Shown here one piece after another: positions 1-58,359 of a stretch of 58,359 bases of DNA; the stretch's first letter is position 1; every line of letters starts with the position of its first letter. The notes beneath the pieces are model-generated. The model did not search any database and was not told where the DNA came from. It saw nothing but the letters and a program-made list of their open reading frames with translations. The stretch lies in NCBI GenBank assembly GCA_964400065.1, contig CAYNSM010000002.1:1-58359 (forward strand). Reading direction: 5' to 3'. The DNA comes from an uncultured Planctomycetales bacterium (GTDB lineage: Bacteria; Omnitrophota; Gorgyraeia; Zapsychrales; JANLHA01). The position numbers were made by a program, and so were the translations under genes.

Positions 1-842
1 GGCTTAATCATCGGATACTCAAACCCGCGCAAAGAGATAAAATCAACTTCTCCGTCAAGAAACTTGAGCATCGCCGTGTCCTGATTTTGAACAATCAGGT
101 AAATGATTCGTTCCAAATACGGAAGATTTTGACCGCTTTCGGATTTTTTCCAATACAAAGGATTGCGGACAAGGACAAAGCGCTCGCCGGGCAAATAAGA
201 TGCTAATTTAAACGGCCCGGTTCCCACAATCTCCTGAGGTTTTGTATCAATGCCCCAAGTGAAGTTAAACTTTTTTTGCGCCACAGCTTCGGCCAACTTA
301 TGCTTTGGCAAAATTGGCTGACCCATACTTTGCAAAAAAGGCGCAAACTTAACCGGAAGCGTAAACTTAACGGTCAAATCATTAACTTTTTCAACTTTAA
401 AAATTTTTTCGTCAATTTTAAAAATATCACGGCTGGAACAAACAACATCGTCGTTGTAAATCAAATCATTGAAAGTAAAAACAACATCGTCCGCTCCAAA
501 TGGCTGCCCGTCATTCCAGCGCACATTCGCCCGCAAATAAAAAGTCCAAGTCAAGCCATCTTCGGTGACCTGCCAACTTTCGGCCAAAGCCGGCTCGGCT
601 TTAAGGGTCATCGCATTAAGCTTGGTAAGTCCTTCAAAAATATAACCGGTCACGGTGTGTGTCGAAGTTTCTTGTGCGGTGATATCGTTAAACGATTTGG
701 GGTCTGAAATTGAAGAGAGAATAAGACTCCCGCCGTAGCGGGGTTCCTGCGCCCCGGCTACGACGGAAAAATTAAATAAGAATACGACGATAAAGAAAAG
801 TTGGCACAAATAATTTTTGCAATTCTGCGAAAAATAGGCCAT
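1..842 (-). CDS. ABC transporter substrate-binding protein, family 5 (peptide/nickel, OppA/DppA-like); N-terminal part only, 3' end lies beyond the window start
   Basis: Absent from the ORF track because it runs off the edge. My minus-strand translation from ATG 842..840 reads MAYFSQNCKNYLCQLFFIVVFLFNFSVVAGAQEPRYGGSLILSS...WTFYLRANVRWNDGQPF...GTGPFKLASYLPGERFVLVRNPLYWKK. That is a hydrophobic signal peptide followed by motifs typical of SBP_bac_5 proteins. The frame stays open to position 1. Confidence 0.8.
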   Translation of the reverse strand, partial: MAYFSQNCKNYLCQLFFIVVFLFNFSVVAGAQEPRYGGSLILSSISDPKSFNDITAQETSTHTVTGYIFEGLTKLNAMTLKAEPALAESWQVTEDGLTWTFYLRANVRWNDGQPFGADDVVFTFNDLIYNDDVVCSSRDIFKIDEKIFKVEKVNDLTVKFTLPVKFAPFLQSMGQPILPKHKLAEAVAQKKFNFTWGIDTKPQEIVGTGPFKLASYLPGERFVLVRNPLYWKKSESGQNLPYLERIIYLIVQNQDTAMLKFLDGEVDFISLRGFEYPMIK

Positions 843-859
843 GAGAAAATCGAACGAAA

Positions 860-1306
860 TTATTGCTTCTTTTCGGCAACTGGAGCGCTTGTTGCTGTAA
901 CTGGCAAAGACTTTTGGTCCACTGAAGTTTCTGCGGCTGGAACAACCTCCGCTTTTTCTTCTTTGCTTCCCACAGAAACAGCAGGAGTCGGCACATCCTT
1001 TTTCTGCTCTTTGTCATCTAAAGGAATGTTGATTTTAATATCCGGATTTTTTGTCTTGTCCATCAAGCGATCCATAAGCGACTGGTCCCGACGGGCAGAA
1101 AAATGGGCCAAAGTTAAACTGGTAATAACAAACAAAACGGCCAACACACTCGTTGCGCGCACCATAAATTCGTTGGTCTTAGCCCCAAACATCGTTTCGG
1201 CCGCCGCAAACCCTTCCGTCAAGCCGCCTCCGCGACCAGATTGCATAAGAATCACGGTGACTAAAAGAACGCACACCAACGAATGAATAATCAGAACAAA
1301 TGTCAT
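860..1306 (-). CDS. secG: preprotein translocase subunit SecG, with a long low-complexity C-terminal tail
   Basis: 148 aa. N-terminal TM helix, LMQSGRGGGL...FGAK motif, second TM helix. Classic pgk-tpiA-secG order. SD AAGGGAAG before ATG 1306. The K/E/P/A/V-rich tail makes it longer than typical SecG. Confidence 0.8.
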   Translation of the reverse strand: MTFVLIIHSLVCVLLVTVILMQSGRGGGLTEGFAAAETMFGAKTNEFMVRATSVLAVLFVITSLTLAHFSARRDQSLMDRLMDKTKNPDIKINIPLDDKEQKKDVPTPAVSVGSKEEKAEVVPAAETSVDQKSLPVTATSAPVAEKKQ

Positions 1307-1326
1307 ATCTTCCCTTTCTTAACTTA

Positions 1327-2091
1327 TCACTTAAGTGTCAGGCAATTCTTGACAATTGCCGTAAACGAATCGCTTTTTAAACTAGCACCCCCGACTAAAG
1401 CCCCGTCGATATCCGGCTGGCCCATCAGCTCAGCGGTATTCTCAGGCTTGACACTGCCACCGTATTGAATGCGAACCTTGTTGGCAATAGCGGCGTCGTA
1501 TTTTTTGGTCAACCAGTCCCGAATAAATTTATGCACCTCTTGAGCTTGCGCCGGTGTTGCCGTCTTGCCCGTACCAATGGCCCAAACCGGTTCATAGGCC
1601 AAAACAATATTTTCCATTTCAGAAGCGCTCAAGTTAACAAGGGAACCTTCCAATTGGGTTTTGATCACATCAAAAGTTTTTCCAGCCTCGCGCTCACTTA
1701 AAACTTCGCCGATACAAACGATAGGAATAAGCACGTGTTTTAAAGCAGCCTTGATCTTTTTGTTGACGGTTGCGTCTGTCTCACCAAAAAATTGACGGCG
1801 TTCACTGTGGCCGAGAATGACATATTCAACACCGATCGCTTTGATCATGGGAGCCGAAACCTCGCCGGTAAATGCACCAAAATCCTCCCAATAAATATTC
1901 TGCGCGCCTAAAGCAATACTGGAATCGTTTAGGACATCTTTGACTTCAGAGAGTGCTGTAAAAGGCGGACAAACAACCACATCAACTTCTGTCATGTCGC
2001 CTAAAGTTCTTTTAAGTTCCGTCACCAGTTCAATAGCCTCAAACGAGGTCTTGTACATTTTCCAATTTCCAGCAATAATAATTTTTCGCAT
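1327..2091 (-). CDS. tpiA: triosephosphate isomerase
   Basis: 254 aa with TIM signature motifs IIAGNWKMY, ILGHSERR, YEPVWAIGTG and YGGSV. Confidence 0.97.
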   Translation of the reverse strand: MRKIIIAGNWKMYKTSFEAIELVTELKRTLGDMTEVDVVVCPPFTALSEVKDVLNDSSIALGAQNIYWEDFGAFTGEVSAPMIKAIGVEYVILGHSERRQFFGETDATVNKKIKAALKHVLIPIVCIGEVLSEREAGKTFDVIKTQLEGSLVNLSASEMENIVLAYEPVWAIGTGKTATPAQAQEVHKFIRDWLTKKYDAAIANKVRIQYGGSVKPENTAELMGQPDIDGALVGGASLKSDSFTAIVKNCLTLK

Positions 2092-2162
2092 AATTAAATC
2101 CTTACTTAGCTATTGTCAATTTCAATAATGATAACTTGATACTACCGTCTAGCGTCCAACGT

Positions 2163-3347
2163 CTATTGCTTCTCTGTCAACGCCGCGATGCCCGGCAAAA
2201 CTTTGCCTTCCAAAAGCTCAAGCGAAGCGCCGCCACCGGTTGAAATATGCGTCATCCCCTCTTCACAATTAAACTTTGCAACCGCCGCGGCGGTGTCTCC
2301 TCCGCCGACGATCGTGACCACACCTTTAAGGCTGGCTAAATATTCTGCAATTTCGCGCGTGCCGTTGGAATATTCTTTAACTTCAAAAACACCAACCGGC
2401 CCGTTCCAAACAACAGTCTTGGCCGTCGACAAAACCGCCTTAAACGCTTTGCGGGTTTCGGGCCCGATATCCACGCCAGCCCAGCCAGGCTCAAGGTCCT
2501 TAACAATTTTAAGTTCAGATGGATTTTTAAAATCCTTAACCGCAACAAAGTCCGATGACAAAACAATATTGACTTTAGCAGCCTTGGCTTTTTCGAGAAT
2601 TGATTTGGCTGTGTCGATCTTGTCCACTTCCAAAAGCGACGTCCCGATTTCTTTGCCCAAAGCTTTTAAAAACGTATAAACCATTCCTCCGCCGATAATA
2701 ATCGAATCGACTTTAGGCAGCATATTTTCAATCAGTGCAATCTTGTCCGAAACTTTAGCACCGCCTAAAATAATAACAAACGGCTTGGCCGGATTGTTGG
2801 TCGCCTGTCCTAAATAGCGAATCTCTTTTTCAAGAAGAAAACCAGCAGCAGATTTAAGATATTGCGTAACCCCATGCGTTGAGGCATGCGCGCGATGTGA
2901 AGTTCCAAAAGCATCATTAACAAAAACATCAGCCAAAGACGCTAACTGTTTGGCAAACGCAGGATCATTTTTGGTTTCAGCTTTGTGAAAACGTAAGTTT
3001 TCGAGAAGAACCACTTTCTCGCTGCTAGCGGCAATAGCGGCCTTGACTTCATCGCCGACGCAATCTTTGGTGCAGAGGACTTTTTGTCCTAAAAGTTTTT
3101 CCAATTGTTTCCCAACGGGGGCAAGTCTTTGATCTTCGACGACTTGGCCTTCCGGGCGGCCCAAATGACTCATCAAAATCACCTTCGATGCTCCCTGTTT
3201 TAGGACATATTCAATCGTAGGCAACGCTTCGGTAATGCGCCGATCATCAGTAATATTAAGTTTATCATCAAGAGGAACATTAAAATCCACACGAATTAAA
3301 ACTTTTTTACCCTTAACATCAAGATCTTTGACAGTAAGTTTACTCAT
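2163..3347 (-). CDS. pgk: phosphoglycerate kinase
   Basis: 394 aa with RVDFNVP, MSHLGRP, GGGDTAAA and ISTGGGASLE motifs. Strong SD GAAGGAAGG before ATG 3347. Confidence 0.97.
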   Translation of the reverse strand: MSKLTVKDLDVKGKKVLIRVDFNVPLDDKLNITDDRRITEALPTIEYVLKQGASKVILMSHLGRPEGQVVEDQRLAPVGKQLEKLLGQKVLCTKDCVGDEVKAAIAASSEKVVLLENLRFHKAETKNDPAFAKQLASLADVFVNDAFGTSHRAHASTHGVTQYLKSAAGFLLEKEIRYLGQATNNPAKPFVIILGGAKVSDKIALIENMLPKVDSIIIGGGMVYTFLKALGKEIGTSLLEVDKIDTAKSILEKAKAAKVNIVLSSDFVAVKDFKNPSELKIVKDLEPGWAGVDIGPETRKAFKAVLSTAKTVVWNGPVGVFEVKEYSNGTREIAEYLASLKGVVTIVGGGDTAAAVAKFNCEEGMTHISTGGGASLELLEGKVLPGIAALTEKQ

Positions 3348-3412
3348 AAGGCCTTCCTTCTCTAAAAAAATATATAAGCGTGTTAATAAATTTGGGGATA
3401 AAGAATTAAAAT

Positions 3413-3440
3413 ATTATACGTAAGAAGATTACTTTGTCCA
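3413..3440 (-). promoter_or_regulatory. candidate sigma70-type promoter for pgk-tpiA-secG
   Basis: Minus strand: -35 TGGACA (3440..3435), 16-nt spacer, -10 TATAAT (3418..3413), about 65 nt upstream of the pgk ATG. It lies in the 146-nt gap that separates the glycan array from the housekeeping genes. Confidence 0.4.
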
Positions 3441-3493
3441 GCCGAAATTTTTCATAGGACTTCATCTTACAGGGATCCATGATTTTCATGAAA

Positions 3494-6893
<3,400 letters not shown>

Positions 6894-6921
6894 ATTTTAC
6901 TTTCTGTAAAGGATGTTCCAT

Positions 6922-6949
6922 TTTATAAGATACTCGGCCTTATTGCTAA
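6922..6949 (-). promoter_or_regulatory. weak candidate internal promoter upstream of gmd
   Basis: Minus strand: -35 TTAGCA (6949..6944), 16-nt spacer, -10 TATAAA (6927..6922), inside the 76-nt gap between the WbaP-like stop and the gmd start. Confidence 0.2.
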
Positions 6950-6969
6950 ACTGGTTATCTAAAAATTAA

Positions 6970-8391
6970 TCAATAAGCGCCTTTACCTTTTACAACAACT
7001 GGAACCGTTTGCAAAAGAATATTAATATCCAGCCAAAACGACCAATTGTTAATATACCAAATGTCCCATTTAATAAGCCTGCTAAAAGAAATATCGCTGC
7101 GTCCGCGAATTTGCCAAAGCCCTGTGATTCCCGGCTTAACTTCAAGACGCTTGAGCTGGCGCAAATCTTCCTTTTCGATCTGTTCAATCGGAAAAGGCCT
7201 GGGGCCAACCAAGCTCATTTCCCCCTTAAAAACATTAATAAGCTGCGGAAGCTCATCGAGACTAAACTTTCGCAAGAACTTTCCAAACTCCGTAACACGC
7301 GGATCGCTGCGAATTTTAAAAATTGGGCCGTCAACTTCATTTCTATGCTGCAACTGACTTTGCAGATCATCAGCATTACTGACCATGCTACGAAATTTGT
7401 ACATCAAGAATTCCTGTCCACTGCGCCCATATCGACGAGACAAATAAAAAACAGGTCCCTTACTGTCCTGCTTGATCAAAACGGCTAAAACAACAAACAA
7501 AGGGGAAAATGCAATGAGCATCAAAGAAGCCGCAGCAAAATCAAAAACACGTTTTCCAGGATGCCTAAACTCACCACCCTGATTAAAATATTCAAGAACG
7601 GGAATAAAACCAATATTGTATTTCCCAAATTCACCGGTTGTTAACTCAAAACCTTCCGGAATAACGCGCACCGCAAGACGCATTTCGCGCGCCTGCTCAA
7701 GCAGCTGAAGAAAAACCTGGCTATCATGATGACTTGTTATAAAAACCATATTAATAAAGTTCTGCTGTGCAATGACAGGAAAATCCGCAATCTTCCCAAG
7801 AATAGGATGCCCTTGGCAAGTTACAGATGGAGCCATCTGGTCATCCAAATATCCCAGAATATTTAGCCCAAGAGCCTTTCTTTTTTTAATCTCCTGTGCC
7901 AAAGCACTTCCAACCTTACCTGATCCAATGATTAGAACATTAAAATTATTGTAACCTTGAGACACTAAAAAAAGAACAAACACACGTTTAAAAATACGCC
8001 ATAATGACAAAAAAATGATAATAAAAAATCCCGCCAAGACAATCACAGTCCTGGGAAAGGCCTCTATCTTAAAGAAGTAAATCGCAACAACTGTAACAAT
8101 AACAGAATGAAAAACCGATCGTACCACTTTCCAAATTTCAATACTTTCAGCTAATTCCCGACGAGTCTGATATAAACCGTTAATATTATTAATCAAGACA
8201 ATCGCCAAAAGCCATAAAATAAAAATATAATGAATCGAACTCTTTGAGTTAAAAAAATCACCGATATGCACAGAAAATGGTAATGTTTCTCGACGTAGCC
8301 AACAAGCCAAATAAACAGCTAAAGTGACAAAAAAAACATCAATACAAATGTAAAATAACTTTATAAGATATATCCGGCTAAAAACTTTCAT
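6970..8391 (-). CDS. polyprenyl-phosphate glycosylphosphotransferase (WbaP-type initiating sugar transferase)
   Basis: The track start 8397 is GTG. ATG 8391 gives an ATGA overlap with the upstream stop. N-terminal TM helices, a central VLIIGSGKVG Rossmann-like segment, and a C-terminal bacterial sugar transferase domain (KRVFDF, MYKFRSM, GPRPFP, ITGLWQIRGRS). Confidence 0.9.
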   Translation of the reverse strand: MKVFSRIYLIKLFYICIDVFFVTLAVYLACWLRRETLPFSVHIGDFFNSKSSIHYIFILWLLAIVLINNINGLYQTRRELAESIEIWKVVRSVFHSVIVTVVAIYFFKIEAFPRTVIVLAGFFIIIFLSLWRIFKRVFVLFLVSQGYNNFNVLIIGSGKVGSALAQEIKKRKALGLNILGYLDDQMAPSVTCQGHPILGKIADFPVIAQQNFINMVFITSHHDSQVFLQLLEQAREMRLAVRVIPEGFELTTGEFGKYNIGFIPVLEYFNQGGEFRHPGKRVFDFAAASLMLIAFSPLFVVLAVLIKQDSKGPVFYLSRRYGRSGQEFLMYKFRSMVSNADDLQSQLQHRNEVDGPIFKIRSDPRVTEFGKFLRKFSLDELPQLINVFKGEMSLVGPRPFPIEQIEKEDLRQLKRLEVKPGITGLWQIRGRSDISFSRLIKWDIWYINNWSFWLDINILLQTVPVVVKGKGAY

Positions 8392-9164
8392 GCGCACCCG
8401 TCAGAAGAAATCGTTTTTCGAAAAATTTCATTTTTAATAATTAAATATACAAAACGTGCGTTCCCAAAAAGATACCGCCGCCACAAACGCCGTGGTTCAC
8501 AACAAAGCCGAAAGAGCCACTCAAAACCACTTTTTTGCAACCAGCTTGGCGCCTGACGTTTTGTTCCGGCAAGAAAATCAAATGCTGCACCCGCCCCGAT
8601 AATAACCGGCACATTAATTTGCGAACGATGGACGGACATCCAAAAATCCTGTTTGGGCGACCCTAACCCAATCCACAAAACATCTGCTCCTGACGCATTG
8701 ATCTGGTCAATAATTTCCTGTTTTTCTTTTTGTCTTGAAACCAAAAAAAGTGGAGCATGATGCCCAACGATCAAAAGTTTTGGAAACCGTCGTTTTAAAT
8801 TTTCAACTAAAAGCCGGTTAGTCACCCCTGATCCGCCATAAAAAAAATGTTTATATCCTTTATTCTGGCTTAACGCACAAAATGCATTCATCAAATCCGG
8901 ACCATATGTCCGACAGACCATCTTTCCTGCACGCCAGCGGCCCAACCAAACAATCGGCATTCCGTCCGGCGTGACCATCCCGGCATTATTCACAATCGAC
9001 CGATACACAGGATCATCCTGACAATCGATAATCGTCGACACCGGCGCCACGCAGACATACGTCCTTACCTGATCCACGATCCAGCCTTCAATCTGGGCGC
9101 AGGCTGCATTTAAATTAACCGCACTAATCCTTACACCAAGAATATTAAAAAATGCCGTCGTCAT
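8388..9164 (-). CDS. WecB/TagA/CpsF family (GT26) glycosyltransferase
   Basis: 258 aa with TPDGMPIVW, FFYGG and GLGSPKQDFW motifs of the TagA/WecG-type family. Confidence 0.85.
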   Translation of the reverse strand: MTTAFFNILGVRISAVNLNAACAQIEGWIVDQVRTYVCVAPVSTIIDCQDDPVYRSIVNNAGMVTPDGMPIVWLGRWRAGKMVCRTYGPDLMNAFCALSQNKGYKHFFYGGSGVTNRLLVENLKRRFPKLLIVGHHAPLFLVSRQKEKQEIIDQINASGADVLWIGLGSPKQDFWMSVHRSQINVPVIIGAGAAFDFLAGTKRQAPSWLQKSGFEWLFRLCCEPRRLWRRYLFGNARFVYLIIKNEIFRKTISSDGCA

Positions 9165-9344
9165 TTTAAAACAAATATTCCTTTGTTTTTAATCTTCGGC
9201 GAAAAGCCGCAAAAGGGGCAGGCATTTTCAAAATAAACCGTCATCATAACCTAAAAATTTGACGGACTTTTTAAATAAATCCATAAAATACGGAGTTAAA
9301 ACATTTAACGCCCAAACAAAAAAGCATTGACCATCAAACAAAAA

Positions 9345-10478
9345 TCATTTTTTTTTAATATTATTGACCAGTAAAAGATCCTTAAATACAACGCTCATTC
9401 TCTGGGCATAAACATCCAAAGTATAATCTCGTTCGTATTTTGCTCGACCATTTTTGCCCATCATAACACGAGATTGAGTATCTTTGGCTAAGAGTAATAT
9501 TTTTTTTGCCAAGGTCACATCATCACCTTTAGGAAAAAGTAAGCCGGTTTGCCCATCATCGACAATTTCCGGTATCGACCCTTCAACTGAAGCAACAACC
9601 GCACGGCCCTCAGCCATCGCGTGCAAAAGAACCAAACCAAAAACATCCCGCAACGTCGGAAAAATATAAATATCACTTCTACGAAAATATTCGGTCCGTT
9701 TTTCCTCATCCCCGACATAACCAACATACTCAAAATGAGATTCCAACTTTTTGCCCTTGATAAAATCCTGCATTTGTACGATAAACTCCGGAGACTCAGC
9801 CGGACCAGCAAAAGTAAAATACACATTCGGATTTTGCTCGATCACCTTTGGCATAGCCTGTAAAGCGACCCAAATCCCCTTGGACTTTTGTAGAAAAGAA
9901 AAAAACAGCACCTTGATTTTTTTATCCGATGGTTGATGCAAAAGCTGCGGCAAAAGACCCGCCGAATCGGCTACTGCGCCGGGAACCGCATAAACCCGAT
10001 CCGTATCCATTAACCCAAAATAAACTTTACGCGTCAGCTCACCAAGAACAATACTTGCGATCATACATTTTAACATCAAGCGGATCAAGAATTTATAAAG
10101 CCCCGTTGAAGAATCATAAAGTTCACGTACATACTGACCCATATCATGAAGAACAACTTTACAACCCAAAATCCGCGCGCTCATGCAGAAAACAAAATCT
10201 TTTAAAAATGGCAATTTGTCAAAACTTATCGCGTAAAGAACATACTCTGGCCGTTTGACAAGAAGAAGACCAACAAATTGAAAATAATACTGAATAAATT
10301 TAAAAAGCTTGGCAGCTGTTATTTTTTTGTGCTTCTCATACGACCAAAACTTCATATTAAAAAAGATAACATCAAATTCCTGTACAAAGCGTGATTCCAT
10401 AAGCGCCTTGTAAAGCATGCTGTGACCAAAATTCGGCGGAGGAAGTATTCCGCAAATCAAAATTCTTGTTTTTTTCAT
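9345..10478 (-). CDS. glycosyltransferase family 4 (GT-B, Glycos_transf_1)
   Basis: 377 aa. The C-terminal FGLVLLHAMAEGRAVVASVEGSIPEIVDDGQTGLLF region is typical of GT4 enzymes. It begins 26 nt downstream of the FHA gene stop. Confidence 0.85.
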   Translation of the reverse strand: MKKTRILICGILPPPNFGHSMLYKALMESRFVQEFDVIFFNMKFWSYEKHKKITAAKLFKFIQYYFQFVGLLLVKRPEYVLYAISFDKLPFLKDFVFCMSARILGCKVVLHDMGQYVRELYDSSTGLYKFLIRLMLKCMIASIVLGELTRKVYFGLMDTDRVYAVPGAVADSAGLLPQLLHQPSDKKIKVLFFSFLQKSKGIWVALQAMPKVIEQNPNVYFTFAGPAESPEFIVQMQDFIKGKKLESHFEYVGYVGDEEKRTEYFRRSDIYIFPTLRDVFGLVLLHAMAEGRAVVASVEGSIPEIVDDGQTGLLFPKGDDVTLAKKILLLAKDTQSRVMMGKNGRAKYERDYTLDVYAQRMSVVFKDLLLVNNIKKK

Positions 10479-10504
10479 AACAGCTCAATTCCTTCTTCCA
10501 GTTG

Positions 10505-10849
10505 CTAAACGATGTCCATCAAAGACTTGGCGTCATACAGGCCATCTATGATAAAAACCACCAAATCCGTCGCCCCAAAACTTAACATCGTGCGATTTTC
10601 CAACTTCACATTGCCCAAAATGCGGACTTTGTTAACATGCGTTCCATTGGTGCTGTTTAAGTCCTTGACAAAACAGGCCTCTTTTTCCCAATAAACAACC
10701 GCGTGACTGCGTGAACAAAACTTATCATAATCAATACGAATGTTTGCTTCTTGACCCCGGCCAATCAAAACAGGACAATCAGCTTTCACAAAATATTTAT
10801 GCCCTTTTAAAGGCCCGGTTTTAACAATCAAACAAATTGTTTTATTCAC
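10505..10849 (-). CDS. FHA domain-only protein (phosphothreonine-binding module)
   Basis: 114 aa with a GTG start overlapping the kinase stop (GTGA). The conserved FHA positions are present: IGRG (Gly-Arg), SRSH (SxxH) and STNGTHVN (Asn-Gly). Confidence 0.85.
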   Translation of the reverse strand: MNKTICLIVKTGPLKGHKYFVKADCPVLIGRGQEANIRIDYDKFCSRSHAVVYWEKEACFVKDLNSTNGTHVNKVRILGNVKLENRTMLSFGATDLVVFIIDGLYDAKSLMDIV

Positions 10850-11910
10850 ATTATGATGCCTTTCCTCCAGCTCTCCAAGAAAATATTGTAACGCTCATAA
10901 AGAATTTTTTGTTTTTGCTGCGGCAAACTCTTAAAAATCGCTTCCATTGCTTCAATGGCTTTTGGCAAATCACGGTATTGCTGCCCTAAAACAAGAACTT
11001 CATTAATGCGTTTTTCCAAAACACAATCCTCGGAAGCGCTATAATTCTCAAGAGCACCCAAAAATTCTCCCGCATCAGAATACCGTTTAAGAGTGTCATT
11101 TGCTAAAGATTTAAGTACAATCGCATCTAAGTGCGCATCGATACAAGAATTAAACGTCGATGGCGGCTGCGCGGGAAAACTGCGCGCCTTACGTATCGCA
11201 CGCTCAATATCTTTACTATCCTTATATTTGCCACTTTGTGGAATTTTAAACGGGGCAATGCCGGTAAGCATAATATAAAAAATCATTCCCGCTGAATAAA
11301 CGTCACTGGCAGGCGATTTATAATTCCAAAAACCTTCCGGAGCCATATATGCAAGCGTACCGGCGGAATCGGCAAGCTTTGTCAATGGGTCTACATGTTT
11401 AGCCTGTCCAAAATCTGATACCTTAACGATGAAATTCTTTCCGGTTAAATCAATCATAATATTTTGCGGCTTGACATCACGATGAATAACCGGCGGAAAA
11501 AAATCGTGAGCTTGTGCTAATCCGCGACAAATCATCTTTTGAATCTCAAGAGCCAAACCAAAATCAAGCCGCACTTTTTTGCGGATATATGCATCAAGAG
11601 TACCGTGTGGGACATATTCCATAGCGACATAAGCAACACTCTTGCCGTTCAAATCAAAATAATTGGCCTCAAAAACACGCACAACATTCGGATGCGTGAT
11701 CTTTGAAAGAATGACCGCCTCATTTAAAAAATCACCAGCTGTCTTTTCAGGAATCTTTTCCGGATGAAAAACCTTAAGCGCCTGTATCCCTAAAAATTTA
11801 TGCCGAACTTTATAGACAACACCAAACGCTCCTTCACCTAAGACGCTTTCTATAGTGTACGTATCACGGATTAGCGTATATTGCGGTAAAAACTCAAAAT
11901 TATCGGACAT
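10846..11910 (-). CDS. Hanks-type serine/threonine protein kinase, soluble
   Basis: 354 aa. G-loop LGEGAFGVVYKV, ALKVF lysine, catalytic loop HRDVKPQNIM, DFGQA and YMAPE. No TM segment. About 70 aa of helical C-terminal tail. Confidence 0.92.
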   Translation of the reverse strand: MSDNFEFLPQYTLIRDTYTIESVLGEGAFGVVYKVRHKFLGIQALKVFHPEKIPEKTAGDFLNEAVILSKITHPNVVRVFEANYFDLNGKSVAYVAMEYVPHGTLDAYIRKKVRLDFGLALEIQKMICRGLAQAHDFFPPVIHRDVKPQNIMIDLTGKNFIVKVSDFGQAKHVDPLTKLADSAGTLAYMAPEGFWNYKSPASDVYSAGMIFYIMLTGIAPFKIPQSGKYKDSKDIERAIRKARSFPAQPPSTFNSCIDAHLDAIVLKSLANDTLKRYSDAGEFLGALENYSASEDCVLEKRINEVLVLGQQYRDLPKAIEAMEAIFKSLPQQKQKILYERYNIFLESWRKGIIM

Positions 11911-11921
11911 GATTTATACTT

Positions 11922-14417
11922 TCAACTTTTCTTTCTCTTGATCCCAGAACGCGTATTGACGGTCCGTGTGATGTGCGCTTGTTCATCACGCGAAATAAGT
12001 TTCCATAATTCAATAGTAATACCCTGTAGAGACTCAGTGTCCTGACGCAACAAAGCGCGCGCACCTTCCTCAAGCAAATCTGTGGCACGCTTCTGATCTG
12101 TGAATCCCTTGAAATCTTTTTGCCGCAACTCCTGAAAAGCGCCAATCCAAAAATCTTTTTGCCTAAATAAAATTTCCCATTTCAGATCATTAATATCTTC
12201 CAACACTTTATTCAAACGTTTGCTGTCATTAAAAATGATAGCCTTATCAGCATCTTTCTTTAGCAAAGCCAACCGGTCGGCATATTCAGGATTTGCACCA
12301 AAGTTTTCGACGATATCACTCGCGTCAGCCAAACGATCCCTATAATCCTGTAACAATGCCGGCCAAAGCACCATATTCTCGGCGGCATCCAAATATTCCT
12401 TTAATTCCTTAATTCTGCGATCCGCTTTTTCAACCGCAATCACATCCCCACCACCAGCAGCGGTAATTTCGCGCCCAATTTCTGCAAAACAAGTATTAAC
12501 CAAAACGACAACTTCAGCCAAAGAAATTTTTAAACCGACGGCCTTTTGCTCCAACTGTTTCCAGCGAACCTCTTGACGCTCAAGAATCAGAGAAAAATCC
12601 TTAATATCCGGCAACGGCGAAGTCATATTAGGAATTTTCATTGAAAACTTCTGGTCTAATACCGGAATAAAAGCTTCAGCTGAAACACTGCGCGACTGAT
12701 CAACAAAAATCGTAACTTCAACGTCCGAGTTAACGGGAATTTTCCGTCCAACATCCGTCCCCCTAATAACCAAAGTCCCCAAATGACGATTTAATTCAAA
12801 GCGGTCGCTCTCACCTTCGCGCACGGGAATCTCAATAGCTTCTTGGTCCTGCCCCGGATGAATGTCTTTGGCCGCATGATATGTATAAGAAGCTTTTACC
12901 GGTAAAGAAACGCCTTTATTGAGTAATCTATCAAAATTCCCGTCGTGCAATTCCACTCCAATAGAACGCGCCAATGGTGGGGCGCCGACGGACATCCCCT
13001 GATTGATCGAAAAAGAATCACGATCAACCGGCAACTGATTGCCGTTTTCATCAAACAAAACGACTTCAAAAGTATTAACGCGATTAGCCCGCAGATGAAG
13101 TGTTGTAAAAAAAGTATTATTCTTAATCTCAAGCATGCTGCTTTGCCAATCACCCGAAACGCTTCGAATTTGCACCTTAATACCCGGCGATAAAGTTTGC
13201 GTAAATATTTTTCCAGCTACACTAGCTTCCAAAGCTGTTGTCATCGGCTCATAGTTCAATTCCAAATTAACCAACCGATTGTCGTTACAAGTCGAGGCTA
13301 AACCAAGCAACTGAGAAGCAGCATAAATCGCCGCACCCTGAGCTACAACAGTCATCGGATCTACCGAATAATTAATCGGGATGTGGAACTCATTTTTTAG
13401 CCGTTCCCGAATATAGGGGATCTGTGTCGGACCACCGACTAGAATCAAATGTCCTATATCTGAGGACAAGAGTTTTTGATTTTTCAAGAGATTACGAAAA
13501 AGTCGAATACTTTTTTCAACATCTTCTTCAATCACAAAGTTTAACTGTTCTCGGTTAAAAGGGATACAAAAGCTAACAGATTTGCCATCATGATCTTTAA
13601 GGCTTTCCATTTCTTCAACGATAATTTCTGTCTTGTCATTTTGGGAAAGATTGATTTTCGCCTCCTCCGCCGCATATTTAAGAACAGCATTAAGCAAGCC
13701 GTAACAGGTTGTGCGCCCCAGATTCGGCAAGTTATACATTTGACGCAATTGCGGATAAATAATTTCCTCGACGATGCGCCAATCAAAGTCACCGCCCCCC
13801 AAATAATTATCGCCGCCATGATCAACAACAACCAAGTGCCCCTCACGCGACGACAACAGTGCCACATCAAAAGTCCCGCCACCTAAATCATAAACAATCC
13901 AGTAGCCTTTGGGCATTTTTTCCATAAAGCCATACGCAATAGACGCAGCGATCGGCTCCTGCAGAAGAGGCGCAAACTCAATACCAGCCAATTTTGCGGC
14001 AGCTGCCGTAGCTTGCGATTGAGTCATTTCAAAACAGCAAGGAACAGTAATAACCGCGGCGCTTAAATCCGGTTCGTTTGGCAGACGCAAACCAACGGTG
14101 GCCTTGAGATCCTTAAGAACTTCAGCAGATAATTCTTCAGGCTTTAGTACACGCCCAGAACGAACAAAAGTTTTCGTCTGGCGAGTACCCATAAGGAGTT
14201 TAAATGCAGAGAATGTATTTTGACTGTCAACATAAAGACGACTATAGGCGCTTTGCCCAACAATAATACCACCTTTCTCGTCAATGCGCACAACCGAGGG
14301 AGTAATTTCACTTTGCTTAAAATTTTTCAGTACCTTGACCTGCCCGTGCTCCATAAGCGCGATCGCAGAATTGGTCGTTCCAAGATCAATGCCAAAATCA
14401 ACAGTTAGCCGGCTCAT
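11922..14417 (-). CDS. atypical Hsp70 family ATPase (831 aa)
   Basis: ATPase motifs FGIDLGTTNSAIA, VITVPCCF, IVYDLGGGTFDVALL and LILVGGPTQIPYI are intact. SBD-beta-like PLARSIGVELHDGNFDRLLNKGVSLPVKAS is present. It carries extra internal and C-terminal sequence relative to DnaK. Confidence 0.9.
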   Translation of the reverse strand: MSRLTVDFGIDLGTTNSAIALMEHGQVKVLKNFKQSEITPSVVRIDEKGGIIVGQSAYSRLYVDSQNTFSAFKLLMGTRQTKTFVRSGRVLKPEELSAEVLKDLKATVGLRLPNEPDLSAAVITVPCCFEMTQSQATAAAAKLAGIEFAPLLQEPIAASIAYGFMEKMPKGYWIVYDLGGGTFDVALLSSREGHLVVVDHGGDNYLGGGDFDWRIVEEIIYPQLRQMYNLPNLGRTTCYGLLNAVLKYAAEEAKINLSQNDKTEIIVEEMESLKDHDGKSVSFCIPFNREQLNFVIEEDVEKSIRLFRNLLKNQKLLSSDIGHLILVGGPTQIPYIRERLKNEFHIPINYSVDPMTVVAQGAAIYAASQLLGLASTCNDNRLVNLELNYEPMTTALEASVAGKIFTQTLSPGIKVQIRSVSGDWQSSMLEIKNNTFFTTLHLRANRVNTFEVVLFDENGNQLPVDRDSFSINQGMSVGAPPLARSIGVELHDGNFDRLLNKGVSLPVKASYTYHAAKDIHPGQDQEAIEIPVREGESDRFELNRHLGTLVIRGTDVGRKIPVNSDVEVTIFVDQSRSVSAEAFIPVLDQKFSMKIPNMTSPLPDIKDFSLILERQEVRWKQLEQKAVGLKISLAEVVVLVNTCFAEIGREITAAGGGDVIAVEKADRRIKELKEYLDAAENMVLWPALLQDYRDRLADASDIVENFGANPEYADRLALLKKDADKAIIFNDSKRLNKVLEDINDLKWEILFRQKDFWIGAFQELRQKDFKGFTDQKRATDLLEEGARALLRQDTESLQGITIELWKLISRDEQAHITRTVNTRSGIKRKKS

Positions 14418-14845
14418 GTGCTGACCTTATTGGACTTTTGTATTTTCCCTTGTCCGACAATGACTTCGCCCTGAAAGATCTGGACACCATTAGAACAAAT
14501 AGAAGGCTTTATAGTTTCGATAACACGGCAAACACCTGCGGGAAGGTCATCAACTTCTTCAATATAAATTGCTTTTAAACTACAGCCATCAATATAAATC
14601 TCACCCCTAGGATCATGAATTTCAATATTATATTTTTCAAAAACATGACGCATCCGTTGCATTTGATCAGCAAATGCTTTTTGCGCATCTTTACTTAAAA
14701 AAGAACTCAACTTGCCAAAACGCTTTTCTAAACGCCAAAACTCGACGGCCATCTCAACAAAGAAATCCAAATGGGCTGACTTTTCTTGATTCATAACTTT
14801 CTTACGATTAATGTCTCTCCTTAGTCTAGCGTGCGAAACGTTCAT
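14414..14845 (-). CDS. short GrpE-like putative nucleotide exchange factor
   Basis: 143 aa, or 126 aa if ATG 14794 is the start. The N-terminal half is helical. The C-terminal IEIHDPRGEIYIDGCSLKAIYIEEVDDLPAGVCRVIETIKPSICSNGVQIFQGEVIV follows the GrpE beta-domain pattern (G..fDP..H.A....G.V..V...GY...g.viR.A.V.V). The gene sits between the J-like and Hsp70 genes. Confidence 0.55.
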   Translation of the reverse strand: MNVSHARLRRDINRKKVMNQEKSAHLDFFVEMAVEFWRLEKRFGKLSSFLSKDAQKAFADQMQRMRHVFEKYNIEIHDPRGEIYIDGCSLKAIYIEEVDDLPAGVCRVIETIKPSICSNGVQIFQGEVIVGQGKIQKSNKVST

Positions 14846-17021
14846 TGTAAGACATAATCATATCTTGCTGACGCTTAAATTCGTCCTGATACTGTTGATA
14901 CTTTTTTTGGGATATTTCAATCGCCTGATTTTGTTCACGAACCAAATCATTATGCTCGTTGACCCAAAAATTATACTCAGGACTATCCGGATTTGTCCCA
15001 ATCTTATTGTCCAAACGGTTAATCGACGACTGGCGAACCTCGTTTTCACGCCGCAACATTTCAATCTCAGTTTCCATACCTATGATCTTTTCTTTATGTT
15101 GTTGAATTTGTGCCTTAACCTGCGCCGCTTCTTGAAGTAAAACAGCATCCCCAGTGGAAACAGGCATCTCCACAACAACAGGAATCATGTTTTCTCTGGG
15201 CGTTTGGGCTTGCACCTGTGATGGGACAATTGCTGGAACAACAGCAATAACAGCCGGTGCAGCTTTCATTAAAACCGACCGTCCATTTGCTAGAAAACTT
15301 GACTGCGAAGCAATATTCTCTTGCAAAGTCTTTACATTTGTAGTTCGCAAAGGTTCTTCTTGCGATGAAAAAACTTTAGAAATAACATCCGTCGGCGGAA
15401 TAGGCGTTTTTGATGAAAGCTCAATCGCCGTCCAGACCGAAAAGACCGATGCAGCAACAAGAATAAGTCCGACAACCCATGCAAAAACTGGTTTTCGCCT
15501 TGAATCTTTAATAATACGAGGCTTAGCAATTTCACATTCGATGCCCTTCATCCAGTCGCGTTTAACACTTTCTAATTCTTCTTTAAAAGCATCATTCTTG
15601 GCCTCGACCGCCCAATCAATCGCTTCTTTCATGATGCTTTGCGCCTGTCCATAGGCCTGGTACTTATTATGGACTTCAACAGAAATCAATTTCAATTCCT
15701 TAGCCACAAGCTCGCGCAAAATCATTTGCAATTTTTCCGTCATAAAAGCTTCACCCGTCGAAAAAACGGACTTAACGTTATGGATATATTGTTCCTTAAT
15801 ATTTAATATCTCCTCTAACGGCGCGCTGTCATTGAGGGGGTTAATCAGCTTAGTCGCTTCATTACTATATTGTTCAATCGCATCTGCGGCGATCCGTTGC
15901 GCATCTTTTTCACACTCCATTTTTAAAGCGTCTGAATACAAATTCCTGTAAGCCTCATTCATACTTTCCAAAGCACCTAAAACATCGCCGCTTTTATTTA
16001 ATTTCCAGGACAATTGGTGAAACGATTTGGCAATTTTTTCGCGCGAAACGCCAAAATCCGTCATCCCATTGCGGTCTACAATACTGCAATCTTCAATAAA
16101 GGGTTTAGCGCTATCACGATATTTATAAAAGAGGTTTTTGTACAAAGCCCCATCTGCTTTATCCTCGGCAACTTTTCTTTCACGGACAAATTCATCGCAA
16201 AGTAAGTTGATACTTTCAATACGCGAATTAAGAACAGCGTTAAGACCTGACTTATAAAGATCGACCGGCATATCAGCATTTTCAAGAATTTCGATATGCT
16301 TATCTAATATCGACAAATCACGATTTCCCAAAGCTTTAGTCATAAGGAAAAAATGCGCAGAAAGAGCATTATTAAGCGCACTTTCCTTGATTTCATCCAT
16401 GGAAATATTTTGCACACGCCGATCTTGCATGCCATCAATACGCTTTTTAACCACGTCCCAAAAATTTTCGTTTGCGTGTAAAAAATTAAAAATCCGCAAA
16501 ACTACCGCCCAATTTTCTGGACTCTTAGACATATTCTCAAAAAGGACAATAACCTGTTCGTCCTGCGATATCAGTTCATTTCGTAAGAGGATCGATTGAA
16601 AAAGGACAAAAAGATTATGCAAAGCCGTTAAAGCTTCTGACGTCGTTAATGCAAAAATTTTCGGCTCATAAAGCTGATCAACAGTCAGCCCGCCAGCCTT
16701 GAGCCAAATATCAAACGCCACTTGAAACCGGCTGTCACATAAAGCCTGAACGGCCTGCGCGTCACATTCTGATTGCAGCCAGAACCAAGACAATTCCTGT
16801 TTAATGCGGCGTACTGGATCTTCCAAACGCTGAACAGCGCTGGCAATATTCTCCTCGCTACGATCGAGTGGCCCTAACCACACAAAATCATGTTCATATC
16901 CACCATCAAAATTGACTGATTTCTTTACTTTAATTTCATTAGCCCGTGCCACAATCTGTGAAGTCGTCGCATTAGTCAAAAGCCCCAAAACCCTAAACGC
17001 ATTATTCTGATATAGATTCAT
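14826..17021 (-). CDS. membrane-anchored J-domain-like protein (no HPD) with an extracytoplasmic coiled coil
   Basis: 731 aa with ATG 17021 and SD GAGGAG. The N-terminus AFRVLGLLTNATTSQIVARANEIKVKK...LEDPVRRIKQELSWFW resembles J-domain helices but lacks HPD. A single TM helix spans residues 511-534, preceded by KDSRRK. The C-terminus is Q/E/K/R-rich and heptad-like. Confidence 0.6.
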   Translation of the reverse strand: MNLYQNNAFRVLGLLTNATTSQIVARANEIKVKKSVNFDGGYEHDFVWLGPLDRSEENIASAVQRLEDPVRRIKQELSWFWLQSECDAQAVQALCDSRFQVAFDIWLKAGGLTVDQLYEPKIFALTTSEALTALHNLFVLFQSILLRNELISQDEQVIVLFENMSKSPENWAVVLRIFNFLHANENFWDVVKKRIDGMQDRRVQNISMDEIKESALNNALSAHFFLMTKALGNRDLSILDKHIEILENADMPVDLYKSGLNAVLNSRIESINLLCDEFVRERKVAEDKADGALYKNLFYKYRDSAKPFIEDCSIVDRNGMTDFGVSREKIAKSFHQLSWKLNKSGDVLGALESMNEAYRNLYSDALKMECEKDAQRIAADAIEQYSNEATKLINPLNDSAPLEEILNIKEQYIHNVKSVFSTGEAFMTEKLQMILRELVAKELKLISVEVHNKYQAYGQAQSIMKEAIDWAVEAKNDAFKEELESVKRDWMKGIECEIAKPRIIKDSRRKPVFAWVVGLILVAASVFSVWTAIELSSKTPIPPTDVISKVFSSQEEPLRTTNVKTLQENIASQSSFLANGRSVLMKAAPAVIAVVPAIVPSQVQAQTPRENMIPVVVEMPVSTGDAVLLQEAAQVKAQIQQHKEKIIGMETEIEMLRRENEVRQSSINRLDNKIGTNPDSPEYNFWVNEHNDLVREQNQAIEISQKKYQQYQDEFKRQQDMIMSYNERFAR

Positions 17022-17060
17022 CTCTCAAATCTCCTCTAACCTCTCGCTATACAAAAGTAT

Positions 17061-17093
17061 ACATATATATGTACCATCTCGCACACATATATG
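17061..17093 (-). promoter_or_regulatory. two AT-rich palindromes in the leader of the J-like/Hsp70 module (candidate operator/promoter region)
   Basis: ACATATATATGT (17061..17072) and CATATATG (17086..17093) are each perfectly self-complementary and share the CATATATG-type core. They lie in the 77-nt gap 17022..17098. I could not pair a convincing -35/-10. Confidence 0.25.
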
Positions 17094-17098
17094 CAAAT

Positions 17099-17953
17099 TT
17101 ACTTTTTGTAACTCTCTAAAATCTCTTTGATCGTTGTTTTAGCCTTCCAATCAAATGTATTTTCAGCTTTGACAGAACTCACCGGCGAAAACATTGGCGC
17201 ACTTTGATCCACACAATGGATTGCGCTTCGAGAACAACAAATATCCTTAATCATTTGAGCTAATTGATCCAAACGAATGTGGTCACTTGACGCAAGATTA
17301 TAAATACCCGAAACATTTTCTTTTTCAATGACCTTAACAAAAGCATCAACAATATCTTCAACAAACAAAAATTGCAAAACCAATCCTCTGGGAGCAAAAA
17401 TTTCCAGCACTTCCCCCAAAGATGCCTTGCTAAAAAAAACCGGAATAACCGCCTTGGGAGGTTGTCCAGCTCCTACAATATTGACGGAGCGAAAAATCAA
17501 CAAATTCTGAGAATCAATATTTTCATAGCAAAGTTGTTCAGCAGCTAACTTGCTTTTTTCATACTCTTGCAAAGGCAAAAGCGGACTATCCTCATTAATA
17601 AGCTTACCTTGATTCAAATAAACTTTTGTGGTCGACAAAAATATAAAATGGTCAGCCTGCACTGATTTAAGAACACTTTCTGTTCCAAGGACATTAACCA
17701 AGCGATAAAGGTCAGCATCCGGATGACCGACATGCGTCACATTGTACGCTGCCAAATGAAAAACAAAATCAAAATTATTTTTAAGCGTAAATACCTTGGT
17801 TATATCTTTGCGATAAAATTCTCTAAATCCCGGGAACAACGGATCAGCGCGATCCAAGCCGTAAACATCACACCCAAGATCAATCAATCGCCGACAAAGT
17901 GCTTGCCCGACAAAGCCGTTAGCTCCGGTAACAAGAATTCTAGCAGCCTTCAT
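17099..17953 (-). CDS. NAD-dependent epimerase/dehydratase family (SDR) protein
   Basis: 284 aa with a VTGANGFVG Rossmann motif and a YEKSK catalytic pair. Confidence 0.8.
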   Translation of the reverse strand: MKAARILVTGANGFVGQALCRRLIDLGCDVYGLDRADPLFPGFREFYRKDITKVFTLKNNFDFVFHLAAYNVTHVGHPDADLYRLVNVLGTESVLKSVQADHFIFLSTTKVYLNQGKLINEDSPLLPLQEYEKSKLAAEQLCYENIDSQNLLIFRSVNIVGAGQPPKAVIPVFFSKASLGEVLEIFAPRGLVLQFLFVEDIVDAFVKVIEKENVSGIYNLASSDHIRLDQLAQMIKDICCSRSAIHCVDQSAPMFSPVSSVKAENTFDWKAKTTIKEILESYKK

Positions 17954-17957
17954 AAAT

Positions 17958-18698
17958 TTAATTCTTTTTTGCCTGCTTTTCTTCGAATTTCTTCATCAAA
18001 ACAGTTGCATTGTAAAGCGATTCAAAGCTGCCAGCATCCGTCCACGGACCTTTAAGGATAGAATACGACAAAACTTCTTCCCGCGCATAATACGAGAGAA
18101 CATCAGTAACTTCATATTCGCCACGCGGACTTTTTTTCAAGTCCTTAAGAAGCGTAAACACTTCGGGCAAAAACATCCATAACCCAGTGTTAACATAATT
18201 TGAAACCGGAACCTGCGGTTTCTCAACAATACTCTTGATGCGCTTTCCCAAGAATTCGACAACTCCGTATTTTTGGGGATCTTTAACTTTCGCGATGAGA
18301 ATTTTTGCTTTAAATTTTTCCTTCTGCGCCTTAAAATCGTCGACAAACTTTCCAATATCTTCACAAACAACATTATCACCTAAAATTACCATAAACGCCT
18401 GATCACGCACAAAATCCTGCGCCAAAAGTAACGCCGCCCCCGTACCTGTGTTGCCTTCTTGAATTTCATAACTAAAATGCGCGCCCCACTCTTTTCCGGA
18501 ACCCAACAGTTGGAAAAAATCACCCACATGTTCCCCACCGGTGACAATCAAAATGTCCTTGATCCCCGCCTTAAGTAAAGTTTCTAAAGGATAATAGATC
18601 ATTGGTTTTTTATAAACCGGCAAAAGATGCTTGTTTGTAACCTTCGTCAAGGGCCGCAAGCGCTTGGCGCTGCCACCAGCCAAAAGAACACCTTTCAT
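17958..18698 (-). CDS. sugar-1-phosphate nucleotidyltransferase, short RmlA-like (probable glucose-1-phosphate thymidylyltransferase)
   Basis: The track start 18713 is TTG. ATG 18698 gives an ATGA overlap with the rfbB stop and the typical N-terminus MKGVLLAGGSAKRLRPLT. NTP_transferase fold. Directly downstream of the dTDP-glucose dehydratase gene. Confidence 0.8.
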   Translation of the reverse strand: MKGVLLAGGSAKRLRPLTKVTNKHLLPVYKKPMIYYPLETLLKAGIKDILIVTGGEHVGDFFQLLGSGKEWGAHFSYEIQEGNTGTGAALLLAQDFVRDQAFMVILGDNVVCEDIGKFVDDFKAQKEKFKAKILIAKVKDPQKYGVVEFLGKRIKSIVEKPQVPVSNYVNTGLWMFLPEVFTLLKDLKKSPRGEYEVTDVLSYYAREEVLSYSILKGPWTDAGSFESLYNATVLMKKFEEKQAKKN

Positions 18699-19711
18699 TT
18701 TTTTGCCCCCCAAAATCCACCGACAAAACGATTGTCCAAATTATTCTTAAGCGGCCGCCACCACACCTGATTTTCTTTATACCAGCTGACTGTCTTTTGA
18801 AGTCCGGCAGCAATATTGTATTTTGGTTCCCAGCCTAATTTTCTTAACTTTGCGCAATCAAGGCTGTAACGAAAATCGTGCCCAGGCCGATCGGCGACAA
18901 ACTTGATGAAAGACACATCCTTATGCATCAATTTTAAAATTTGCTTTGTCAATTTAATATTGGTGCACTCCTGACCTGCGCCGACATTATAAACTTCGCC
19001 ATCCTGCCCCGCTTTTACCAAACAATCAATAGCACTGCAATGATCTTCGACATAAAGCCAATCCCTCATTTGCTTACCCTCGCCATAAACTGGAACAGGC
19101 AGGCCATCAAAAAGATTTGTAATAAAAAGCGGTATCACTTTTTCGGGATAGGCTGACGGACCGTAATTATTGGCCGCGCGGGTAATAATAACCGGCAAAC
19201 CAAACGTTTTAAAAAAACTGTATGCAATTCGCTCTCCGCCTAACTTGGAAGCCGCGTACGGATTTCGGGGCAAAGTTTCAGAATTTTCTTTAAAGCTCCC
19301 TTTTAAAATTTGACCATATACTTCATCTGTTGAAATTTGTATAAATTTTTTTAGATTCCTTTGTTTTCGAGCTTCTTCTAAAAGCGTGTAAACGCCAAAA
19401 ATATCTGTTTTCAAAAAAGACTGCGGATCATCGATGGATCGGTCGACAGCTACTTCAGCAGCAAAGTTCACAACAATATCCGCTTTAGCCATTGCTTTAG
19501 CGACAACTTTAGCATCGCAAATATCACCTTTAATAAATTCAAAATCCCCGCGTTTAAGATACTCCCGCACATTTTCCAAACTCGCCGAATATCCTAATTT
19601 ATCCAAAACACAAACTTTAATATTCTTGTATTTACGATAGAGATAATGCACAAAATTGCTGCCGATAAAACCAGCCCCACCCGTGACAAGATATTTCAAT
19701 GTTTTAGCCAT
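18695..19711 (-). CDS. rfbB: dTDP-glucose 4,6-dehydratase
   Basis: 338 aa with VTGGAGFIGSNF, ISTDEVYG, YAASKLGGE, NNYGPSAYPEKVIPLFI and RDWLYVEDH. Confidence 0.92.
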   Translation of the reverse strand: MAKTLKYLVTGGAGFIGSNFVHYLYRKYKNIKVCVLDKLGYSASLENVREYLKRGDFEFIKGDICDAKVVAKAMAKADIVVNFAAEVAVDRSIDDPQSFLKTDIFGVYTLLEEARKQRNLKKFIQISTDEVYGQILKGSFKENSETLPRNPYAASKLGGERIAYSFFKTFGLPVIITRAANNYGPSAYPEKVIPLFITNLFDGLPVPVYGEGKQMRDWLYVEDHCSAIDCLVKAGQDGEVYNVGAGQECTNIKLTKQILKLMHKDVSFIKFVADRPGHDFRYSLDCAKLRKLGWEPKYNIAAGLQKTVSWYKENQVWWRPLKNNLDNRFVGGFWGAKK

Positions 19712-19734
19712 GCCAATTTCCTGATTTTATAAAG

Positions 19735-21486
19735 TTAACCTGCACTATCCTTACCATGATATATTTGATTTTCCAAAGAATCCAAATACGCCAGCGTCAT
19801 ACCAAAAAAAGCCCAAAAAAAGATTGCGTTATGCGGCAATTCTAAAAAAACAAGAAAATTGCTGACCACAACCCAATAAACCAAGCACGCTATTAAAAAT
19901 CCACCCCAAATCGAACGTTTTTTTAAAAAACGCATCGTCATATTAACCAAACCCCCAAAAACAAAAATCACGCAGACAAACCCAACTAAACCACCCCTAT
20001 AAATCATGTGCACAAAAGAATTATGCGGAGTAATCCAACCATCCCGAGTCCATTCCGTTTTAGCCCAATCGAGTATCTCCATAGACACAGACCGCTGCGG
20101 CTGTCCAAAACTGATACCCCAAAACCATGCTTTTTGTTGCACAAAATCCCTAATCATATCCCGCCAAATAAAAACACGAAAGAAAATATTATTGTAGGCA
20201 ATATCTAATGAACGATACGAGTTGGTTGTCGTTTCACTTTTTCGGACAGGTTGGATAAAGAATTCATCGATATTTTTTATCTTCACATTTAAATTGTCCT
20301 TAACTTGTACCTGATTACTACCAATTGTGCTACGGGATATGGTTTTAACCGGTTGCGTTATTTGCGTGACTGGGCTCTCAGAAGAAACACTTGTACTGGC
20401 CAGATTTTTCGCAAATCTTCCTTGAGATGTTTCCTGCAATATTTCTTGCGATGGTTTTTCGGGTGATTTTTGCAAAATCGAAGGCACTACATTCTCTGGG
20501 ACTTTTATCAAACCTGGTTTTTCAACTGAAACTGTAAAAGTTGAAAAATTTTTGGCATTGTGCGAAACGCTTACCATGCTTCTAAATTTCTGTGTCCTAA
20601 TATTCTCATGATAAATTTGGACATCCAGAGGTCTTAAAACATATCCTTTCTGCTGTCGTTGAATTTGTGCATCCAACTGTTGATACTGTTTGCGTAATTC
20701 ATAAAAGGTCGTCATCGACCTAAGCATATTTATATCTCCGAACTTAAACAGGACCAGCAAAAAAAGAACCGCCAAGAAAATTAACCCCACTAGCTTAACT
20801 TGCCAGCGCGCTTTTAACATTCCAAAAAGAAAATATACTGCCAAGAAAATAACCATGCCACCGATCCCAACCATATGCGAACGTCCGTTCCACCAAAGTA
20901 CGTGAGAATATCCAACATAAAACATACAAAGCAAAATTCCAATTAAAGAAAAAATCCGCGGACGCAAGCGCAATACTAAACCCAGAGCAAGCATAAAAAA
21001 AGCTATTACAAAGTAATCGTTAACTCTTAGTAAGAAAAGATTAAAGAATAAAAATACCAATAAAACCGATCTAAACAATCCAGTAAAAATATTTTTATCA
21101 AAAATCACGTATCCAACAAAGAAAAAAACAGGATAATAGAATAAAGCAGCGTTACGCAAAGCCAGCGGGCCGCCAAATTTATAACCCAAATACGCCTTGA
21201 CTAAAACCCAAAAGAAATATAACGCAATAGCCGCAACTACCTTAAAATTAACACCTTCCCTACACCCACTAAAATAGCCAGCCATCCAGATCATGCAGAA
21301 AGAAAACAAAATTTCACCAACAAAAATCGGGAAATCAAGAAACGAGAACTGAATATGCATCTCAGCAAAATCAGAAGTATAAAGAGAATACAAATAACAA
21401 AAAAGCGCAACGATAAAAAAAACCGTTCTCTTTACAAAAATCCGACTAAAGCTTTGACTGATCTTCAATATGAGTTTGTAAAACAA
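19735..21486 (-). CDS. second Wzy_C-like (O-antigen ligase/polymerase family) membrane protein with a large S/T/Q-rich loop
   Basis: 583 aa. The start is TTG 21486 or TTG 21468 (TTGA overlap); there is no early ATG. Multiple TM segments. PHNSFVHMIYRGGLVGF matches the HN...E/G.G motif of the family. A roughly 200-aa hydrophilic loop spans about residues 255-470. Confidence 0.6.
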   Translation of the reverse strand: MFYKLILKISQSFSRIFVKRTVFFIVALFCYLYSLYTSDFAEMHIQFSFLDFPIFVGEILFSFCMIWMAGYFSGCREGVNFKVVAAIALYFFWVLVKAYLGYKFGGPLALRNAALFYYPVFFFVGYVIFDKNIFTGLFRSVLLVFLFFNLFLLRVNDYFVIAFFMLALGLVLRLRPRIFSLIGILLCMFYVGYSHVLWWNGRSHMVGIGGMVIFLAVYFLFGMLKARWQVKLVGLIFLAVLFLLVLFKFGDINMLRSMTTFYELRKQYQQLDAQIQRQQKGYVLRPLDVQIYHENIRTQKFRSMVSVSHNAKNFSTFTVSVEKPGLIKVPENVVPSILQKSPEKPSQEILQETSQGRFAKNLASTSVSSESPVTQITQPVKTISRSTIGSNQVQVKDNLNVKIKNIDEFFIQPVRKSETTTNSYRSLDIAYNNIFFRVFIWRDMIRDFVQQKAWFWGISFGQPQRSVSMEILDWAKTEWTRDGWITPHNSFVHMIYRGGLVGFVCVIFVFGGLVNMTMRFLKKRSIWGGFLIACLVYWVVVSNFLVFLELPHNAIFFWAFFGMTLAYLDSLENQIYHGKDSAG

Positions 21487-23588
21487 ATTTTATCCTTGCC
21501 CCAAAGTTGGGCATACTGATCTGCGGCATCAGATAAAACCGTCTGACGCGATAACCCTGCGTTAAGGCCATCTAAAAGCCACTTAAGATAATTGCCCATA
21601 CGCTCTGCAGCACGTCCGTCACGGAAAGGGTCAACCTGATCCAAAAAAGCATTACAATTTCCTATTGAGACTTTTGCGCCCGGTTTTTCAAAAAAATCGC
21701 TACATCCTTCCCACAAAGTGTCTAGATCCTGAAAAACGACTTTTCCCAAACCATCTTTATAAAATGGGCTGACAGGCCAACCTTCCGCATCCAGAAATAT
21801 GGTTGAAGCTCCCGCCAAGGCCGCTTCAACGCCAGCAGAACCAGCACTCAAGCATTCATGAATAGTTAAGTCGGCAGCCATCGCAGCCAAAGCCGGCGGA
21901 TACATCCCCTGTAAAGAACCTCCAGACAAAACCATGCAACGGCCTGTTTTTTGTAAATCATCGAGCATATTTGCCACCCGACCCAATCGGCGACGTAAAT
22001 TTGAAGGTGCTTTTGGTTTAAAAATAATTCCGTAACGGGAATCTTTTAAAACTTTTTCAATAAGATAGGCATAATTCTTTTGTGTAAAATTATGCCCGGT
22101 AAACCATCTTCCATCGTCTAAAGTGTTTTCATCTAAAAAAGAGATAATCCTCTCAGCGCCATTCTTTCTTAAAGAAAGAGCTATCTGCTGCGCTTTTTCT
22201 TTCAAATATGAGAAACGAAAATCCCCTAAATATCCAGTTACCACCTGATAAGCAATATCGGAACGGTTAGCCTTTTCAACACTAAAATTGTTTTTATTAT
22301 AACAAAAAAGCACATCTGCAACGACCGTCAATTCCCTGGTTGGGGACGTTTCAAAAGCACGCTGATAAATTGTTGTTATCCCGCCAAGACTCCCAAGCGC
22401 ATCCATCAGAGGAATATGTTTCGCATCATATTTATACCAGTGTGTATATAAACGGATATTGCCCTCTTCAAAAAGATCCTTCCAATACCCAAACTGACGA
22501 TTATATTCAAATGTTTTTGCACGCAAGACAGAAAACTCGAAAGAATCTTTTTTGTCCTCCGGCAAAGGGACACTCAAATGCCAGTCGTTAGAGACTAACC
22601 AAGGGGCATGAATAGGCACTTTGTCCAAAGACAAACAGCTGGCTCTTGAAAAACGAACAAGCGCTGAAATACGCTGTTTTTGCATCTCCATCCACTTTTT
22701 CTCATCCAAAGGATCCTGAGAAAGACCAAAAAGAAGCTTAATGTCTTCACCTCGTAATTGTGATTGTTGATAAAAGAATAGGTCCGAGTACGTATCCTTT
22801 CGCTCTAAATTCAAATGCCCGTAATACTCCACCCCCAAAGTATATTTGACATCGCCTGTAAACTCCTTTCTTTTTGAATCAACATTCGGTTGAGATACTT
22901 TTCTAAAAAGTCTTCTTAAATTTCTCACCACAAAAGTTCCCTGATTAACATAACGCGCCAAAAATTGACGGACAATTTTTTTCAAATCAAAAAAAATATT
23001 TTTAAAAAACGCACCAAAAATCAAATGAACATCAAATTCCAACGCATATTCCCGCAAAATTTCCGGCCAATTCCTTTTTCTTAAAAACAACCCAATACTG
23101 GTCTTTTCATCTTTCAAATGCCATCGGCTGATATTTATAAGTGCCAGCGCATGCATAAACTGACAATGCCGATTAAGAGTCGTAAAATCAAACTCCATAA
23201 TGTCTTTAGCTAAATAATCACTTAAATGAAACGATCCGTGAAACAAGCTGATATAGTCTTGAAAAATTTTATCTGCAATAATCTTATCCTGAATCTGCGC
23301 CAAATCCTGATAAGCCAACCTTAAACGCAAAGAAAAATCCTGCTGATCCCTTAAATCAGATATCTCAAAATCCATAACACGAACTTGCCATTTTACAAAT
23401 CCGGAAAGCCACCGAGCAAAACACAAACTCAAAAAAGTCGCATCAAAAACATAAATGATATTTTTTGATAGACGTCCATTCCTTTTGTATTCCCGATAAA
23501 CAGGCAAAATATCAAAGAACAAACTTTTAAGATTCAATAATTCGACGAACAAAGAAACGGATTTCAACCCGGCTGCTTCGAATTTCAT
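21465..23588 (-). CDS. hypothetical protein, possible GT-B-like transferase C-terminal domain
   Basis: The track start 23636 is TTG. ATG 23588 lies 10 nt after the upstream stop. 707 aa, soluble. The only hint I see is the C-terminal GGSLQGMYPPALAAMAADLTIHECLSAGSAGVEAALAGASTIFLD, which resembles the nucleotide-sugar-binding half of capsule/teichoic-type GT-B enzymes. Confidence 0.35.
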   Translation of the reverse strand: MKFEAAGLKSVSLFVELLNLKSLFFDILPVYREYKRNGRLSKNIIYVFDATFLSLCFARWLSGFVKWQVRVMDFEISDLRDQQDFSLRLRLAYQDLAQIQDKIIADKIFQDYISLFHGSFHLSDYLAKDIMEFDFTTLNRHCQFMHALALINISRWHLKDEKTSIGLFLRKRNWPEILREYALEFDVHLIFGAFFKNIFFDLKKIVRQFLARYVNQGTFVVRNLRRLFRKVSQPNVDSKRKEFTGDVKYTLGVEYYGHLNLERKDTYSDLFFYQQSQLRGEDIKLLFGLSQDPLDEKKWMEMQKQRISALVRFSRASCLSLDKVPIHAPWLVSNDWHLSVPLPEDKKDSFEFSVLRAKTFEYNRQFGYWKDLFEEGNIRLYTHWYKYDAKHIPLMDALGSLGGITTIYQRAFETSPTRELTVVADVLFCYNKNNFSVEKANRSDIAYQVVTGYLGDFRFSYLKEKAQQIALSLRKNGAERIISFLDENTLDDGRWFTGHNFTQKNYAYLIEKVLKDSRYGIIFKPKAPSNLRRRLGRVANMLDDLQKTGRCMVLSGGSLQGMYPPALAAMAADLTIHECLSAGSAGVEAALAGASTIFLDAEGWPVSPFYKDGLGKVVFQDLDTLWEGCSDFFEKPGAKVSIGNCNAFLDQVDPFRDGRAAERMGNYLKWLLDGLNAGLSRQTVLSDAADQYAQLWGKDKICFTNSY

Positions 23589-23598
23589 GCTGGACTCT

Positions 23599-25251
23599 TC
23601 ATTTAGGTGAAACTTTGATGAAACTTCGCATCCCAAGAATTTCTTTTAAAATCCTTTTTTCCGGAGCTTTAAAAGATATCGGAAACCCGTCAACCGATAA
23701 CTTTCTAATACCTGCGATCAAATCCAACTTATTGAACTTAACAAGACCGCAGGTTCTCAGACGTAAAATAACTTTCTGCGATGGAATTCTTTCCTTTACG
23801 TAGCGGAACAAATCACTAGGTGGACTACGATCTTGACCAGTCGTCGAAAAATACATCCGGTCACGGAATTCATAATGATCTGTATACAAATAATAGACAT
23901 CCCCTGATTCGCTTGAAAGAATGCGAGCAAGTAATTCCTCTATTTTTTCGGGATCCTGCGTAGGGTTAACAACATACGCACGCGAAATAAGCGATCCACC
24001 CCCGTTAAGCCCTAAATCGCTGGCATAAACCAGAAGCAGATCATTTTGCTTTAGATTTTTGTTTAGCCAAGCGATGGGAACACGGATATTGCTGCGCTCG
24101 CAATAAGCATTAACCATAAATAAACCAATATTAAAAAAAATAAAAACCGCGATTATTCCATAACGAAATTTCTCAGAAATTTCAGGACGCAAAAGCATTT
24201 GGGAGAATCCCAAAACACTCATCATTACAGAAATATAAAAAAACCGAGAAAAGAATATATGATTGTGCGGATTAAAAAGGCCGATACATATCCCGGAAAT
24301 AATACCTGTAAAAAATAACCACGAATAAAAATCCCAGCCTCTACTCGTTTTCAGGTCTCGAACAACAAAACCTAAACCCAAAAAACAAACATTAAGCGCC
24401 AAAACGTAGCGCAGTATTCCAGCCAAATTATCCCAGTACGTCACAAAAGTCCGCCCCATCGTGCGATGCTTAACATCAACAACCAACTGGCCCATAATCA
24501 AATCTAACAAAAAAACAATAAGAGGCGCGGCAACCACAATTATACCCCCTAAAAAGACTTTTGTTTTAAAACTGAATTTTTCATTAAATTTCCCGAAGAG
24601 ACTTCTCGTTTGAGGCAATGTTAAAAGGATCCCCAAAAAGTAAATTGCCACATGCTGCACCTGCCAATGATCAATGGTCGGTAAAATAAGCGCCGTAAAA
24701 CTAGCTAATAAAAATCCACATCCCCAAACACCCTTGTGTTTTTCAAAAGCAACAAGAGCTTCCCAATAAAAGACAATGCTTAAGATCATCAACCATCCCA
24801 ACGGGGCATAAAATCTGACATATACTGATTGTTCAAACACAAACGCTTGGCCAAAAAAGAAAATAGCGGCAAAAGATACCGCCTTCCATGAGGCTTTAAG
24901 ACGCAAGCAAATATAAAATGCAAAAGTTGCAAACGTCAGCAATACAGAAATAAGTGGAATCACCCGAAAAGCCAGAAGCGACAATCCCGTTATTTTATAA
25001 ATAAGGCTTGTTAAATACGTGATCACAAGCCCACGCGTATACGTCCCTGGGATAATACGCCCTTCATCAAAAGCCCATTGGCTGTATTGACCAGTCTCGA
25101 CAAGCCCTTTTCCCGTCGAAAAATGGACCATTTCATCTCCCCATCCCGTAAATTGTTTCGCGCAAATAAACCAAACAAACAAAAATAAAGCCATGATCCC
25201 AAGCGTTAAATAAAAATAAGGACTTTTGATTTTACTAGTTACATCATTCAC
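23599..25251 (-). CDS. GT-C fold glycosyltransferase (PMT / ArnT-like, PMT_2 type)
   Basis: Many TM segments. The first loop motif GWGDEMVHF resembles the DE(V)HF motif of protein O-mannosyltransferase/ArnT-like enzymes. Start is uncertain among TTG 25317, ATG 25302, and GTG 25251. I chose GTG 25251 because it has the best SD (GGGGAG, 7 nt upstream). Confidence 0.65.
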   Translation of the reverse strand: MNDVTSKIKSPYFYLTLGIMALFLFVWFICAKQFTGWGDEMVHFSTGKGLVETGQYSQWAFDEGRIIPGTYTRGLVITYLTSLIYKITGLSLLAFRVIPLISVLLTFATFAFYICLRLKASWKAVSFAAIFFFGQAFVFEQSVYVRFYAPLGWLMILSIVFYWEALVAFEKHKGVWGCGFLLASFTALILPTIDHWQVQHVAIYFLGILLTLPQTRSLFGKFNEKFSFKTKVFLGGIIVVAAPLIVFLLDLIMGQLVVDVKHRTMGRTFVTYWDNLAGILRYVLALNVCFLGLGFVVRDLKTSRGWDFYSWLFFTGIISGICIGLFNPHNHIFFSRFFYISVMMSVLGFSQMLLRPEISEKFRYGIIAVFIFFNIGLFMVNAYCERSNIRVPIAWLNKNLKQNDLLLVYASDLGLNGGGSLISRAYVVNPTQDPEKIEELLARILSSESGDVYYLYTDHYEFRDRMYFSTTGQDRSPPSDLFRYVKERIPSQKVILRLRTCGLVKFNKLDLIAGIRKLSVDGFPISFKAPEKRILKEILGMRSFIKVSPK

Positions 25252-25279
25252 GGGTCTTCTCCCCTTTAATAAAATACGA

Positions 25280-26401
25280 TCAACAAATTTGGCAAATCGC
25301 ATCAACCATATAATCAAGTTCTTCTTTCTTTAATCCAGGAAACATCGGCAAGGTAATAATGGATCGGGAAATTCGCTGGGTAACTGGGAGCTTATTATCA
25401 TATTGACTGAAGTTCCTTTGGTAAAAGGCCTGCTCATGTATCGCAGGATAAAAATGGACCGAAGCTTTGACACCTTTTTTATTCAATTCTCTGACAATAA
25501 AATCCCGGCGAGAAACGTCTTTAATCACAATAACAAACATCTGGAACACATGCTCACACCTTTGATCGATAAAGGGAAGCTCAATCCAGTTAAGAGTTTG
25601 CAGCTTTTCAAAAAGATAAGCAGCATGACGCTTGCGCAGTGCGTTTAATCGATCAAGCCGCAATATTTGTGCATACCCAATAGCGGCCAGCACATTGCTT
25701 AACCGAAAATTATATCCGGCATAAGAAGCATTGCGATACCAAGGCGTCTCTCTCTTTTCGCGTTCAAAAGTAGTTGAATCAATGCCATGCGCTAAAAGAG
25801 CTCTGATCATTAAAGCCAAACGATCATCGCTCGTTGTAATCATACCGCCTTCACCACTCGTCATATTTTTTGTTGGAAAAAAAGAAAAACATCCGAAACC
25901 AAACGACCCGGCTTGTTTGCCTTGAAAAGTACCACCTAAGTTTTCAGCAGAATCCTCAATGACATGAAGATTATATTTCTGTGCCAAATGCATAATAATC
26001 TGCATATCAGCGCACTGCCCGGCATAATGGACCGGCATAATCGCCTGTGTCTTATCGGTAATCGCCTTCTCGATAAGCTGCGCATCTATATTATATGTTT
26101 TAGGATCAATATCGACAAAAACAGGCGTAGCACCCGCCGTGATCACAGCATTAGCCGTTGCCACAAACGAAAAACTCGGGATAATAACTTCTCCGGTAAT
26201 ACCTAATGCCTTCAGACACAAAAAAAGGGCTGACGTACACGAATTACAAGTAATCGCATGCTTGACACCAACCACCTTAGCAAATTCTTCTTCCAGCTTA
26301 TGATTGAAAGGGCCATGAGCCAGCCAGCCGGATTCCAACGCCTCTAAAACATACTTCTTTTCCTGATCCGTGATATCAGGAAAACTCAACTTCACTTCCA
26401 T
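25280..26401 (-). CDS. DegT/DnrJ/EryC1/StrS family PLP-dependent sugar aminotransferase
   Basis: 373 aa. FSFFPTKNMTSGEGGMI carries the catalytic lysine, and the N-terminus has EALESGWLAHGP. Confidence 0.9.
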   Translation of the reverse strand: MEVKLSFPDITDQEKKYVLEALESGWLAHGPFNHKLEEEFAKVVGVKHAITCNSCTSALFLCLKALGITGEVIIPSFSFVATANAVITAGATPVFVDIDPKTYNIDAQLIEKAITDKTQAIMPVHYAGQCADMQIIMHLAQKYNLHVIEDSAENLGGTFQGKQAGSFGFGCFSFFPTKNMTSGEGGMITTSDDRLALMIRALLAHGIDSTTFEREKRETPWYRNASYAGYNFRLSNVLAAIGYAQILRLDRLNALRKRHAAYLFEKLQTLNWIELPFIDQRCEHVFQMFVIVIKDVSRRDFIVRELNKKGVKASVHFYPAIHEQAFYQRNFSQYDNKLPVTQRISRSIITLPMFPGLKKEELDYMVDAICQIC

Positions 26402-26412
26402 CTTAATCCTCC

Positions 26413-27414
26413 TTATGATGTAACAAAAAGCGGATGATATTGCTTTAAAAAGTCGACGTACTCTCTTATTCCCTTTTTCAAGTCATAATCCGGAACATAG
26501 CCTAAAAGCTTACGAGCTTTTTCGATCGAAAGCGTGCCGCGTTTAGGACGAAAAGAATCGCGCGCAACCACCTCATATTCCAAATCCGGAAAATATTCTT
26601 TCAGTTCAAGAACAAAATCCAGCAGTCGCGAGGCCTGTCCACGGGTAATGTTAAAAGTTTCTCCAATAGCATTCGGATTAACAGCGGCTAAAACAAAACC
26701 TTTGGCAATGTCCTTAACGTAAGTAAAATCTAAAGATTCATCTTCGCCATGCACAGTAATTTTTTCGCCTTTGAGCGCCTTCTCAACAAAAATTTGTGTC
26801 ACGCGCCTGTTCATATCCGTCGGGCCATAAACAGCTGATGGACGAATGATCGCGCTCTTAAATCCAAAATAATTAGAAAGCCCTTTGGCAATGCTTTCTC
26901 CGGCTAACTTCATCGCTCCATACACTTCTTTAGGATTTGTCGGATGGCTTTCATCCGCTGGATCTATCTGAAAATCCCCGTAAACCATGCTTGAACTCGC
27001 ATAAACGATACGCTCTGGCTGATAATTGTATTTTTGTTTCAAATATCCGGCTATTTCAAAAATATAAGATGTGGCTATAACGCTGCCTTCCATCGCTTCA
27101 TTCGTATTTAAATTATCGATTTTTGCCAAAGGCAAAGCTGCTAAGTGCAAAATATATTCTGGACGATATTTATCCAAAATATTTAATAACACGCTGTGAT
27201 ATTTAGCTTCGCCGCGTTCAATAATGACTTTATCTTCAATACCTTTGATGCGTAATTTGCGATAATCATAAAAATCTTCCCTGATAGTTGAGACATACCT
27301 TCCATAGTGATCTAAGGCAACCACTTTATCAACATACCCACCCTCCAACATCTGGCGAGCAATATTTGAACCAATAAATCCCAATCCGCCGGTAATAAAT
27401 GCGCATTTACCCAT
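26413..27414 (-). CDS. NAD-dependent epimerase/dehydratase (SDR) family protein
   Basis: 333 aa with ITGGLGFIGSN and a YGAMK catalytic pair. Confidence 0.85.
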   Translation of the reverse strand: MGKCAFITGGLGFIGSNIARQMLEGGYVDKVVALDHYGRYVSTIREDFYDYRKLRIKGIEDKVIIERGEAKYHSVLLNILDKYRPEYILHLAALPLAKIDNLNTNEAMEGSVIATSYIFEIAGYLKQKYNYQPERIVYASSSMVYGDFQIDPADESHPTNPKEVYGAMKLAGESIAKGLSNYFGFKSAIIRPSAVYGPTDMNRRVTQIFVEKALKGEKITVHGEDESLDFTYVKDIAKGFVLAAVNPNAIGETFNITRGQASRLLDFVLELKEYFPDLEYEVVARDSFRPKRGTLSIEKARKLLGYVPDYDLKKGIREYVDFLKQYHPLFVTS

Positions 27415-27437
27415 AATGCATCTCCTTTTTCATTAAA

Positions 27438-28151
27438 CTATTCTCGACTGAACTTTTTATAATATCCCAACCGCATACGAACAAACAAACTGATAAATTC
27501 CAAAAATCCAAAGATCAATTTTTTAAAGGGATGATATTTTGAAGAATCAAACTGCCGCTCTCCATGCCGAACAAAAACTTCCCGGATATCTTTAGCGCCA
27601 CGATCCATCACGATCAACGGCAAAAAACGATGATCGTTTTTCTTAAGAACAACCTTTTTAACAAAACGCGTCTGAAACCCCACAAAACTCCCCGAATTGC
27701 TGTGCAATGGCGAATTAAAAAGCAAAAGGATGATGGCATCATAAACGTATCCCGCCAACCGATAAAGACGCCGATGTTTGCGACATTCACGCAAACCCAT
27801 CACCAATTCCGCCCCTTGTTCAAATAATCGAAAAAATAACAGTAAATCCTCGGGATGATCCTGCATATCTCCATCCATGCGAATAATCACCTCGCCGCGA
27901 ACAATCGCAAACGCTTCCAAAAAAGCTCCTGTTTGTCCCGAACGATGATCTAAAAATATAGGCCGGATATATCGATAAACAGCGGCAAATTTATCTATCA
28001 ATTTCCTTGTCTCATCCGTTGAACAGTCATCAACAATAAGAACCTCAAACTCATGCCCCTTAGCAGCCTCAAGCGACTTACATAATAATGGCAGAAGAAT
28101 CTTTAATGAATTAAACTCATTATGAACTGGAATAACTATCGAGAACAACAT
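27438..28151 (-). CDS. GT2 glycosyltransferase, polyprenyl-phosphate sugar synthase type (ArnC/GtrB/DPM1-like)
   Basis: 237 aa with FSIVIPVHNE, LIVDDCSTDET and RMDGDMQDHPED (DxD region). Short single-domain GT2, typical of lipid-carrier charging enzymes. Confidence 0.8.
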   Translation of the reverse strand: MLFSIVIPVHNEFNSLKILLPLLCKSLEAAKGHEFEVLIVDDCSTDETRKLIDKFAAVYRYIRPIFLDHRSGQTGAFLEAFAIVRGEVIIRMDGDMQDHPEDLLLFFRLFEQGAELVMGLRECRKHRRLYRLAGYVYDAIILLLFNSPLHSNSGSFVGFQTRFVKKVVLKKNDHRFLPLIVMDRGAKDIREVFVRHGERQFDSSKYHPFKKLIFGFLEFISLFVRMRLGYYKKFSRE

Positions 28152-28172
28152 CTTAGCATCATCCTGTATATC

Positions 28173-28919
28173 TTAAACAATCGGATTAAAAGGGTTATTA
28201 ATATGCGCATGTAAAACAAGAACGCTCTCTTTTAAACAAAAACCGCATTTCTCGTAAAGGTTAATTGACGGAATATTCGTGATCTGTGTGTTTACCAAAA
28301 TATCTTTTCCTTGGGCAGTCGCATTATCAATCAGGCTCCTAACCAACACGCCTCCAATCCCTTTATGCTGATAAGCTACGTTTACCCCGATAAGATCAAG
28401 CACGAGGATAGGTCTATCTCCAACAGTCTTTGATAAAGCAGCTAAAAAACCTACGACATTCCCCATTTGCTCAGCAACAAGAATGAAGTCTCCTCGTCGA
28501 CCATCGATGTAACTTGCTACCCAACTTTTTTTAAGTTTATCTGCCGTGTCTTTATCGATAAGAGGGTCACAATGAAAACGGTCATATTGAAATACCGTAG
28601 AAGCAATAGCCTGGATCGCTATACCGTCTTCTCTACGCAATGCTCGGACAAGAATATCCCGATTATGGATGAAAATTTGCGTATCGGTTTGCACCGGTCG
28701 ATGAAAAGTTAAACCGATATCTATAAGATAAAACCCGTTTTCTAAAAAACGTTTCAATTGATCCTTAGCGTTTAACGGCAATTTAACGTAAAAAAATATT
28801 TTTCCCTCGATTGTCCGACAAAACTCCTCAAACGATTCTTTATCAAACGTGCCCTTATTCTCAACACAAAAAGTGCGACAGCCTAAAATATCGGATAACC
28901 ATGTGTCTTGTTTAAACAA
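28173..28919 (-). CDS. GNAT N-acetyltransferase, WecD (dTDP-fucosamine acetyltransferase)-like
   Basis: 248 aa with a TTG start after a purine-rich AGAAAGAGAAAG. The C-terminal GNAT core is VAYQHKGIGGVL...NIPSINLYEKCGF, and the RFHCDP region is reminiscent of WecD. Confidence 0.6.
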   Translation of the reverse strand: MFKQDTWLSDILGCRTFCVENKGTFDKESFEEFCRTIEGKIFFYVKLPLNAKDQLKRFLENGFYLIDIGLTFHRPVQTDTQIFIHNRDILVRALRREDGIAIQAIASTVFQYDRFHCDPLIDKDTADKLKKSWVASYIDGRRGDFILVAEQMGNVVGFLAALSKTVGDRPILVLDLIGVNVAYQHKGIGGVLVRSLIDNATAQGKDILVNTQITNIPSINLYEKCGFCLKESVLVLHAHINNPFNPIV

Positions 28920-28977
28920 TGCTTTCTCTTTCTAATAGGTAGCGGAGAATTCTATCAAATCCCTCTCAAGCAGTGCC

Positions 28978-29718
28978 TTAATTTTTTTTCTGCGCCACGC
29001 ACAAAAGGCTTAGGCCAAAGCCAAAATTAATATTATTTTCAATATAAGAAAACCATGCTCCCAAAAGACGATTCAATATTCTTTTCAAAGGATTTTTCCC
29101 AATGTCTTTACTCTGCCGAAGAGATGTGTCCAAAGGTTTCTTTAAAATCCGTTCAGAAATAAAATACGGTAAATATCCAAGCATATTCCAAAGACGCAGA
29201 TGTTGAATATCAAAACCTTTCAATTTTAACTTTTCAACCAATTCTTTAGCAGTGTATCTGCGAAAATGTCCGGACATTTTATCGCGGCATCCATATAAAT
29301 GCGGATGATGAGGGACTAAAATGATCAAGCGGCCATCCTCTTTTAACAACCCTTTTAATTGACCCAACAGATCCACATCTTTTTCGATGTGCTCCAAAAC
29401 ATCAATCAATGTGATGCTGTCAAATTTATTCTGAATCTGACTTATTTGTTCGGCATATAAAGGATACATCTTGATTTCAAACGGATATAATTTATGAGAA
29501 AGCTCTATTAATTTTGTGTTTGGCTCTACTCCAGTTACATGAAAACCCTTTTGATTAGCAATCGCTAAAAAATGACCGACTCCACACCCTACATCCAAAA
29601 GGTCGGGACCTTTTGCTAAAGAAAGAATCAGTCGGTACAGGTTTGGATTCCGGAAATCACTCTTTAAATCATCAAGCTGCTTATAGAAATCCTCTAAATA
29701 TTGAAATGACGAATCCAT
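28978..29718 (-). CDS. class I SAM-dependent methyltransferase
   Basis: 246 aa with motif I LLDVGCGVGHF and post-I GVEPN. Confidence 0.85.
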   Translation of the reverse strand: MDSSFQYLEDFYKQLDDLKSDFRNPNLYRLILSLAKGPDLLDVGCGVGHFLAIANQKGFHVTGVEPNTKLIELSHKLYPFEIKMYPLYAEQISQIQNKFDSITLIDVLEHIEKDVDLLGQLKGLLKEDGRLIILVPHHPHLYGCRDKMSGHFRRYTAKELVEKLKLKGFDIQHLRLWNMLGYLPYFISERILKKPLDTSLRQSKDIGKNPLKRILNRLLGAWFSYIENNINFGFGLSLLCVAQKKN

Positions 29719-29740
29719 TGATTCTCCTATGTTTTAACAA

Positions 29741-30016
29741 TTAAATGATTTGTTTTTTATTAAATAACGCGATGTTTCGCAAATATATGCCAATCTGCAA
29801 AATCGTGCTCACAAAAAACACTAAATCTTTTCTTTTAAAAACATAAACGAGCATCATTATAGATGCGACCAAACGGATTAACCAGAACTCTTTCGGTAGA
29901 TAACTTTTTTTCTTTTTTTCTGATTTATACCATTGAACAATCAAGCTGAAGAAAAAAAGTCCTTGAGCAAGAAAACCCCATAAAGTCCAAAAATCAACTT
30001 TCAAATCCTCAAACAT
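29741..30016 (-). CDS. small membrane protein with a lipid-A-biosynthesis N-terminal (LAB_N) domain
   Basis: 91 aa with SD GGAGG. LWGFLAQGLFFFSLIVQWYKSEKKKKSYLPKEFWLIRLVASIMMLVYVFKRKDLVF matches the LAB_N pattern (QW..SEk...s..P..FW..S..gs..ll.Y...r.D.vf). Confidence 0.7.
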   Translation of the reverse strand: MFEDLKVDFWTLWGFLAQGLFFFSLIVQWYKSEKKKKSYLPKEFWLIRLVASIMMLVYVFKRKDLVFFVSTILQIGIYLRNIALFNKKQII

Positions 30017-30037
30017 AACGCCGCCTCCAAAGTAATT

Positions 30038-31240
30038 TTAATTTGCCACATGATCGCCTAAAACCTTAATAATTTTATTTTGCTCGGATGCTGTCAATCC
30101 AACAGAAGACGGCAGACTCAAACCTTCACGGTATAGCTTTAATGATTTTTCTATTTTATAAGCGTCGCACCCTTTAAAAGCTTTAAGACTATGCAAAGGA
30201 TGCCAAAAGGGCCGGGCCTGAATTTTTTGCACTTCCAAAATTTTCATCAAGGCCCGGGAATCCATCCCGTATTTTTTGCGATCCACCAAAACTGTATAAA
30301 GCCACCAGATCGATTTTGCCCACGGAGCCTGTTGCGGCAAATGTAAGCCCGGAATCATTTTCAAGAACTCGGTATACTTTTGGGCAATCACAGTTTTTTT
30401 CGCAAGAAAACTCTCCAACTGTTCAAACTGCGCAAGCCCGACCGCCGCCTGCAAATTAGTTAAACGGTAATTGTATCCAATGCTGTTGTGAATGTATTCG
30501 ATAGGATCATCTTTAGCCTGCGTTGTCAAGTAAACGGCTCTCTGCGCAAGTTTTTGTGAATCTGTCAAAAGCATCCCGCCTCCGCCGCAAGTTATAACTT
30601 TGTTGCCATTAAAGCTTAAAACCGCAACATCACCCCATGCTCCTGCTTTCTTCCCGTCAGAGGCGGCACCCAAACTTTCGGCTGCGTCCTCGACAACCGC
30701 CAAATCAAATTTTTCTGCCAATGCCATAATAGGCTTCATGTTCACCGGATGCCCAAGCAAATGTACCGGCAAAAGCGCACGGACCCGACGCTTGGTTTTA
30801 CGATTAATCCATTGGCCTTTTTTACAAACACATTCTTTTGTCAAAAAATCCTGAAGCTTTTGCGGATCGATCTGAAAATACCGCTCATCCACATCCATAA
30901 ACAACGGCCAAGCCCCAATATAGCGAACTGCAAAAGCCGGCGCCGCAAACGTCAAATCTGGGACAATCACTTCCTCATCAGGTTGGATTCCCAAAACTAA
31001 CATGGCCATATGCAAAGCCGCCGTTGCGCTGACGCATGCAACAGCATATTTACGGCCAATAAAACGCGCAGAATATTGCTCAAGCTTTTTGACAAAAGGC
31101 CCAGCCGAAGAAACCCAGCCTGTATCGAGACACTGCTTAACGTACTTCCATTCATTACCGGAAATTTTTGGAACACTTAAAGCAATGAATGGATTACCAG
31201 ACACCTGCGCTATTATGCTCGTACTTGCCAAATTTTTCAT
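30038..31240 (-). CDS. DegT/DnrJ/EryC1/StrS family sugar aminotransferase (LegC/PglE-like candidate)
   Basis: The track start 31273 is TTG; the first ATG is at 31240. SVPKISGNEWKYVKQCLDTGWVSS, with the lysine in LSFNGNKVITCGGGGML. Confidence 0.88.
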   Translation of the reverse strand: MKNLASTSIIAQVSGNPFIALSVPKISGNEWKYVKQCLDTGWVSSAGPFVKKLEQYSARFIGRKYAVACVSATAALHMAMLVLGIQPDEEVIVPDLTFAAPAFAVRYIGAWPLFMDVDERYFQIDPQKLQDFLTKECVCKKGQWINRKTKRRVRALLPVHLLGHPVNMKPIMALAEKFDLAVVEDAAESLGAASDGKKAGAWGDVAVLSFNGNKVITCGGGGMLLTDSQKLAQRAVYLTTQAKDDPIEYIHNSIGYNYRLTNLQAAVGLAQFEQLESFLAKKTVIAQKYTEFLKMIPGLHLPQQAPWAKSIWWLYTVLVDRKKYGMDSRALMKILEVQKIQARPFWHPLHSLKAFKGCDAYKIEKSLKLYREGLSLPSSVGLTASEQNKIIKVLGDHVAN

Positions 31241-31265
31241 TACAGTTAAAACTTTCTGCCCATTT

Positions 31266-32009
31266 TTAATCAACTGTTTTTTTTACATGACAAATAAAAC
31301 TTTGTCCAACAATATGATATGGACACCACGGTTCAAATTCAAAATCCGGATGTTCGTTTACAAATTCTAAAAGAGCCCGTCGTTCTCCTTTCGAAGAATC
31401 AGCGCTAAAAGCATTATATTCATCCATCAATAAAACCGTCCCCTGCTGAATTTTTGGATAAACCAATGCCAAAGCGTCTTTAGCGGATTGGTAAAGATCA
31501 GAATCAATATTAATAATCGCTGCCAACTCCAGAGGCTTAAGCACATTTGGATCAATCTCAGCAAATAATCCTTTAAAAAGCTGACAGGAAACTTTGCGGT
31601 TTTCTAAAAGGATTCGAATCTCGTTTTGCGAACACTTAAACGTTCCCCCTCCATAATTTACGCATCCCTCATCATTAGCGGGAATGCCTTCAAAGGTGTC
31701 AAAACCATAAAACATCGCCTGAAACTGGCGAAAATCACTTATCGCCTTGCGGCGCCATTCTTCCGACGAATTATGTTGAGATTCAGCCCAATGACGATAC
31801 CGCAAATAGGTTTGCCATGAATCCAAAAAACTTTGCCCACGATAAAGACCAAACTCATAATAAGCACCCTTGATGTGATTTGAAAAAATAAACCCCCAAG
31901 CTCTTTCCAACATCCCAAGACGATCATTGCGATGAAGTCGTCCTCGAACAAACTGAAATTTTTCAAGCATCTCATTGATTGTTTTCTTAATCATCCCTAC
32001 ACTCTCCAT
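31266..32009 (-). CDS. TylF/MycF-type class I SAM-dependent (O-)methyltransferase
   Basis: The track start is TTG; ATG at 32009 or 31994. GAYYEFGLYRGQS, FYGFDTFEGIP and INIDSDLYQSAKDALALVYPKIQQGTVLLMDEYN match the TylF family pattern. Confidence 0.7.
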   Translation of the reverse strand: MESVGMIKKTINEMLEKFQFVRGRLHRNDRLGMLERAWGFIFSNHIKGAYYEFGLYRGQSFLDSWQTYLRYRHWAESQHNSSEEWRRKAISDFRQFQAMFYGFDTFEGIPANDEGCVNYGGGTFKCSQNEIRILLENRKVSCQLFKGLFAEIDPNVLKPLELAAIINIDSDLYQSAKDALALVYPKIQQGTVLLMDEYNAFSADSSKGERRALLEFVNEHPDFEFEPWCPYHIVGQSFICHVKKTVD

Positions 32010-32036
32010 TCTTTCACTCAATTGATAAAGTGTTTA

Positions 32037-32828
32037 TTACACAGCCGTCCATCCGCCATCGACCATGACGGTTGCCCCGCTCATATATGAAGAAGCGTCC
32101 GAAGCTAAAAACAAAACTGCTGACGCTATCTCATCAGCGCGTGCCATGCGGCCCAAAGGCGTTTGTTTCACATATTTTCTAACAAATTTTGGGTCTTGGG
32201 CATCTAAAACTCCACCCGGACAAACCGTATTGACCCGGATATTATACCGGCCGTAATAGGAAGCCAAATACCGGCTTAAATTGACGATCCCACCCTTTAC
32301 CACCGAATAAATAATCGGGACAGGTTTAACAGCACTATTTTCGTAAATATCAAATTTCCCGCCGACAATACCATAGATAGACCCCAAGTTAATAATACTG
32401 CCGCCCTTTTTTTTCATATATTTAGCAACGGTTGTACAACAGAAGGCCGTCGCGTTTAATTGGCTGTCCACATTCTGCCGCCACGATTGGGCAGAAACAT
32501 CTTCCGGCAAAACGCCCCAATCTTTGGTTCTGGGATACGCGCAGTTGACCCAAATATCAATGCCTTTTAAATTTTTGGCCAACGCCGCAACATGGCTCTC
32601 TAAATCATCCATTTGCGAAGCATCGAAAGAAAAAAAGGTCACTTTCATTTTGCCACGGGACAAAGCGTCGACGAGTTTTTCCCCAGAGACAACATTGGTA
32701 TCGGCAACAACGACGCTCGCATGAGCCTGCGCAAAAGCTGTCACAATCTCCCTACCCAACAATCCCGCACCGCCGGTAACAACAGCCTTTTTACCCTTGA
32801 GAGTAAATTTTCTTAAATAATCTGTCAT
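32037..32828 (-). CDS. short-chain dehydrogenase/reductase (classical SDR, PtmA-like position)
   Basis: 263 aa with VTGGAGLLG, YSVVKGG (YxxxK) and NTVCPGG. ATGA overlap with the cytidylyltransferase stop. Confidence 0.88.
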   Translation of the reverse strand: MTDYLRKFTLKGKKAVVTGGAGLLGREIVTAFAQAHASVVVADTNVVSGEKLVDALSRGKMKVTFFSFDASQMDDLESHVAALAKNLKGIDIWVNCAYPRTKDWGVLPEDVSAQSWRQNVDSQLNATAFCCTTVAKYMKKKGGSIINLGSIYGIVGGKFDIYENSAVKPVPIIYSVVKGGIVNLSRYLASYYGRYNIRVNTVCPGGVLDAQDPKFVRKYVKQTPLGRMARADEIASAVLFLASDASSYMSGATVMVDGGWTAV

Positions 32829-33544
32829 AACGTAACAACCCCTTTGTTGACTAAAAATTCAATCAATTGAAAGTCCACCTCAGAATCAATATCGAAAGCC
32901 GACCACTCCTGCATTTCCCAAACTAAAGTTTTATCCGACAAACAGGTTTTGGTTTGGGGATTTAAAATAAATTCTCTGTCATAAATATAGATCGAAGCAT
33001 TCATATCATAAACAGCCGGCGCATCCTGCCGTCTCAAAAAAGGTTTGACCGGCGTTTTAACAAGTTTGACAAAACCGTCCTGCTGGGCCTCTAGCATATT
33101 AAAATACGGGTTGCGCCGAGCGTTAGTCGCACTGACAACTGAATCAACCGGCCGCGAAAGAAACAATTGATAGGCACCTTCAATATCGCTGACCCTGCGA
33201 ATCGGCGCAGAAATATCCAAATCGACTATAATCGAATAAACGGTCTTATCCTGCTCCTCGACGGTTCTTAAAGCATGCTGCAAAACCGCAAGTTTCCCCA
33301 TCGAATCTGTTGCCAAATCAGCTGGACGCATGAAGGGAACTTGGGCGCCGTACTGTCTTGCAACTTGGGCAATTTCAGGACTATCAGTTGAACAAATAAT
33401 CTTATTCGCCCGGCCCCAGTTTTGAGCAGCCCTTAAGGTGTGGACGATCAAAGGCTGACCACATAAAATACGGATATTTTTATTTTTAACACCCTTAGAC
33501 CCGCCGCGGCCGCACACAGTTAAAAGAATTTTTGCTTTAGGCAT
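32825..33544 (-). CDS. acylneuraminate cytidylyltransferase family (CMP-nonulosonic acid synthetase, NeuA/LegF-like)
   Basis: 239 aa with CGRGGSKGVKNKNIRILCGQPLIVHT, typical of CTP_transf_3 enzymes. Confidence 0.85.
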   Translation of the reverse strand: MPKAKILLTVCGRGGSKGVKNKNIRILCGQPLIVHTLRAAQNWGRANKIICSTDSPEIAQVARQYGAQVPFMRPADLATDSMGKLAVLQHALRTVEEQDKTVYSIIVDLDISAPIRRVSDIEGAYQLFLSRPVDSVVSATNARRNPYFNMLEAQQDGFVKLVKTPVKPFLRRQDAPAVYDMNASIYIYDREFILNPQTKTCLSDKTLVWEMQEWSAFDIDSEVDFQLIEFLVNKGVVTL

Positions 33545-34466
33545 TTCTAAACTCCAAAATCCTTTTCAAAAGAATTTTTGTTTCTTTTAAATTATTCATT
33601 AGCTTAGGACGACTTAGATTTCTGAAGAAATATTCGGTTTGTTTTTTTAAATATGCATTGCGATCGACAGGAAATTTAAAACTGGATGACTTGCCTTTTA
33701 TTTGACAAACAACCGTATTATTAATCAAATCGCCCCTGATAAATCCATCCTTAAGATCAATTTGAATAGTCCTCTGCCTATCATGACTGGCAAAACTCAG
33801 ATGACAATTAACCACCGCGCCATTTTCCAAAGTAACCAAAGCATCGGCAAAATCCTCACTATCAACCGTAACCTCCCCCATGCGCCCATGGACTCCTGCA
33901 ATGTTCTTTATTTCTCCAAACAAAAAACGGATATAGTCAAATTCGTGCGAAAGATCCAAAATGACCCCGCCTCCCAAAGCCCGATAGGCTGAATAACTTT
34001 TTTTCGAATCCCCAGCCGGCCGCCACGCATGCAGCATCGACGAGCAAACCACGCAAGCATGAACAATTCTTTTACCTTTCAACAAAGATTTGATCTTGCC
34101 AATAACCGGATGAAAACGCAAACAGTAAGCAACATAGACGGCCAAATTCATTTTTTTGCTTATACGCGAAAGCTCCGTAATCCCTTTTAGGGAATCCGAC
34201 AAAGGCTTTTCAATAAAAAGATCCATACCTCGACGGGCACATTGCAAAGCCGTCGGCAAATGCTCACTCGTCGGATTTGTGATAAAAGCGACCTGCGGCT
34301 TTAAAAGGTCAACGTCCTTCCAACGTGTAATTTCAGGAATTCCAAAAAAATTCTTTGATAAGCTTTTACCCGAACGAAAAGCATAAAGTTCATGCTTAAA
34401 GTATTTACGCAAAATCGTAGCGTGGCGCACACCTATGGAACCTAAACCAAAAAAAAGAATTTTCAT
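33537..34466 (-). CDS. Gfo/Idh/MocA family oxidoreductase
   Basis: 309 aa with an N-terminal MKILFFGLGSIGVRH Rossmann motif and an EKPL motif. Confidence 0.85.
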   Translation of the reverse strand: MKILFFGLGSIGVRHATILRKYFKHELYAFRSGKSLSKNFFGIPEITRWKDVDLLKPQVAFITNPTSEHLPTALQCARRGMDLFIEKPLSDSLKGITELSRISKKMNLAVYVAYCLRFHPVIGKIKSLLKGKRIVHACVVCSSMLHAWRPAGDSKKSYSAYRALGGGVILDLSHEFDYIRFLFGEIKNIAGVHGRMGEVTVDSEDFADALVTLENGAVVNCHLSFASHDRQRTIQIDLKDGFIRGDLINNTVVCQIKGKSSSFKFPVDRNAYLKKQTEYFFRNLSRPKLMNNLKETKILLKRILEFRNA

Positions 34467-34480
34467 AATCAGTTTATAAA

Positions 34481-35458
34481 CTACCGCTTGAAAGTTTCTA
34501 AAGCTTTTAAAATATTTGTTGCATCTTCACGGGCGAGCTCTAAGTTTGTCGGATTAATCTTCTTGCCCTCTGGCGGCGTCAAATTCGAACGAAAGCCGCA
34601 AACGATACCCATTCCCTGCAAAATTTTTAAAGTTTCATCATTATAGGAATTTAAAGGATGCGACACACTTACCGTGTCTTGGCCGCAAATACGATAAAGA
34701 TGCTCCTGATTTTTCCTATACTGATCTTTTTGTTTTCGGACTGACAATTGCGCCAACGCAAAAGGATGTGTATACGAATGAAGTCCTATGCAATGACCTA
34801 AAGTGGAAAGTTTTTTAAGTTGCGCGTTTGACATCCAAAGGTTTCTAGCAAGACTTCCTATTGATGTCCCTTTCTCTTTGATCATCCCATCTAAAAGAGC
34901 TTCAAATTTTGTTTGCGATAGCAAATCATTTCTTACAAATCGATATCGTAAATCGTTAAGCGAATAAAACGGGAATATTTCTTTTTTTTGTCTTAGGTAA
35001 CGCAAGAATTCCTTTTCTTTTAACTGTGCCAAAACAGTTTGCGGACAGCGTGAAAAAAAATCGGCATAAAAATCGTCGATCCTACAAAAATATCTTGCCG
35101 CAAAAAAATGATACACTTCCGACTTAACGATTTTTCCCTCAAAAACAGCGGAAAAAACAAACCAAAAAGCTTTAAATCCGTACTTTTCCAAAACCGCAAG
35201 GCCAACATCAAACTGAGAACGTAAACCATCGTCAAAAGTCAAGCAAAGATGATGCCTAGCTAACTTATTTTCTTTAAGCTTAGTCAACCACTCCTCAGGC
35301 GAAAGGATGTTTTTAGGTCCGACATACTCAAGAATTGCCTCCAACTGCTTTGACGTTATGGATCCTTGCCCCGACGGTATTTGGCCTTCCTTATGAAACC
35401 GATGAAACATCAAGCCGTGTGCAAAACTTGCACGGTAACCCTTAGAAGACTCTCTCAT
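34481..35458 (-). CDS. polysaccharide deacetylase (NodB homology) family protein
   Basis: Start moved to ATG 35458, 4 nt after the upstream stop; the track ORF overlaps the neighbour by 68 nt. LTFDDGLRSQ (the D-D metal/catalytic motif) and later HSYTHP. Confidence 0.75.
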   Translation of the reverse strand: MRESSKGYRASFAHGLMFHRFHKEGQIPSGQGSITSKQLEAILEYVGPKNILSPEEWLTKLKENKLARHHLCLTFDDGLRSQFDVGLAVLEKYGFKAFWFVFSAVFEGKIVKSEVYHFFAARYFCRIDDFYADFFSRCPQTVLAQLKEKEFLRYLRQKKEIFPFYSLNDLRYRFVRNDLLSQTKFEALLDGMIKEKGTSIGSLARNLWMSNAQLKKLSTLGHCIGLHSYTHPFALAQLSVRKQKDQYRKNQEHLYRICGQDTVSVSHPLNSYNDETLKILQGMGIVCGFRSNLTPPEGKKINPTNLELAREDATNILKALETFKR

Positions 35459-35462
35459 TGTT

Positions 35463-36701
35463 TTAATCAAAATAACTTTCCAGTTTGCTGTCACGAACTG
35501 TGTCAAGTGTCGCACAATGAATACCGCCACCTTGTGTATAAATGTGCCGCATACGAATCGGAATAACCGTAAACTTATACTGCTCCAGCAAACGAATTAA
35601 ATTTGTTTGACGTTTGTCAACAATGACAGTTTGCGGATCGACCGAAAGGAAATTCATGCCCACCCACGGGGATGCCATATCTTTTAAATTTGTCTCAAAA
35701 CCTAAGGCTGCCAATTGCTGCGCCAGCGGATCACGAACATTTTTTTGAAAATCCAGTTCTTCTTGCGTTGTTGGAGCGACATCACCAAAATAAATCTTGT
35801 CCCATTTTTCAAAAATTTTCGGACAATTCTTTTCATTGACGCGGACATTGTTTAATAGCACAAGCCCTGGCTTTAAGCAAAGTACCGTTGAGTCAATATG
35901 GCTGGATCGATAAATATCCTCCGTTGTATGAACGCGATACTCTTCACCTAAAACACTTTGCAGCCACTTGGCCCCCATATAATTACCCGAGGAAGAAACC
36001 AAATAAAGCAAGTCTTTCCCCATCCGCAAAGTGTTTGCCGCCTCAAAAAGAATTTCCTCTTCACCTAACTTGTGGAGTTTTTCAAGCCGTCCGCCGGTTA
36101 ACTGCTGATACCGCACATCCTCGGGAGTCAAAGAACGCTCATTTTCATCACGATAATACGCCGTCAAAACTTCGCCAGCCAGTTTTGGTTTCGGTCCCGT
36201 GACCCAGCGAAGACCTTTAGCAAAATACTCATACCAGATGTCATACAAAGCGGTCGCTTCATAATAACGGCAGCGCAAAGGTGACGGACTTTCAATAACA
36301 TTATTACCAACAACCAGATGCAGGTCGCGGGTATTATAAATATTGTTGCTCGTTGAAGACCAGTGGGGACAGCAATACATTTGCGTAAGGTCATAAACAT
36401 TCGGACGAAAAACTTTAACACCGCAATTCCTTAACGCATCGCACAACCCTTCTAAATCTTCCCGGATTTCTTCAAGAAACCAATCCGGAAAAGCCTGGCG
36501 AGCCAAAACATACGCTTTTTGTTTAATATCTTCTGGAATCGGACCCGGCTTATTCCACGTTAAAGGCGCCATCGAACCTTGTGCGGTCCCGACAATAACT
36601 TCCCGCAATTTGTCCCACTCATTATGACTGTTGAGCTTTCCTTGAGAAACGGTAACCCCGCAGGCAATTTTTTCATCTACTTTTGCTAAAATATTATTCA
36701 T
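35463..36701 (-). CDS. amidinotransferase (glycine / scyllo-inosamine-phosphate amidinotransferase family, GME superfamily)
   Basis: 412 aa with SD AAGGAG. The N-terminal HNEWDKLREVIVGTA resembles AGAT/StrB1 N-termini. SSHIDSTVLCLKPGLVLLN carries the His/Asp region. The C-terminal GGGIHCATLD carries the catalytic-Cys motif. Confidence 0.75.
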   Translation of the reverse strand: MNNILAKVDEKIACGVTVSQGKLNSHNEWDKLREVIVGTAQGSMAPLTWNKPGPIPEDIKQKAYVLARQAFPDWFLEEIREDLEGLCDALRNCGVKVFRPNVYDLTQMYCCPHWSSTSNNIYNTRDLHLVVGNNVIESPSPLRCRYYEATALYDIWYEYFAKGLRWVTGPKPKLAGEVLTAYYRDENERSLTPEDVRYQQLTGGRLEKLHKLGEEEILFEAANTLRMGKDLLYLVSSSGNYMGAKWLQSVLGEEYRVHTTEDIYRSSHIDSTVLCLKPGLVLLNNVRVNEKNCPKIFEKWDKIYFGDVAPTTQEELDFQKNVRDPLAQQLAALGFETNLKDMASPWVGMNFLSVDPQTVIVDKRQTNLIRLLEQYKFTVIPIRMRHIYTQGGGIHCATLDTVRDSKLESYFD

Positions 36702-36740
36702 CCTATTCTCCTTTCAATCTAAAACCATTCCAAAATAAAA

Positions 36741-37811
36741 TTATATCTTTTTTCCAAAACCGGGGACGCCCTTGTAATACTCATCCCATTGCCCAACATC
36801 GATCCATGAGCGCTCAGGGATCGGGAAAGCGCCAACCCGCAAACCTTTTTTCTTGACTTTAACCACCAGCTCGTTAAAATTTAAAAACTTATTTTTAGGA
36901 ATAAGTGACAAAACTTTCCTGTCCATCACATAAAGTCCGGTATTAACCAACAAATCGTACTCCGGCTTTTCACGGATTTCCTTTAGCCTGCCCCCTTTTT
37001 CTATTTCACAAACGCCATACGGAATCACATAATGCTTGCAAGAAACAATAATTGTCAAATCATATTTCATGTCCTGATGAAAATGCAACAGCTCCGCATA
37101 ATCCACATCAATAAGAACATCACAATTCGTGACAAAAAAAGAATCCTTAAATTTCCCTTCTAACAGCTTAAGACTCCCCACCGTACCCAAAGGTTTATTT
37201 TCCTCCACATAGGTCAAGTGATATCCGGCATTCATTTCCTCAAAATAAGATTTGATCATCCGAGATTTATGATTAACTGAAATAAAAAAATCCTTAATGC
37301 CATATTGATTAAAATTATCCATTATGACTTCAATAACTGGTTTATCTCCAACAGGAATCAAAGGTTTTGGCAAAATACGCGTAAAAGGATCTAGCCGCGT
37401 ACCTTTACCACCAGCCATAATAACGACCGGCACCGTCAATTGTTCTCTATGGGTTTGCGCCTTGCCGGCAAAAATATTCTCCCACGTTAGAACATCAATA
37501 ATCGTATTTTTCTCATCCACGACCGCAATAGCCTGTAGTTTAAAACGCAGCATCGTGTCACGAACAAAATCCTGAGAATAATTTTCGGTAACTTTAATCG
37601 GATTTTTATTACAAATTTTTTCGACTTTATCACGGATCGATCCACCCTTGAGAATCCATTTACGAATGTCCCCGTCGCTTAAAGCACCGACAAGAGATCT
37701 ATCAGCGCTGGTTACAAAAAGTTGTTTGGCACCGATTTCACTTAAATGGCGCATCGCCTGTTTTATCGTCTCGTGCCGATCGATGACAAAATCCTTAATC
37801 CTGCTATCCAT
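36741..37811 (-). CDS. CBS-domain pair + sugar-phosphate nucleotidyltransferase (PtmE-like)
   Basis: 356 aa. The N-terminal ~120 aa form a CBS pair (LFVTSADRSLVGALSDGDIRK...AVVDEKNTIIDVLT). This is followed by MAGGKGTRLDPFTRILPKPLIPV, the NTP_transferase signature. Confidence 0.85.
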   Translation of the reverse strand: MDSRIKDFVIDRHETIKQAMRHLSEIGAKQLFVTSADRSLVGALSDGDIRKWILKGGSIRDKVEKICNKNPIKVTENYSQDFVRDTMLRFKLQAIAVVDEKNTIIDVLTWENIFAGKAQTHREQLTVPVVIMAGGKGTRLDPFTRILPKPLIPVGDKPVIEVIMDNFNQYGIKDFFISVNHKSRMIKSYFEEMNAGYHLTYVEENKPLGTVGSLKLLEGKFKDSFFVTNCDVLIDVDYAELLHFHQDMKYDLTIIVSCKHYVIPYGVCEIEKGGRLKEIREKPEYDLLVNTGLYVMDRKVLSLIPKNKFLNFNELVVKVKKKGLRVGAFPIPERSWIDVGQWDEYYKGVPGFGKKI

Positions 37812-39003
37812 GCTTTTGCGTCCCTTGTAAATTAAAAAATTCTTTTTTTAAAATACGTCCACTGATATTAACACATTTTAATTGTTCCTTAATCCGCTGG
37901 CCTGTTTTTCCATCGGTAAATCGTTCATATGGATTCTTTATTCCCAAAAGTGATCTTCTAAACGATGGCGAAAACGCTTTGGCTATCGCTTTGTTAATCG
38001 CTTTGCTCTCGGATGGGACATCAATGATATTTTTCGCGTGAATACGCCCCTTTTGACGGTCACCAATATTAACAACTGCTAAGCCAAAAGACGGCGCTTC
38101 AATTATCCCGCTTGAAGAATTGCCGATCATAAGATCAAAACTTCGCAAACAGCTCCAATACTTTTGTTGACCAAGATTATCAACAAGACGATAACGAACC
38201 GGATCCGTTTTACAAAACCGCAAAACTTCCTTATTAATAATGCGCCCCTGCGCATCCATATTCGCCTTGGTAAAAACCACTTTTAAACCCGACGCCGAAA
38301 CTGCCGTTAAAACAGCTTTCAAGTGTATCAAAAAAGAATCTCTCTCGAGCGTCGCCGGATGAAAAGTGGCAATAGCACAGCGTCCACTCAAATCAAATTT
38401 CAACGTCGCGGATAACTCGTCCTTGGATAAAAACGCGATCGTCCGCAAGGCATCCAAACCCGGCGCACCAAAATTAAAAACATTCTTCGGCTGCTCCCCT
38501 AATTGAATAATACGCTGACGGTACTGCTCTGTTGCAGCAAAATGGATATGCGCCATTTTTGTCATCCCGTGACGAAACCCTTCATCAAGCGCACCTTCTG
38601 ACGATTCGCCACCATGCAAATGGGCAATAACATGATTTGTACTATAAGCAGCAATCGTTGCCCCAAAAATTTCATAGCGATCACCTAAAACAACAACAAT
38701 ATCCGGATTAAGCCGCGCAAACGTGTCCACGAAGCCGTGACAGGCCAAACCAATGCGTTTTGTAATCCCATGGGGAGAATCATCGAATTTTGATATATTA
38801 ACTTTTGCAGCAATGACAAAACCGTCTTTTTCGATCTGCCGATACGTCTGCCCCTGTTCTTTAGAAAGATGCGAACCGGTTGCAATAATCTGCAATTTGA
38901 TAGCCGAATCCAAAGCGCACGCACGCATCAGACTTTGCAAATGACCGTAATCCGCGCGCGAACCGCTTACGATACAAATTTTTCTTATTTTATTTTTGCC
39001 CAT
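37804..39003 (-). CDS. neuC: UDP/GDP-N-acetylhexosamine 2-epimerase (hydrolysing), NeuC/LegG-like
   Basis: 399 aa with ICIVSGSRADYGHL, VVLGDRYE, AHLHGGE and HFAAT motifs of hydrolysing 2-epimerases. Confidence 0.9.
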   Translation of the reverse strand: MGKNKIRKICIVSGSRADYGHLQSLMRACALDSAIKLQIIATGSHLSKEQGQTYRQIEKDGFVIAAKVNISKFDDSPHGITKRIGLACHGFVDTFARLNPDIVVVLGDRYEIFGATIAAYSTNHVIAHLHGGESSEGALDEGFRHGMTKMAHIHFAATEQYRQRIIQLGEQPKNVFNFGAPGLDALRTIAFLSKDELSATLKFDLSGRCAIATFHPATLERDSFLIHLKAVLTAVSASGLKVVFTKANMDAQGRIINKEVLRFCKTDPVRYRLVDNLGQQKYWSCLRSFDLMIGNSSSGIIEAPSFGLAVVNIGDRQKGRIHAKNIIDVPSESKAINKAIAKAFSPSFRRSLLGIKNPYERFTDGKTGQRIKEQLKCVNISGRILKKEFFNLQGTQKHG

Positions 39004-40013
39004 ACCAAAGTCTCATCCGCCTTAATATTCTTCTGTGCCTGCCGGCCAATGACTTTCTTTATGTCCATAGGAAATATTCCTGTTCCTGGACGTTTTATAA
39101 CAATATCCGAACTTAAAATTTTTTCACCTTTTGCAATATTTCTAACTGCTGTTAAACTTTTACGTGCAGCCAAACGACAAGAAGCTTCACAAAAAGCGGG
39201 AACTTTCTTGCCATTTCCTAACGCACTTTCTACCAAACGGATATTTTCAACCATTTCCTTAAATTCTTTGGGCTCTACCGAGGCACGATGATCCGGACCG
39301 GACAAATTACAATTAATTGTCAAATGTTTTTCAATGACCCTCGCCCCCAAAGCCACAGCAACCGGAGCAATCAAAATCCCGTCGCTATGATCCGAAAAAC
39401 CAACCGGCAGACCAAACGCCTTTTGTAAAGTACCGATCGCCTTTAGGTTCAACTGCGCAAAAGGCGCAGGATAATCCGTGACACAATGCAAAAGAGTCAA
39501 TCGCCTATTCCCGGTTGAAAAGATACTTTTAACGGCCTGACGAACTTCTTGCAAAGTCGACATTCCTGTCGACAAAATCATCGGTTTTCCTTTGTAAGCG
39601 ATATACTTGAGAAATTCCAAATTTGTTATCTCCCCCGAGGGGATCTTAAAAATCTTCATCTGTAATTTATCAAGCAAATCCGAACTTTCCTGATCAAACG
39701 CTGTTGATAAAAATAAAATCTGGTGTTGACGGCAAAACTTAAACAACACCAAATGATCACGAGGACTTAATTCCAGCTCCTTGAGCATGGTAAACTGCGT
39801 TTGATCTTGCGCAGTTAACTTTTTTTGATAGTCCGCTTTCGCGGCCATTGTCGTAACTAAATTCTGTGCCCTGAAAGTCTGAAACTTCACAGCGTCGGCA
39901 CCCGCGGCTTTTGCAGCCTTTATCAACTGCTTGGCAAGACTTAATTTGCCGTTATGATTAACCCCAGCTTCAGCAATAATAAAAGTCCGCAAACCTGCAT
40001 TTGGATTCTTCAT
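38985..40013 (-). CDS. neuB: N-acylneuraminate / legionaminate synthase (NeuB family, PEP-dependent)
   Basis: 342 aa with FIIAEAGVNHNGKLSLAKQLIKAAKAAGADAVKFQTF, GFSDHS and a C-terminal SAF-like domain (IKRPGTGI). Confidence 0.92.
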   Translation of the reverse strand: MKNPNAGLRTFIIAEAGVNHNGKLSLAKQLIKAAKAAGADAVKFQTFRAQNLVTTMAAKADYQKKLTAQDQTQFTMLKELELSPRDHLVLFKFCRQHQILFLSTAFDQESSDLLDKLQMKIFKIPSGEITNLEFLKYIAYKGKPMILSTGMSTLQEVRQAVKSIFSTGNRRLTLLHCVTDYPAPFAQLNLKAIGTLQKAFGLPVGFSDHSDGILIAPVAVALGARVIEKHLTINCNLSGPDHRASVEPKEFKEMVENIRLVESALGNGKKVPAFCEASCRLAARKSLTAVRNIAKGEKILSSDIVIKRPGTGIFPMDIKKVIGRQAQKNIKADETLVWAKIK

Positions 40014-40657
40014 TTTCGACTATGCTTTCTTACGTAAGCGGGAACGCCCATATAAATCCCCGCTTTTTCAATATTCCTAACAACGACCGCTCCGGCACCA
40101 ATCAAGCAATCGCTGGCAATCGAGCAACACTGAATAACCTTAACACCCGTACCCAACAAACAGTTATCTGCGACTTTAACCCCTCCACTTAAAACAGCCC
40201 CCGGAGCAATATGCACAAAATTTCCAATGCAGCAATCATGGTCAATAAGACATCCTGTATTTAAAATTGAGTATTCTCCAACGCGTGTCCCAGCGTTAAC
40301 AACAACAGAATCAAAAACAACTGTCCCCTCACCTAACCGTACATCTTCATTTACAATCGCCGTCGGAGAAACAAGCAAAGGCAGTTGAAAACCCAAATCC
40401 GTTAATTGCGCAACAATCTCCTGCCTCTTATTAGAAAGACTTGTTGTGCCAATCCCCAACGCTGCACTGCAACGATACTTTTTCTTAAGCGTACTTAAAT
40501 CCTTATCACAACCGATCCAAGGAATTTCTAAAATTCTACCCTGATCATGAACATCGACATACCCAATAACCCTAAAGCGCTTGATCTTTTTAATCACGCT
40601 AATAACAGATTTGGCATGCCCACCGCCGCCGAGGACTAAAATATTCTTAACCGCCAT
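40010..40657 (-). CDS. NeuD/PglD-type hexapeptide-repeat N-acetyltransferase
   Basis: The track start is TTG 40678; ATG 40657 gives MAVKNILVLGGGGHAK, typical of NeuD/PglB/PglD proteins. The C-terminus has left-handed beta-helix repeats (IGNFVHIAPGAVLSGGVKVADNCLLGTGVKV). Confidence 0.85.
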   Translation of the reverse strand: MAVKNILVLGGGGHAKSVISVIKKIKRFRVIGYVDVHDQGRILEIPWIGCDKDLSTLKKKYRCSAALGIGTTSLSNKRQEIVAQLTDLGFQLPLLVSPTAIVNEDVRLGEGTVVFDSVVVNAGTRVGEYSILNTGCLIDHDCCIGNFVHIAPGAVLSGGVKVADNCLLGTGVKVIQCCSIASDCLIGAGAVVVRNIEKAGIYMGVPAYVRKHSRK

Positions 40658-40681
40658 AACGCTTAGGACTCCATGCAAAAA

Positions 40682-41656
40682 CTACCTCAATGCGCCTTCA
40701 ATGGTCTTATTAGCCACAGGCGAATTGCTTTTTACTTGTTGAAGTTGCGCAATAAAACTCATCATCCGATAATCTTCGTGAGGATGATTTGTTTTTATCA
40801 ATTGAGCCGCCTGCAAATCATACCCAGCACTTTTTAAAAGCGCCGGATAATGATGCATAAAAAAATTATTCCTAAAAAGAACGCTCTGCTTAAGCTCTTG
40901 GGAAAACTCATAGGTATCAAATGTCTCATGGCTTACGCCAAATTGTTCAAACCCCACGATGTACTTAAACTCAACATCTTTGACAACCTGATATAAGCGT
41001 TGAATAAAACTCCTCGGCAAATACACCAAAGTTCGGGCATGAAAAAAAACGGCATTTGAAAAATTTTTACCCTGTAAATATTCAAAAATGTCGCCAGTAA
41101 TAAACTCCATGTTCTTAACATCCGAAAAACTATCTTCATTAAACATTTGTGTATACTTTGAGCGGTCGATCCCGATAAACTTAACGTCAGGAAACTGCTT
41201 TGCCAAAACACTGTCAACGTAAGCGTAACAAACACCAAAGTTAAAAAATATTTTTATGCTTTTGTCAGATTTAAGCAGCGCAGCAACTTGACTGATGGCC
41301 TGCTCATATAACACAGAGGACTCAGACACAGATTGCGTAAAATCCTTTAATTTTAATTGGTCATAATACTTATATGTGACCATAAGCTCGCGTACTTCGT
41401 CGGCATAACCATATGCCGAACCAAACTTTTGCGCGTCTTTGATATTACCATGCAAAAGAGCGATGGAATCTAAACGACTCTTTTCTTCGTGTCGCAAATT
41501 CCCCAAGAAAATAAACCGATACCCTATGAAGCGAAGCATTTTGCTAAGAAACGGCAATCGATACACCAGCTTTTGAAAAGCCATGCGGCTGGCAAACCGT
41601 ATCCTAAACCACAACGACACCGGAATTCGTAATTCCTTCACATCAACTGCGGCCAT
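40682..41656 (-). CDS. hypothetical protein, possibly a divergent Rossmann-fold methyltransferase
   Basis: 324 aa with strong SD GAGGAGG. The beta-strand/acidic pattern IKIFFNFGVCYAYVD...FIGIDRS...FITGDIF...AVFFHARTLVYLP loosely follows class I methyltransferase motifs I-IV, but there is no GxGxG. Confidence 0.3.
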   Translation of the reverse strand: MAAVDVKELRIPVSLWFRIRFASRMAFQKLVYRLPFLSKMLRFIGYRFIFLGNLRHEEKSRLDSIALLHGNIKDAQKFGSAYGYADEVRELMVTYKYYDQLKLKDFTQSVSESSVLYEQAISQVAALLKSDKSIKIFFNFGVCYAYVDSVLAKQFPDVKFIGIDRSKYTQMFNEDSFSDVKNMEFITGDIFEYLQGKNFSNAVFFHARTLVYLPRSFIQRLYQVVKDVEFKYIVGFEQFGVSHETFDTYEFSQELKQSVLFRNNFFMHHYPALLKSAGYDLQAAQLIKTNHPHEDYRMMSFIAQLQQVKSNSPVANKTIEGALR

Positions 41657-41708
41657 AATGACCTCCTCATCTATAGAGATTAAAATTCACTTCCCCCCAA
41701 AAAAAATA

Positions 41709-42671
41709 TTACCTTGCGCTAGATATCTTTTGAGCTAACGCCATGGTTTTATAACTTTCTCGGAGATTTACAGAGGGCCAGGACAACTTTTTCCCGCGCA
41801 CCATCTTGACAAAAGCAACCAACTGTTCATAAAACCCCGCCTTAAACTTTAGGTCACAATCTTGCGGTTCAATTACATGCTGCACAAAATTTTTATCTGT
41901 CCATGTCCCTTTTTCTAATGGCTTAAATTCGACGGTAACGCCATCGCCATACAAAACCACACGCCACCCACCGGGCGAGTACCAATGCGCCTGATATTGC
42001 CCTAAAGCGCCCGACTTAAATTCCACAACCGCTGCAAATTGATCACCCAAAGCTTCACTAAAACGACGTTTAGAAACAGCTTTTACCTTCTTTACCTCGC
42101 CGCCAAAAAACCTCAACAAATCAATTGTGTGCGTGCTATTAGCATAAATCCAGTGATCCAAAACTTTCTTGGAAAATTTCTTAGCATCTCGCACCCGCCA
42201 CATCCTCTCATGCCCCTCGATAAAAACGCCCAAAAGTGGACCGTGCTGACGAATGATCTTAAGCCCCTGATGAAAAATCGAATAATAGCGACGATTAAAT
42301 CCGACCATTGTCAGCACTTTTCTTTTTTGGGCTTCCTTAGCCAACTGCAAATTTTGCTTTGGATTTAAACCTGCTGGCTTTTCTAAAAACAACGGCAAGC
42401 CGAATTTTAGTGCCTTTCGCGCAACAGGAAAAATTTGATCTTCACTAACTAAAATCAAAAGCGCATCCGGCTGAGATTTTTTAACTAAAGAATCAATATT
42501 CGCATAAATATTGCGAATACCAAACTCGTCGGCCAAGGTTTGCGCCTTTGACAAAGTGCGCGAACTTATCCCAACAAGATCAATATCCGCTAAAGACTTT
42601 AGAACGGCCAAATGCTCCCGGGCCACCCACCCTGCTCCGATTAAAGCCATTTTAATTCTTTTTGCGTTCAT
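41709..42671 (-). CDS. Gfo/Idh/MocA family oxidoreductase
   Basis: The track start is TTG 42692; ATG 42671 lies 5 nt after the upstream stop. IKMALIGAGWVAREH and EKPAGL motifs. Confidence 0.85.
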   Translation of the reverse strand: MNAKRIKMALIGAGWVAREHLAVLKSLADIDLVGISSRTLSKAQTLADEFGIRNIYANIDSLVKKSQPDALLILVSEDQIFPVARKALKFGLPLFLEKPAGLNPKQNLQLAKEAQKRKVLTMVGFNRRYYSIFHQGLKIIRQHGPLLGVFIEGHERMWRVRDAKKFSKKVLDHWIYANSTHTIDLLRFFGGEVKKVKAVSKRRFSEALGDQFAAVVEFKSGALGQYQAHWYSPGGWRVVLYGDGVTVEFKPLEKGTWTDKNFVQHVIEPQDCDLKFKAGFYEQLVAFVKMVRGKKLSWPSVNLRESYKTMALAQKISSAR

Positions 42672-42676
42672 ATTCT

Positions 42677-43657
42677 TTATGTCGCCGGACAAAATTGATT
42701 CTGAGTTTTTAATAATCGGTTAAAATGCGGCAACGTTTCCGTTAAAAGATAGTGATGGGCCAGCCAGCATTCTTGCAGTGTCGGCAAAGCACAAACATTA
42801 CAGGCAAAAATATCCGAACAAAAAATTTTAGTCGTATAACTGACTCGAATATTTGTCACAACCGGAATTTTTTGCCAAGCCCCACCTTCGATACTTTCCT
42901 CTGCCCAACCGCTTATGACATCGACGACAAACCTCGCGCGGCAAGTTGTAATCGTGACAATATCCGAAGCTAAATGATCAGCAGCATAAGACAGGATAAA
43001 TTTGCCGCCCTTCGAAGAATAGCCGGTCAAAATTCCGCTTAAGTCAAAAAGGTCTTTTCCTCTTTTGGATGGATGCAAAATCGGATCAATCAAAGCTCCT
43101 GCTGGATAAATTTCTGGACTTTGGTCATAGAAACGGAACAGATCAACATAATGAATGCCGTTACAAATCAGGCCGTGATTCCCACCTATTTCGCTAAAAA
43201 TAACCGGTTCATGAGGATCAAGTTTAGACTTGATGTACTGATGAACAGCATAAGACCTAGTTGGACAATTGACCCAAATACTTAAATTCTTTTGCTTTGC
43301 AAAAGCCAAAAGTTCTTGATATTCGCCCACTGACTGAGCAACTAATTTTTCAATAATAAATTTAGTCACACCGGTCTTTTCAAAAATTTCCTTAATCAGT
43401 TTTAAACGACCAAAAGCGGAAGTTGCTAAAATGCAAAGATCAACACTTTGAGAAGAGCTCTCGATTGCCCCAAGCCACCGATAAAGAATTTTTGAATTTT
43501 TATCCGTAAGCTCATTTAGGCGCGCCTGTCCTAAAGCCAAAGAACTCTCATTGCAATCGATCACATCAACGCTGGCAACTTCAGGCAAACACCCAACCGC
43601 CTGCAAGTGGCGACTGCCGATTTGTCCACACCCGACGAGCAAAACCCGTTTAGACAT
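42677..43657 (-). CDS. Gfo/Idh/MocA-like NAD(P)-binding oxidoreductase
   Basis: 326 aa with N-terminal VLLVGCGQIGSRHLQA and an EKL motif. The C-terminal half is divergent. Confidence 0.6.
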   Translation of the reverse strand: MSKRVLLVGCGQIGSRHLQAVGCLPEVASVDVIDCNESSLALGQARLNELTDKNSKILYRWLGAIESSSQSVDLCILATSAFGRLKLIKEIFEKTGVTKFIIEKLVAQSVGEYQELLAFAKQKNLSIWVNCPTRSYAVHQYIKSKLDPHEPVIFSEIGGNHGLICNGIHYVDLFRFYDQSPEIYPAGALIDPILHPSKRGKDLFDLSGILTGYSSKGGKFILSYAADHLASDIVTITTCRARFVVDVISGWAEESIEGGAWQKIPVVTNIRVSYTTKIFCSDIFACNVCALPTLQECWLAHHYLLTETLPHFNRLLKTQNQFCPAT

Positions 43658-44624
43658 TGTAAACCTCGGCTTTATACAAATCTAACCGGCTTTCAAACCA
43701 ATGAATCGTTTCTTTAAGTCCAGATTTAAGATCGACCTGCGGCTTCCAATGGGTAAATTTTTGCAGCTTTGTGCTATCGGCGCATAAACGTTCGACTTCA
43801 CTCTCCTTAACGCGCATTCTTTGATCCTGAGAAATGGCTTGAATATTACAATTTGTCAATGCGCCAATTTCTTTAACCAAATCCGCGACAGAAATTTCCT
43901 GCCCCCATCCGACATTAAGGACTTGGCCGAGAACATCCGAAGCTTGATAAATTTCCCAAAAAGCTTGGGCCGTATCACGAACAAACGTAAAATCTCTCGT
44001 CGGATTAAGATTGCCGAGTTTAATTTGTTTTTGCCCAGATAAAGCCTGGACAATAATGGTTGGAATAATCGCGCGAGCTGATTGCCTAGGACCGTAAGTA
44101 TTAAAAGGACGGACAACTTTGACGGGTAAACCAAATGACCGGTAATAACTCAGCGCCAATTGATCGGCGGCAATTTTGCTGGCCGCATACGGTGATTGCG
44201 CCACCAAAGGATGCTGTTCATTAATCGGCACATATTGGGCGGTGCCATAGGTTTCGCTTGTTGACGTAATTAAAATCTCTTTTAGGTCATGTTCTTTGGC
44301 GGCCTCTAAAATGTTATATGTTCCTTCAATATTTGTTTTGATATACGCCAGCGGCGAAACATAGGAATATGGAATGCCGATAAGAGCAGCCAAATGAAAA
44401 ACTGCGTCGCACCCTTTAATAGCTTTAGAAACACTGTCATAATCGCGAATATCACCGGTTATAATCTCAACATCATTCTTGACATCGCAGTCCTCTAACC
44501 AGCCCCACTGGTTTTTGGAATTGTACCTAACCAAAGCCTTGAGTGCCAATCCTTTCTCAACACACAACTGCATCAAATGCGACCCGATAAACCCAGCCGC
44601 ACCCGTAACAAGAACCTTTTTCAT
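43650..44624 (-). CDS. NAD-dependent NDP-sugar epimerase/dehydratase (candidate LegB-type 4,6-dehydratase)
   Basis: 324 aa with VTGAAGFIGSH, TSTSETYG, YAASKIAADQ and RPFNTYGPRQ. Confidence 0.8.
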   Translation of the reverse strand: MKKVLVTGAAGFIGSHLMQLCVEKGLALKALVRYNSKNQWGWLEDCDVKNDVEIITGDIRDYDSVSKAIKGCDAVFHLAALIGIPYSYVSPLAYIKTNIEGTYNILEAAKEHDLKEILITSTSETYGTAQYVPINEQHPLVAQSPYAASKIAADQLALSYYRSFGLPVKVVRPFNTYGPRQSARAIIPTIIVQALSGQKQIKLGNLNPTRDFTFVRDTAQAFWEIYQASDVLGQVLNVGWGQEISVADLVKEIGALTNCNIQAISQDQRMRVKESEVERLCADSTKLQKFTHWKPQVDLKSGLKETIHWFESRLDLYKAEVYNV

Positions 44625-45628
44625 GCATTACCCTCACACTTTTGAAATTTAATCAACCGGCGAATCAACGACTTTAACTTTACCGCTATAGATTTTTGCA
44701 TGAAATCAAAAATTAAAATCACCCGGCACTGCCATTGCGCCAAAAAACTATACCATTTTTTAAAACGCGGATCACAGCTTTGAAATATCGTAAATATCTT
44801 TTCAAAATCAGCCCTTTGCCCTTTACTCAGAAGCCCCCAACTGACTGTTCGCAAAAATTGCCAGACAAAGTCATAAGCCCAGCGCCGTGTCTTTGAATCA
44901 ATTCTTAAAGGATCATCATGGCGACTGAGTATTATATACATATCTTCAAAACATTTAGGCGATGCGCTTAACGCTGCGCTTGAATTTCCAGGCCATGACC
45001 GCCGACAAGATATAACGTCCTTTAAAAAATAAGCCGCGTCGCCTGCCTTGGTCATACGTAGATACATGTCCGTATCGACAATCCAGTTAAGTCCATAAAT
45101 ATCATACCCGCCAACTTGCTTAACACTCTGAGTACGAAACAAAATTTCACTGGGCGACGGGATATACTTTCCTTGGTAAACCCAGCGATGATATTCCTCG
45201 GCACTAATAAGCCCTCGCAAACCTCTGGTACCGCTAAAAACAAGCTGATTATCTTGCGAATAATGTTCATACGCGCCAGAAACAATACCAACCTGCGGAT
45301 AACTTTCCATAACGGAAACGGTTTTTTCTAAAAAATCTTTTTTATAAAAATCATCCGCGAATAAAATACCGCAATACGGCGTTTGAGATGACTCCAAAGC
45401 CTTTTTCCAATTAGGAAGCATGCCGATATTCGTTTCATTACAAAAATAATGCAAGCGTGCATCAACAAACGAATGAATAATTTCGGCCGTCTTGTCCGTC
45501 GAGCAATTGTCAAAAATATTCAATATAAAATCAGAACGCGTCTGCCGCAAAACCGACTCAATGGCCTGAGCAATAAAACGTTCGCCATTATAAACCGGAA
45601 TAGCGATAGTAGCAATCGGACCCTTCAT
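44621..45628 (-). CDS. GT2 family glycosyltransferase
   Basis: 335 aa with IAIPVYNGERFIAQAIESVLRQT, FDNCSTDKT and a DDF (DxD-like) region. Confidence 0.85.
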   Translation of the reverse strand: MKGPIATIAIPVYNGERFIAQAIESVLRQTRSDFILNIFDNCSTDKTAEIIHSFVDARLHYFCNETNIGMLPNWKKALESSQTPYCGILFADDFYKKDFLEKTVSVMESYPQVGIVSGAYEHYSQDNQLVFSGTRGLRGLISAEEYHRWVYQGKYIPSPSEILFRTQSVKQVGGYDIYGLNWIVDTDMYLRMTKAGDAAYFLKDVISCRRSWPGNSSAALSASPKCFEDMYIILSRHDDPLRIDSKTRRWAYDFVWQFLRTVSWGLLSKGQRADFEKIFTIFQSCDPRFKKWYSFLAQWQCRVILIFDFMQKSIAVKLKSLIRRLIKFQKCEGNA

Positions 45629-45654
45629 GATTTTTTATCTCTTTTCAACAAAGT

Positions 45655-46938
45655 TTACGTCAAAGATTCCGCGCATTCTTTCCCACTTAAAAGCGCCTCA
45701 TCACTCCAAAGATACGCCCATTGCCCAAAACGTCCGCAATAGCTAATACCATTCTCATCCAAAAACTGATGAATAATCTTAAGCGCAGAACTTCGATCAT
45801 GATCATAAAGAACATAGCCGTAAGGAATATCAATCTCACCTAAATAATGCAGTTGACTAGCATCAATTTGTTCGGTGCGTTGAATACTTGCAGTCACCTT
45901 TTCTAAAAGCTCTTTGCGATTTGCCGGCAAAGGTTTATACGCCGAATAAACCACTTCCGCCTGCAAAGCCTCAGCGTGCAATGGCGCATTACACGCAGAC
46001 AATTTGGAAACATAAACCAAGCGAGTGTAAGGGATATCTTCATCGTAATAATAATTCCACTCCCCTCGCGCCTGTACCTTGCGGTCAACCAAAAAATTAA
46101 ACATTAACAACGAAGTCCATTTAAGTCGATCGCACGCCTGCGAAACTTTTTGCGGAAGAGAATGAAAACACTTCACTAATTCTGGCAAAGGAATAGTAGA
46201 AACCAAATGCTCGTAAGGATATATTCTTCCATCAGTTAAGGTGATTTTTTTACTTTTTACATCAATCAAACAAGCGACGACATTATAAGAAAAACGCAAA
46301 CCATCCGCCATTTTTGTCAAAAATGAAACATATCCTCCTTGACGAGGATACCGCACCTTGCGGATATAATGACCACGGTCTTGATTTTTACCCTGCGAAC
46401 CGTCAATGATCGTTTGCAAATCAGGGCGACTAAACCGCGCGCCTACCCAATCTGTGGTCAACTCTTGCGGATCAACCGTCCAAAACTTGCGCGTATAACG
46501 ATGATTAAAATTTTGTGCAAAATATTTTCCGAATTGCGCCTCGCACCAATCCCTATAATTACGGATATCCGTCCGGGGCTTATTACGGGCTTCCTTAAAT
46601 CCCAAAAGAACACTTTTGATCACATCCGCTGGCAAGCCATAAAGATTATTCTGCGGTTGATGTTTTAGCCAATACCCGTTCCAATAATTCATCGGACAAA
46701 CATCAACTTCAGCAAACTCTCCGCCAACCGATTCCTCAAAAAGTTTTTTGACATATTCGCTTTCGGTAAACGAAACTTTCGCGCCATAATCATAAACGCA
46801 ATTATTCTGCTGCAACGAACAGCATAAACCGCCAAAACTACCGGACTTTTCAACCAAAAGTGGGTCAAAACCTCTTTGTTTTAAATGATATCCCGCACTT
46901 AAACCCGCGATGCCAGCACCCAAAATGACAGTATTCAT
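45655..46938 (-). CDS. FAD/NAD(P)-binding oxidoreductase (amine oxidase / UDP-galactopyranose mutase superfamily)
   Basis: ATG 46938 shares its A with the rfbH TGA (TGATG). N-terminal VILGAGIAGLSAGYHLKQRGFDPLLVEKSGSFGG dinucleotide-binding motif. Confidence 0.7.
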   Translation of the reverse strand: MNTVILGAGIAGLSAGYHLKQRGFDPLLVEKSGSFGGLCCSLQQNNCVYDYGAKVSFTESEYVKKLFEESVGGEFAEVDVCPMNYWNGYWLKHQPQNNLYGLPADVIKSVLLGFKEARNKPRTDIRNYRDWCEAQFGKYFAQNFNHRYTRKFWTVDPQELTTDWVGARFSRPDLQTIIDGSQGKNQDRGHYIRKVRYPRQGGYVSFLTKMADGLRFSYNVVACLIDVKSKKITLTDGRIYPYEHLVSTIPLPELVKCFHSLPQKVSQACDRLKWTSLLMFNFLVDRKVQARGEWNYYYDEDIPYTRLVYVSKLSACNAPLHAEALQAEVVYSAYKPLPANRKELLEKVTASIQRTEQIDASQLHYLGEIDIPYGYVLYDHDRSSALKIIHQFLDENGISYCGRFGQWAYLWSDEALLSGKECAESLT

Positions 46939-55542: not shown

Positions 55543-56478
55543 TCAACTCGCATTTTTAAAAACCGCCAAAAGATTTTCCACTGCCTGCACTTCCATCTCC
55601 AACCGAGACTGCGCCGTCAAAGTGGCAATATGCGGCGTCATAAGAACATTATCCAGCGTCGAAAGTTTTCCGCTATACGGCTCTTGCGAAAAAACATCTA
55701 CCCCGGCACCAGCCAAATATCCTTCTTTTAGGGCAAAATAAAGCGCTTGTTCATCAACCAATTCCCCGCGCGAAAGATTTAAAAGGATCGACTGAGGCTT
55801 CATCAAACGGATTTCTTTTTCACCCAAAACAAACGGAAAATTTTTATCATTTTTTAAATGCAGCGTCACAATATCTGAACGCTTAAGCAACTCTGTTGCC
55901 GAAACAAGCTCGACATTATTTTGCTTGGCCCAAACTTCGTCAGGATAGACATCACAGCCAATCATCTGGACATCAAAAGCCTTTAAAAGCTGAGCAACCT
56001 TTTTGCCTATACGTCCTAAACCAATAATTCCAACGGTTTTACCCTGTAAATTCTGCCCGCCTTTTTTTTGCCATTTTTGCGCACGCAAACTAACCGTATG
56101 CCACGTAATATGCCGTAAAAGATCAAGCATCATACCGACGGTCAATTCGGCAACGGGAACAATGACCGGCTGCGGCGTATTAAGAACCTTTATTCCCAGC
56201 TCTGCTGCTTTGGCCAAATTAACATTGTCGACTCCGACCCCGCAGCGGCTAATACATTTAAGATTTAAAAGCTCCGCCAAAAGCTGCGAAGTGTAAGACT
56301 CAACTCCGGCAATAATAGCGTCACAATCCTTTCCAAGCTTTAAAATACCATCAGAAGTTAACCGCTGGCCAGATATGTTAAAGACAACTCTTGCTCCACT
56401 TTTTTTTAATAGCACCAGCGGCTTTTTCCCATACTCGGCAAACGTTGATAGCGCAACAAGAATTTTGAGCTGAGTCAT
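55543..56478 (-). CDS. D-isomer-specific 2-hydroxyacid dehydrogenase (PGDH / glycerate dehydrogenase-like)
   Basis: The track start is TTG 56484; ATG 56478 forms an ATGA overlap. GKTVGIIGLGRIGKKVAQLL NAD motif, LSRGELVDE and the MTPHIA catalytic His region. Confidence 0.88.
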   Translation of the reverse strand: MTQLKILVALSTFAEYGKKPLVLLKKSGARVVFNISGQRLTSDGILKLGKDCDAIIAGVESYTSQLLAELLNLKCISRCGVGVDNVNLAKAAELGIKVLNTPQPVIVPVAELTVGMMLDLLRHITWHTVSLRAQKWQKKGGQNLQGKTVGIIGLGRIGKKVAQLLKAFDVQMIGCDVYPDEVWAKQNNVELVSATELLKRSDIVTLHLKNDKNFPFVLGEKEIRLMKPQSILLNLSRGELVDEQALYFALKEGYLAGAGVDVFSQEPYSGKLSTLDNVLMTPHIATLTAQSRLEMEVQAVENLLAVFKNAS

Positions 56479-57236
56479 TTGCAAATTGTTTCGTAAATTT
56501 TTCTTTGCGCCGGGTCATTCATTAAAATATTTTCAACAATCCCAACATCATCCGGCCGATCGACCCCAACGGTCGTCTGATCATAAATGACACCCAGAAT
56601 CGGAAAACCATACTCTAAAATCCTCATAAAATCTACCGACTCGGTTATTTCTAGCGGAGTTTGCGCTAATGCAGAAAACTTTTCCAAAAAAGACCGGCGG
56701 AAAGCGGAAAAACCGGTTTGACGATACAAAGGACAATCAGTTTTTACACGGCGATACGGGATTCCCGAACGGGAAAAACACATGACTCGACTTTTTTGAT
56801 CTATAACAGCCTTCACAATATCTCGATTATCCATATCCGCTTGATCTTTAATAACCGAAAGCAAGTTTGTACACAAAATCTCTTCAACTGCCGCAAACGG
56901 CGCAACTAACTTATCGATCATTTCCGTCACCAAAAGAGGCTCATCACCCTGTAAAACAACCACAATATCTGCTGAACTTTTTTGAACAGCCTCATAAACA
57001 CGATCGGTGCAACGCTCATGCTTGTCCGACGTCATAACTGCTCTGCCGCCGACGCTTTGAACAAGATCAATGATCTTCTGGTCGCACGTAGCAACAATAA
57101 CCTCATCAACAAACTTACACAACAAAGCACGGCGGCGAACATGTTCAACCATCGGCAAATCAAGAATTTTTTTTAAAGGCTTACCCGGAAATCGCGAAGA
57201 AGCCATACGGGCAGGAATAACGGCAATGACTTTCAT
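56475..57236 (-). CDS. KdsB-family cytidylyltransferase (3-deoxy-manno-octulosonate cytidylyltransferase-like)
   Basis: 253 aa with MKVIAVIPARMASSRFPGKPLKKILDLPMVEHV and VVVLQGDEPL, typical of CMP-Kdo synthetase-like enzymes. Confidence 0.8.
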   Translation of the reverse strand: MKVIAVIPARMASSRFPGKPLKKILDLPMVEHVRRRALLCKFVDEVIVATCDQKIIDLVQSVGGRAVMTSDKHERCTDRVYEAVQKSSADIVVVLQGDEPLLVTEMIDKLVAPFAAVEEILCTNLLSVIKDQADMDNRDIVKAVIDQKSRVMCFSRSGIPYRRVKTDCPLYRQTGFSAFRRSFLEKFSALAQTPLEITESVDFMRILEYGFPILGVIYDQTTVGVDRPDDVGIVENILMNDPAQRKIYETICK

Positions 57237-57889
57237 TAAAAGACACCTCCATTTTGTATTCTCAAATAACTCAAAACTTCGGCAAGATCATTTAAAACCA
57301 TACACCCTTTACCTTCCCAAGAACGTTTAGCCTGCCGGCCGATAAAATCAATACCGACCATTTTGGCGGCCTGCAAATCTTCGGGACTGTCCCCAACAAA
57401 AACAACATCTTTTTCCAAAAAATCATTGCGCCGCAAAATTTCACGTATCGCGTCCGCTTTTCCCCACGGGTACGCATAAACTTCGTTAAAATAATAGTCG
57501 ATTTTCCTGGCCGACAAAATAGCTTTTAATTCTTCCGACGGGTTAATCGACACCAGATACAACAAAGACTGGCGGCTAAAATAATCTAAAAACTCCACAG
57601 CTCCAGTAACAAAAGGACAAACGACAATCTTTTCAAAAATCATTTTTGAAAACTGCAAACCTAGCTGAGTTGAAACCGCCGCAGTATACGGCAAACCCAA
57701 AATTTCCTCATAAATAACTTTGAACTTCTCATAACGAATCGTCGCATTATTTGCAAGATGATACTTCATGATCGCCTCTAGATGATGCGGAAAATCTTTA
57801 AAAAGTTCCCTAAAGGCATCATCCTTGATCCCGACAGACTCGACAATAACGCCATCAAAATCAAGGATAATCGCTTGATAATTTTTCAT
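57236..57889 (-). CDS. HAD superfamily hydrolase (subfamily IA, phosphatase-like)
   Basis: 217 aa with motif I ILDFDGVIV and motif IV VFVGDSPEDLQAAKMVG. TAATG junction with the downstream cytidylyltransferase. Confidence 0.85.
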   Translation of the reverse strand: MKNYQAIILDFDGVIVESVGIKDDAFRELFKDFPHHLEAIMKYHLANNATIRYEKFKVIYEEILGLPYTAAVSTQLGLQFSKMIFEKIVVCPFVTGAVEFLDYFSRQSLLYLVSINPSEELKAILSARKIDYYFNEVYAYPWGKADAIREILRRNDFLEKDVVFVGDSPEDLQAAKMVGIDFIGRQAKRSWEGKGCMVLNDLAEVLSYLRIQNGGVF

Positions 57890-57915
57890 ACCAAAGAACC
57901 TGTTCTATTAAAATC

Positions 57916-58359
57916 TTACTTTGAAGAAATCAAACTTTTTGTATGTTCCGCCCATTTCCAAAGCAGAAAAACATCAGATGACAAAATCACAAAAGTAAAA
58001 CCCGTCACTAGAGCTTTATTGATCCGTTCTTTGCTGGCCTCAACCAAATGCGTGCCGCAAGATTTTTTGTGGCGTTTACAAGCGGCAATCACACGCTTGC
58101 CGGCATCAAGCACTTTTTTATGCTCAATCTGCCCGGGAATGCCAAGCGATCCAGAAATATCATACGGCCCGACCATGACCCCGTCTAACTCCTTGAAAGA
58201 CAAAATTTCATCGATACATTCTACAGCAGCTATCGATTCAATCTGCGCAATCATAATTGAGCTTTCGTTCCAACTTTTAGTGTATTCGCCAAAATCCATG
58301 CCATAACCTTGCGCGCGCGAAACACCAAAACCTCGCCGGCCCAAAGGCGGATACGTGGC
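57916..58359 (-). CDS. HpcH/HpaI family (class II, pyruvate-specific) aldolase; C-terminal part only, 5' end beyond the window
   Basis: The reading frame is open to the window end (...ATYPPLGRRGFGVSRAQGYG...). IAQIESIAAVECIDEILSFKELDGVMVGPYDISGSLG matches the GarL/HpaI pattern VQVES..A..N.deI....giDgvfiGp.DLs.slG. Confidence 0.8.
   Translation of the reverse strand, partial: ATYPPLGRRGFGVSRAQGYGMDFGEYTKSWNESSIMIAQIESIAAVECIDEILSFKELDGVMVGPYDISGSLGIPGQIEHKKVLDAGKRVIAACKRHKKSCGTHLVEASKERINKALVTGFTFVILSSDVFLLWKWAEHTKSLISSK

What the first reader, a model, noticed from the sequence alone, without database searches (positions are those of the whole stretch)
10505..17021. Self-contained J-like / GrpE-like / long Hsp70 triad coupled to a Ser/Thr kinase and an FHA protein, embedded in a glycan locus
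Five minus-strand genes are translationally coupled. The junctions are a 20-nt overlap (14826..14845), an ATGA overlap (14414..14417), an 11-nt gap, and a GTGA overlap (10846..10849). The module follows a 77-nt AT-rich gap with SD GAGGAG. In transcription order the products are: (1) a 731-aa protein with a J-domain-like N-terminus lacking HPD, one TM helix and an outside coiled coil; (2) a 143-aa GrpE-like protein; (3) an 831-aa Hsp70 with intact ATPase motifs but extra segments; (4) a soluble Hanks kinase; (5) a 114-aa FHA-only protein with the GR / SxxH / NG phosphothreonine-binding residues. This is not a heat-shock dnaK operon: there is no HPD, no G/F region, no CxxCxGxG zinc finger and no CIRCE-like inverted repeat. 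A private Hsp70 cycle (ATPase + exchange factor + membrane adaptor) wired to a phosphothreonine writer/reader pair has no characterised function that I know of. It sits between the dTDP-sugar genes and the GT4/TagA/WbaP initiation genes on the same strand, which suggests control or quality control of envelope glycan assembly. Partial precedents exist. Myxococcus xanthus DnaK homologues SglK (adjacent to the GrpE homologue GrpS) and StkA affect EPS/fibril production. E. coli HscC works with the membrane-anchored J protein DjlC. T6SS uses a PpkA-Fha threonine-phosphorylation switch. The alternative reading is a conflict/defence-type module lodged in a hypervariable glycan locus, although no obvious effector (nuclease, protease, pore) is present.
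Basis: partly seen in the sequence, partly recalled or inferred. Interest (0 to 1): 0.88.

Follow-up and report, generated by a model that had tools for sequence, protein, structure and literature searches.

The report
Mobile membrane-tethered Hsp70 kinase-FHA module
Five tightly packed genes in an uncultured Omnitrophota bacterium encode a private, membrane-anchored Hsp70 chaperone set joined to a protein kinase and a phosphothreonine reader; relatives of this uncharacterised module occur widely and move between genomes, and here it happens to sit inside a cell-surface sugar operon.

Summary
Five same-strand, nearly gapless genes encode:
- A: a 731-aa membrane protein with an HPD-less J-like N-terminus.
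- B: a 143-aa protein with a GrpE fold. Pfam does not detect it, but the top 12 structure matches are all GrpE.
- C: an 831-aa Hsp70 with intact ATPase motifs, a ~115-aa insert before the substrate-binding domain and an extra helical tail.
- D: an active-looking Hanks kinase.
- E: an FHA-only protein.

The A-B-C-D-E order is kept in all 58 related loci. 35 are complete, 21 are cut by contig ends and 2 lack only B.

About 1,333 50%-identity clusters of A relatives reach E≤1e-10. Of four distant members looked up, three sit in a permuted kinase-A-B-Hsp70-FHA cassette and one has the triad alone.

The glycan-locus position is confined to the window's own clade. Elsewhere the cassette lies beside restriction-modification genes, Shedu, PLD-helicases or integrases, or among membrane and peptidoglycan-binding genes. 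No library or paper searched describes it.

My best reading is a mobile, envelope-linked Hsp70-gated phosphothreonine switch, probably a conflict or surveillance module. The function remains inferred.

The parts
17022..17098 (-). 77-nt upstream gap: conserved promoter/RBS-like blocks and a GGAG-type SD. It also holds an AT-rich imperfect hairpin at 17060-17095.
   Evidence: Sequence. The blocks AAGTAAATTTGC, ATGGTAnATATATAGnTATAC and AGGAGA are conserved in 7 window-clade loci, but the hairpin is not. The hairpin was flagged by the terminator scan.
14826..17021 (-). Gene A: a 731-aa bitopic membrane adaptor.
   Evidence: ORF. No Pfam, NCBIfam, PADLOC or PDB-sequence hit. 33 word-indexed homologues. 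The exhaustive profile search finds 3,280 clusters at E<=1e-3, 1,333 at <=1e-10 and 133 at <=1e-30.
16767..17021 (-). A residues 1-85: J-like domain without HPD. The motif YEHD occupies the place of YHPD, and the loop DFxWxGPLDRSE is invariant in this clade.
   Evidence: AF2 pLDDT 83. J-domains make up the great majority of the top 40 Foldseek PDB matches, with prob up to 0.97. hhalign against 9 Pfam-validated J-domains gives E 2.4e-4, Prob 44%. Alignment. No HPD anywhere in the wider family.
15507..16766 (-). A residues 86-505: helical cytoplasmic region of unknown fold. About residues 86-385 are conserved across the family; residues 385-500 are specific to the window clade.
   Evidence: Alignment A1.
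15420..15488 (-). A residues 512-534: transmembrane helix. The basic stretch RRK before it implies N-in, C-out.
   Evidence: Hydropathy maximum. LysM is found at the C-terminus of distant homologues.
14829..15164 (-). A residues 620-731: extracytoplasmic coiled coil with a conserved EYN...N.L...YN motif.
   Evidence: Alignment A1.
14414..14845 (-). Gene B: a 143-aa (or 126-aa from Met18) GrpE-fold protein, the presumed nucleotide-exchange factor.
   Evidence: AF2 pLDDT 88.8 with a long helix, a second helix and a beta domain. The top 12 Foldseek PDB matches are all GrpE, E from 6e-5, prob 1.0 for ranks 1-11. The family has 378 members, all unnamed.
11922..14417 (-). Gene C: an 831-aa long Hsp70. 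NBD 1-368 (13314-14417), insert 369-483 (12969-13313), SBD-beta plus lid 484-~690 (12348-12968), extra helical tail ~691-831 (11925-12347).
   Evidence: Pfam HSP70 E 3.5e-80. PDB alignment to DnaK. The C-half profile hits DnaK SBDs at E 5e-6. Catalytic motifs are intact and APLLQEP (DnaK R167->P) is conserved in all 42 sequences, with a Ser replacing the Ala in three.
10846..11910 (-). Gene D: a 354-aa soluble Hanks Ser/Thr kinase.
   Evidence: Pkinase E 3.7e-46. Gly-loop, HRDxKPxN and DFG are conserved in 41 family members. The C-terminal ~60 aa are dispensable in relatives.
10505..10849 (-). Gene E: a 114-aa FHA-only protein.
   Evidence: FHA E 3.7e-17. SxxH is present in all 41 family members and STNGT in 40; the window protein has GR, and the strict GR search pattern matched 24 of 41.

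Best explanation
The five genes are one inherited, horizontally mobile unit.

**Composition**
- The core is a dedicated, membrane-tethered Hsp70 machine:
  - Protein A spans the membrane once. It presents an HPD-less J-like domain and a helical domain to the cytoplasm, and a coiled coil to the envelope. Relatives add LysM to the outside part.
  - Protein B is a GrpE-fold exchange factor.
  - Protein C is a long, ATPase-competent Hsp70.
- Attached to this core is a phosphothreonine writer/reader pair: Hanks kinase D and FHA protein E.

**Proposed mechanism (inferred)**
1. A reports the state of the envelope or peptidoglycan and positions the Hsp70 at the membrane.
2. The Hsp70 cycle, reset by B, holds or releases the kinase or its substrate. 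This would be a chaperone-titration switch, like DnaK-sigma32 or BiP-IRE1.
3. Thr phosphorylation is read by E.
4. The output acts on membrane or envelope targets, or the kinase itself is the toxic effector.

**Most likely role**
- A conflict or envelope-surveillance module, for example abortive response to phage or another invader.
- In this Omnitrophota lineage it became fixed inside, and is probably co-transcribed with, a surface-glycan operon.

**Shown versus inferred**
- Shown: the folds and families, the intact catalytic motifs, the conserved synteny, the mobility of the cassette and its wide distribution.
- Inferred: who binds whom, the signal, the output and the biological role.
For: **One unit**
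- The A-B-C-D-E order is strict in all 58 loci. 35 are complete, 21 are cut only at contig ends and 2 lack only B.
- Genes overlap or abut.
- All components diverge in step: A about 30%, B 34-46%, C, D and E about 50% identity.

**Same components in deeply divergent relatives**
- The permuted order kinase-A-B-Hsp70-FHA is seen.
- In L061, B homology has Prob 98%, and the Hsp70 is 37% identical over 823 aa.

**Dedicated triad**
- GrpE fold and J-like fold.
- The Hsp70 ATPase motifs are intact, but the DnaK R167 position, which I recall as the contact for the Asp of HPD, is Pro in all 42 sequences. A has lost HPD. Both sides of the canonical interface appear changed.
- The triad occurs alone in L065.

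**Envelope link**
- TM helix plus outside coiled coil; LysM on distant A proteins.
- A TPR-OmpA neighbour and a peptidoglycan-binding protein plus an RDD protein in the Shewanella cluster.
- Downstream genes are Zn-ribbon-RDD, polytopic or A24-like membrane proteins.

**Mobility and conflict context**
- Only 9 hits among 185,579 species genomes.
- Neighbours include type III RM plus Shedu; HTH_17 and a PLD-SNF2 helicase; integrase, ArdC, nSTAND and vWA-PP2C-kinase-FHA; and HNH and PLD.
- Related long Hsp70s sit on a conjugative plasmid, in Tn7 cargo and next to BREX.
- No dedicated phosphatase is seen in the cassette, which suggests a one-way switch.
Against: - No experiment exists, and no protein-protein interaction was modelled.
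- PADLOC has no model for A, B, C or E.
- Defence-type genes are only a minority of 146 non-redundant flank proteins. Many flanks are ordinary genes: TPR, response regulators, GGDEF and methyltransferases.
- The cassette is absent from viral and phage collections.
- In the window clade the cassette has been kept at one position in a glycan operon across genomes whose A and Hsp70 proteins are 58-80% identical, with only 26 nt and no terminator before the GT4 gene. This fits a housekeeping envelope role as well as a lodged defence gene.
- B is dispensable in one lineage.
- The J-like assignment rests on weak E-values: Foldseek 0.5-4 and hhalign Prob 44%.
Confidence: 0.45

Rival explanations
1. 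Regulator or quality-control device for envelope glycan or cell-wall assembly. The membrane-tethered Hsp70 would chaperone or gate cytoplasmic domains of glycan-assembly membrane proteins. Kinase and FHA would tune the pathway, as Hsp70 homologues SglK and StkA influence exopolysaccharide in Myxococcus.
For: - The cassette lies in a glycan operon in the window and six relatives (both flanks recovered in four of them) and is probably co-transcribed with GT4, WecG and WbaP-like genes.
- LysM, OmpA and peptidoglycan-binding themes recur.
- StkA is a negative regulator of EPS, and SglK is needed for fibrils and social motility (PMC4319316; PMC8265645).
- HscC works with the membrane-inserted DjlC (PMC8215388).
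Against: - Glycan context is confined to one clade. About 45 more distant loci and all permuted-order relatives have unrelated neighbours.
- L013, a close relative, already differs downstream.
- The distribution is patchy and mobile rather than lineage-wide.
Confidence: 0.3
2. A lineage-specific cell-biology device unrelated to defence or glycan. Examples would be a membrane-associated assembly or disassembly machine for a surface, attachment or predation structure of the ultra-small Omnitrophota, spread by ordinary gene transfer.
For: - The genome hits are Omnitrophota MAGs/SAGs, bins labelled Planctomycetales, Planctomycetia or 'uncultured bacterium', and one Atribacterota.
- Neighbours include an A24-like peptidase motif (read by eye from the sequence), a PilZ-T2SSE ATPase, alpha-2-macroglobulin and a giant 2093-aa protein.
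Against: - None of these neighbours is conserved.
- The wider family carries varied sensor-like N-terminal fusions (REC, Sel1, Ank), and related long Hsp70s occur in Pseudomonas, Shewanella and Haliscomenobacter mobile elements.
Confidence: 0.15
3. It is the organism's ordinary DnaK-GrpE-DnaJ heat-shock system in divergent form.
For: Hsp70, GrpE-fold and J-like proteins are adjacent.
Against: - DnaK equivalog scores are 261-267 bits against cut-offs of 648-823.
- There is no HPD, G/F region, Zn finger or CIRCE.
- DnaK R167 is lost and an insert replaces the interdomain linker.
- The cassette is found in only 9 of 185,579 species genomes.
- B is deleted in one lineage.
Confidence: 0.02
4. A relative of the CoCoNuT/McrBC-associated CnuD Hsp70-like proteins, which are proposed to bind RNA rather than act as chaperones.
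For: Hsp70 homologues with helical extensions occur in predicted defence operons (PMC11090510). The Haliscomenobacter long Hsp70 is followed by an AAA ATPase and TerB, next to BREX.
Against: - There is no McrB, McrC, HEPN or CSD gene in any cassette.
- ATPase motifs are intact here but degenerate in CnuD.
- A GrpE-fold partner argues for a real nucleotide cycle.
Confidence: 0.03

Closest known systems
DnaK-DnaJ-GrpE chaperone system
   Same: Hsp70 NBD with all catalytic motifs, an SBD-beta plus lid, a GrpE-fold partner and a J-like partner, all encoded together.
   Different: - No HPD, G/F region or Zn finger in the J-like protein.
- DnaK R167 is replaced by Pro, and a 115-aa insert replaces the interdomain linker.
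- There is an extra ~140-aa helical tail.
- Pfam GrpE and DnaJ models do not match.
- There is no CIRCE, and the distribution is rare and mobile.
E. coli HscC with membrane-anchored DjlB/DjlC (PMC8215388)
   Same: A specialised Hsp70 with its own membrane-inserted J-protein encoded nearby. It is presumed to act at the plasma membrane.
   Different: - DjlC is tail-anchored and stimulates HscC's ATPase. From my own knowledge it has a canonical HPD J-domain, and HscC needs no exchange factor.
- Protein A is HPD-less, has its TM helix (residues 512-534 of 731) followed by an extracytoplasmic coiled coil, and comes with a GrpE-fold partner plus kinase and FHA.
Myxococcus xanthus SglK (with GrpS) and StkA (PMC4319316, PMC8265645)
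   Same: Non-heat-shock Hsp70 homologues that affect exopolysaccharide and fibrils. This parallels the glycan-locus position in the window clade.
   Different: - SglK is a PRK00290-type DnaK that complements an E. coli dnaK mutant; protein C fails the DnaK models.
- No TM J-like partner, kinase or FHA is described for SglK or StkA.
- Adjacency of grpS to sglK is from my own knowledge; it was not found in the paper read.
GAP1-N2 GTPase-centred conflict systems with HSP70, GrpE and DnaJ-FNIII (Kaur et al. 2020, PMC7159879)
   Same: A dedicated Hsp70 + GrpE + J-domain trio embedded in a predicted conflict system. Another theme of the same systems adds a kinase and PP2C.
   Different: - Those systems are built around a GTPase and FNIII-repeat proteins in Actinobacteria and Firmicutes.
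- No GTPase, FNIII or PP2C belongs to this cassette.
- The partner here is a TM J-like protein, and an FHA reader is always present.
T6SS threonine-phosphorylation switch PpkA-Fha1(-PppA) (own knowledge)
   Same: A Hanks kinase plus an FHA protein used as an envelope-triggered post-translational switch.
   Different: - PpkA is itself a transmembrane sensor with a phosphatase partner, and the genes sit in a T6SS cluster.
- Here the kinase is soluble, there is no phosphatase and no T6SS genes are present.
- The TagH model scores 23 bits against a cut-off of 120.
Kinase-based abortive-infection systems (Stk2, PD-T4-6; own knowledge plus PADLOC models)
   Same: A Hanks kinase as the sensor or effector of anti-phage defence. 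Kinase D matches PD-T4-6 models at E 2e-55.
   Different: Those are single-gene systems. The match is generic kinase-domain similarity: the PknB model scores equally well.
CoCoNuT CnuD Hsp70-like proteins (PMC11090510)
   Same: An Hsp70 NBD/SBD with a helical extension in predicted defence operons.
   Different: CnuD has degenerate ATPase motifs, is tied to McrBC and HEPN, and has no GrpE, J or FHA partners.

Membership tests
Hsp70 (PF00012) | Actin-like NBD with the phosphate-1, phosphate-2 and adenosine motifs and catalytic K70/E171 equivalents | tested here: met
   Pfam E 3.5e-80. The motifs GIDLGTTNS, FK..MG, QEP, DLGGGTFD and VGG.T..P are conserved in nearly all of 42 family members.
Hsp70 (PF00012) | Substrate-binding domain (beta sandwich plus helical lid) | tested here: met
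   The C-half profile hits DnaK and mortalin SBDs at E 5e-6 to 1e-3, covering DnaK residues 398-601.
Housekeeping DnaK (NCBIfam equivalogs) | Score above the curated cut-off of the DnaK equivalog models | tested here: not met
   NF001413 scores 267 bits against 648; TIGR02350 scores 261 against 823.
Housekeeping DnaK (NCBIfam equivalogs) | Short conserved interdomain linker directly joining the NBD to the SBD, and the J-domain contact Arg (DnaK R167) | tested here: not met
   About 115 residues lie between the NBD end (~368) and RSIGVE (484). The R167 position is Pro in all 42 family members. That R167 contacts the Asp of HPD is from my own knowledge.
J-domain proteins (PF00226) | J-domain helical-hairpin fold | tested here: met
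   AF2 model of residues 1-120, pLDDT 83. J-domains make up the great majority of the top 40 PDB matches, with TM (target-normalised) up to 0.67 for the isolated J-domain entries and prob up to 0.97. E-values are only 0.5-4. hhalign against validated J-domains gives E 2.4e-4, Prob 44%. Support is moderate.
J-domain proteins (PF00226) | HPD tripeptide between helices II and III | tested here: not met
   YEHD or YEYD sits in the aligned position. No HPD was found in 25 members spanning the wider family. The Pfam DnaJ model does not match.
GrpE (PF01025) | GrpE fold: long N-terminal helix, short helical bundle and C-terminal beta domain | tested here: met
   AF2 pLDDT 88.8, helices 3-49 and 52-71, strands 74-133. 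The top 12 Foldseek matches are all GrpE or GrpEL1, E 6e-5 to 0.12, TMq up to 0.61.
GrpE (PF01025) | Sequence match to the family model, and nucleotide-exchange activity on the partner Hsp70 | tested here: not met
   No Pfam or NCBIfam GrpE hit at E<=1. Exchange activity cannot be tested with these tools.
Hanks-type Ser/Thr kinase (PF00069) | Gly-loop, catalytic Lys, HRDxKxxN and DFG | tested here: met
   Pfam E 3.7e-46. The motifs are present in the window protein. The Gly-loop, HRDxKPxN and DFG are conserved in all 41 family members.
FHA domain (PF00498) | Domain match plus the pThr-binding residues GR, SxxH and NG | tested here: met
   Pfam E 3.7e-17. SR.HA is present in 41 of 41 and STNGT in 40 of 41. 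GR is present in the window protein; the strict GR pattern matched 24 of 41.
HrcA/CIRCE heat-shock dnaK operon | CIRCE inverted repeat upstream | tested here: not met
   No match with up to 3 mismatches anywhere in the window.
Known anti-phage defence systems (PADLOC-DB v2) | Components match the models of a described or candidate system | tested here: not met
   A, B, C and E have no hit. Only the kinase hits generic kinase models such as PD-T4-6, mad6 and PglW.
CoCoNuT type III (CnuD) | Association with McrB/McrC homologues and degenerate Hsp70 ATPase motifs | tested here: not met
   No McrBC-type neighbours in any cassette locus. ATPase motifs are intact. The definition is taken from PMC11090510.
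GAP1-N2 GTPase conflict systems with Hsp70-GrpE-DnaJ | Linked GAP1-N2 GTPase and FNIII-repeat protein | tested here: not met
   The window flanks are glycan genes. No GTPase or FNIII family appears in the locus gene tables or among the 25 most frequent Pfam families of the 146 flank proteins; rarer families were not listed. The definition is taken from PMC7159879.
T6SS PpkA-Fha switch | Location in a T6SS cluster and a TagH/Fha1-type FHA protein | tested here: not met
   TIGR03354 scores 23 bits against a cut-off of 120. No T6SS genes are in the window flanks.

The most novel reading that the evidence does not exclude
This is the founding example of a widespread, unrecognised class of Hsp70-based surveillance system. 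A membrane-tethered, privately cycled Hsp70 (HPD-less J-like adaptor plus divergent GrpE) would act as the sensor of envelope breach or foreign protein. It would transduce the signal through a Hanks kinase and an FHA reader into an abortive or protective response. That would make a chaperone the sensing element of an immune system, in a system carried on integrative elements, plasmids and transposons.
Probability: 0.35. Interest if true: 0.9.

Novelty: new variant of a known kind. Interest (0 to 1): 0.74.

Why it matters
- **A new dedicated Hsp70 system.** Dedicated Hsp70 systems with a known job are few (HscA/HscB, HscC/DjlC). This would add one with its own exchange factor and an HPD-less J-like adaptor. 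The Arg that I recall contacting the Asp of HPD in DnaK (R167) is also replaced, so it could be a natural experiment in how the J-Hsp70 interface can be rewired.
- **New protein families.** Proteins A and B define families with no Pfam, NCBIfam or PADLOC model. A's family reaches 1,333 50%-identity clusters at E≤1e-10.
- **A testable signalling design.** Coupling a chaperone cycle to a phosphothreonine writer/reader pair suggests a bacterial counterpart of chaperone-gated signalling such as BiP-IRE1 or DnaK-sigma32.
- **A possible new defence mechanism.** If it proves to be defence, it would add a chaperone-based sensing principle to bacterial immunity.
- **Tractable models exist.** Related long-Hsp70 clusters lie on plasmids of cultured Pseudomonas, Shewanella and Haliscomenobacter. 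The function is therefore testable even though the window's organism is uncultured.

Tried and rejected
- **Sequence libraries for A and B.** Pfam, NCBIfam, PADLOC and PDB sequence searches gave nothing. An N-terminal profile against PDB sequences gave only noise. Structure prediction and profile-profile comparison were needed.
- **Viral and phage collections.** No relatives were found.
- **Word-indexed search with the Hsp70 C-half profile.** It returned only 6 proteins because of the candidate cap. The loci scans were more useful.
- **An HSP70 hit among flank proteins.** I hoped it was a canonical DnaK in a carrier genome. It is a 499-aa lidless paralogue in one locus, L040.
- **Upstream hairpin at 17060-17095 as a regulatory element.** It is not conserved in relatives.
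- **Partners of the Pseudomonas plasmid Hsp70.** Homology to A and B is not significant. The Shewanella small protein is only weakly B-like.
- **Organism names for the wider A family.** None are recorded.
- **Literature.** Eight successful searches and six papers read describe no Hsp70 + GrpE + J-like + kinase + FHA system.
- **Invariant YxPMTT motif in the Hsp70 insert as the phospho-acceptor.** This is kept only as a weak lead. It is YEPMG in the permuted-order relative.

Full report
**1. The observation**

| Gene | Coordinates | Length |
|---|---|---|
| A | 14826..17021 | 731 aa |
| B | 14414..14845 | 143 aa |
| C | 11922..14417 | 831 aa |
| D | 10846..11910 | 354 aa |
| E | 10505..10849 | 114 aa (GTG start) |

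- The B/C ATGA overlap, the 11-nt C/D gap and the D/E GTGA overlap are real.
- The 77-nt gap upstream of A carries a GGAG-type Shine-Dalgarno sequence.
- One correction: the 20-nt A/B overlap assumes B starts at the first ATG, which has no SD. Close relatives are annotated from Met18 (126 aa).
- Only 26 nt, with no terminator, separate E from the GT4 gene. The cassette is therefore probably co-transcribed with the downstream glycan genes; this is inferred.
- Pfam confirms the flanks directly. Upstream are a dehydratase/epimerase, a nucleotidyltransferase and an RmlD-like epimerase. Downstream are GT4, WecG/TagA and a Bac_transf phosphoglycosyl transferase.
- Names attached to homologues place the window in Candidatus Omnitrophota.

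**2. What the five proteins are**

*Hsp70 (C)*
- The NBD matches Pfam HSP70 at E 3.5e-80. It aligns with DnaK through all catalytic motifs, and these are conserved in nearly all of 42 family members.
- After the NBD there is a ~115-residue insert instead of a short linker. Then comes a region that matches DnaK substrate-binding domains as a profile (E 5e-6, DnaK 398-601). An extra helical tail of about 140 residues follows.
- C fails the curated DnaK models by a wide margin (267 against 648 bits).

*Kinase (D) and FHA (E)*
- D has the Gly-loop, HRDxKPxN and DFG.
- E has the GR, SxxH and NG residues.

*GrpE-like protein (B)*
- B gives no hit in Pfam, NCBIfam, PADLOC or PDB by sequence.
- A 42-sequence alignment gave a confident model: pLDDT 88.8, a long helix, a second helix and a beta domain.
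- Its top 12 PDB matches are all GrpE or GrpEL1 (E from 6e-5, TM up to 0.61).

*J-like protein (A)*
- A is also invisible to the libraries.
- Its first ~85 residues are very strongly conserved.
- The model of residues 1-120 (pLDDT 83) retrieves mostly J-domains among its top 40 PDB matches. Individual E-values are weak.
It aligns helices I-II and III and puts YEHD on YHPD.
- There is no HPD here or in 25 members spanning the wider family.
- A has one strong TM helix at residues 512-534, with basic residues on the N-terminal side.
- It has a C-terminal coiled coil that distant homologues extend with LysM. This implies an N-in, C-out topology.
- A second A/V/P-rich hydrophobic stretch at residues 582-600 leaves some doubt about the topology.

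*The J-Hsp70 interface*
- The position of DnaK R167 is Pro in all 42 family members. From my own knowledge, R167 contacts the Asp of HPD in the DnaK-DnaJ complex.
- If so, both sides of the canonical J-Hsp70 contact have changed together.

**3. Co-occurrence**

- I collected 58 loci: context look-ups, 9 from 185,579 species genomes and 41 from metagenomes.
- In every locus the genes lie in the order A-B-C-D-E. 35 are complete and 21 are cut by contig ends.
- Two lack only B, which is cleanly absent with a 96-nt gap.
- Components diverge in parallel: A about 30% identity, B 34-46%, and C, D and E about 50%.
- The five genes are the only genes shared by all loci.

**4. The family is far larger than the window suggests**

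- An exhaustive profile search with the A family found 3,280 50%-identity clusters at E≤1e-3, 1,333 at ≤1e-10 and 133 at ≤1e-30.
- Many members carry N-terminal fusions: receiver domain plus Zn ribbon, Sel1 or ankyrin.
- Context was obtained for four distant members:

| Member | Gene order |
|---|---|
| L061 | kinase-A-small-Hsp70-FHA |
| P0308 | the same, with an extra TPR gene and an M50 peptidase |
| L064 | kinase-A-small-Hsp70-FHA |
| L065 | A-small-Hsp70 only, followed by a TPR-OmpA protein |

- The small protein in L061 is a B homologue (Prob 98%, E 1e-14). Its Hsp70 is co-linear with C (37% identity over 823 aa).
- So the triad is the core, and kinase plus FHA is a frequent accessory pair.
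- Related long Hsp70s (~830 aa, 31% identity over the full length to the Pseudomonas protein) lie on plasmids of cultured bacteria:
  - *Pseudomonas hygromyciniae*: a conjugative plasmid.
  - *Shewanella xiamenensis*: Tn7-like cargo, with a weakly B-like small gene, a peptidoglycan-binding protein and an RDD protein.
  - *Haliscomenobacter hydrossis*: next to BREX genes.

**5. Context**

- The glycan-locus position is shared by the window's clade only. WIN, L002, L012, L014 and L015 show it on both sides. L007 shows only the upstream side and L011 only the downstream side, because of contig ends.
- L013, a close relative, already differs downstream.
- In the more distant Omnitrophota-type loci:
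  - The gene immediately upstream is usually a small three-TM protein, an HTH_17 regulator or another membrane protein.
  - The gene immediately downstream comes from several unrelated families. They include Zn-ribbon-RDD, Zn-ribbon polytopic, a protein with an A24 prepilin-peptidase-like motif (read by eye), a soluble ~200-aa protein and an HExxH/Zn-ribbon protein.
- Some loci are clearly defence or mobile islands:
  - Type III RM plus Shedu.
  - HTH_17 genes and a PLD-SNF2 helicase.
  - A ParB-methylase and an HNH gene.
  - Integrase, ArdC, nSTAND and vWA-PP2C-kinase-FHA.
  - HNH and PLD.
- Yet among 146 non-redundant flank proteins only a minority hit defence models.
- Nothing was found in viral or phage collections.

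**6. Interpretation**

*Well supported.* This is a single, mobile genetic unit built around a dedicated, membrane-tethered Hsp70 with its own exchange factor and an HPD-less J-like adaptor. It is usually joined to a phosphothreonine writer and reader, and it has recurrent links to the envelope and peptidoglycan (LysM, OmpA, a peptidoglycan-binding protein, RDD and other membrane neighbours).

*Inferred mechanism.*
1. A senses or is anchored to the envelope.
2. The Hsp70 cycle gates the kinase or its substrate.
3. E reads the mark.
4. The output acts on membrane targets, or the kinase is itself the effector.

No phosphatase is part of the cassette, which would suit a one-way response.

*How I weigh the roles.*

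| Reading | Confidence | Main reason |
|---|---|---|
| Conflict or envelope-surveillance role | 0.45 | Patchy distribution, mobility, island neighbours and variable adjacent membrane genes |
| Glycan or envelope assembly regulator | 0.30 | Stable operon position in one clade, plus the Myxococcus StkA/SglK and E. coli HscC/DjlC precedents (PMC4319316, PMC8265645, PMC8215388) |
| Another lineage-specific cell-biology role | 0.15 | Varied, non-conserved surface-related neighbours |

The housekeeping-DnaK and CoCoNuT-CnuD readings are essentially excluded.

**7. Comparison with what is known, and novelty**

- The closest described ideas are these:
  - The GAP1-N2 GTPase conflict systems with Hsp70, GrpE and DnaJ-FNIII (PMC7159879).
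  - CoCoNuT CnuD (PMC11090510).
  - HscC-DjlC.
  - The T6SS PpkA-Fha switch.
  - Single-gene kinase defences.
- Each shares one aspect and fails on defining features; see the membership table.
- No library (Pfam 2025, NCBIfam 2026, PADLOC 2023) and no paper found in eight successful full-text searches describes this five-component system, the A family or the B family.
- I rate it a new variant of a known kind: a specialised Hsp70 system with dedicated co-chaperones. It has a real chance of being a new class of chaperone-based surveillance system.

**8. Limits**

- No interaction was modelled.
- The taxonomic range of the wider family is unknown, because no names are on record.
- Whether carrier genomes also have a canonical dnaK set could not be tested.
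- Defence enrichment was not compared with a background.
- The J-like call rests on consistent but individually weak scores.

Noticed in passing
L002 12182-12276; L003; L014 (between A and Hsp70): One sub-lineage (HK-STAS-OMNI-1 type) has lost the GrpE-like gene B cleanly, leaving a 96-nt intergenic gap. It keeps A, Hsp70, kinase and FHA intact at 66-87% identity. B is therefore dispensable there, or is supplied in trans.
   Followed up: partly
window 14794-14845: B's start codon is ambiguous. The first ATG (14845) has no SD and overlaps A. An AAGGAGA lies about 20 nt upstream of the Met18 ATG (14794). Close relatives are annotated as 126 aa. The distant clade has a longer (~170 aa) B with an extra N-terminal YFFxDRxxFERC region that the window clade lacks.
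   Followed up: partly
window 17060-17095: An AT-rich imperfect palindrome (15 pairs, only 3 G-C) lies in the gap upstream of A and was flagged as terminator-like. It is not conserved in relatives, whereas the adjacent blocks AAGTAAATTTGC and ATGGTAnATATATAGnTATAC are. These may be a promoter.
   Followed up: partly
L007 3607-9888: In one relative a giant 2093-aa ORF with a NUDIX domain is inserted between the epimerase gene and the cassette.
   Followed up: no
L040 10406-11905: A second, lidless 499-aa Hsp70 (NBD, canonical linker, SBD-beta, no lid) lies two genes downstream of the cassette in one metagenomic locus.
   Followed up: partly
window 1-58359: 51 of the 55 listed ORFs of at least 150 aa are on the minus strand, and the four plus-strand ones overlap longer minus-strand ORFs or are short. 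GC skew is negative in every 2-kb bin (-0.10 to -0.26). There are no tRNA genes or Rfam matches in 58 kb. This looks like one very long unidirectional envelope-glycan gene array.
   Followed up: partly
window 19735-21486 and 21465-23636: Two large ORFs (583 and 723 aa) have no Pfam hit at E<=1e-5. The 583-aa protein looks polytopic by eye. Its L002 homologue carries only a weak Wzy_C hit, so it may be a divergent polymerase or ligase-like protein. The 723-aa ORF is conserved in L012 and L014.
   Followed up: no
L011 5406-6275; L012 11409-12293; L017 11377-12267: In some relatives the kinase ends at about 295 aa. The ~60-residue C-terminal tail of the window's kinase is therefore not a conserved part of the system.
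   Followed up: partly
A homologues P0013, P0015-P0017, P0019, P0023, P0027, P0031, P0032 (alignment A1 columns ~165-215): A subset of A proteins carries a CPxC...CxxCG Zn-ribbon insert after the J-like domain. The window clade lacks it.
   Followed up: no
L063 5010-9990 (Pseudomonas hygromyciniae pSDM007); L066 6475-17266 (Shewanella xiamenensis plasmid); L062 5193-12718 (Haliscomenobacter pHALHY02): Long Hsp70s (830-841 aa) on plasmids of cultured bacteria, related to C over their C-terminal halves (full-length co-linearity shown only for Pseudomonas). Each has different partners. Pseudomonas: 706-aa and 117-aa proteins. Shewanella: Tn7-like cargo with an ATP-binding protein, a peptidoglycan-binding protein and an RDD protein. 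Haliscomenobacter: a 'septum formation initiator', an AAA ATPase and TerB, next to BREX. All are annotated only as 'Hsp70 family protein' or hypothetical.
   Followed up: partly
window 13236-13253 (Hsp70 residues 389-394): The motif YxPMT is conserved in all 42 Omnitrophota-type Hsp70s, and 38 of them read YxPMTT. It lies in the insert between the NBD and the SBD and is a candidate phospho-acceptor or FHA ligand. In the permuted-order relative L061 it reads YEPMG.
   Followed up: partly

Follow-up and report, generated by a model that had tools for sequence, protein, structure and literature searches.

What would an amidinotransferase do inside a nonulosonic acid operon? The window, by which we mean the whole stretch of 58,359 nucleotides analysed here, carries two adjacent genes in the variable tailoring slot of a legionaminic-acid operon, between ptmE and ptmF. 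They encode a predicted amidinotransferase, hereafter AT, and a predicted deacetylase. The first-pass annotation proposed that such a pair would turn an N-acetyl amino sugar into a guanidino sugar. The features of the locus, from high to low coordinates, are the following.

40682..41656, minus strand: 324-residue ORF, tentative candidate for a divergent class-I SAM methyltransferase
40010..40678, minus strand: NeuD/LegH-type N-acetyltransferase (TIGR03570, 203 bits, cut-off 161)
38985..40013, minus strand: NeuB/LegI nonulosonic acid synthase (TIGR03569, 444 bits, cut-off 400)
37804..39003, minus strand: NeuC/LegG hydrolysing 2-epimerase (TIGR03568, 431 bits, cut-off 236)
36741..37811, minus strand: PtmE-like CBS and sugar-1-phosphate nucleotidyltransferase (domain match), upstream border of the slot
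36708..36713, minus strand: AAGGAG Shine-Dalgarno sequence of AT, 6 nt 5' of its ATG, read directly
35463..36701, minus strand: AT, StrB1/AGAT-family amidinotransferase of 412 residues (ORF, phmmer, structure model)
35459..35462, minus strand: AACA spacer of 4 nt, from the AT stop codon TAA (35465-35463) to the deacetylase ATG (35458), read directly
34481..35458, minus strand: CE4/NodB-fold de-N-acetylase of 325 residues (Pfam, structure model, alignment of homologues)
33537..34466, minus strand: PtmF-like GFO/IDH/MocA oxidoreductase (domain match), downstream border of the slot
32825..33544, minus strand: CMP-nonulosonic acid synthetase (CTP_transf_3)
32037..32828, minus strand: PtmA-like short-chain dehydrogenase (SDR; domain match)
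31266..32021, minus strand: TylF-like methyltransferase, an extra gene between ptmA and legC when compared with congeners
30038..31273, minus strand: DegT-family aminotransferase, LegC-like

Judged by its gene content, the operon is a legionaminic-acid-type biosynthesis cluster of the GDP-sugar route. The accessory genes PtmE, PtmF and PtmA are typical of the path from GDP-GlcNAc to legionaminic acid; PtmA is assigned at the family level only, since model NF050062 gives it 155 bits against a cut-off of 350. The 324-residue ORF has no Pfam or NCBIfam match and is missing from the clusters of congeners, and its homologues directly adjoin AT in two other loci (L022 and L034). Its profile matches in the PDB, at E-values of 0.06-0.6, are all methyltransferases, as are its look-alikes by protein language model; a divergent class-I SAM methyltransferase is thus a lead for this ORF. 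Kinship with the 400-residue methyltransferase usual in such cassettes was considered and dropped (hhalign probability 0.2%, no relation shown). The latter has no homologue in the window by tblastn, so the three-gene form of the cassette does not apply here as such.

The 412-residue protein is, on sequence and modelled fold, a StrB1/AGAT-family amidinotransferase. The motifs that had suggested this family at first reading, HNEWDKLREVIVGTA, SSHIDST and GGGIHCATLD, all lie in the ORF. Its best PDB match by phmmer is StrB1 (1bwd), at full length and with an E-value of 1.1e-77, followed by SxtG (3e-49), HsvA (3e-48) and AGAT (2e-46); no hydrolase appears among the PDB matches at E <= 0.01. The structure model (pLDDT 83, with a region of low confidence around residues 176-215) is a fivefold beta-beta-alpha-beta propeller, the pentein fold, which Foldseek places nearer to amidinotransferases than to hydrolases. 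It is closest to 1bwd (E 3e-34, TM 0.83 by target), with AGAT, HsvA and SxtG at about 1e-29; amidinotransferases as a whole span 1e-28 to 3e-34, and arginine deiminase and DDAH stand at about 1e-10. Sequence and fold thus agree with the earlier call of an amidinotransferase rather than a hydrolase of the ADI/DDAH type. A 43-residue segment at positions 303-345, with a helix at 313-332, is specific to the clade of AT.

The second protein is, by sequence and model, a CE4/NodB de-N-acetylase of the PplD/PgaB type. As listed, its ORF starts at GTG 35530 and overlaps AT; we set the start at ATG 35458 because homologues align only from there. The domain Polysacc_deac_1 (E 4.6e-17) and the AACA spacer bear out the earlier description of a NodB-type deacetylase four nucleotides after AT, a distance that suggests translational coupling. 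The motifs TFDDG (Asp76, Asp77) and HSYTHP (His227, His231) are invariant, so that the predicted Asp-His-His metal site and catalytic aspartate are kept in 27/27 homologues. The canonical C-terminal LxH (motif 5) is absent; a candidate for the catalytic-acid histidine is His19, invariant within the N-terminal motif MFHxFH, and it recalls the permuted catalytic histidine of PgaB. The model (pLDDT 93) is a deformed (beta/alpha) barrel with an all-helical insert at about 104-205. Its top fold match in Foldseek is PplD (6dq3, E 2e-12, TM 0.78 by target), then PgaB, IcaB and BpsB; its nearest folds are de-N-acetylases, not O-acetyl esterases. A predicted complex of AT with the deacetylase scored 0.02, which counts neither for nor against their association. 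GC and GC3 of the two genes are the same as in the remaining operon, and so give no compositional sign of recent transfer.

The slot itself is informative. Two genomes of the same genus (G001 and G003) have a syntenic operon, with proteins 64-79% identical, in which WbuZ, HisH and WbuX stand between ptmE and ptmF, where AT and the deacetylase stand here. WbuX scores 347 bits with TIGR03573 (cut-off 203), and its distance to the orthologous NeuB is 3.3-4 kb in G001, G002, G003 and G005. It has no match in the window, nor in the present genome, which is 77% complete. Conversely, AT was found in the present genome alone among the 31 searched (0/30 relatives). The first-pass annotation had attributed known acetamidino groups to WbuX/PseA-type amidotransferases, and congeners do hold that module in exactly this slot. 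On the strength of this exchange, we propose that AT and the deacetylase are a functional alternative to the acetamidino module WbuX/PseA/PtmG. The two modules are not strict alternatives everywhere, as WbuX and AT occur within 10 kb of each other in 9/80 surveyed loci.

We surveyed 80 named genome loci with AT homologues, scoring neighbours within 10 kb. All loci with NeuB or the deacetylase fall into a single AT clade (support 100, branch length 0.65), and neither gene occurs in the 11 loci that lie beyond it. NeuB is present in 45/67 surveyed loci of the clade, and the deacetylase in 38/45 loci of its subclades A and B, usually no more than some tens of bases away and on the same strand. 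Subclade C occurs in pseudaminic-type clusters and lacks the deacetylase, which means that AT does not always need it. In the tree, short-peptide labelling gave no exact matches for StrB1, AGAT, SxtG and HsvA, and the outgroup carries no names. The order AT then deacetylase within NeuB/NeuC/PglD/PtmE/PtmF/PtmA clusters recurs in Lentisphaerae, Burkholderiales and Acidobacteria contexts. Across many phyla NeuB and the deacetylase accompany AT, in line with the co-conservation with nonulosonic acid genes on which the earlier proposal depended. In one locus (L007) a methyltransferase-AT fusion adjoins NeuB. An ornithine carbamoyltransferase lies directly after AT in the Acidobacteriota locus L009 and near AT in a Prochlorococcus locus (L081), which fits ornithine as a by-product. 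The Acidobacteriota loci L009 and L010 were considered as a use outside nonulosonic acids and rejected, deacetylase and NeuB lying 13 kb and 23 kb off on the same contig. Nearly all carriers of AT are uncultured. A culturable one is Calothrix sp. NIES-2100, whose AT belongs to the deacetylase-less subclade and adjoins PseI (L057).

The active site was compared with StrB1 and across 76 rows of the clade. Cys396 of the GGGxHC motif, the predicted nucleophile, aligns with StrB1 Cys332 and is invariant in the clade; His268, equivalent to StrB1 His227, is kept in 75/76 rows. Of the Asp-His-Cys triad expected by the first-pass annotation, these two residues are therefore conserved, but the acid is Glu220, at the position of StrB1 Asp179. 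Together with Cys396 and His268, residues Asp126, Asp270, Arg287 and Ser344 are invariant in the clade, isolated exceptions aside. The last four are predicted to bind the donor: they presumably correspond to AGAT Asp170, Asp305, Arg322 and Ser355, which hold the guanidinium and carboxylate of arginine. Arg287, placed after the GLVLLN strand, should in our assumption match the carboxylate-binding Arg322.

The triad acid is glutamate in 30/30 rows of subclade A and 16/17 of subclade B, hence in 46/47 rows of the deacetylase-linked subclades, and aspartate in 25/26 rows of subclade C; outside the clade, 99 homologues have 89 aspartates and 10 glutamates. Glutamate for aspartate is a conservative change. 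A Cys-His-Glu triad is also what the hydrolases arginine deiminase and DDAH have, and this likeness counts against a guanidino product.

Altogether, we favour, with a probability of roughly 60%, a sequence in which a legionaminic-acid sugar is first de-N-acetylated and then amidinated at the expense of arginine, so that a guanidino nonulosonic acid results. What makes this reading the most likely is that the pair occupies the slot of the acetamidino genes of close relatives. Within the legionaminic-acid pathway, the pair would act as a tailoring module with two steps. In the first step, the metal-dependent CE4 enzyme would take one N-acetyl group, probably that at N5, off a legionaminic-acid sugar, probably at the late stage of the free or CMP-activated nonulosonic acid. 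In the second, following the chemistry of the family, the amidino group of L-arginine would pass to Cys396 as a covalent isothiourea with release of ornithine, and then move onto the freed sugar amine; we infer both the acceptor and the position. The net change would be from N-acetyl to guanidino, with a positive charge placed beside the sugar carboxylate, as with the known acetamidino group. We also considered whether the pair offers a different route to acetamidino and rejected this on chemistry, because the amidino group of arginine has no methyl carbon. There is a precedent for deacetylation and redecoration at the nucleotide-sugar level in Ca. Kuenenia, where CMP-nonulosonic acids bearing a free amine and a formyl group were traced to a legionaminic-type cluster that encodes both a deacetylase and a formyltransferase (10.64898/2026.04.20.719630). 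Our literature searches found nothing relevant tying amidinotransferases to legionaminic, nonulosonic, pseudaminic or sialic acid, nor on guanidino sugars or guanidino nonulosonic acids, including the formulae C12H22N4O7, C13H24N4O7 and C14H26N4O7.

The pathway also contains free-amine intermediates, GDP-GlcN and the LegC product, that could be acceptors without any deacetylase, an observation that speaks against the guanidino reading as given above, as does the deacetylase-less subclade C. A first alternative, unlikely though the best placed of the rivals, builds on such early amines: AT would amidinate GDP-glucosamine from the adjacent PtmE, or the LegC 4-amino sugar, and the deacetylase would have a separate job, such as supplying a sugar with a free amine or altering a different residue of the polymer. 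AT does follow ptmE directly, and around the deacetylase-less AT of subclade C acetyltransferase families are rare, which suggests that AT can replace an N-acetyltransferase on a pathway amine. However, the adjacency of the deacetylase in subclades A and B, with its 4-nt spacer here, and the way the Glu/Asp split of the triad tracks its presence argue that both enzymes act in one sequence; moreover, LegB, LegG and LegI would need to accept a guanidino sugar.

Slightly less probable again is that AT, in the manner of AGAT and HsvA, amidinates a non-sugar amine (glycine, lysine or a polyamine), and that the small guanidino compound so formed is then coupled to the liberated sugar amine or has nothing to do with the glycan. 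Characterised members of the family differ widely in their acceptors, and sequence does not reveal the acceptor; yet the pair has no conserved ligase or acyl-activating enzyme as a companion, the AT clade is confined to nonulosonic-acid loci while homologues outside it are not, and StrB1, to which AT is closest, acts on a sugar-like amine. Finally, it is most improbable that AT is a hydrolase (deiminase or amidinohydrolase) of an amidino or guanidino substituent, a reading suggested by the triad of subclades A and B and by Pfam, which finds in AT the C-terminal ADI-family motif alone (22.8 bits), since amidinotransferases are its sole sequence matches, the fold E-values favour them by about 18 orders of magnitude, the glutamate also occurs in homologues outside the clade, and Arg287 is invariant within it.

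If the guanidino reading is right, it would have consequences beyond this genome. Nonulosonic acids influence surface charge, recognition by phages and lectins, and immune evasion, and we know of no bacterial means of neutralising their carboxylate other than the acetamidino group. A second, arginine-derived route would be a new natural sugar modification with a new class of amidinotransferase acceptor, and would account for a conserved pair of 'hypothetical proteins' in very abundant environmental lineages. We give even odds to the broader statement that an undescribed cationic guanidino-legionaminic acid, and a guanidino-pseudaminic acid in a sister subclade, exists on the surfaces of numerous abundant, uncultured microbes (SAR11, Prochlorococcus, CPR bacteria, DPANN archaea and Acidobacteriota), through an arginine-dependent module swapped in and out of the acetamidino slot. 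The predicted guanidino product, C12H22N4O7 with a mass of 334.1488, would exceed its di-N-acetyl counterpart Leg5Ac7Ac by only 11 mDa (0.0112 Da) and would therefore have escaped surveys at low resolution; this near-isobaric mass gives mass spectrometrists a target. The exchange with WbuXYZ in turn offers a clean genetic design for testing the guanidino reading.

Among known systems, the pair of Ca. Kuenenia stuttgartiensis is alike in that a nonulosonic acid is de-N-acetylated as a nucleotide sugar and another group then added; it differs in that the new group is formyl or nothing, no amidinotransferase takes part and the deacetylase type is not stated (10.64898/2026.04.20.719630). The deacetylase has its best folds in PplD and PgaB/IcaB/BpsB (E 2e-12 to 3e-8), with the same metal site and catalytic aspartate. 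It is only 9-17% identical to them, however, and differs in a helical insert some 100 residues long; they act on GlcNAc-containing polymers, whereas the deacetylase is cytoplasmic and operon-encoded, with a monosaccharide or nucleotide sugar as presumed substrate.

AGAT (creatine), SxtG (saxitoxin) and HsvA (polyamine) share the family and fold of AT, with sequence E-values of 1e-44 to 1e-49, but are farther from it than StrB1 is; they act on amino acids, polyketide-like amines or polyamines. StrB1 is the L-arginine:scyllo-inosamine-4-phosphate amidinotransferase of streptomycin biosynthesis, its acceptor being an amino-cyclitol phosphate and thus a sugar-like primary amine. It is the best match of AT in sequence and fold, with cysteine, histidine and substrate-binding residues conserved. 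AT differs by Glu220 in place of Asp179, the added segment 303-345 and a longer 176-215 region, and by its place in a nonulosonic-acid operon with a deacetylase partner, StrB1 belonging to an aminoglycoside cluster.

The acetamidino module WbuX/PseA/PtmG with WbuY/WbuZ (HisH/HisF-like) likewise converts an N-acetyl into a cationic amidine-type group, from the identical ptmE-ptmF slot in congeners. Its proteins and chemistry are unrelated to those of AT and the deacetylase: there, ammonia is added to an activated acetamide carbonyl to give CH3-C(=NH)-NH-, whereas the pair described here would strip the acetyl and add H2N-C(=NH)- from arginine.

A single long glycan locus runs along the minus strand of the window. 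Besides an initiating Bac_transf sugar transferase and several glycosyltransferases, it encodes a Wzy_C-like protein and an ABC exporter; genes for flagellar glycosylation were not seen. Inside it lies a tightly packed operon whose predicted products are of the legionaminic-acid type, LegH, LegI/NeuB and LegG/NeuC all scoring above their curated NCBIfam cut-offs.

Genes of the operon, in window coordinates.
43650-44624 (-), 4,6-dehydratase-like gene, listed with two GFO oxidoreductases (-)
40682-41656 (-), 324-aa ORF of no known family
40010-40678 (-), LegH, NeuD-type
38985-40013 (-), LegI/NeuB
37804-39003 (-), LegG/NeuC
36741-37811 (-), PtmE
35463-36701 (-), amidinotransferase
34481-35458 (-), CE4/NodB-type deacetylase
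33537-34466 (-), PtmF
32825-33544 (-), CMP-synthetase
32037-32828 (-), PtmA
31266-32021 (-), TylF-like methyltransferase
30038-31273 (-), LegC-like aminotransferase

Two large ORFs without a Pfam match (21465-23636 and 23599-25317, minus strand; 723 and 572 aa) adjoin the Wzy_C-like protein (19735-21486); they may encode membrane proteins of the locus resembling polymerases or transferases. Just beside the locus, the products of 10846-14417(-) are a 354-aa Ser/Thr protein kinase and an Hsp70/MreB-like protein of 831 aa; a 731-aa ORF at 14826-17021 has no Pfam match. A second sugar-tailoring block, 44621-53649(-), contains a GT2, a flavin amine oxidase-like protein (45655-46941), dehydratases, epimerases, a nucleotidyltransferase, an ABC exporter and a 537-aa DegT aminotransferase bearing an N-terminal extension.

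The first-pass annotation had placed an amidinotransferase and a NodB-type deacetylase, four nucleotides apart, in a nonulosonic acid cluster, and gene, motif and context checks bear this out. An AAGGAG ribosome-binding site stands 6 nt ahead of the amidinotransferase ATG. For the deacetylase ORF, the GTG start at 35530 is an over-extension, as homologues of three phyla align only from ATG 35458; with the amidinotransferase TAA at 35465-35463, this start leaves the 4-nt spacer AACA.

Searched with phmmer against all PDB sequences, the amidinotransferase matches amidinotransferases only: StrB1 first, over the whole length (E 1.1e-77), then SxtG, HsvA and AGAT (E 1e-44 to 1e-49). Its AlphaFold model, for which 12 clade sequences were used (pLDDT 83), matches the StrB1 structure 1bwd with E 3e-34, AGAT, HsvA and SxtG with about 1e-29, and arginine deiminase and DDAH with only about 1e-10. 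Amidinotransferases being far ahead in fold as in sequence, the protein does not group with these hydrolases, in agreement with the family assigned at first pass. Pfam detects its C-terminal motif alone (22.8 bits), which is why most members are publicly annotated as hypothetical.

Relatives number more than 1100 at E <= 1e-5; the best 120 of them are 69-91% identical, though spread over many phyla. In one genome each of Lentisphaerae, Burkholderiales and Acidobacteria, the amidinotransferase and then the deacetylase occur within NeuB/NeuC/PglD/PtmE/PtmF/PtmA/CMP-synthetase clusters, often beside a 400-aa methyltransferase. We surveyed 80 amidinotransferase loci, one genome per species, scoring neighbours within 10 kb with the proteins of the window as tblastn queries, and placed them with 60 cluster representatives in a FastTree tree. 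Every surveyed locus that has either NeuB or the deacetylase no more than 10 kb away belongs to one clade (support 100, branch length 0.65), and neither gene was found within that distance of the 11 loci outside it; the expected co-conservation with NeuB thus holds. Two Acidobacteriota loci, L009 and L010, were considered as exceptions and rejected: the deacetylase lies 13 kb and NeuB 23 kb off on the same contig.

The clade comprises subclade A (30 rows, window included), subclade B (17 rows, for the most part from CPR bacteria, plus an archaeon) and subclade C (26 rows, among them one from the cultured Calothrix sp. NIES-2100). The deacetylase occurs in 38 of 45 loci of A and B together, and the 400-aa methyltransferase in 26. 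Subclade C is devoid of the deacetylase; its amidinotransferase lies directly downstream of PseI, in the order PseB-PseC-PseF-PseG-PseI-amidinotransferase-methyltransferase. Among 111 same-strand neighbour ORFs there, NeuB occurs 12 times and DegT 10 times, and no acetyltransferase family is among the 25 commonest, a hint that the amidinotransferase may take the place of an N-acetyltransferase. In this subclade (L035-L073; L057, Calothrix, 9998-11149) the triad has Asp and a small class-I methyltransferase usually follows; Calothrix offers a culturable carrier.

Alignment to StrB1 sets Cys396, His268 and Glu220 opposite Cys332, His227 and Asp179, which we take to be the published triad, the numbers agreeing with the alignment coordinates. 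Of the Asp-His-Cys triad expected at first pass, the cysteine and histidine are conserved, but the acid is a glutamate. Position 220 is Glu in all 30 rows of subclade A and 16 of 17 of B, and Asp in 25 of 26 of C and 89 of the 99 homologues that fall outside the clade, tracking deacetylase presence; the remaining catalytic and substrate-binding residues are invariant apart from isolated exceptions. Arginine deiminase and DDAH have a Cys-His-Glu triad, so we retain a small probability that the enzyme is a hydrolase, against which both its sequence and its modelled fold are closest to amidinotransferases.

In Pfam the deacetylase falls in Polysacc_deac_1. Its TFDD and HSxxH motifs, invariant across 27 homologues, would provide the catalytic Asp76 and the metal ligands Asp77, His227 and His231; all these homologues also share His19, Arg290, Arg310 and Asp312. 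The nearest structures to its model (pLDDT 93) are the GlcNAc de-N-acetylases PplD, PgaB, IcaB and BpsB; acetylxylan esterases give partial, much weaker matches. Unlike these four fold neighbours, it has an all-helical insert of ~100 residues (about 104-205), from which we infer a groove closed for a small substrate.

The 400-aa methyltransferase has no homologue in the window. Two genes of the window operon are missing from those of congeners, the TylF-like methyltransferase and the 324-aa ORF. The latter matches no Pfam or NCBIfam family, and profile comparison gave no link to the 400-aa methyltransferase; homologues with 46-49% identity lie directly beside the amidinotransferase in two loci, L022 (9073-9987) and L034 (7373-8296), one of Leptospiraceae and one of Omnitrophota. 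A language-model search and weak PDB profile matches point to class-I methyltransferases, making it a candidate divergent member and third cassette gene. At locus L007, a methyltransferase and an amidinotransferase are fused in a single 734-aa protein (P0121, 6402-8606(+)) beside NeuB. The fusion is seen on one contig and could be an assembly or gene-calling artefact; upstream lie a PIG-L deacetylase, a formyltransferase and a radical-SAM enzyme. L007 also has a TylF-like gene; that of the window sits between ptmA and legC, a place where G001 and G003, two same-genus relatives, have none.

The evidence supports the deacetylate-then-amidinate sequence suggested at first pass. We propose that the deacetylase would remove an N-acetyl from the legionaminic-acid sugar and that the freed amine would then be amidinated to a guanidino group at the expense of arginine, the most likely mechanism (probability about 0.6). 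With less certainty, we place the change at N5 and on the free or CMP-sugar. The product would be C12H22N4O7, 0.0112 Da above Leg5Ac7Ac (CH2N2 42.0218 versus C2H2O 42.0106). An ornithine carbamoyltransferase directly follows the amidinotransferase in L009 (11358-12257(+)) and lies near it in L081, a Prochlorococcus single-cell genome (11528-12391(-)); such neighbours are in keeping with arginine-dependent transfer that releases ornithine, which these enzymes may recycle.

The amidinotransferase was found in none of 30 relatives of the window genome (8 of the same genus), 25 of which have NeuB; in five congeners the NeuB orthologue is 72-78% identical. G001 and G003 have an operon with gene-for-gene synteny to that of the window (proteins 64-79% identical), and the stretch between ptmE and ptmF holds a HisF-like WbuZ (TIGR03572, 266 bits), a HisH-like glutaminase and WbuX (TIGR03573, 347 bits; cut-off 203). 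G005 has WbuX between ptmE and legF; in G001, G002, G003 and G005 its score exceeds the cut-off, and the orthologous NeuB is 3.3-4 kb away. WbuX was not found in the window genome (77% complete), and base composition of the amidinotransferase and deacetylase genes gives no sign of recent transfer. The pair thus replaces, in the same operon slot, the known module converting N-acetyl to acetamidino, as expected if both act on the same N-acetyl to give a cationic group. N5 is the group modified in the Campylobacter and Legionella systems. The exchange does not hold everywhere: in 9 of 80 loci the amidinotransferase and WbuX lie within 10 kb of one another. WbuX/WbuZ accompany the amidinotransferase at that distance in L011, L015, L027, L029, L037, L041, L045, L054 and L061, and some clusters may make sugars with both modifications.

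The literature searched held no paper linking amidinotransferases to clusters for legionaminic, pseudaminic, nonulosonic or sialic acid, nor one with a guanidino sugar of this kind. For the de-N-acetylation step there is direct precedent: CMP-nonulosonic acids of Ca. Kuenenia carry a free amine and a formyl group, are traced to a cluster of legionaminic type that holds a deacetylase together with a formyltransferase, and are concluded to be deacetylated at the nucleotide-sugar level (2026 preprint, 10.64898/2026.04.20.719630).
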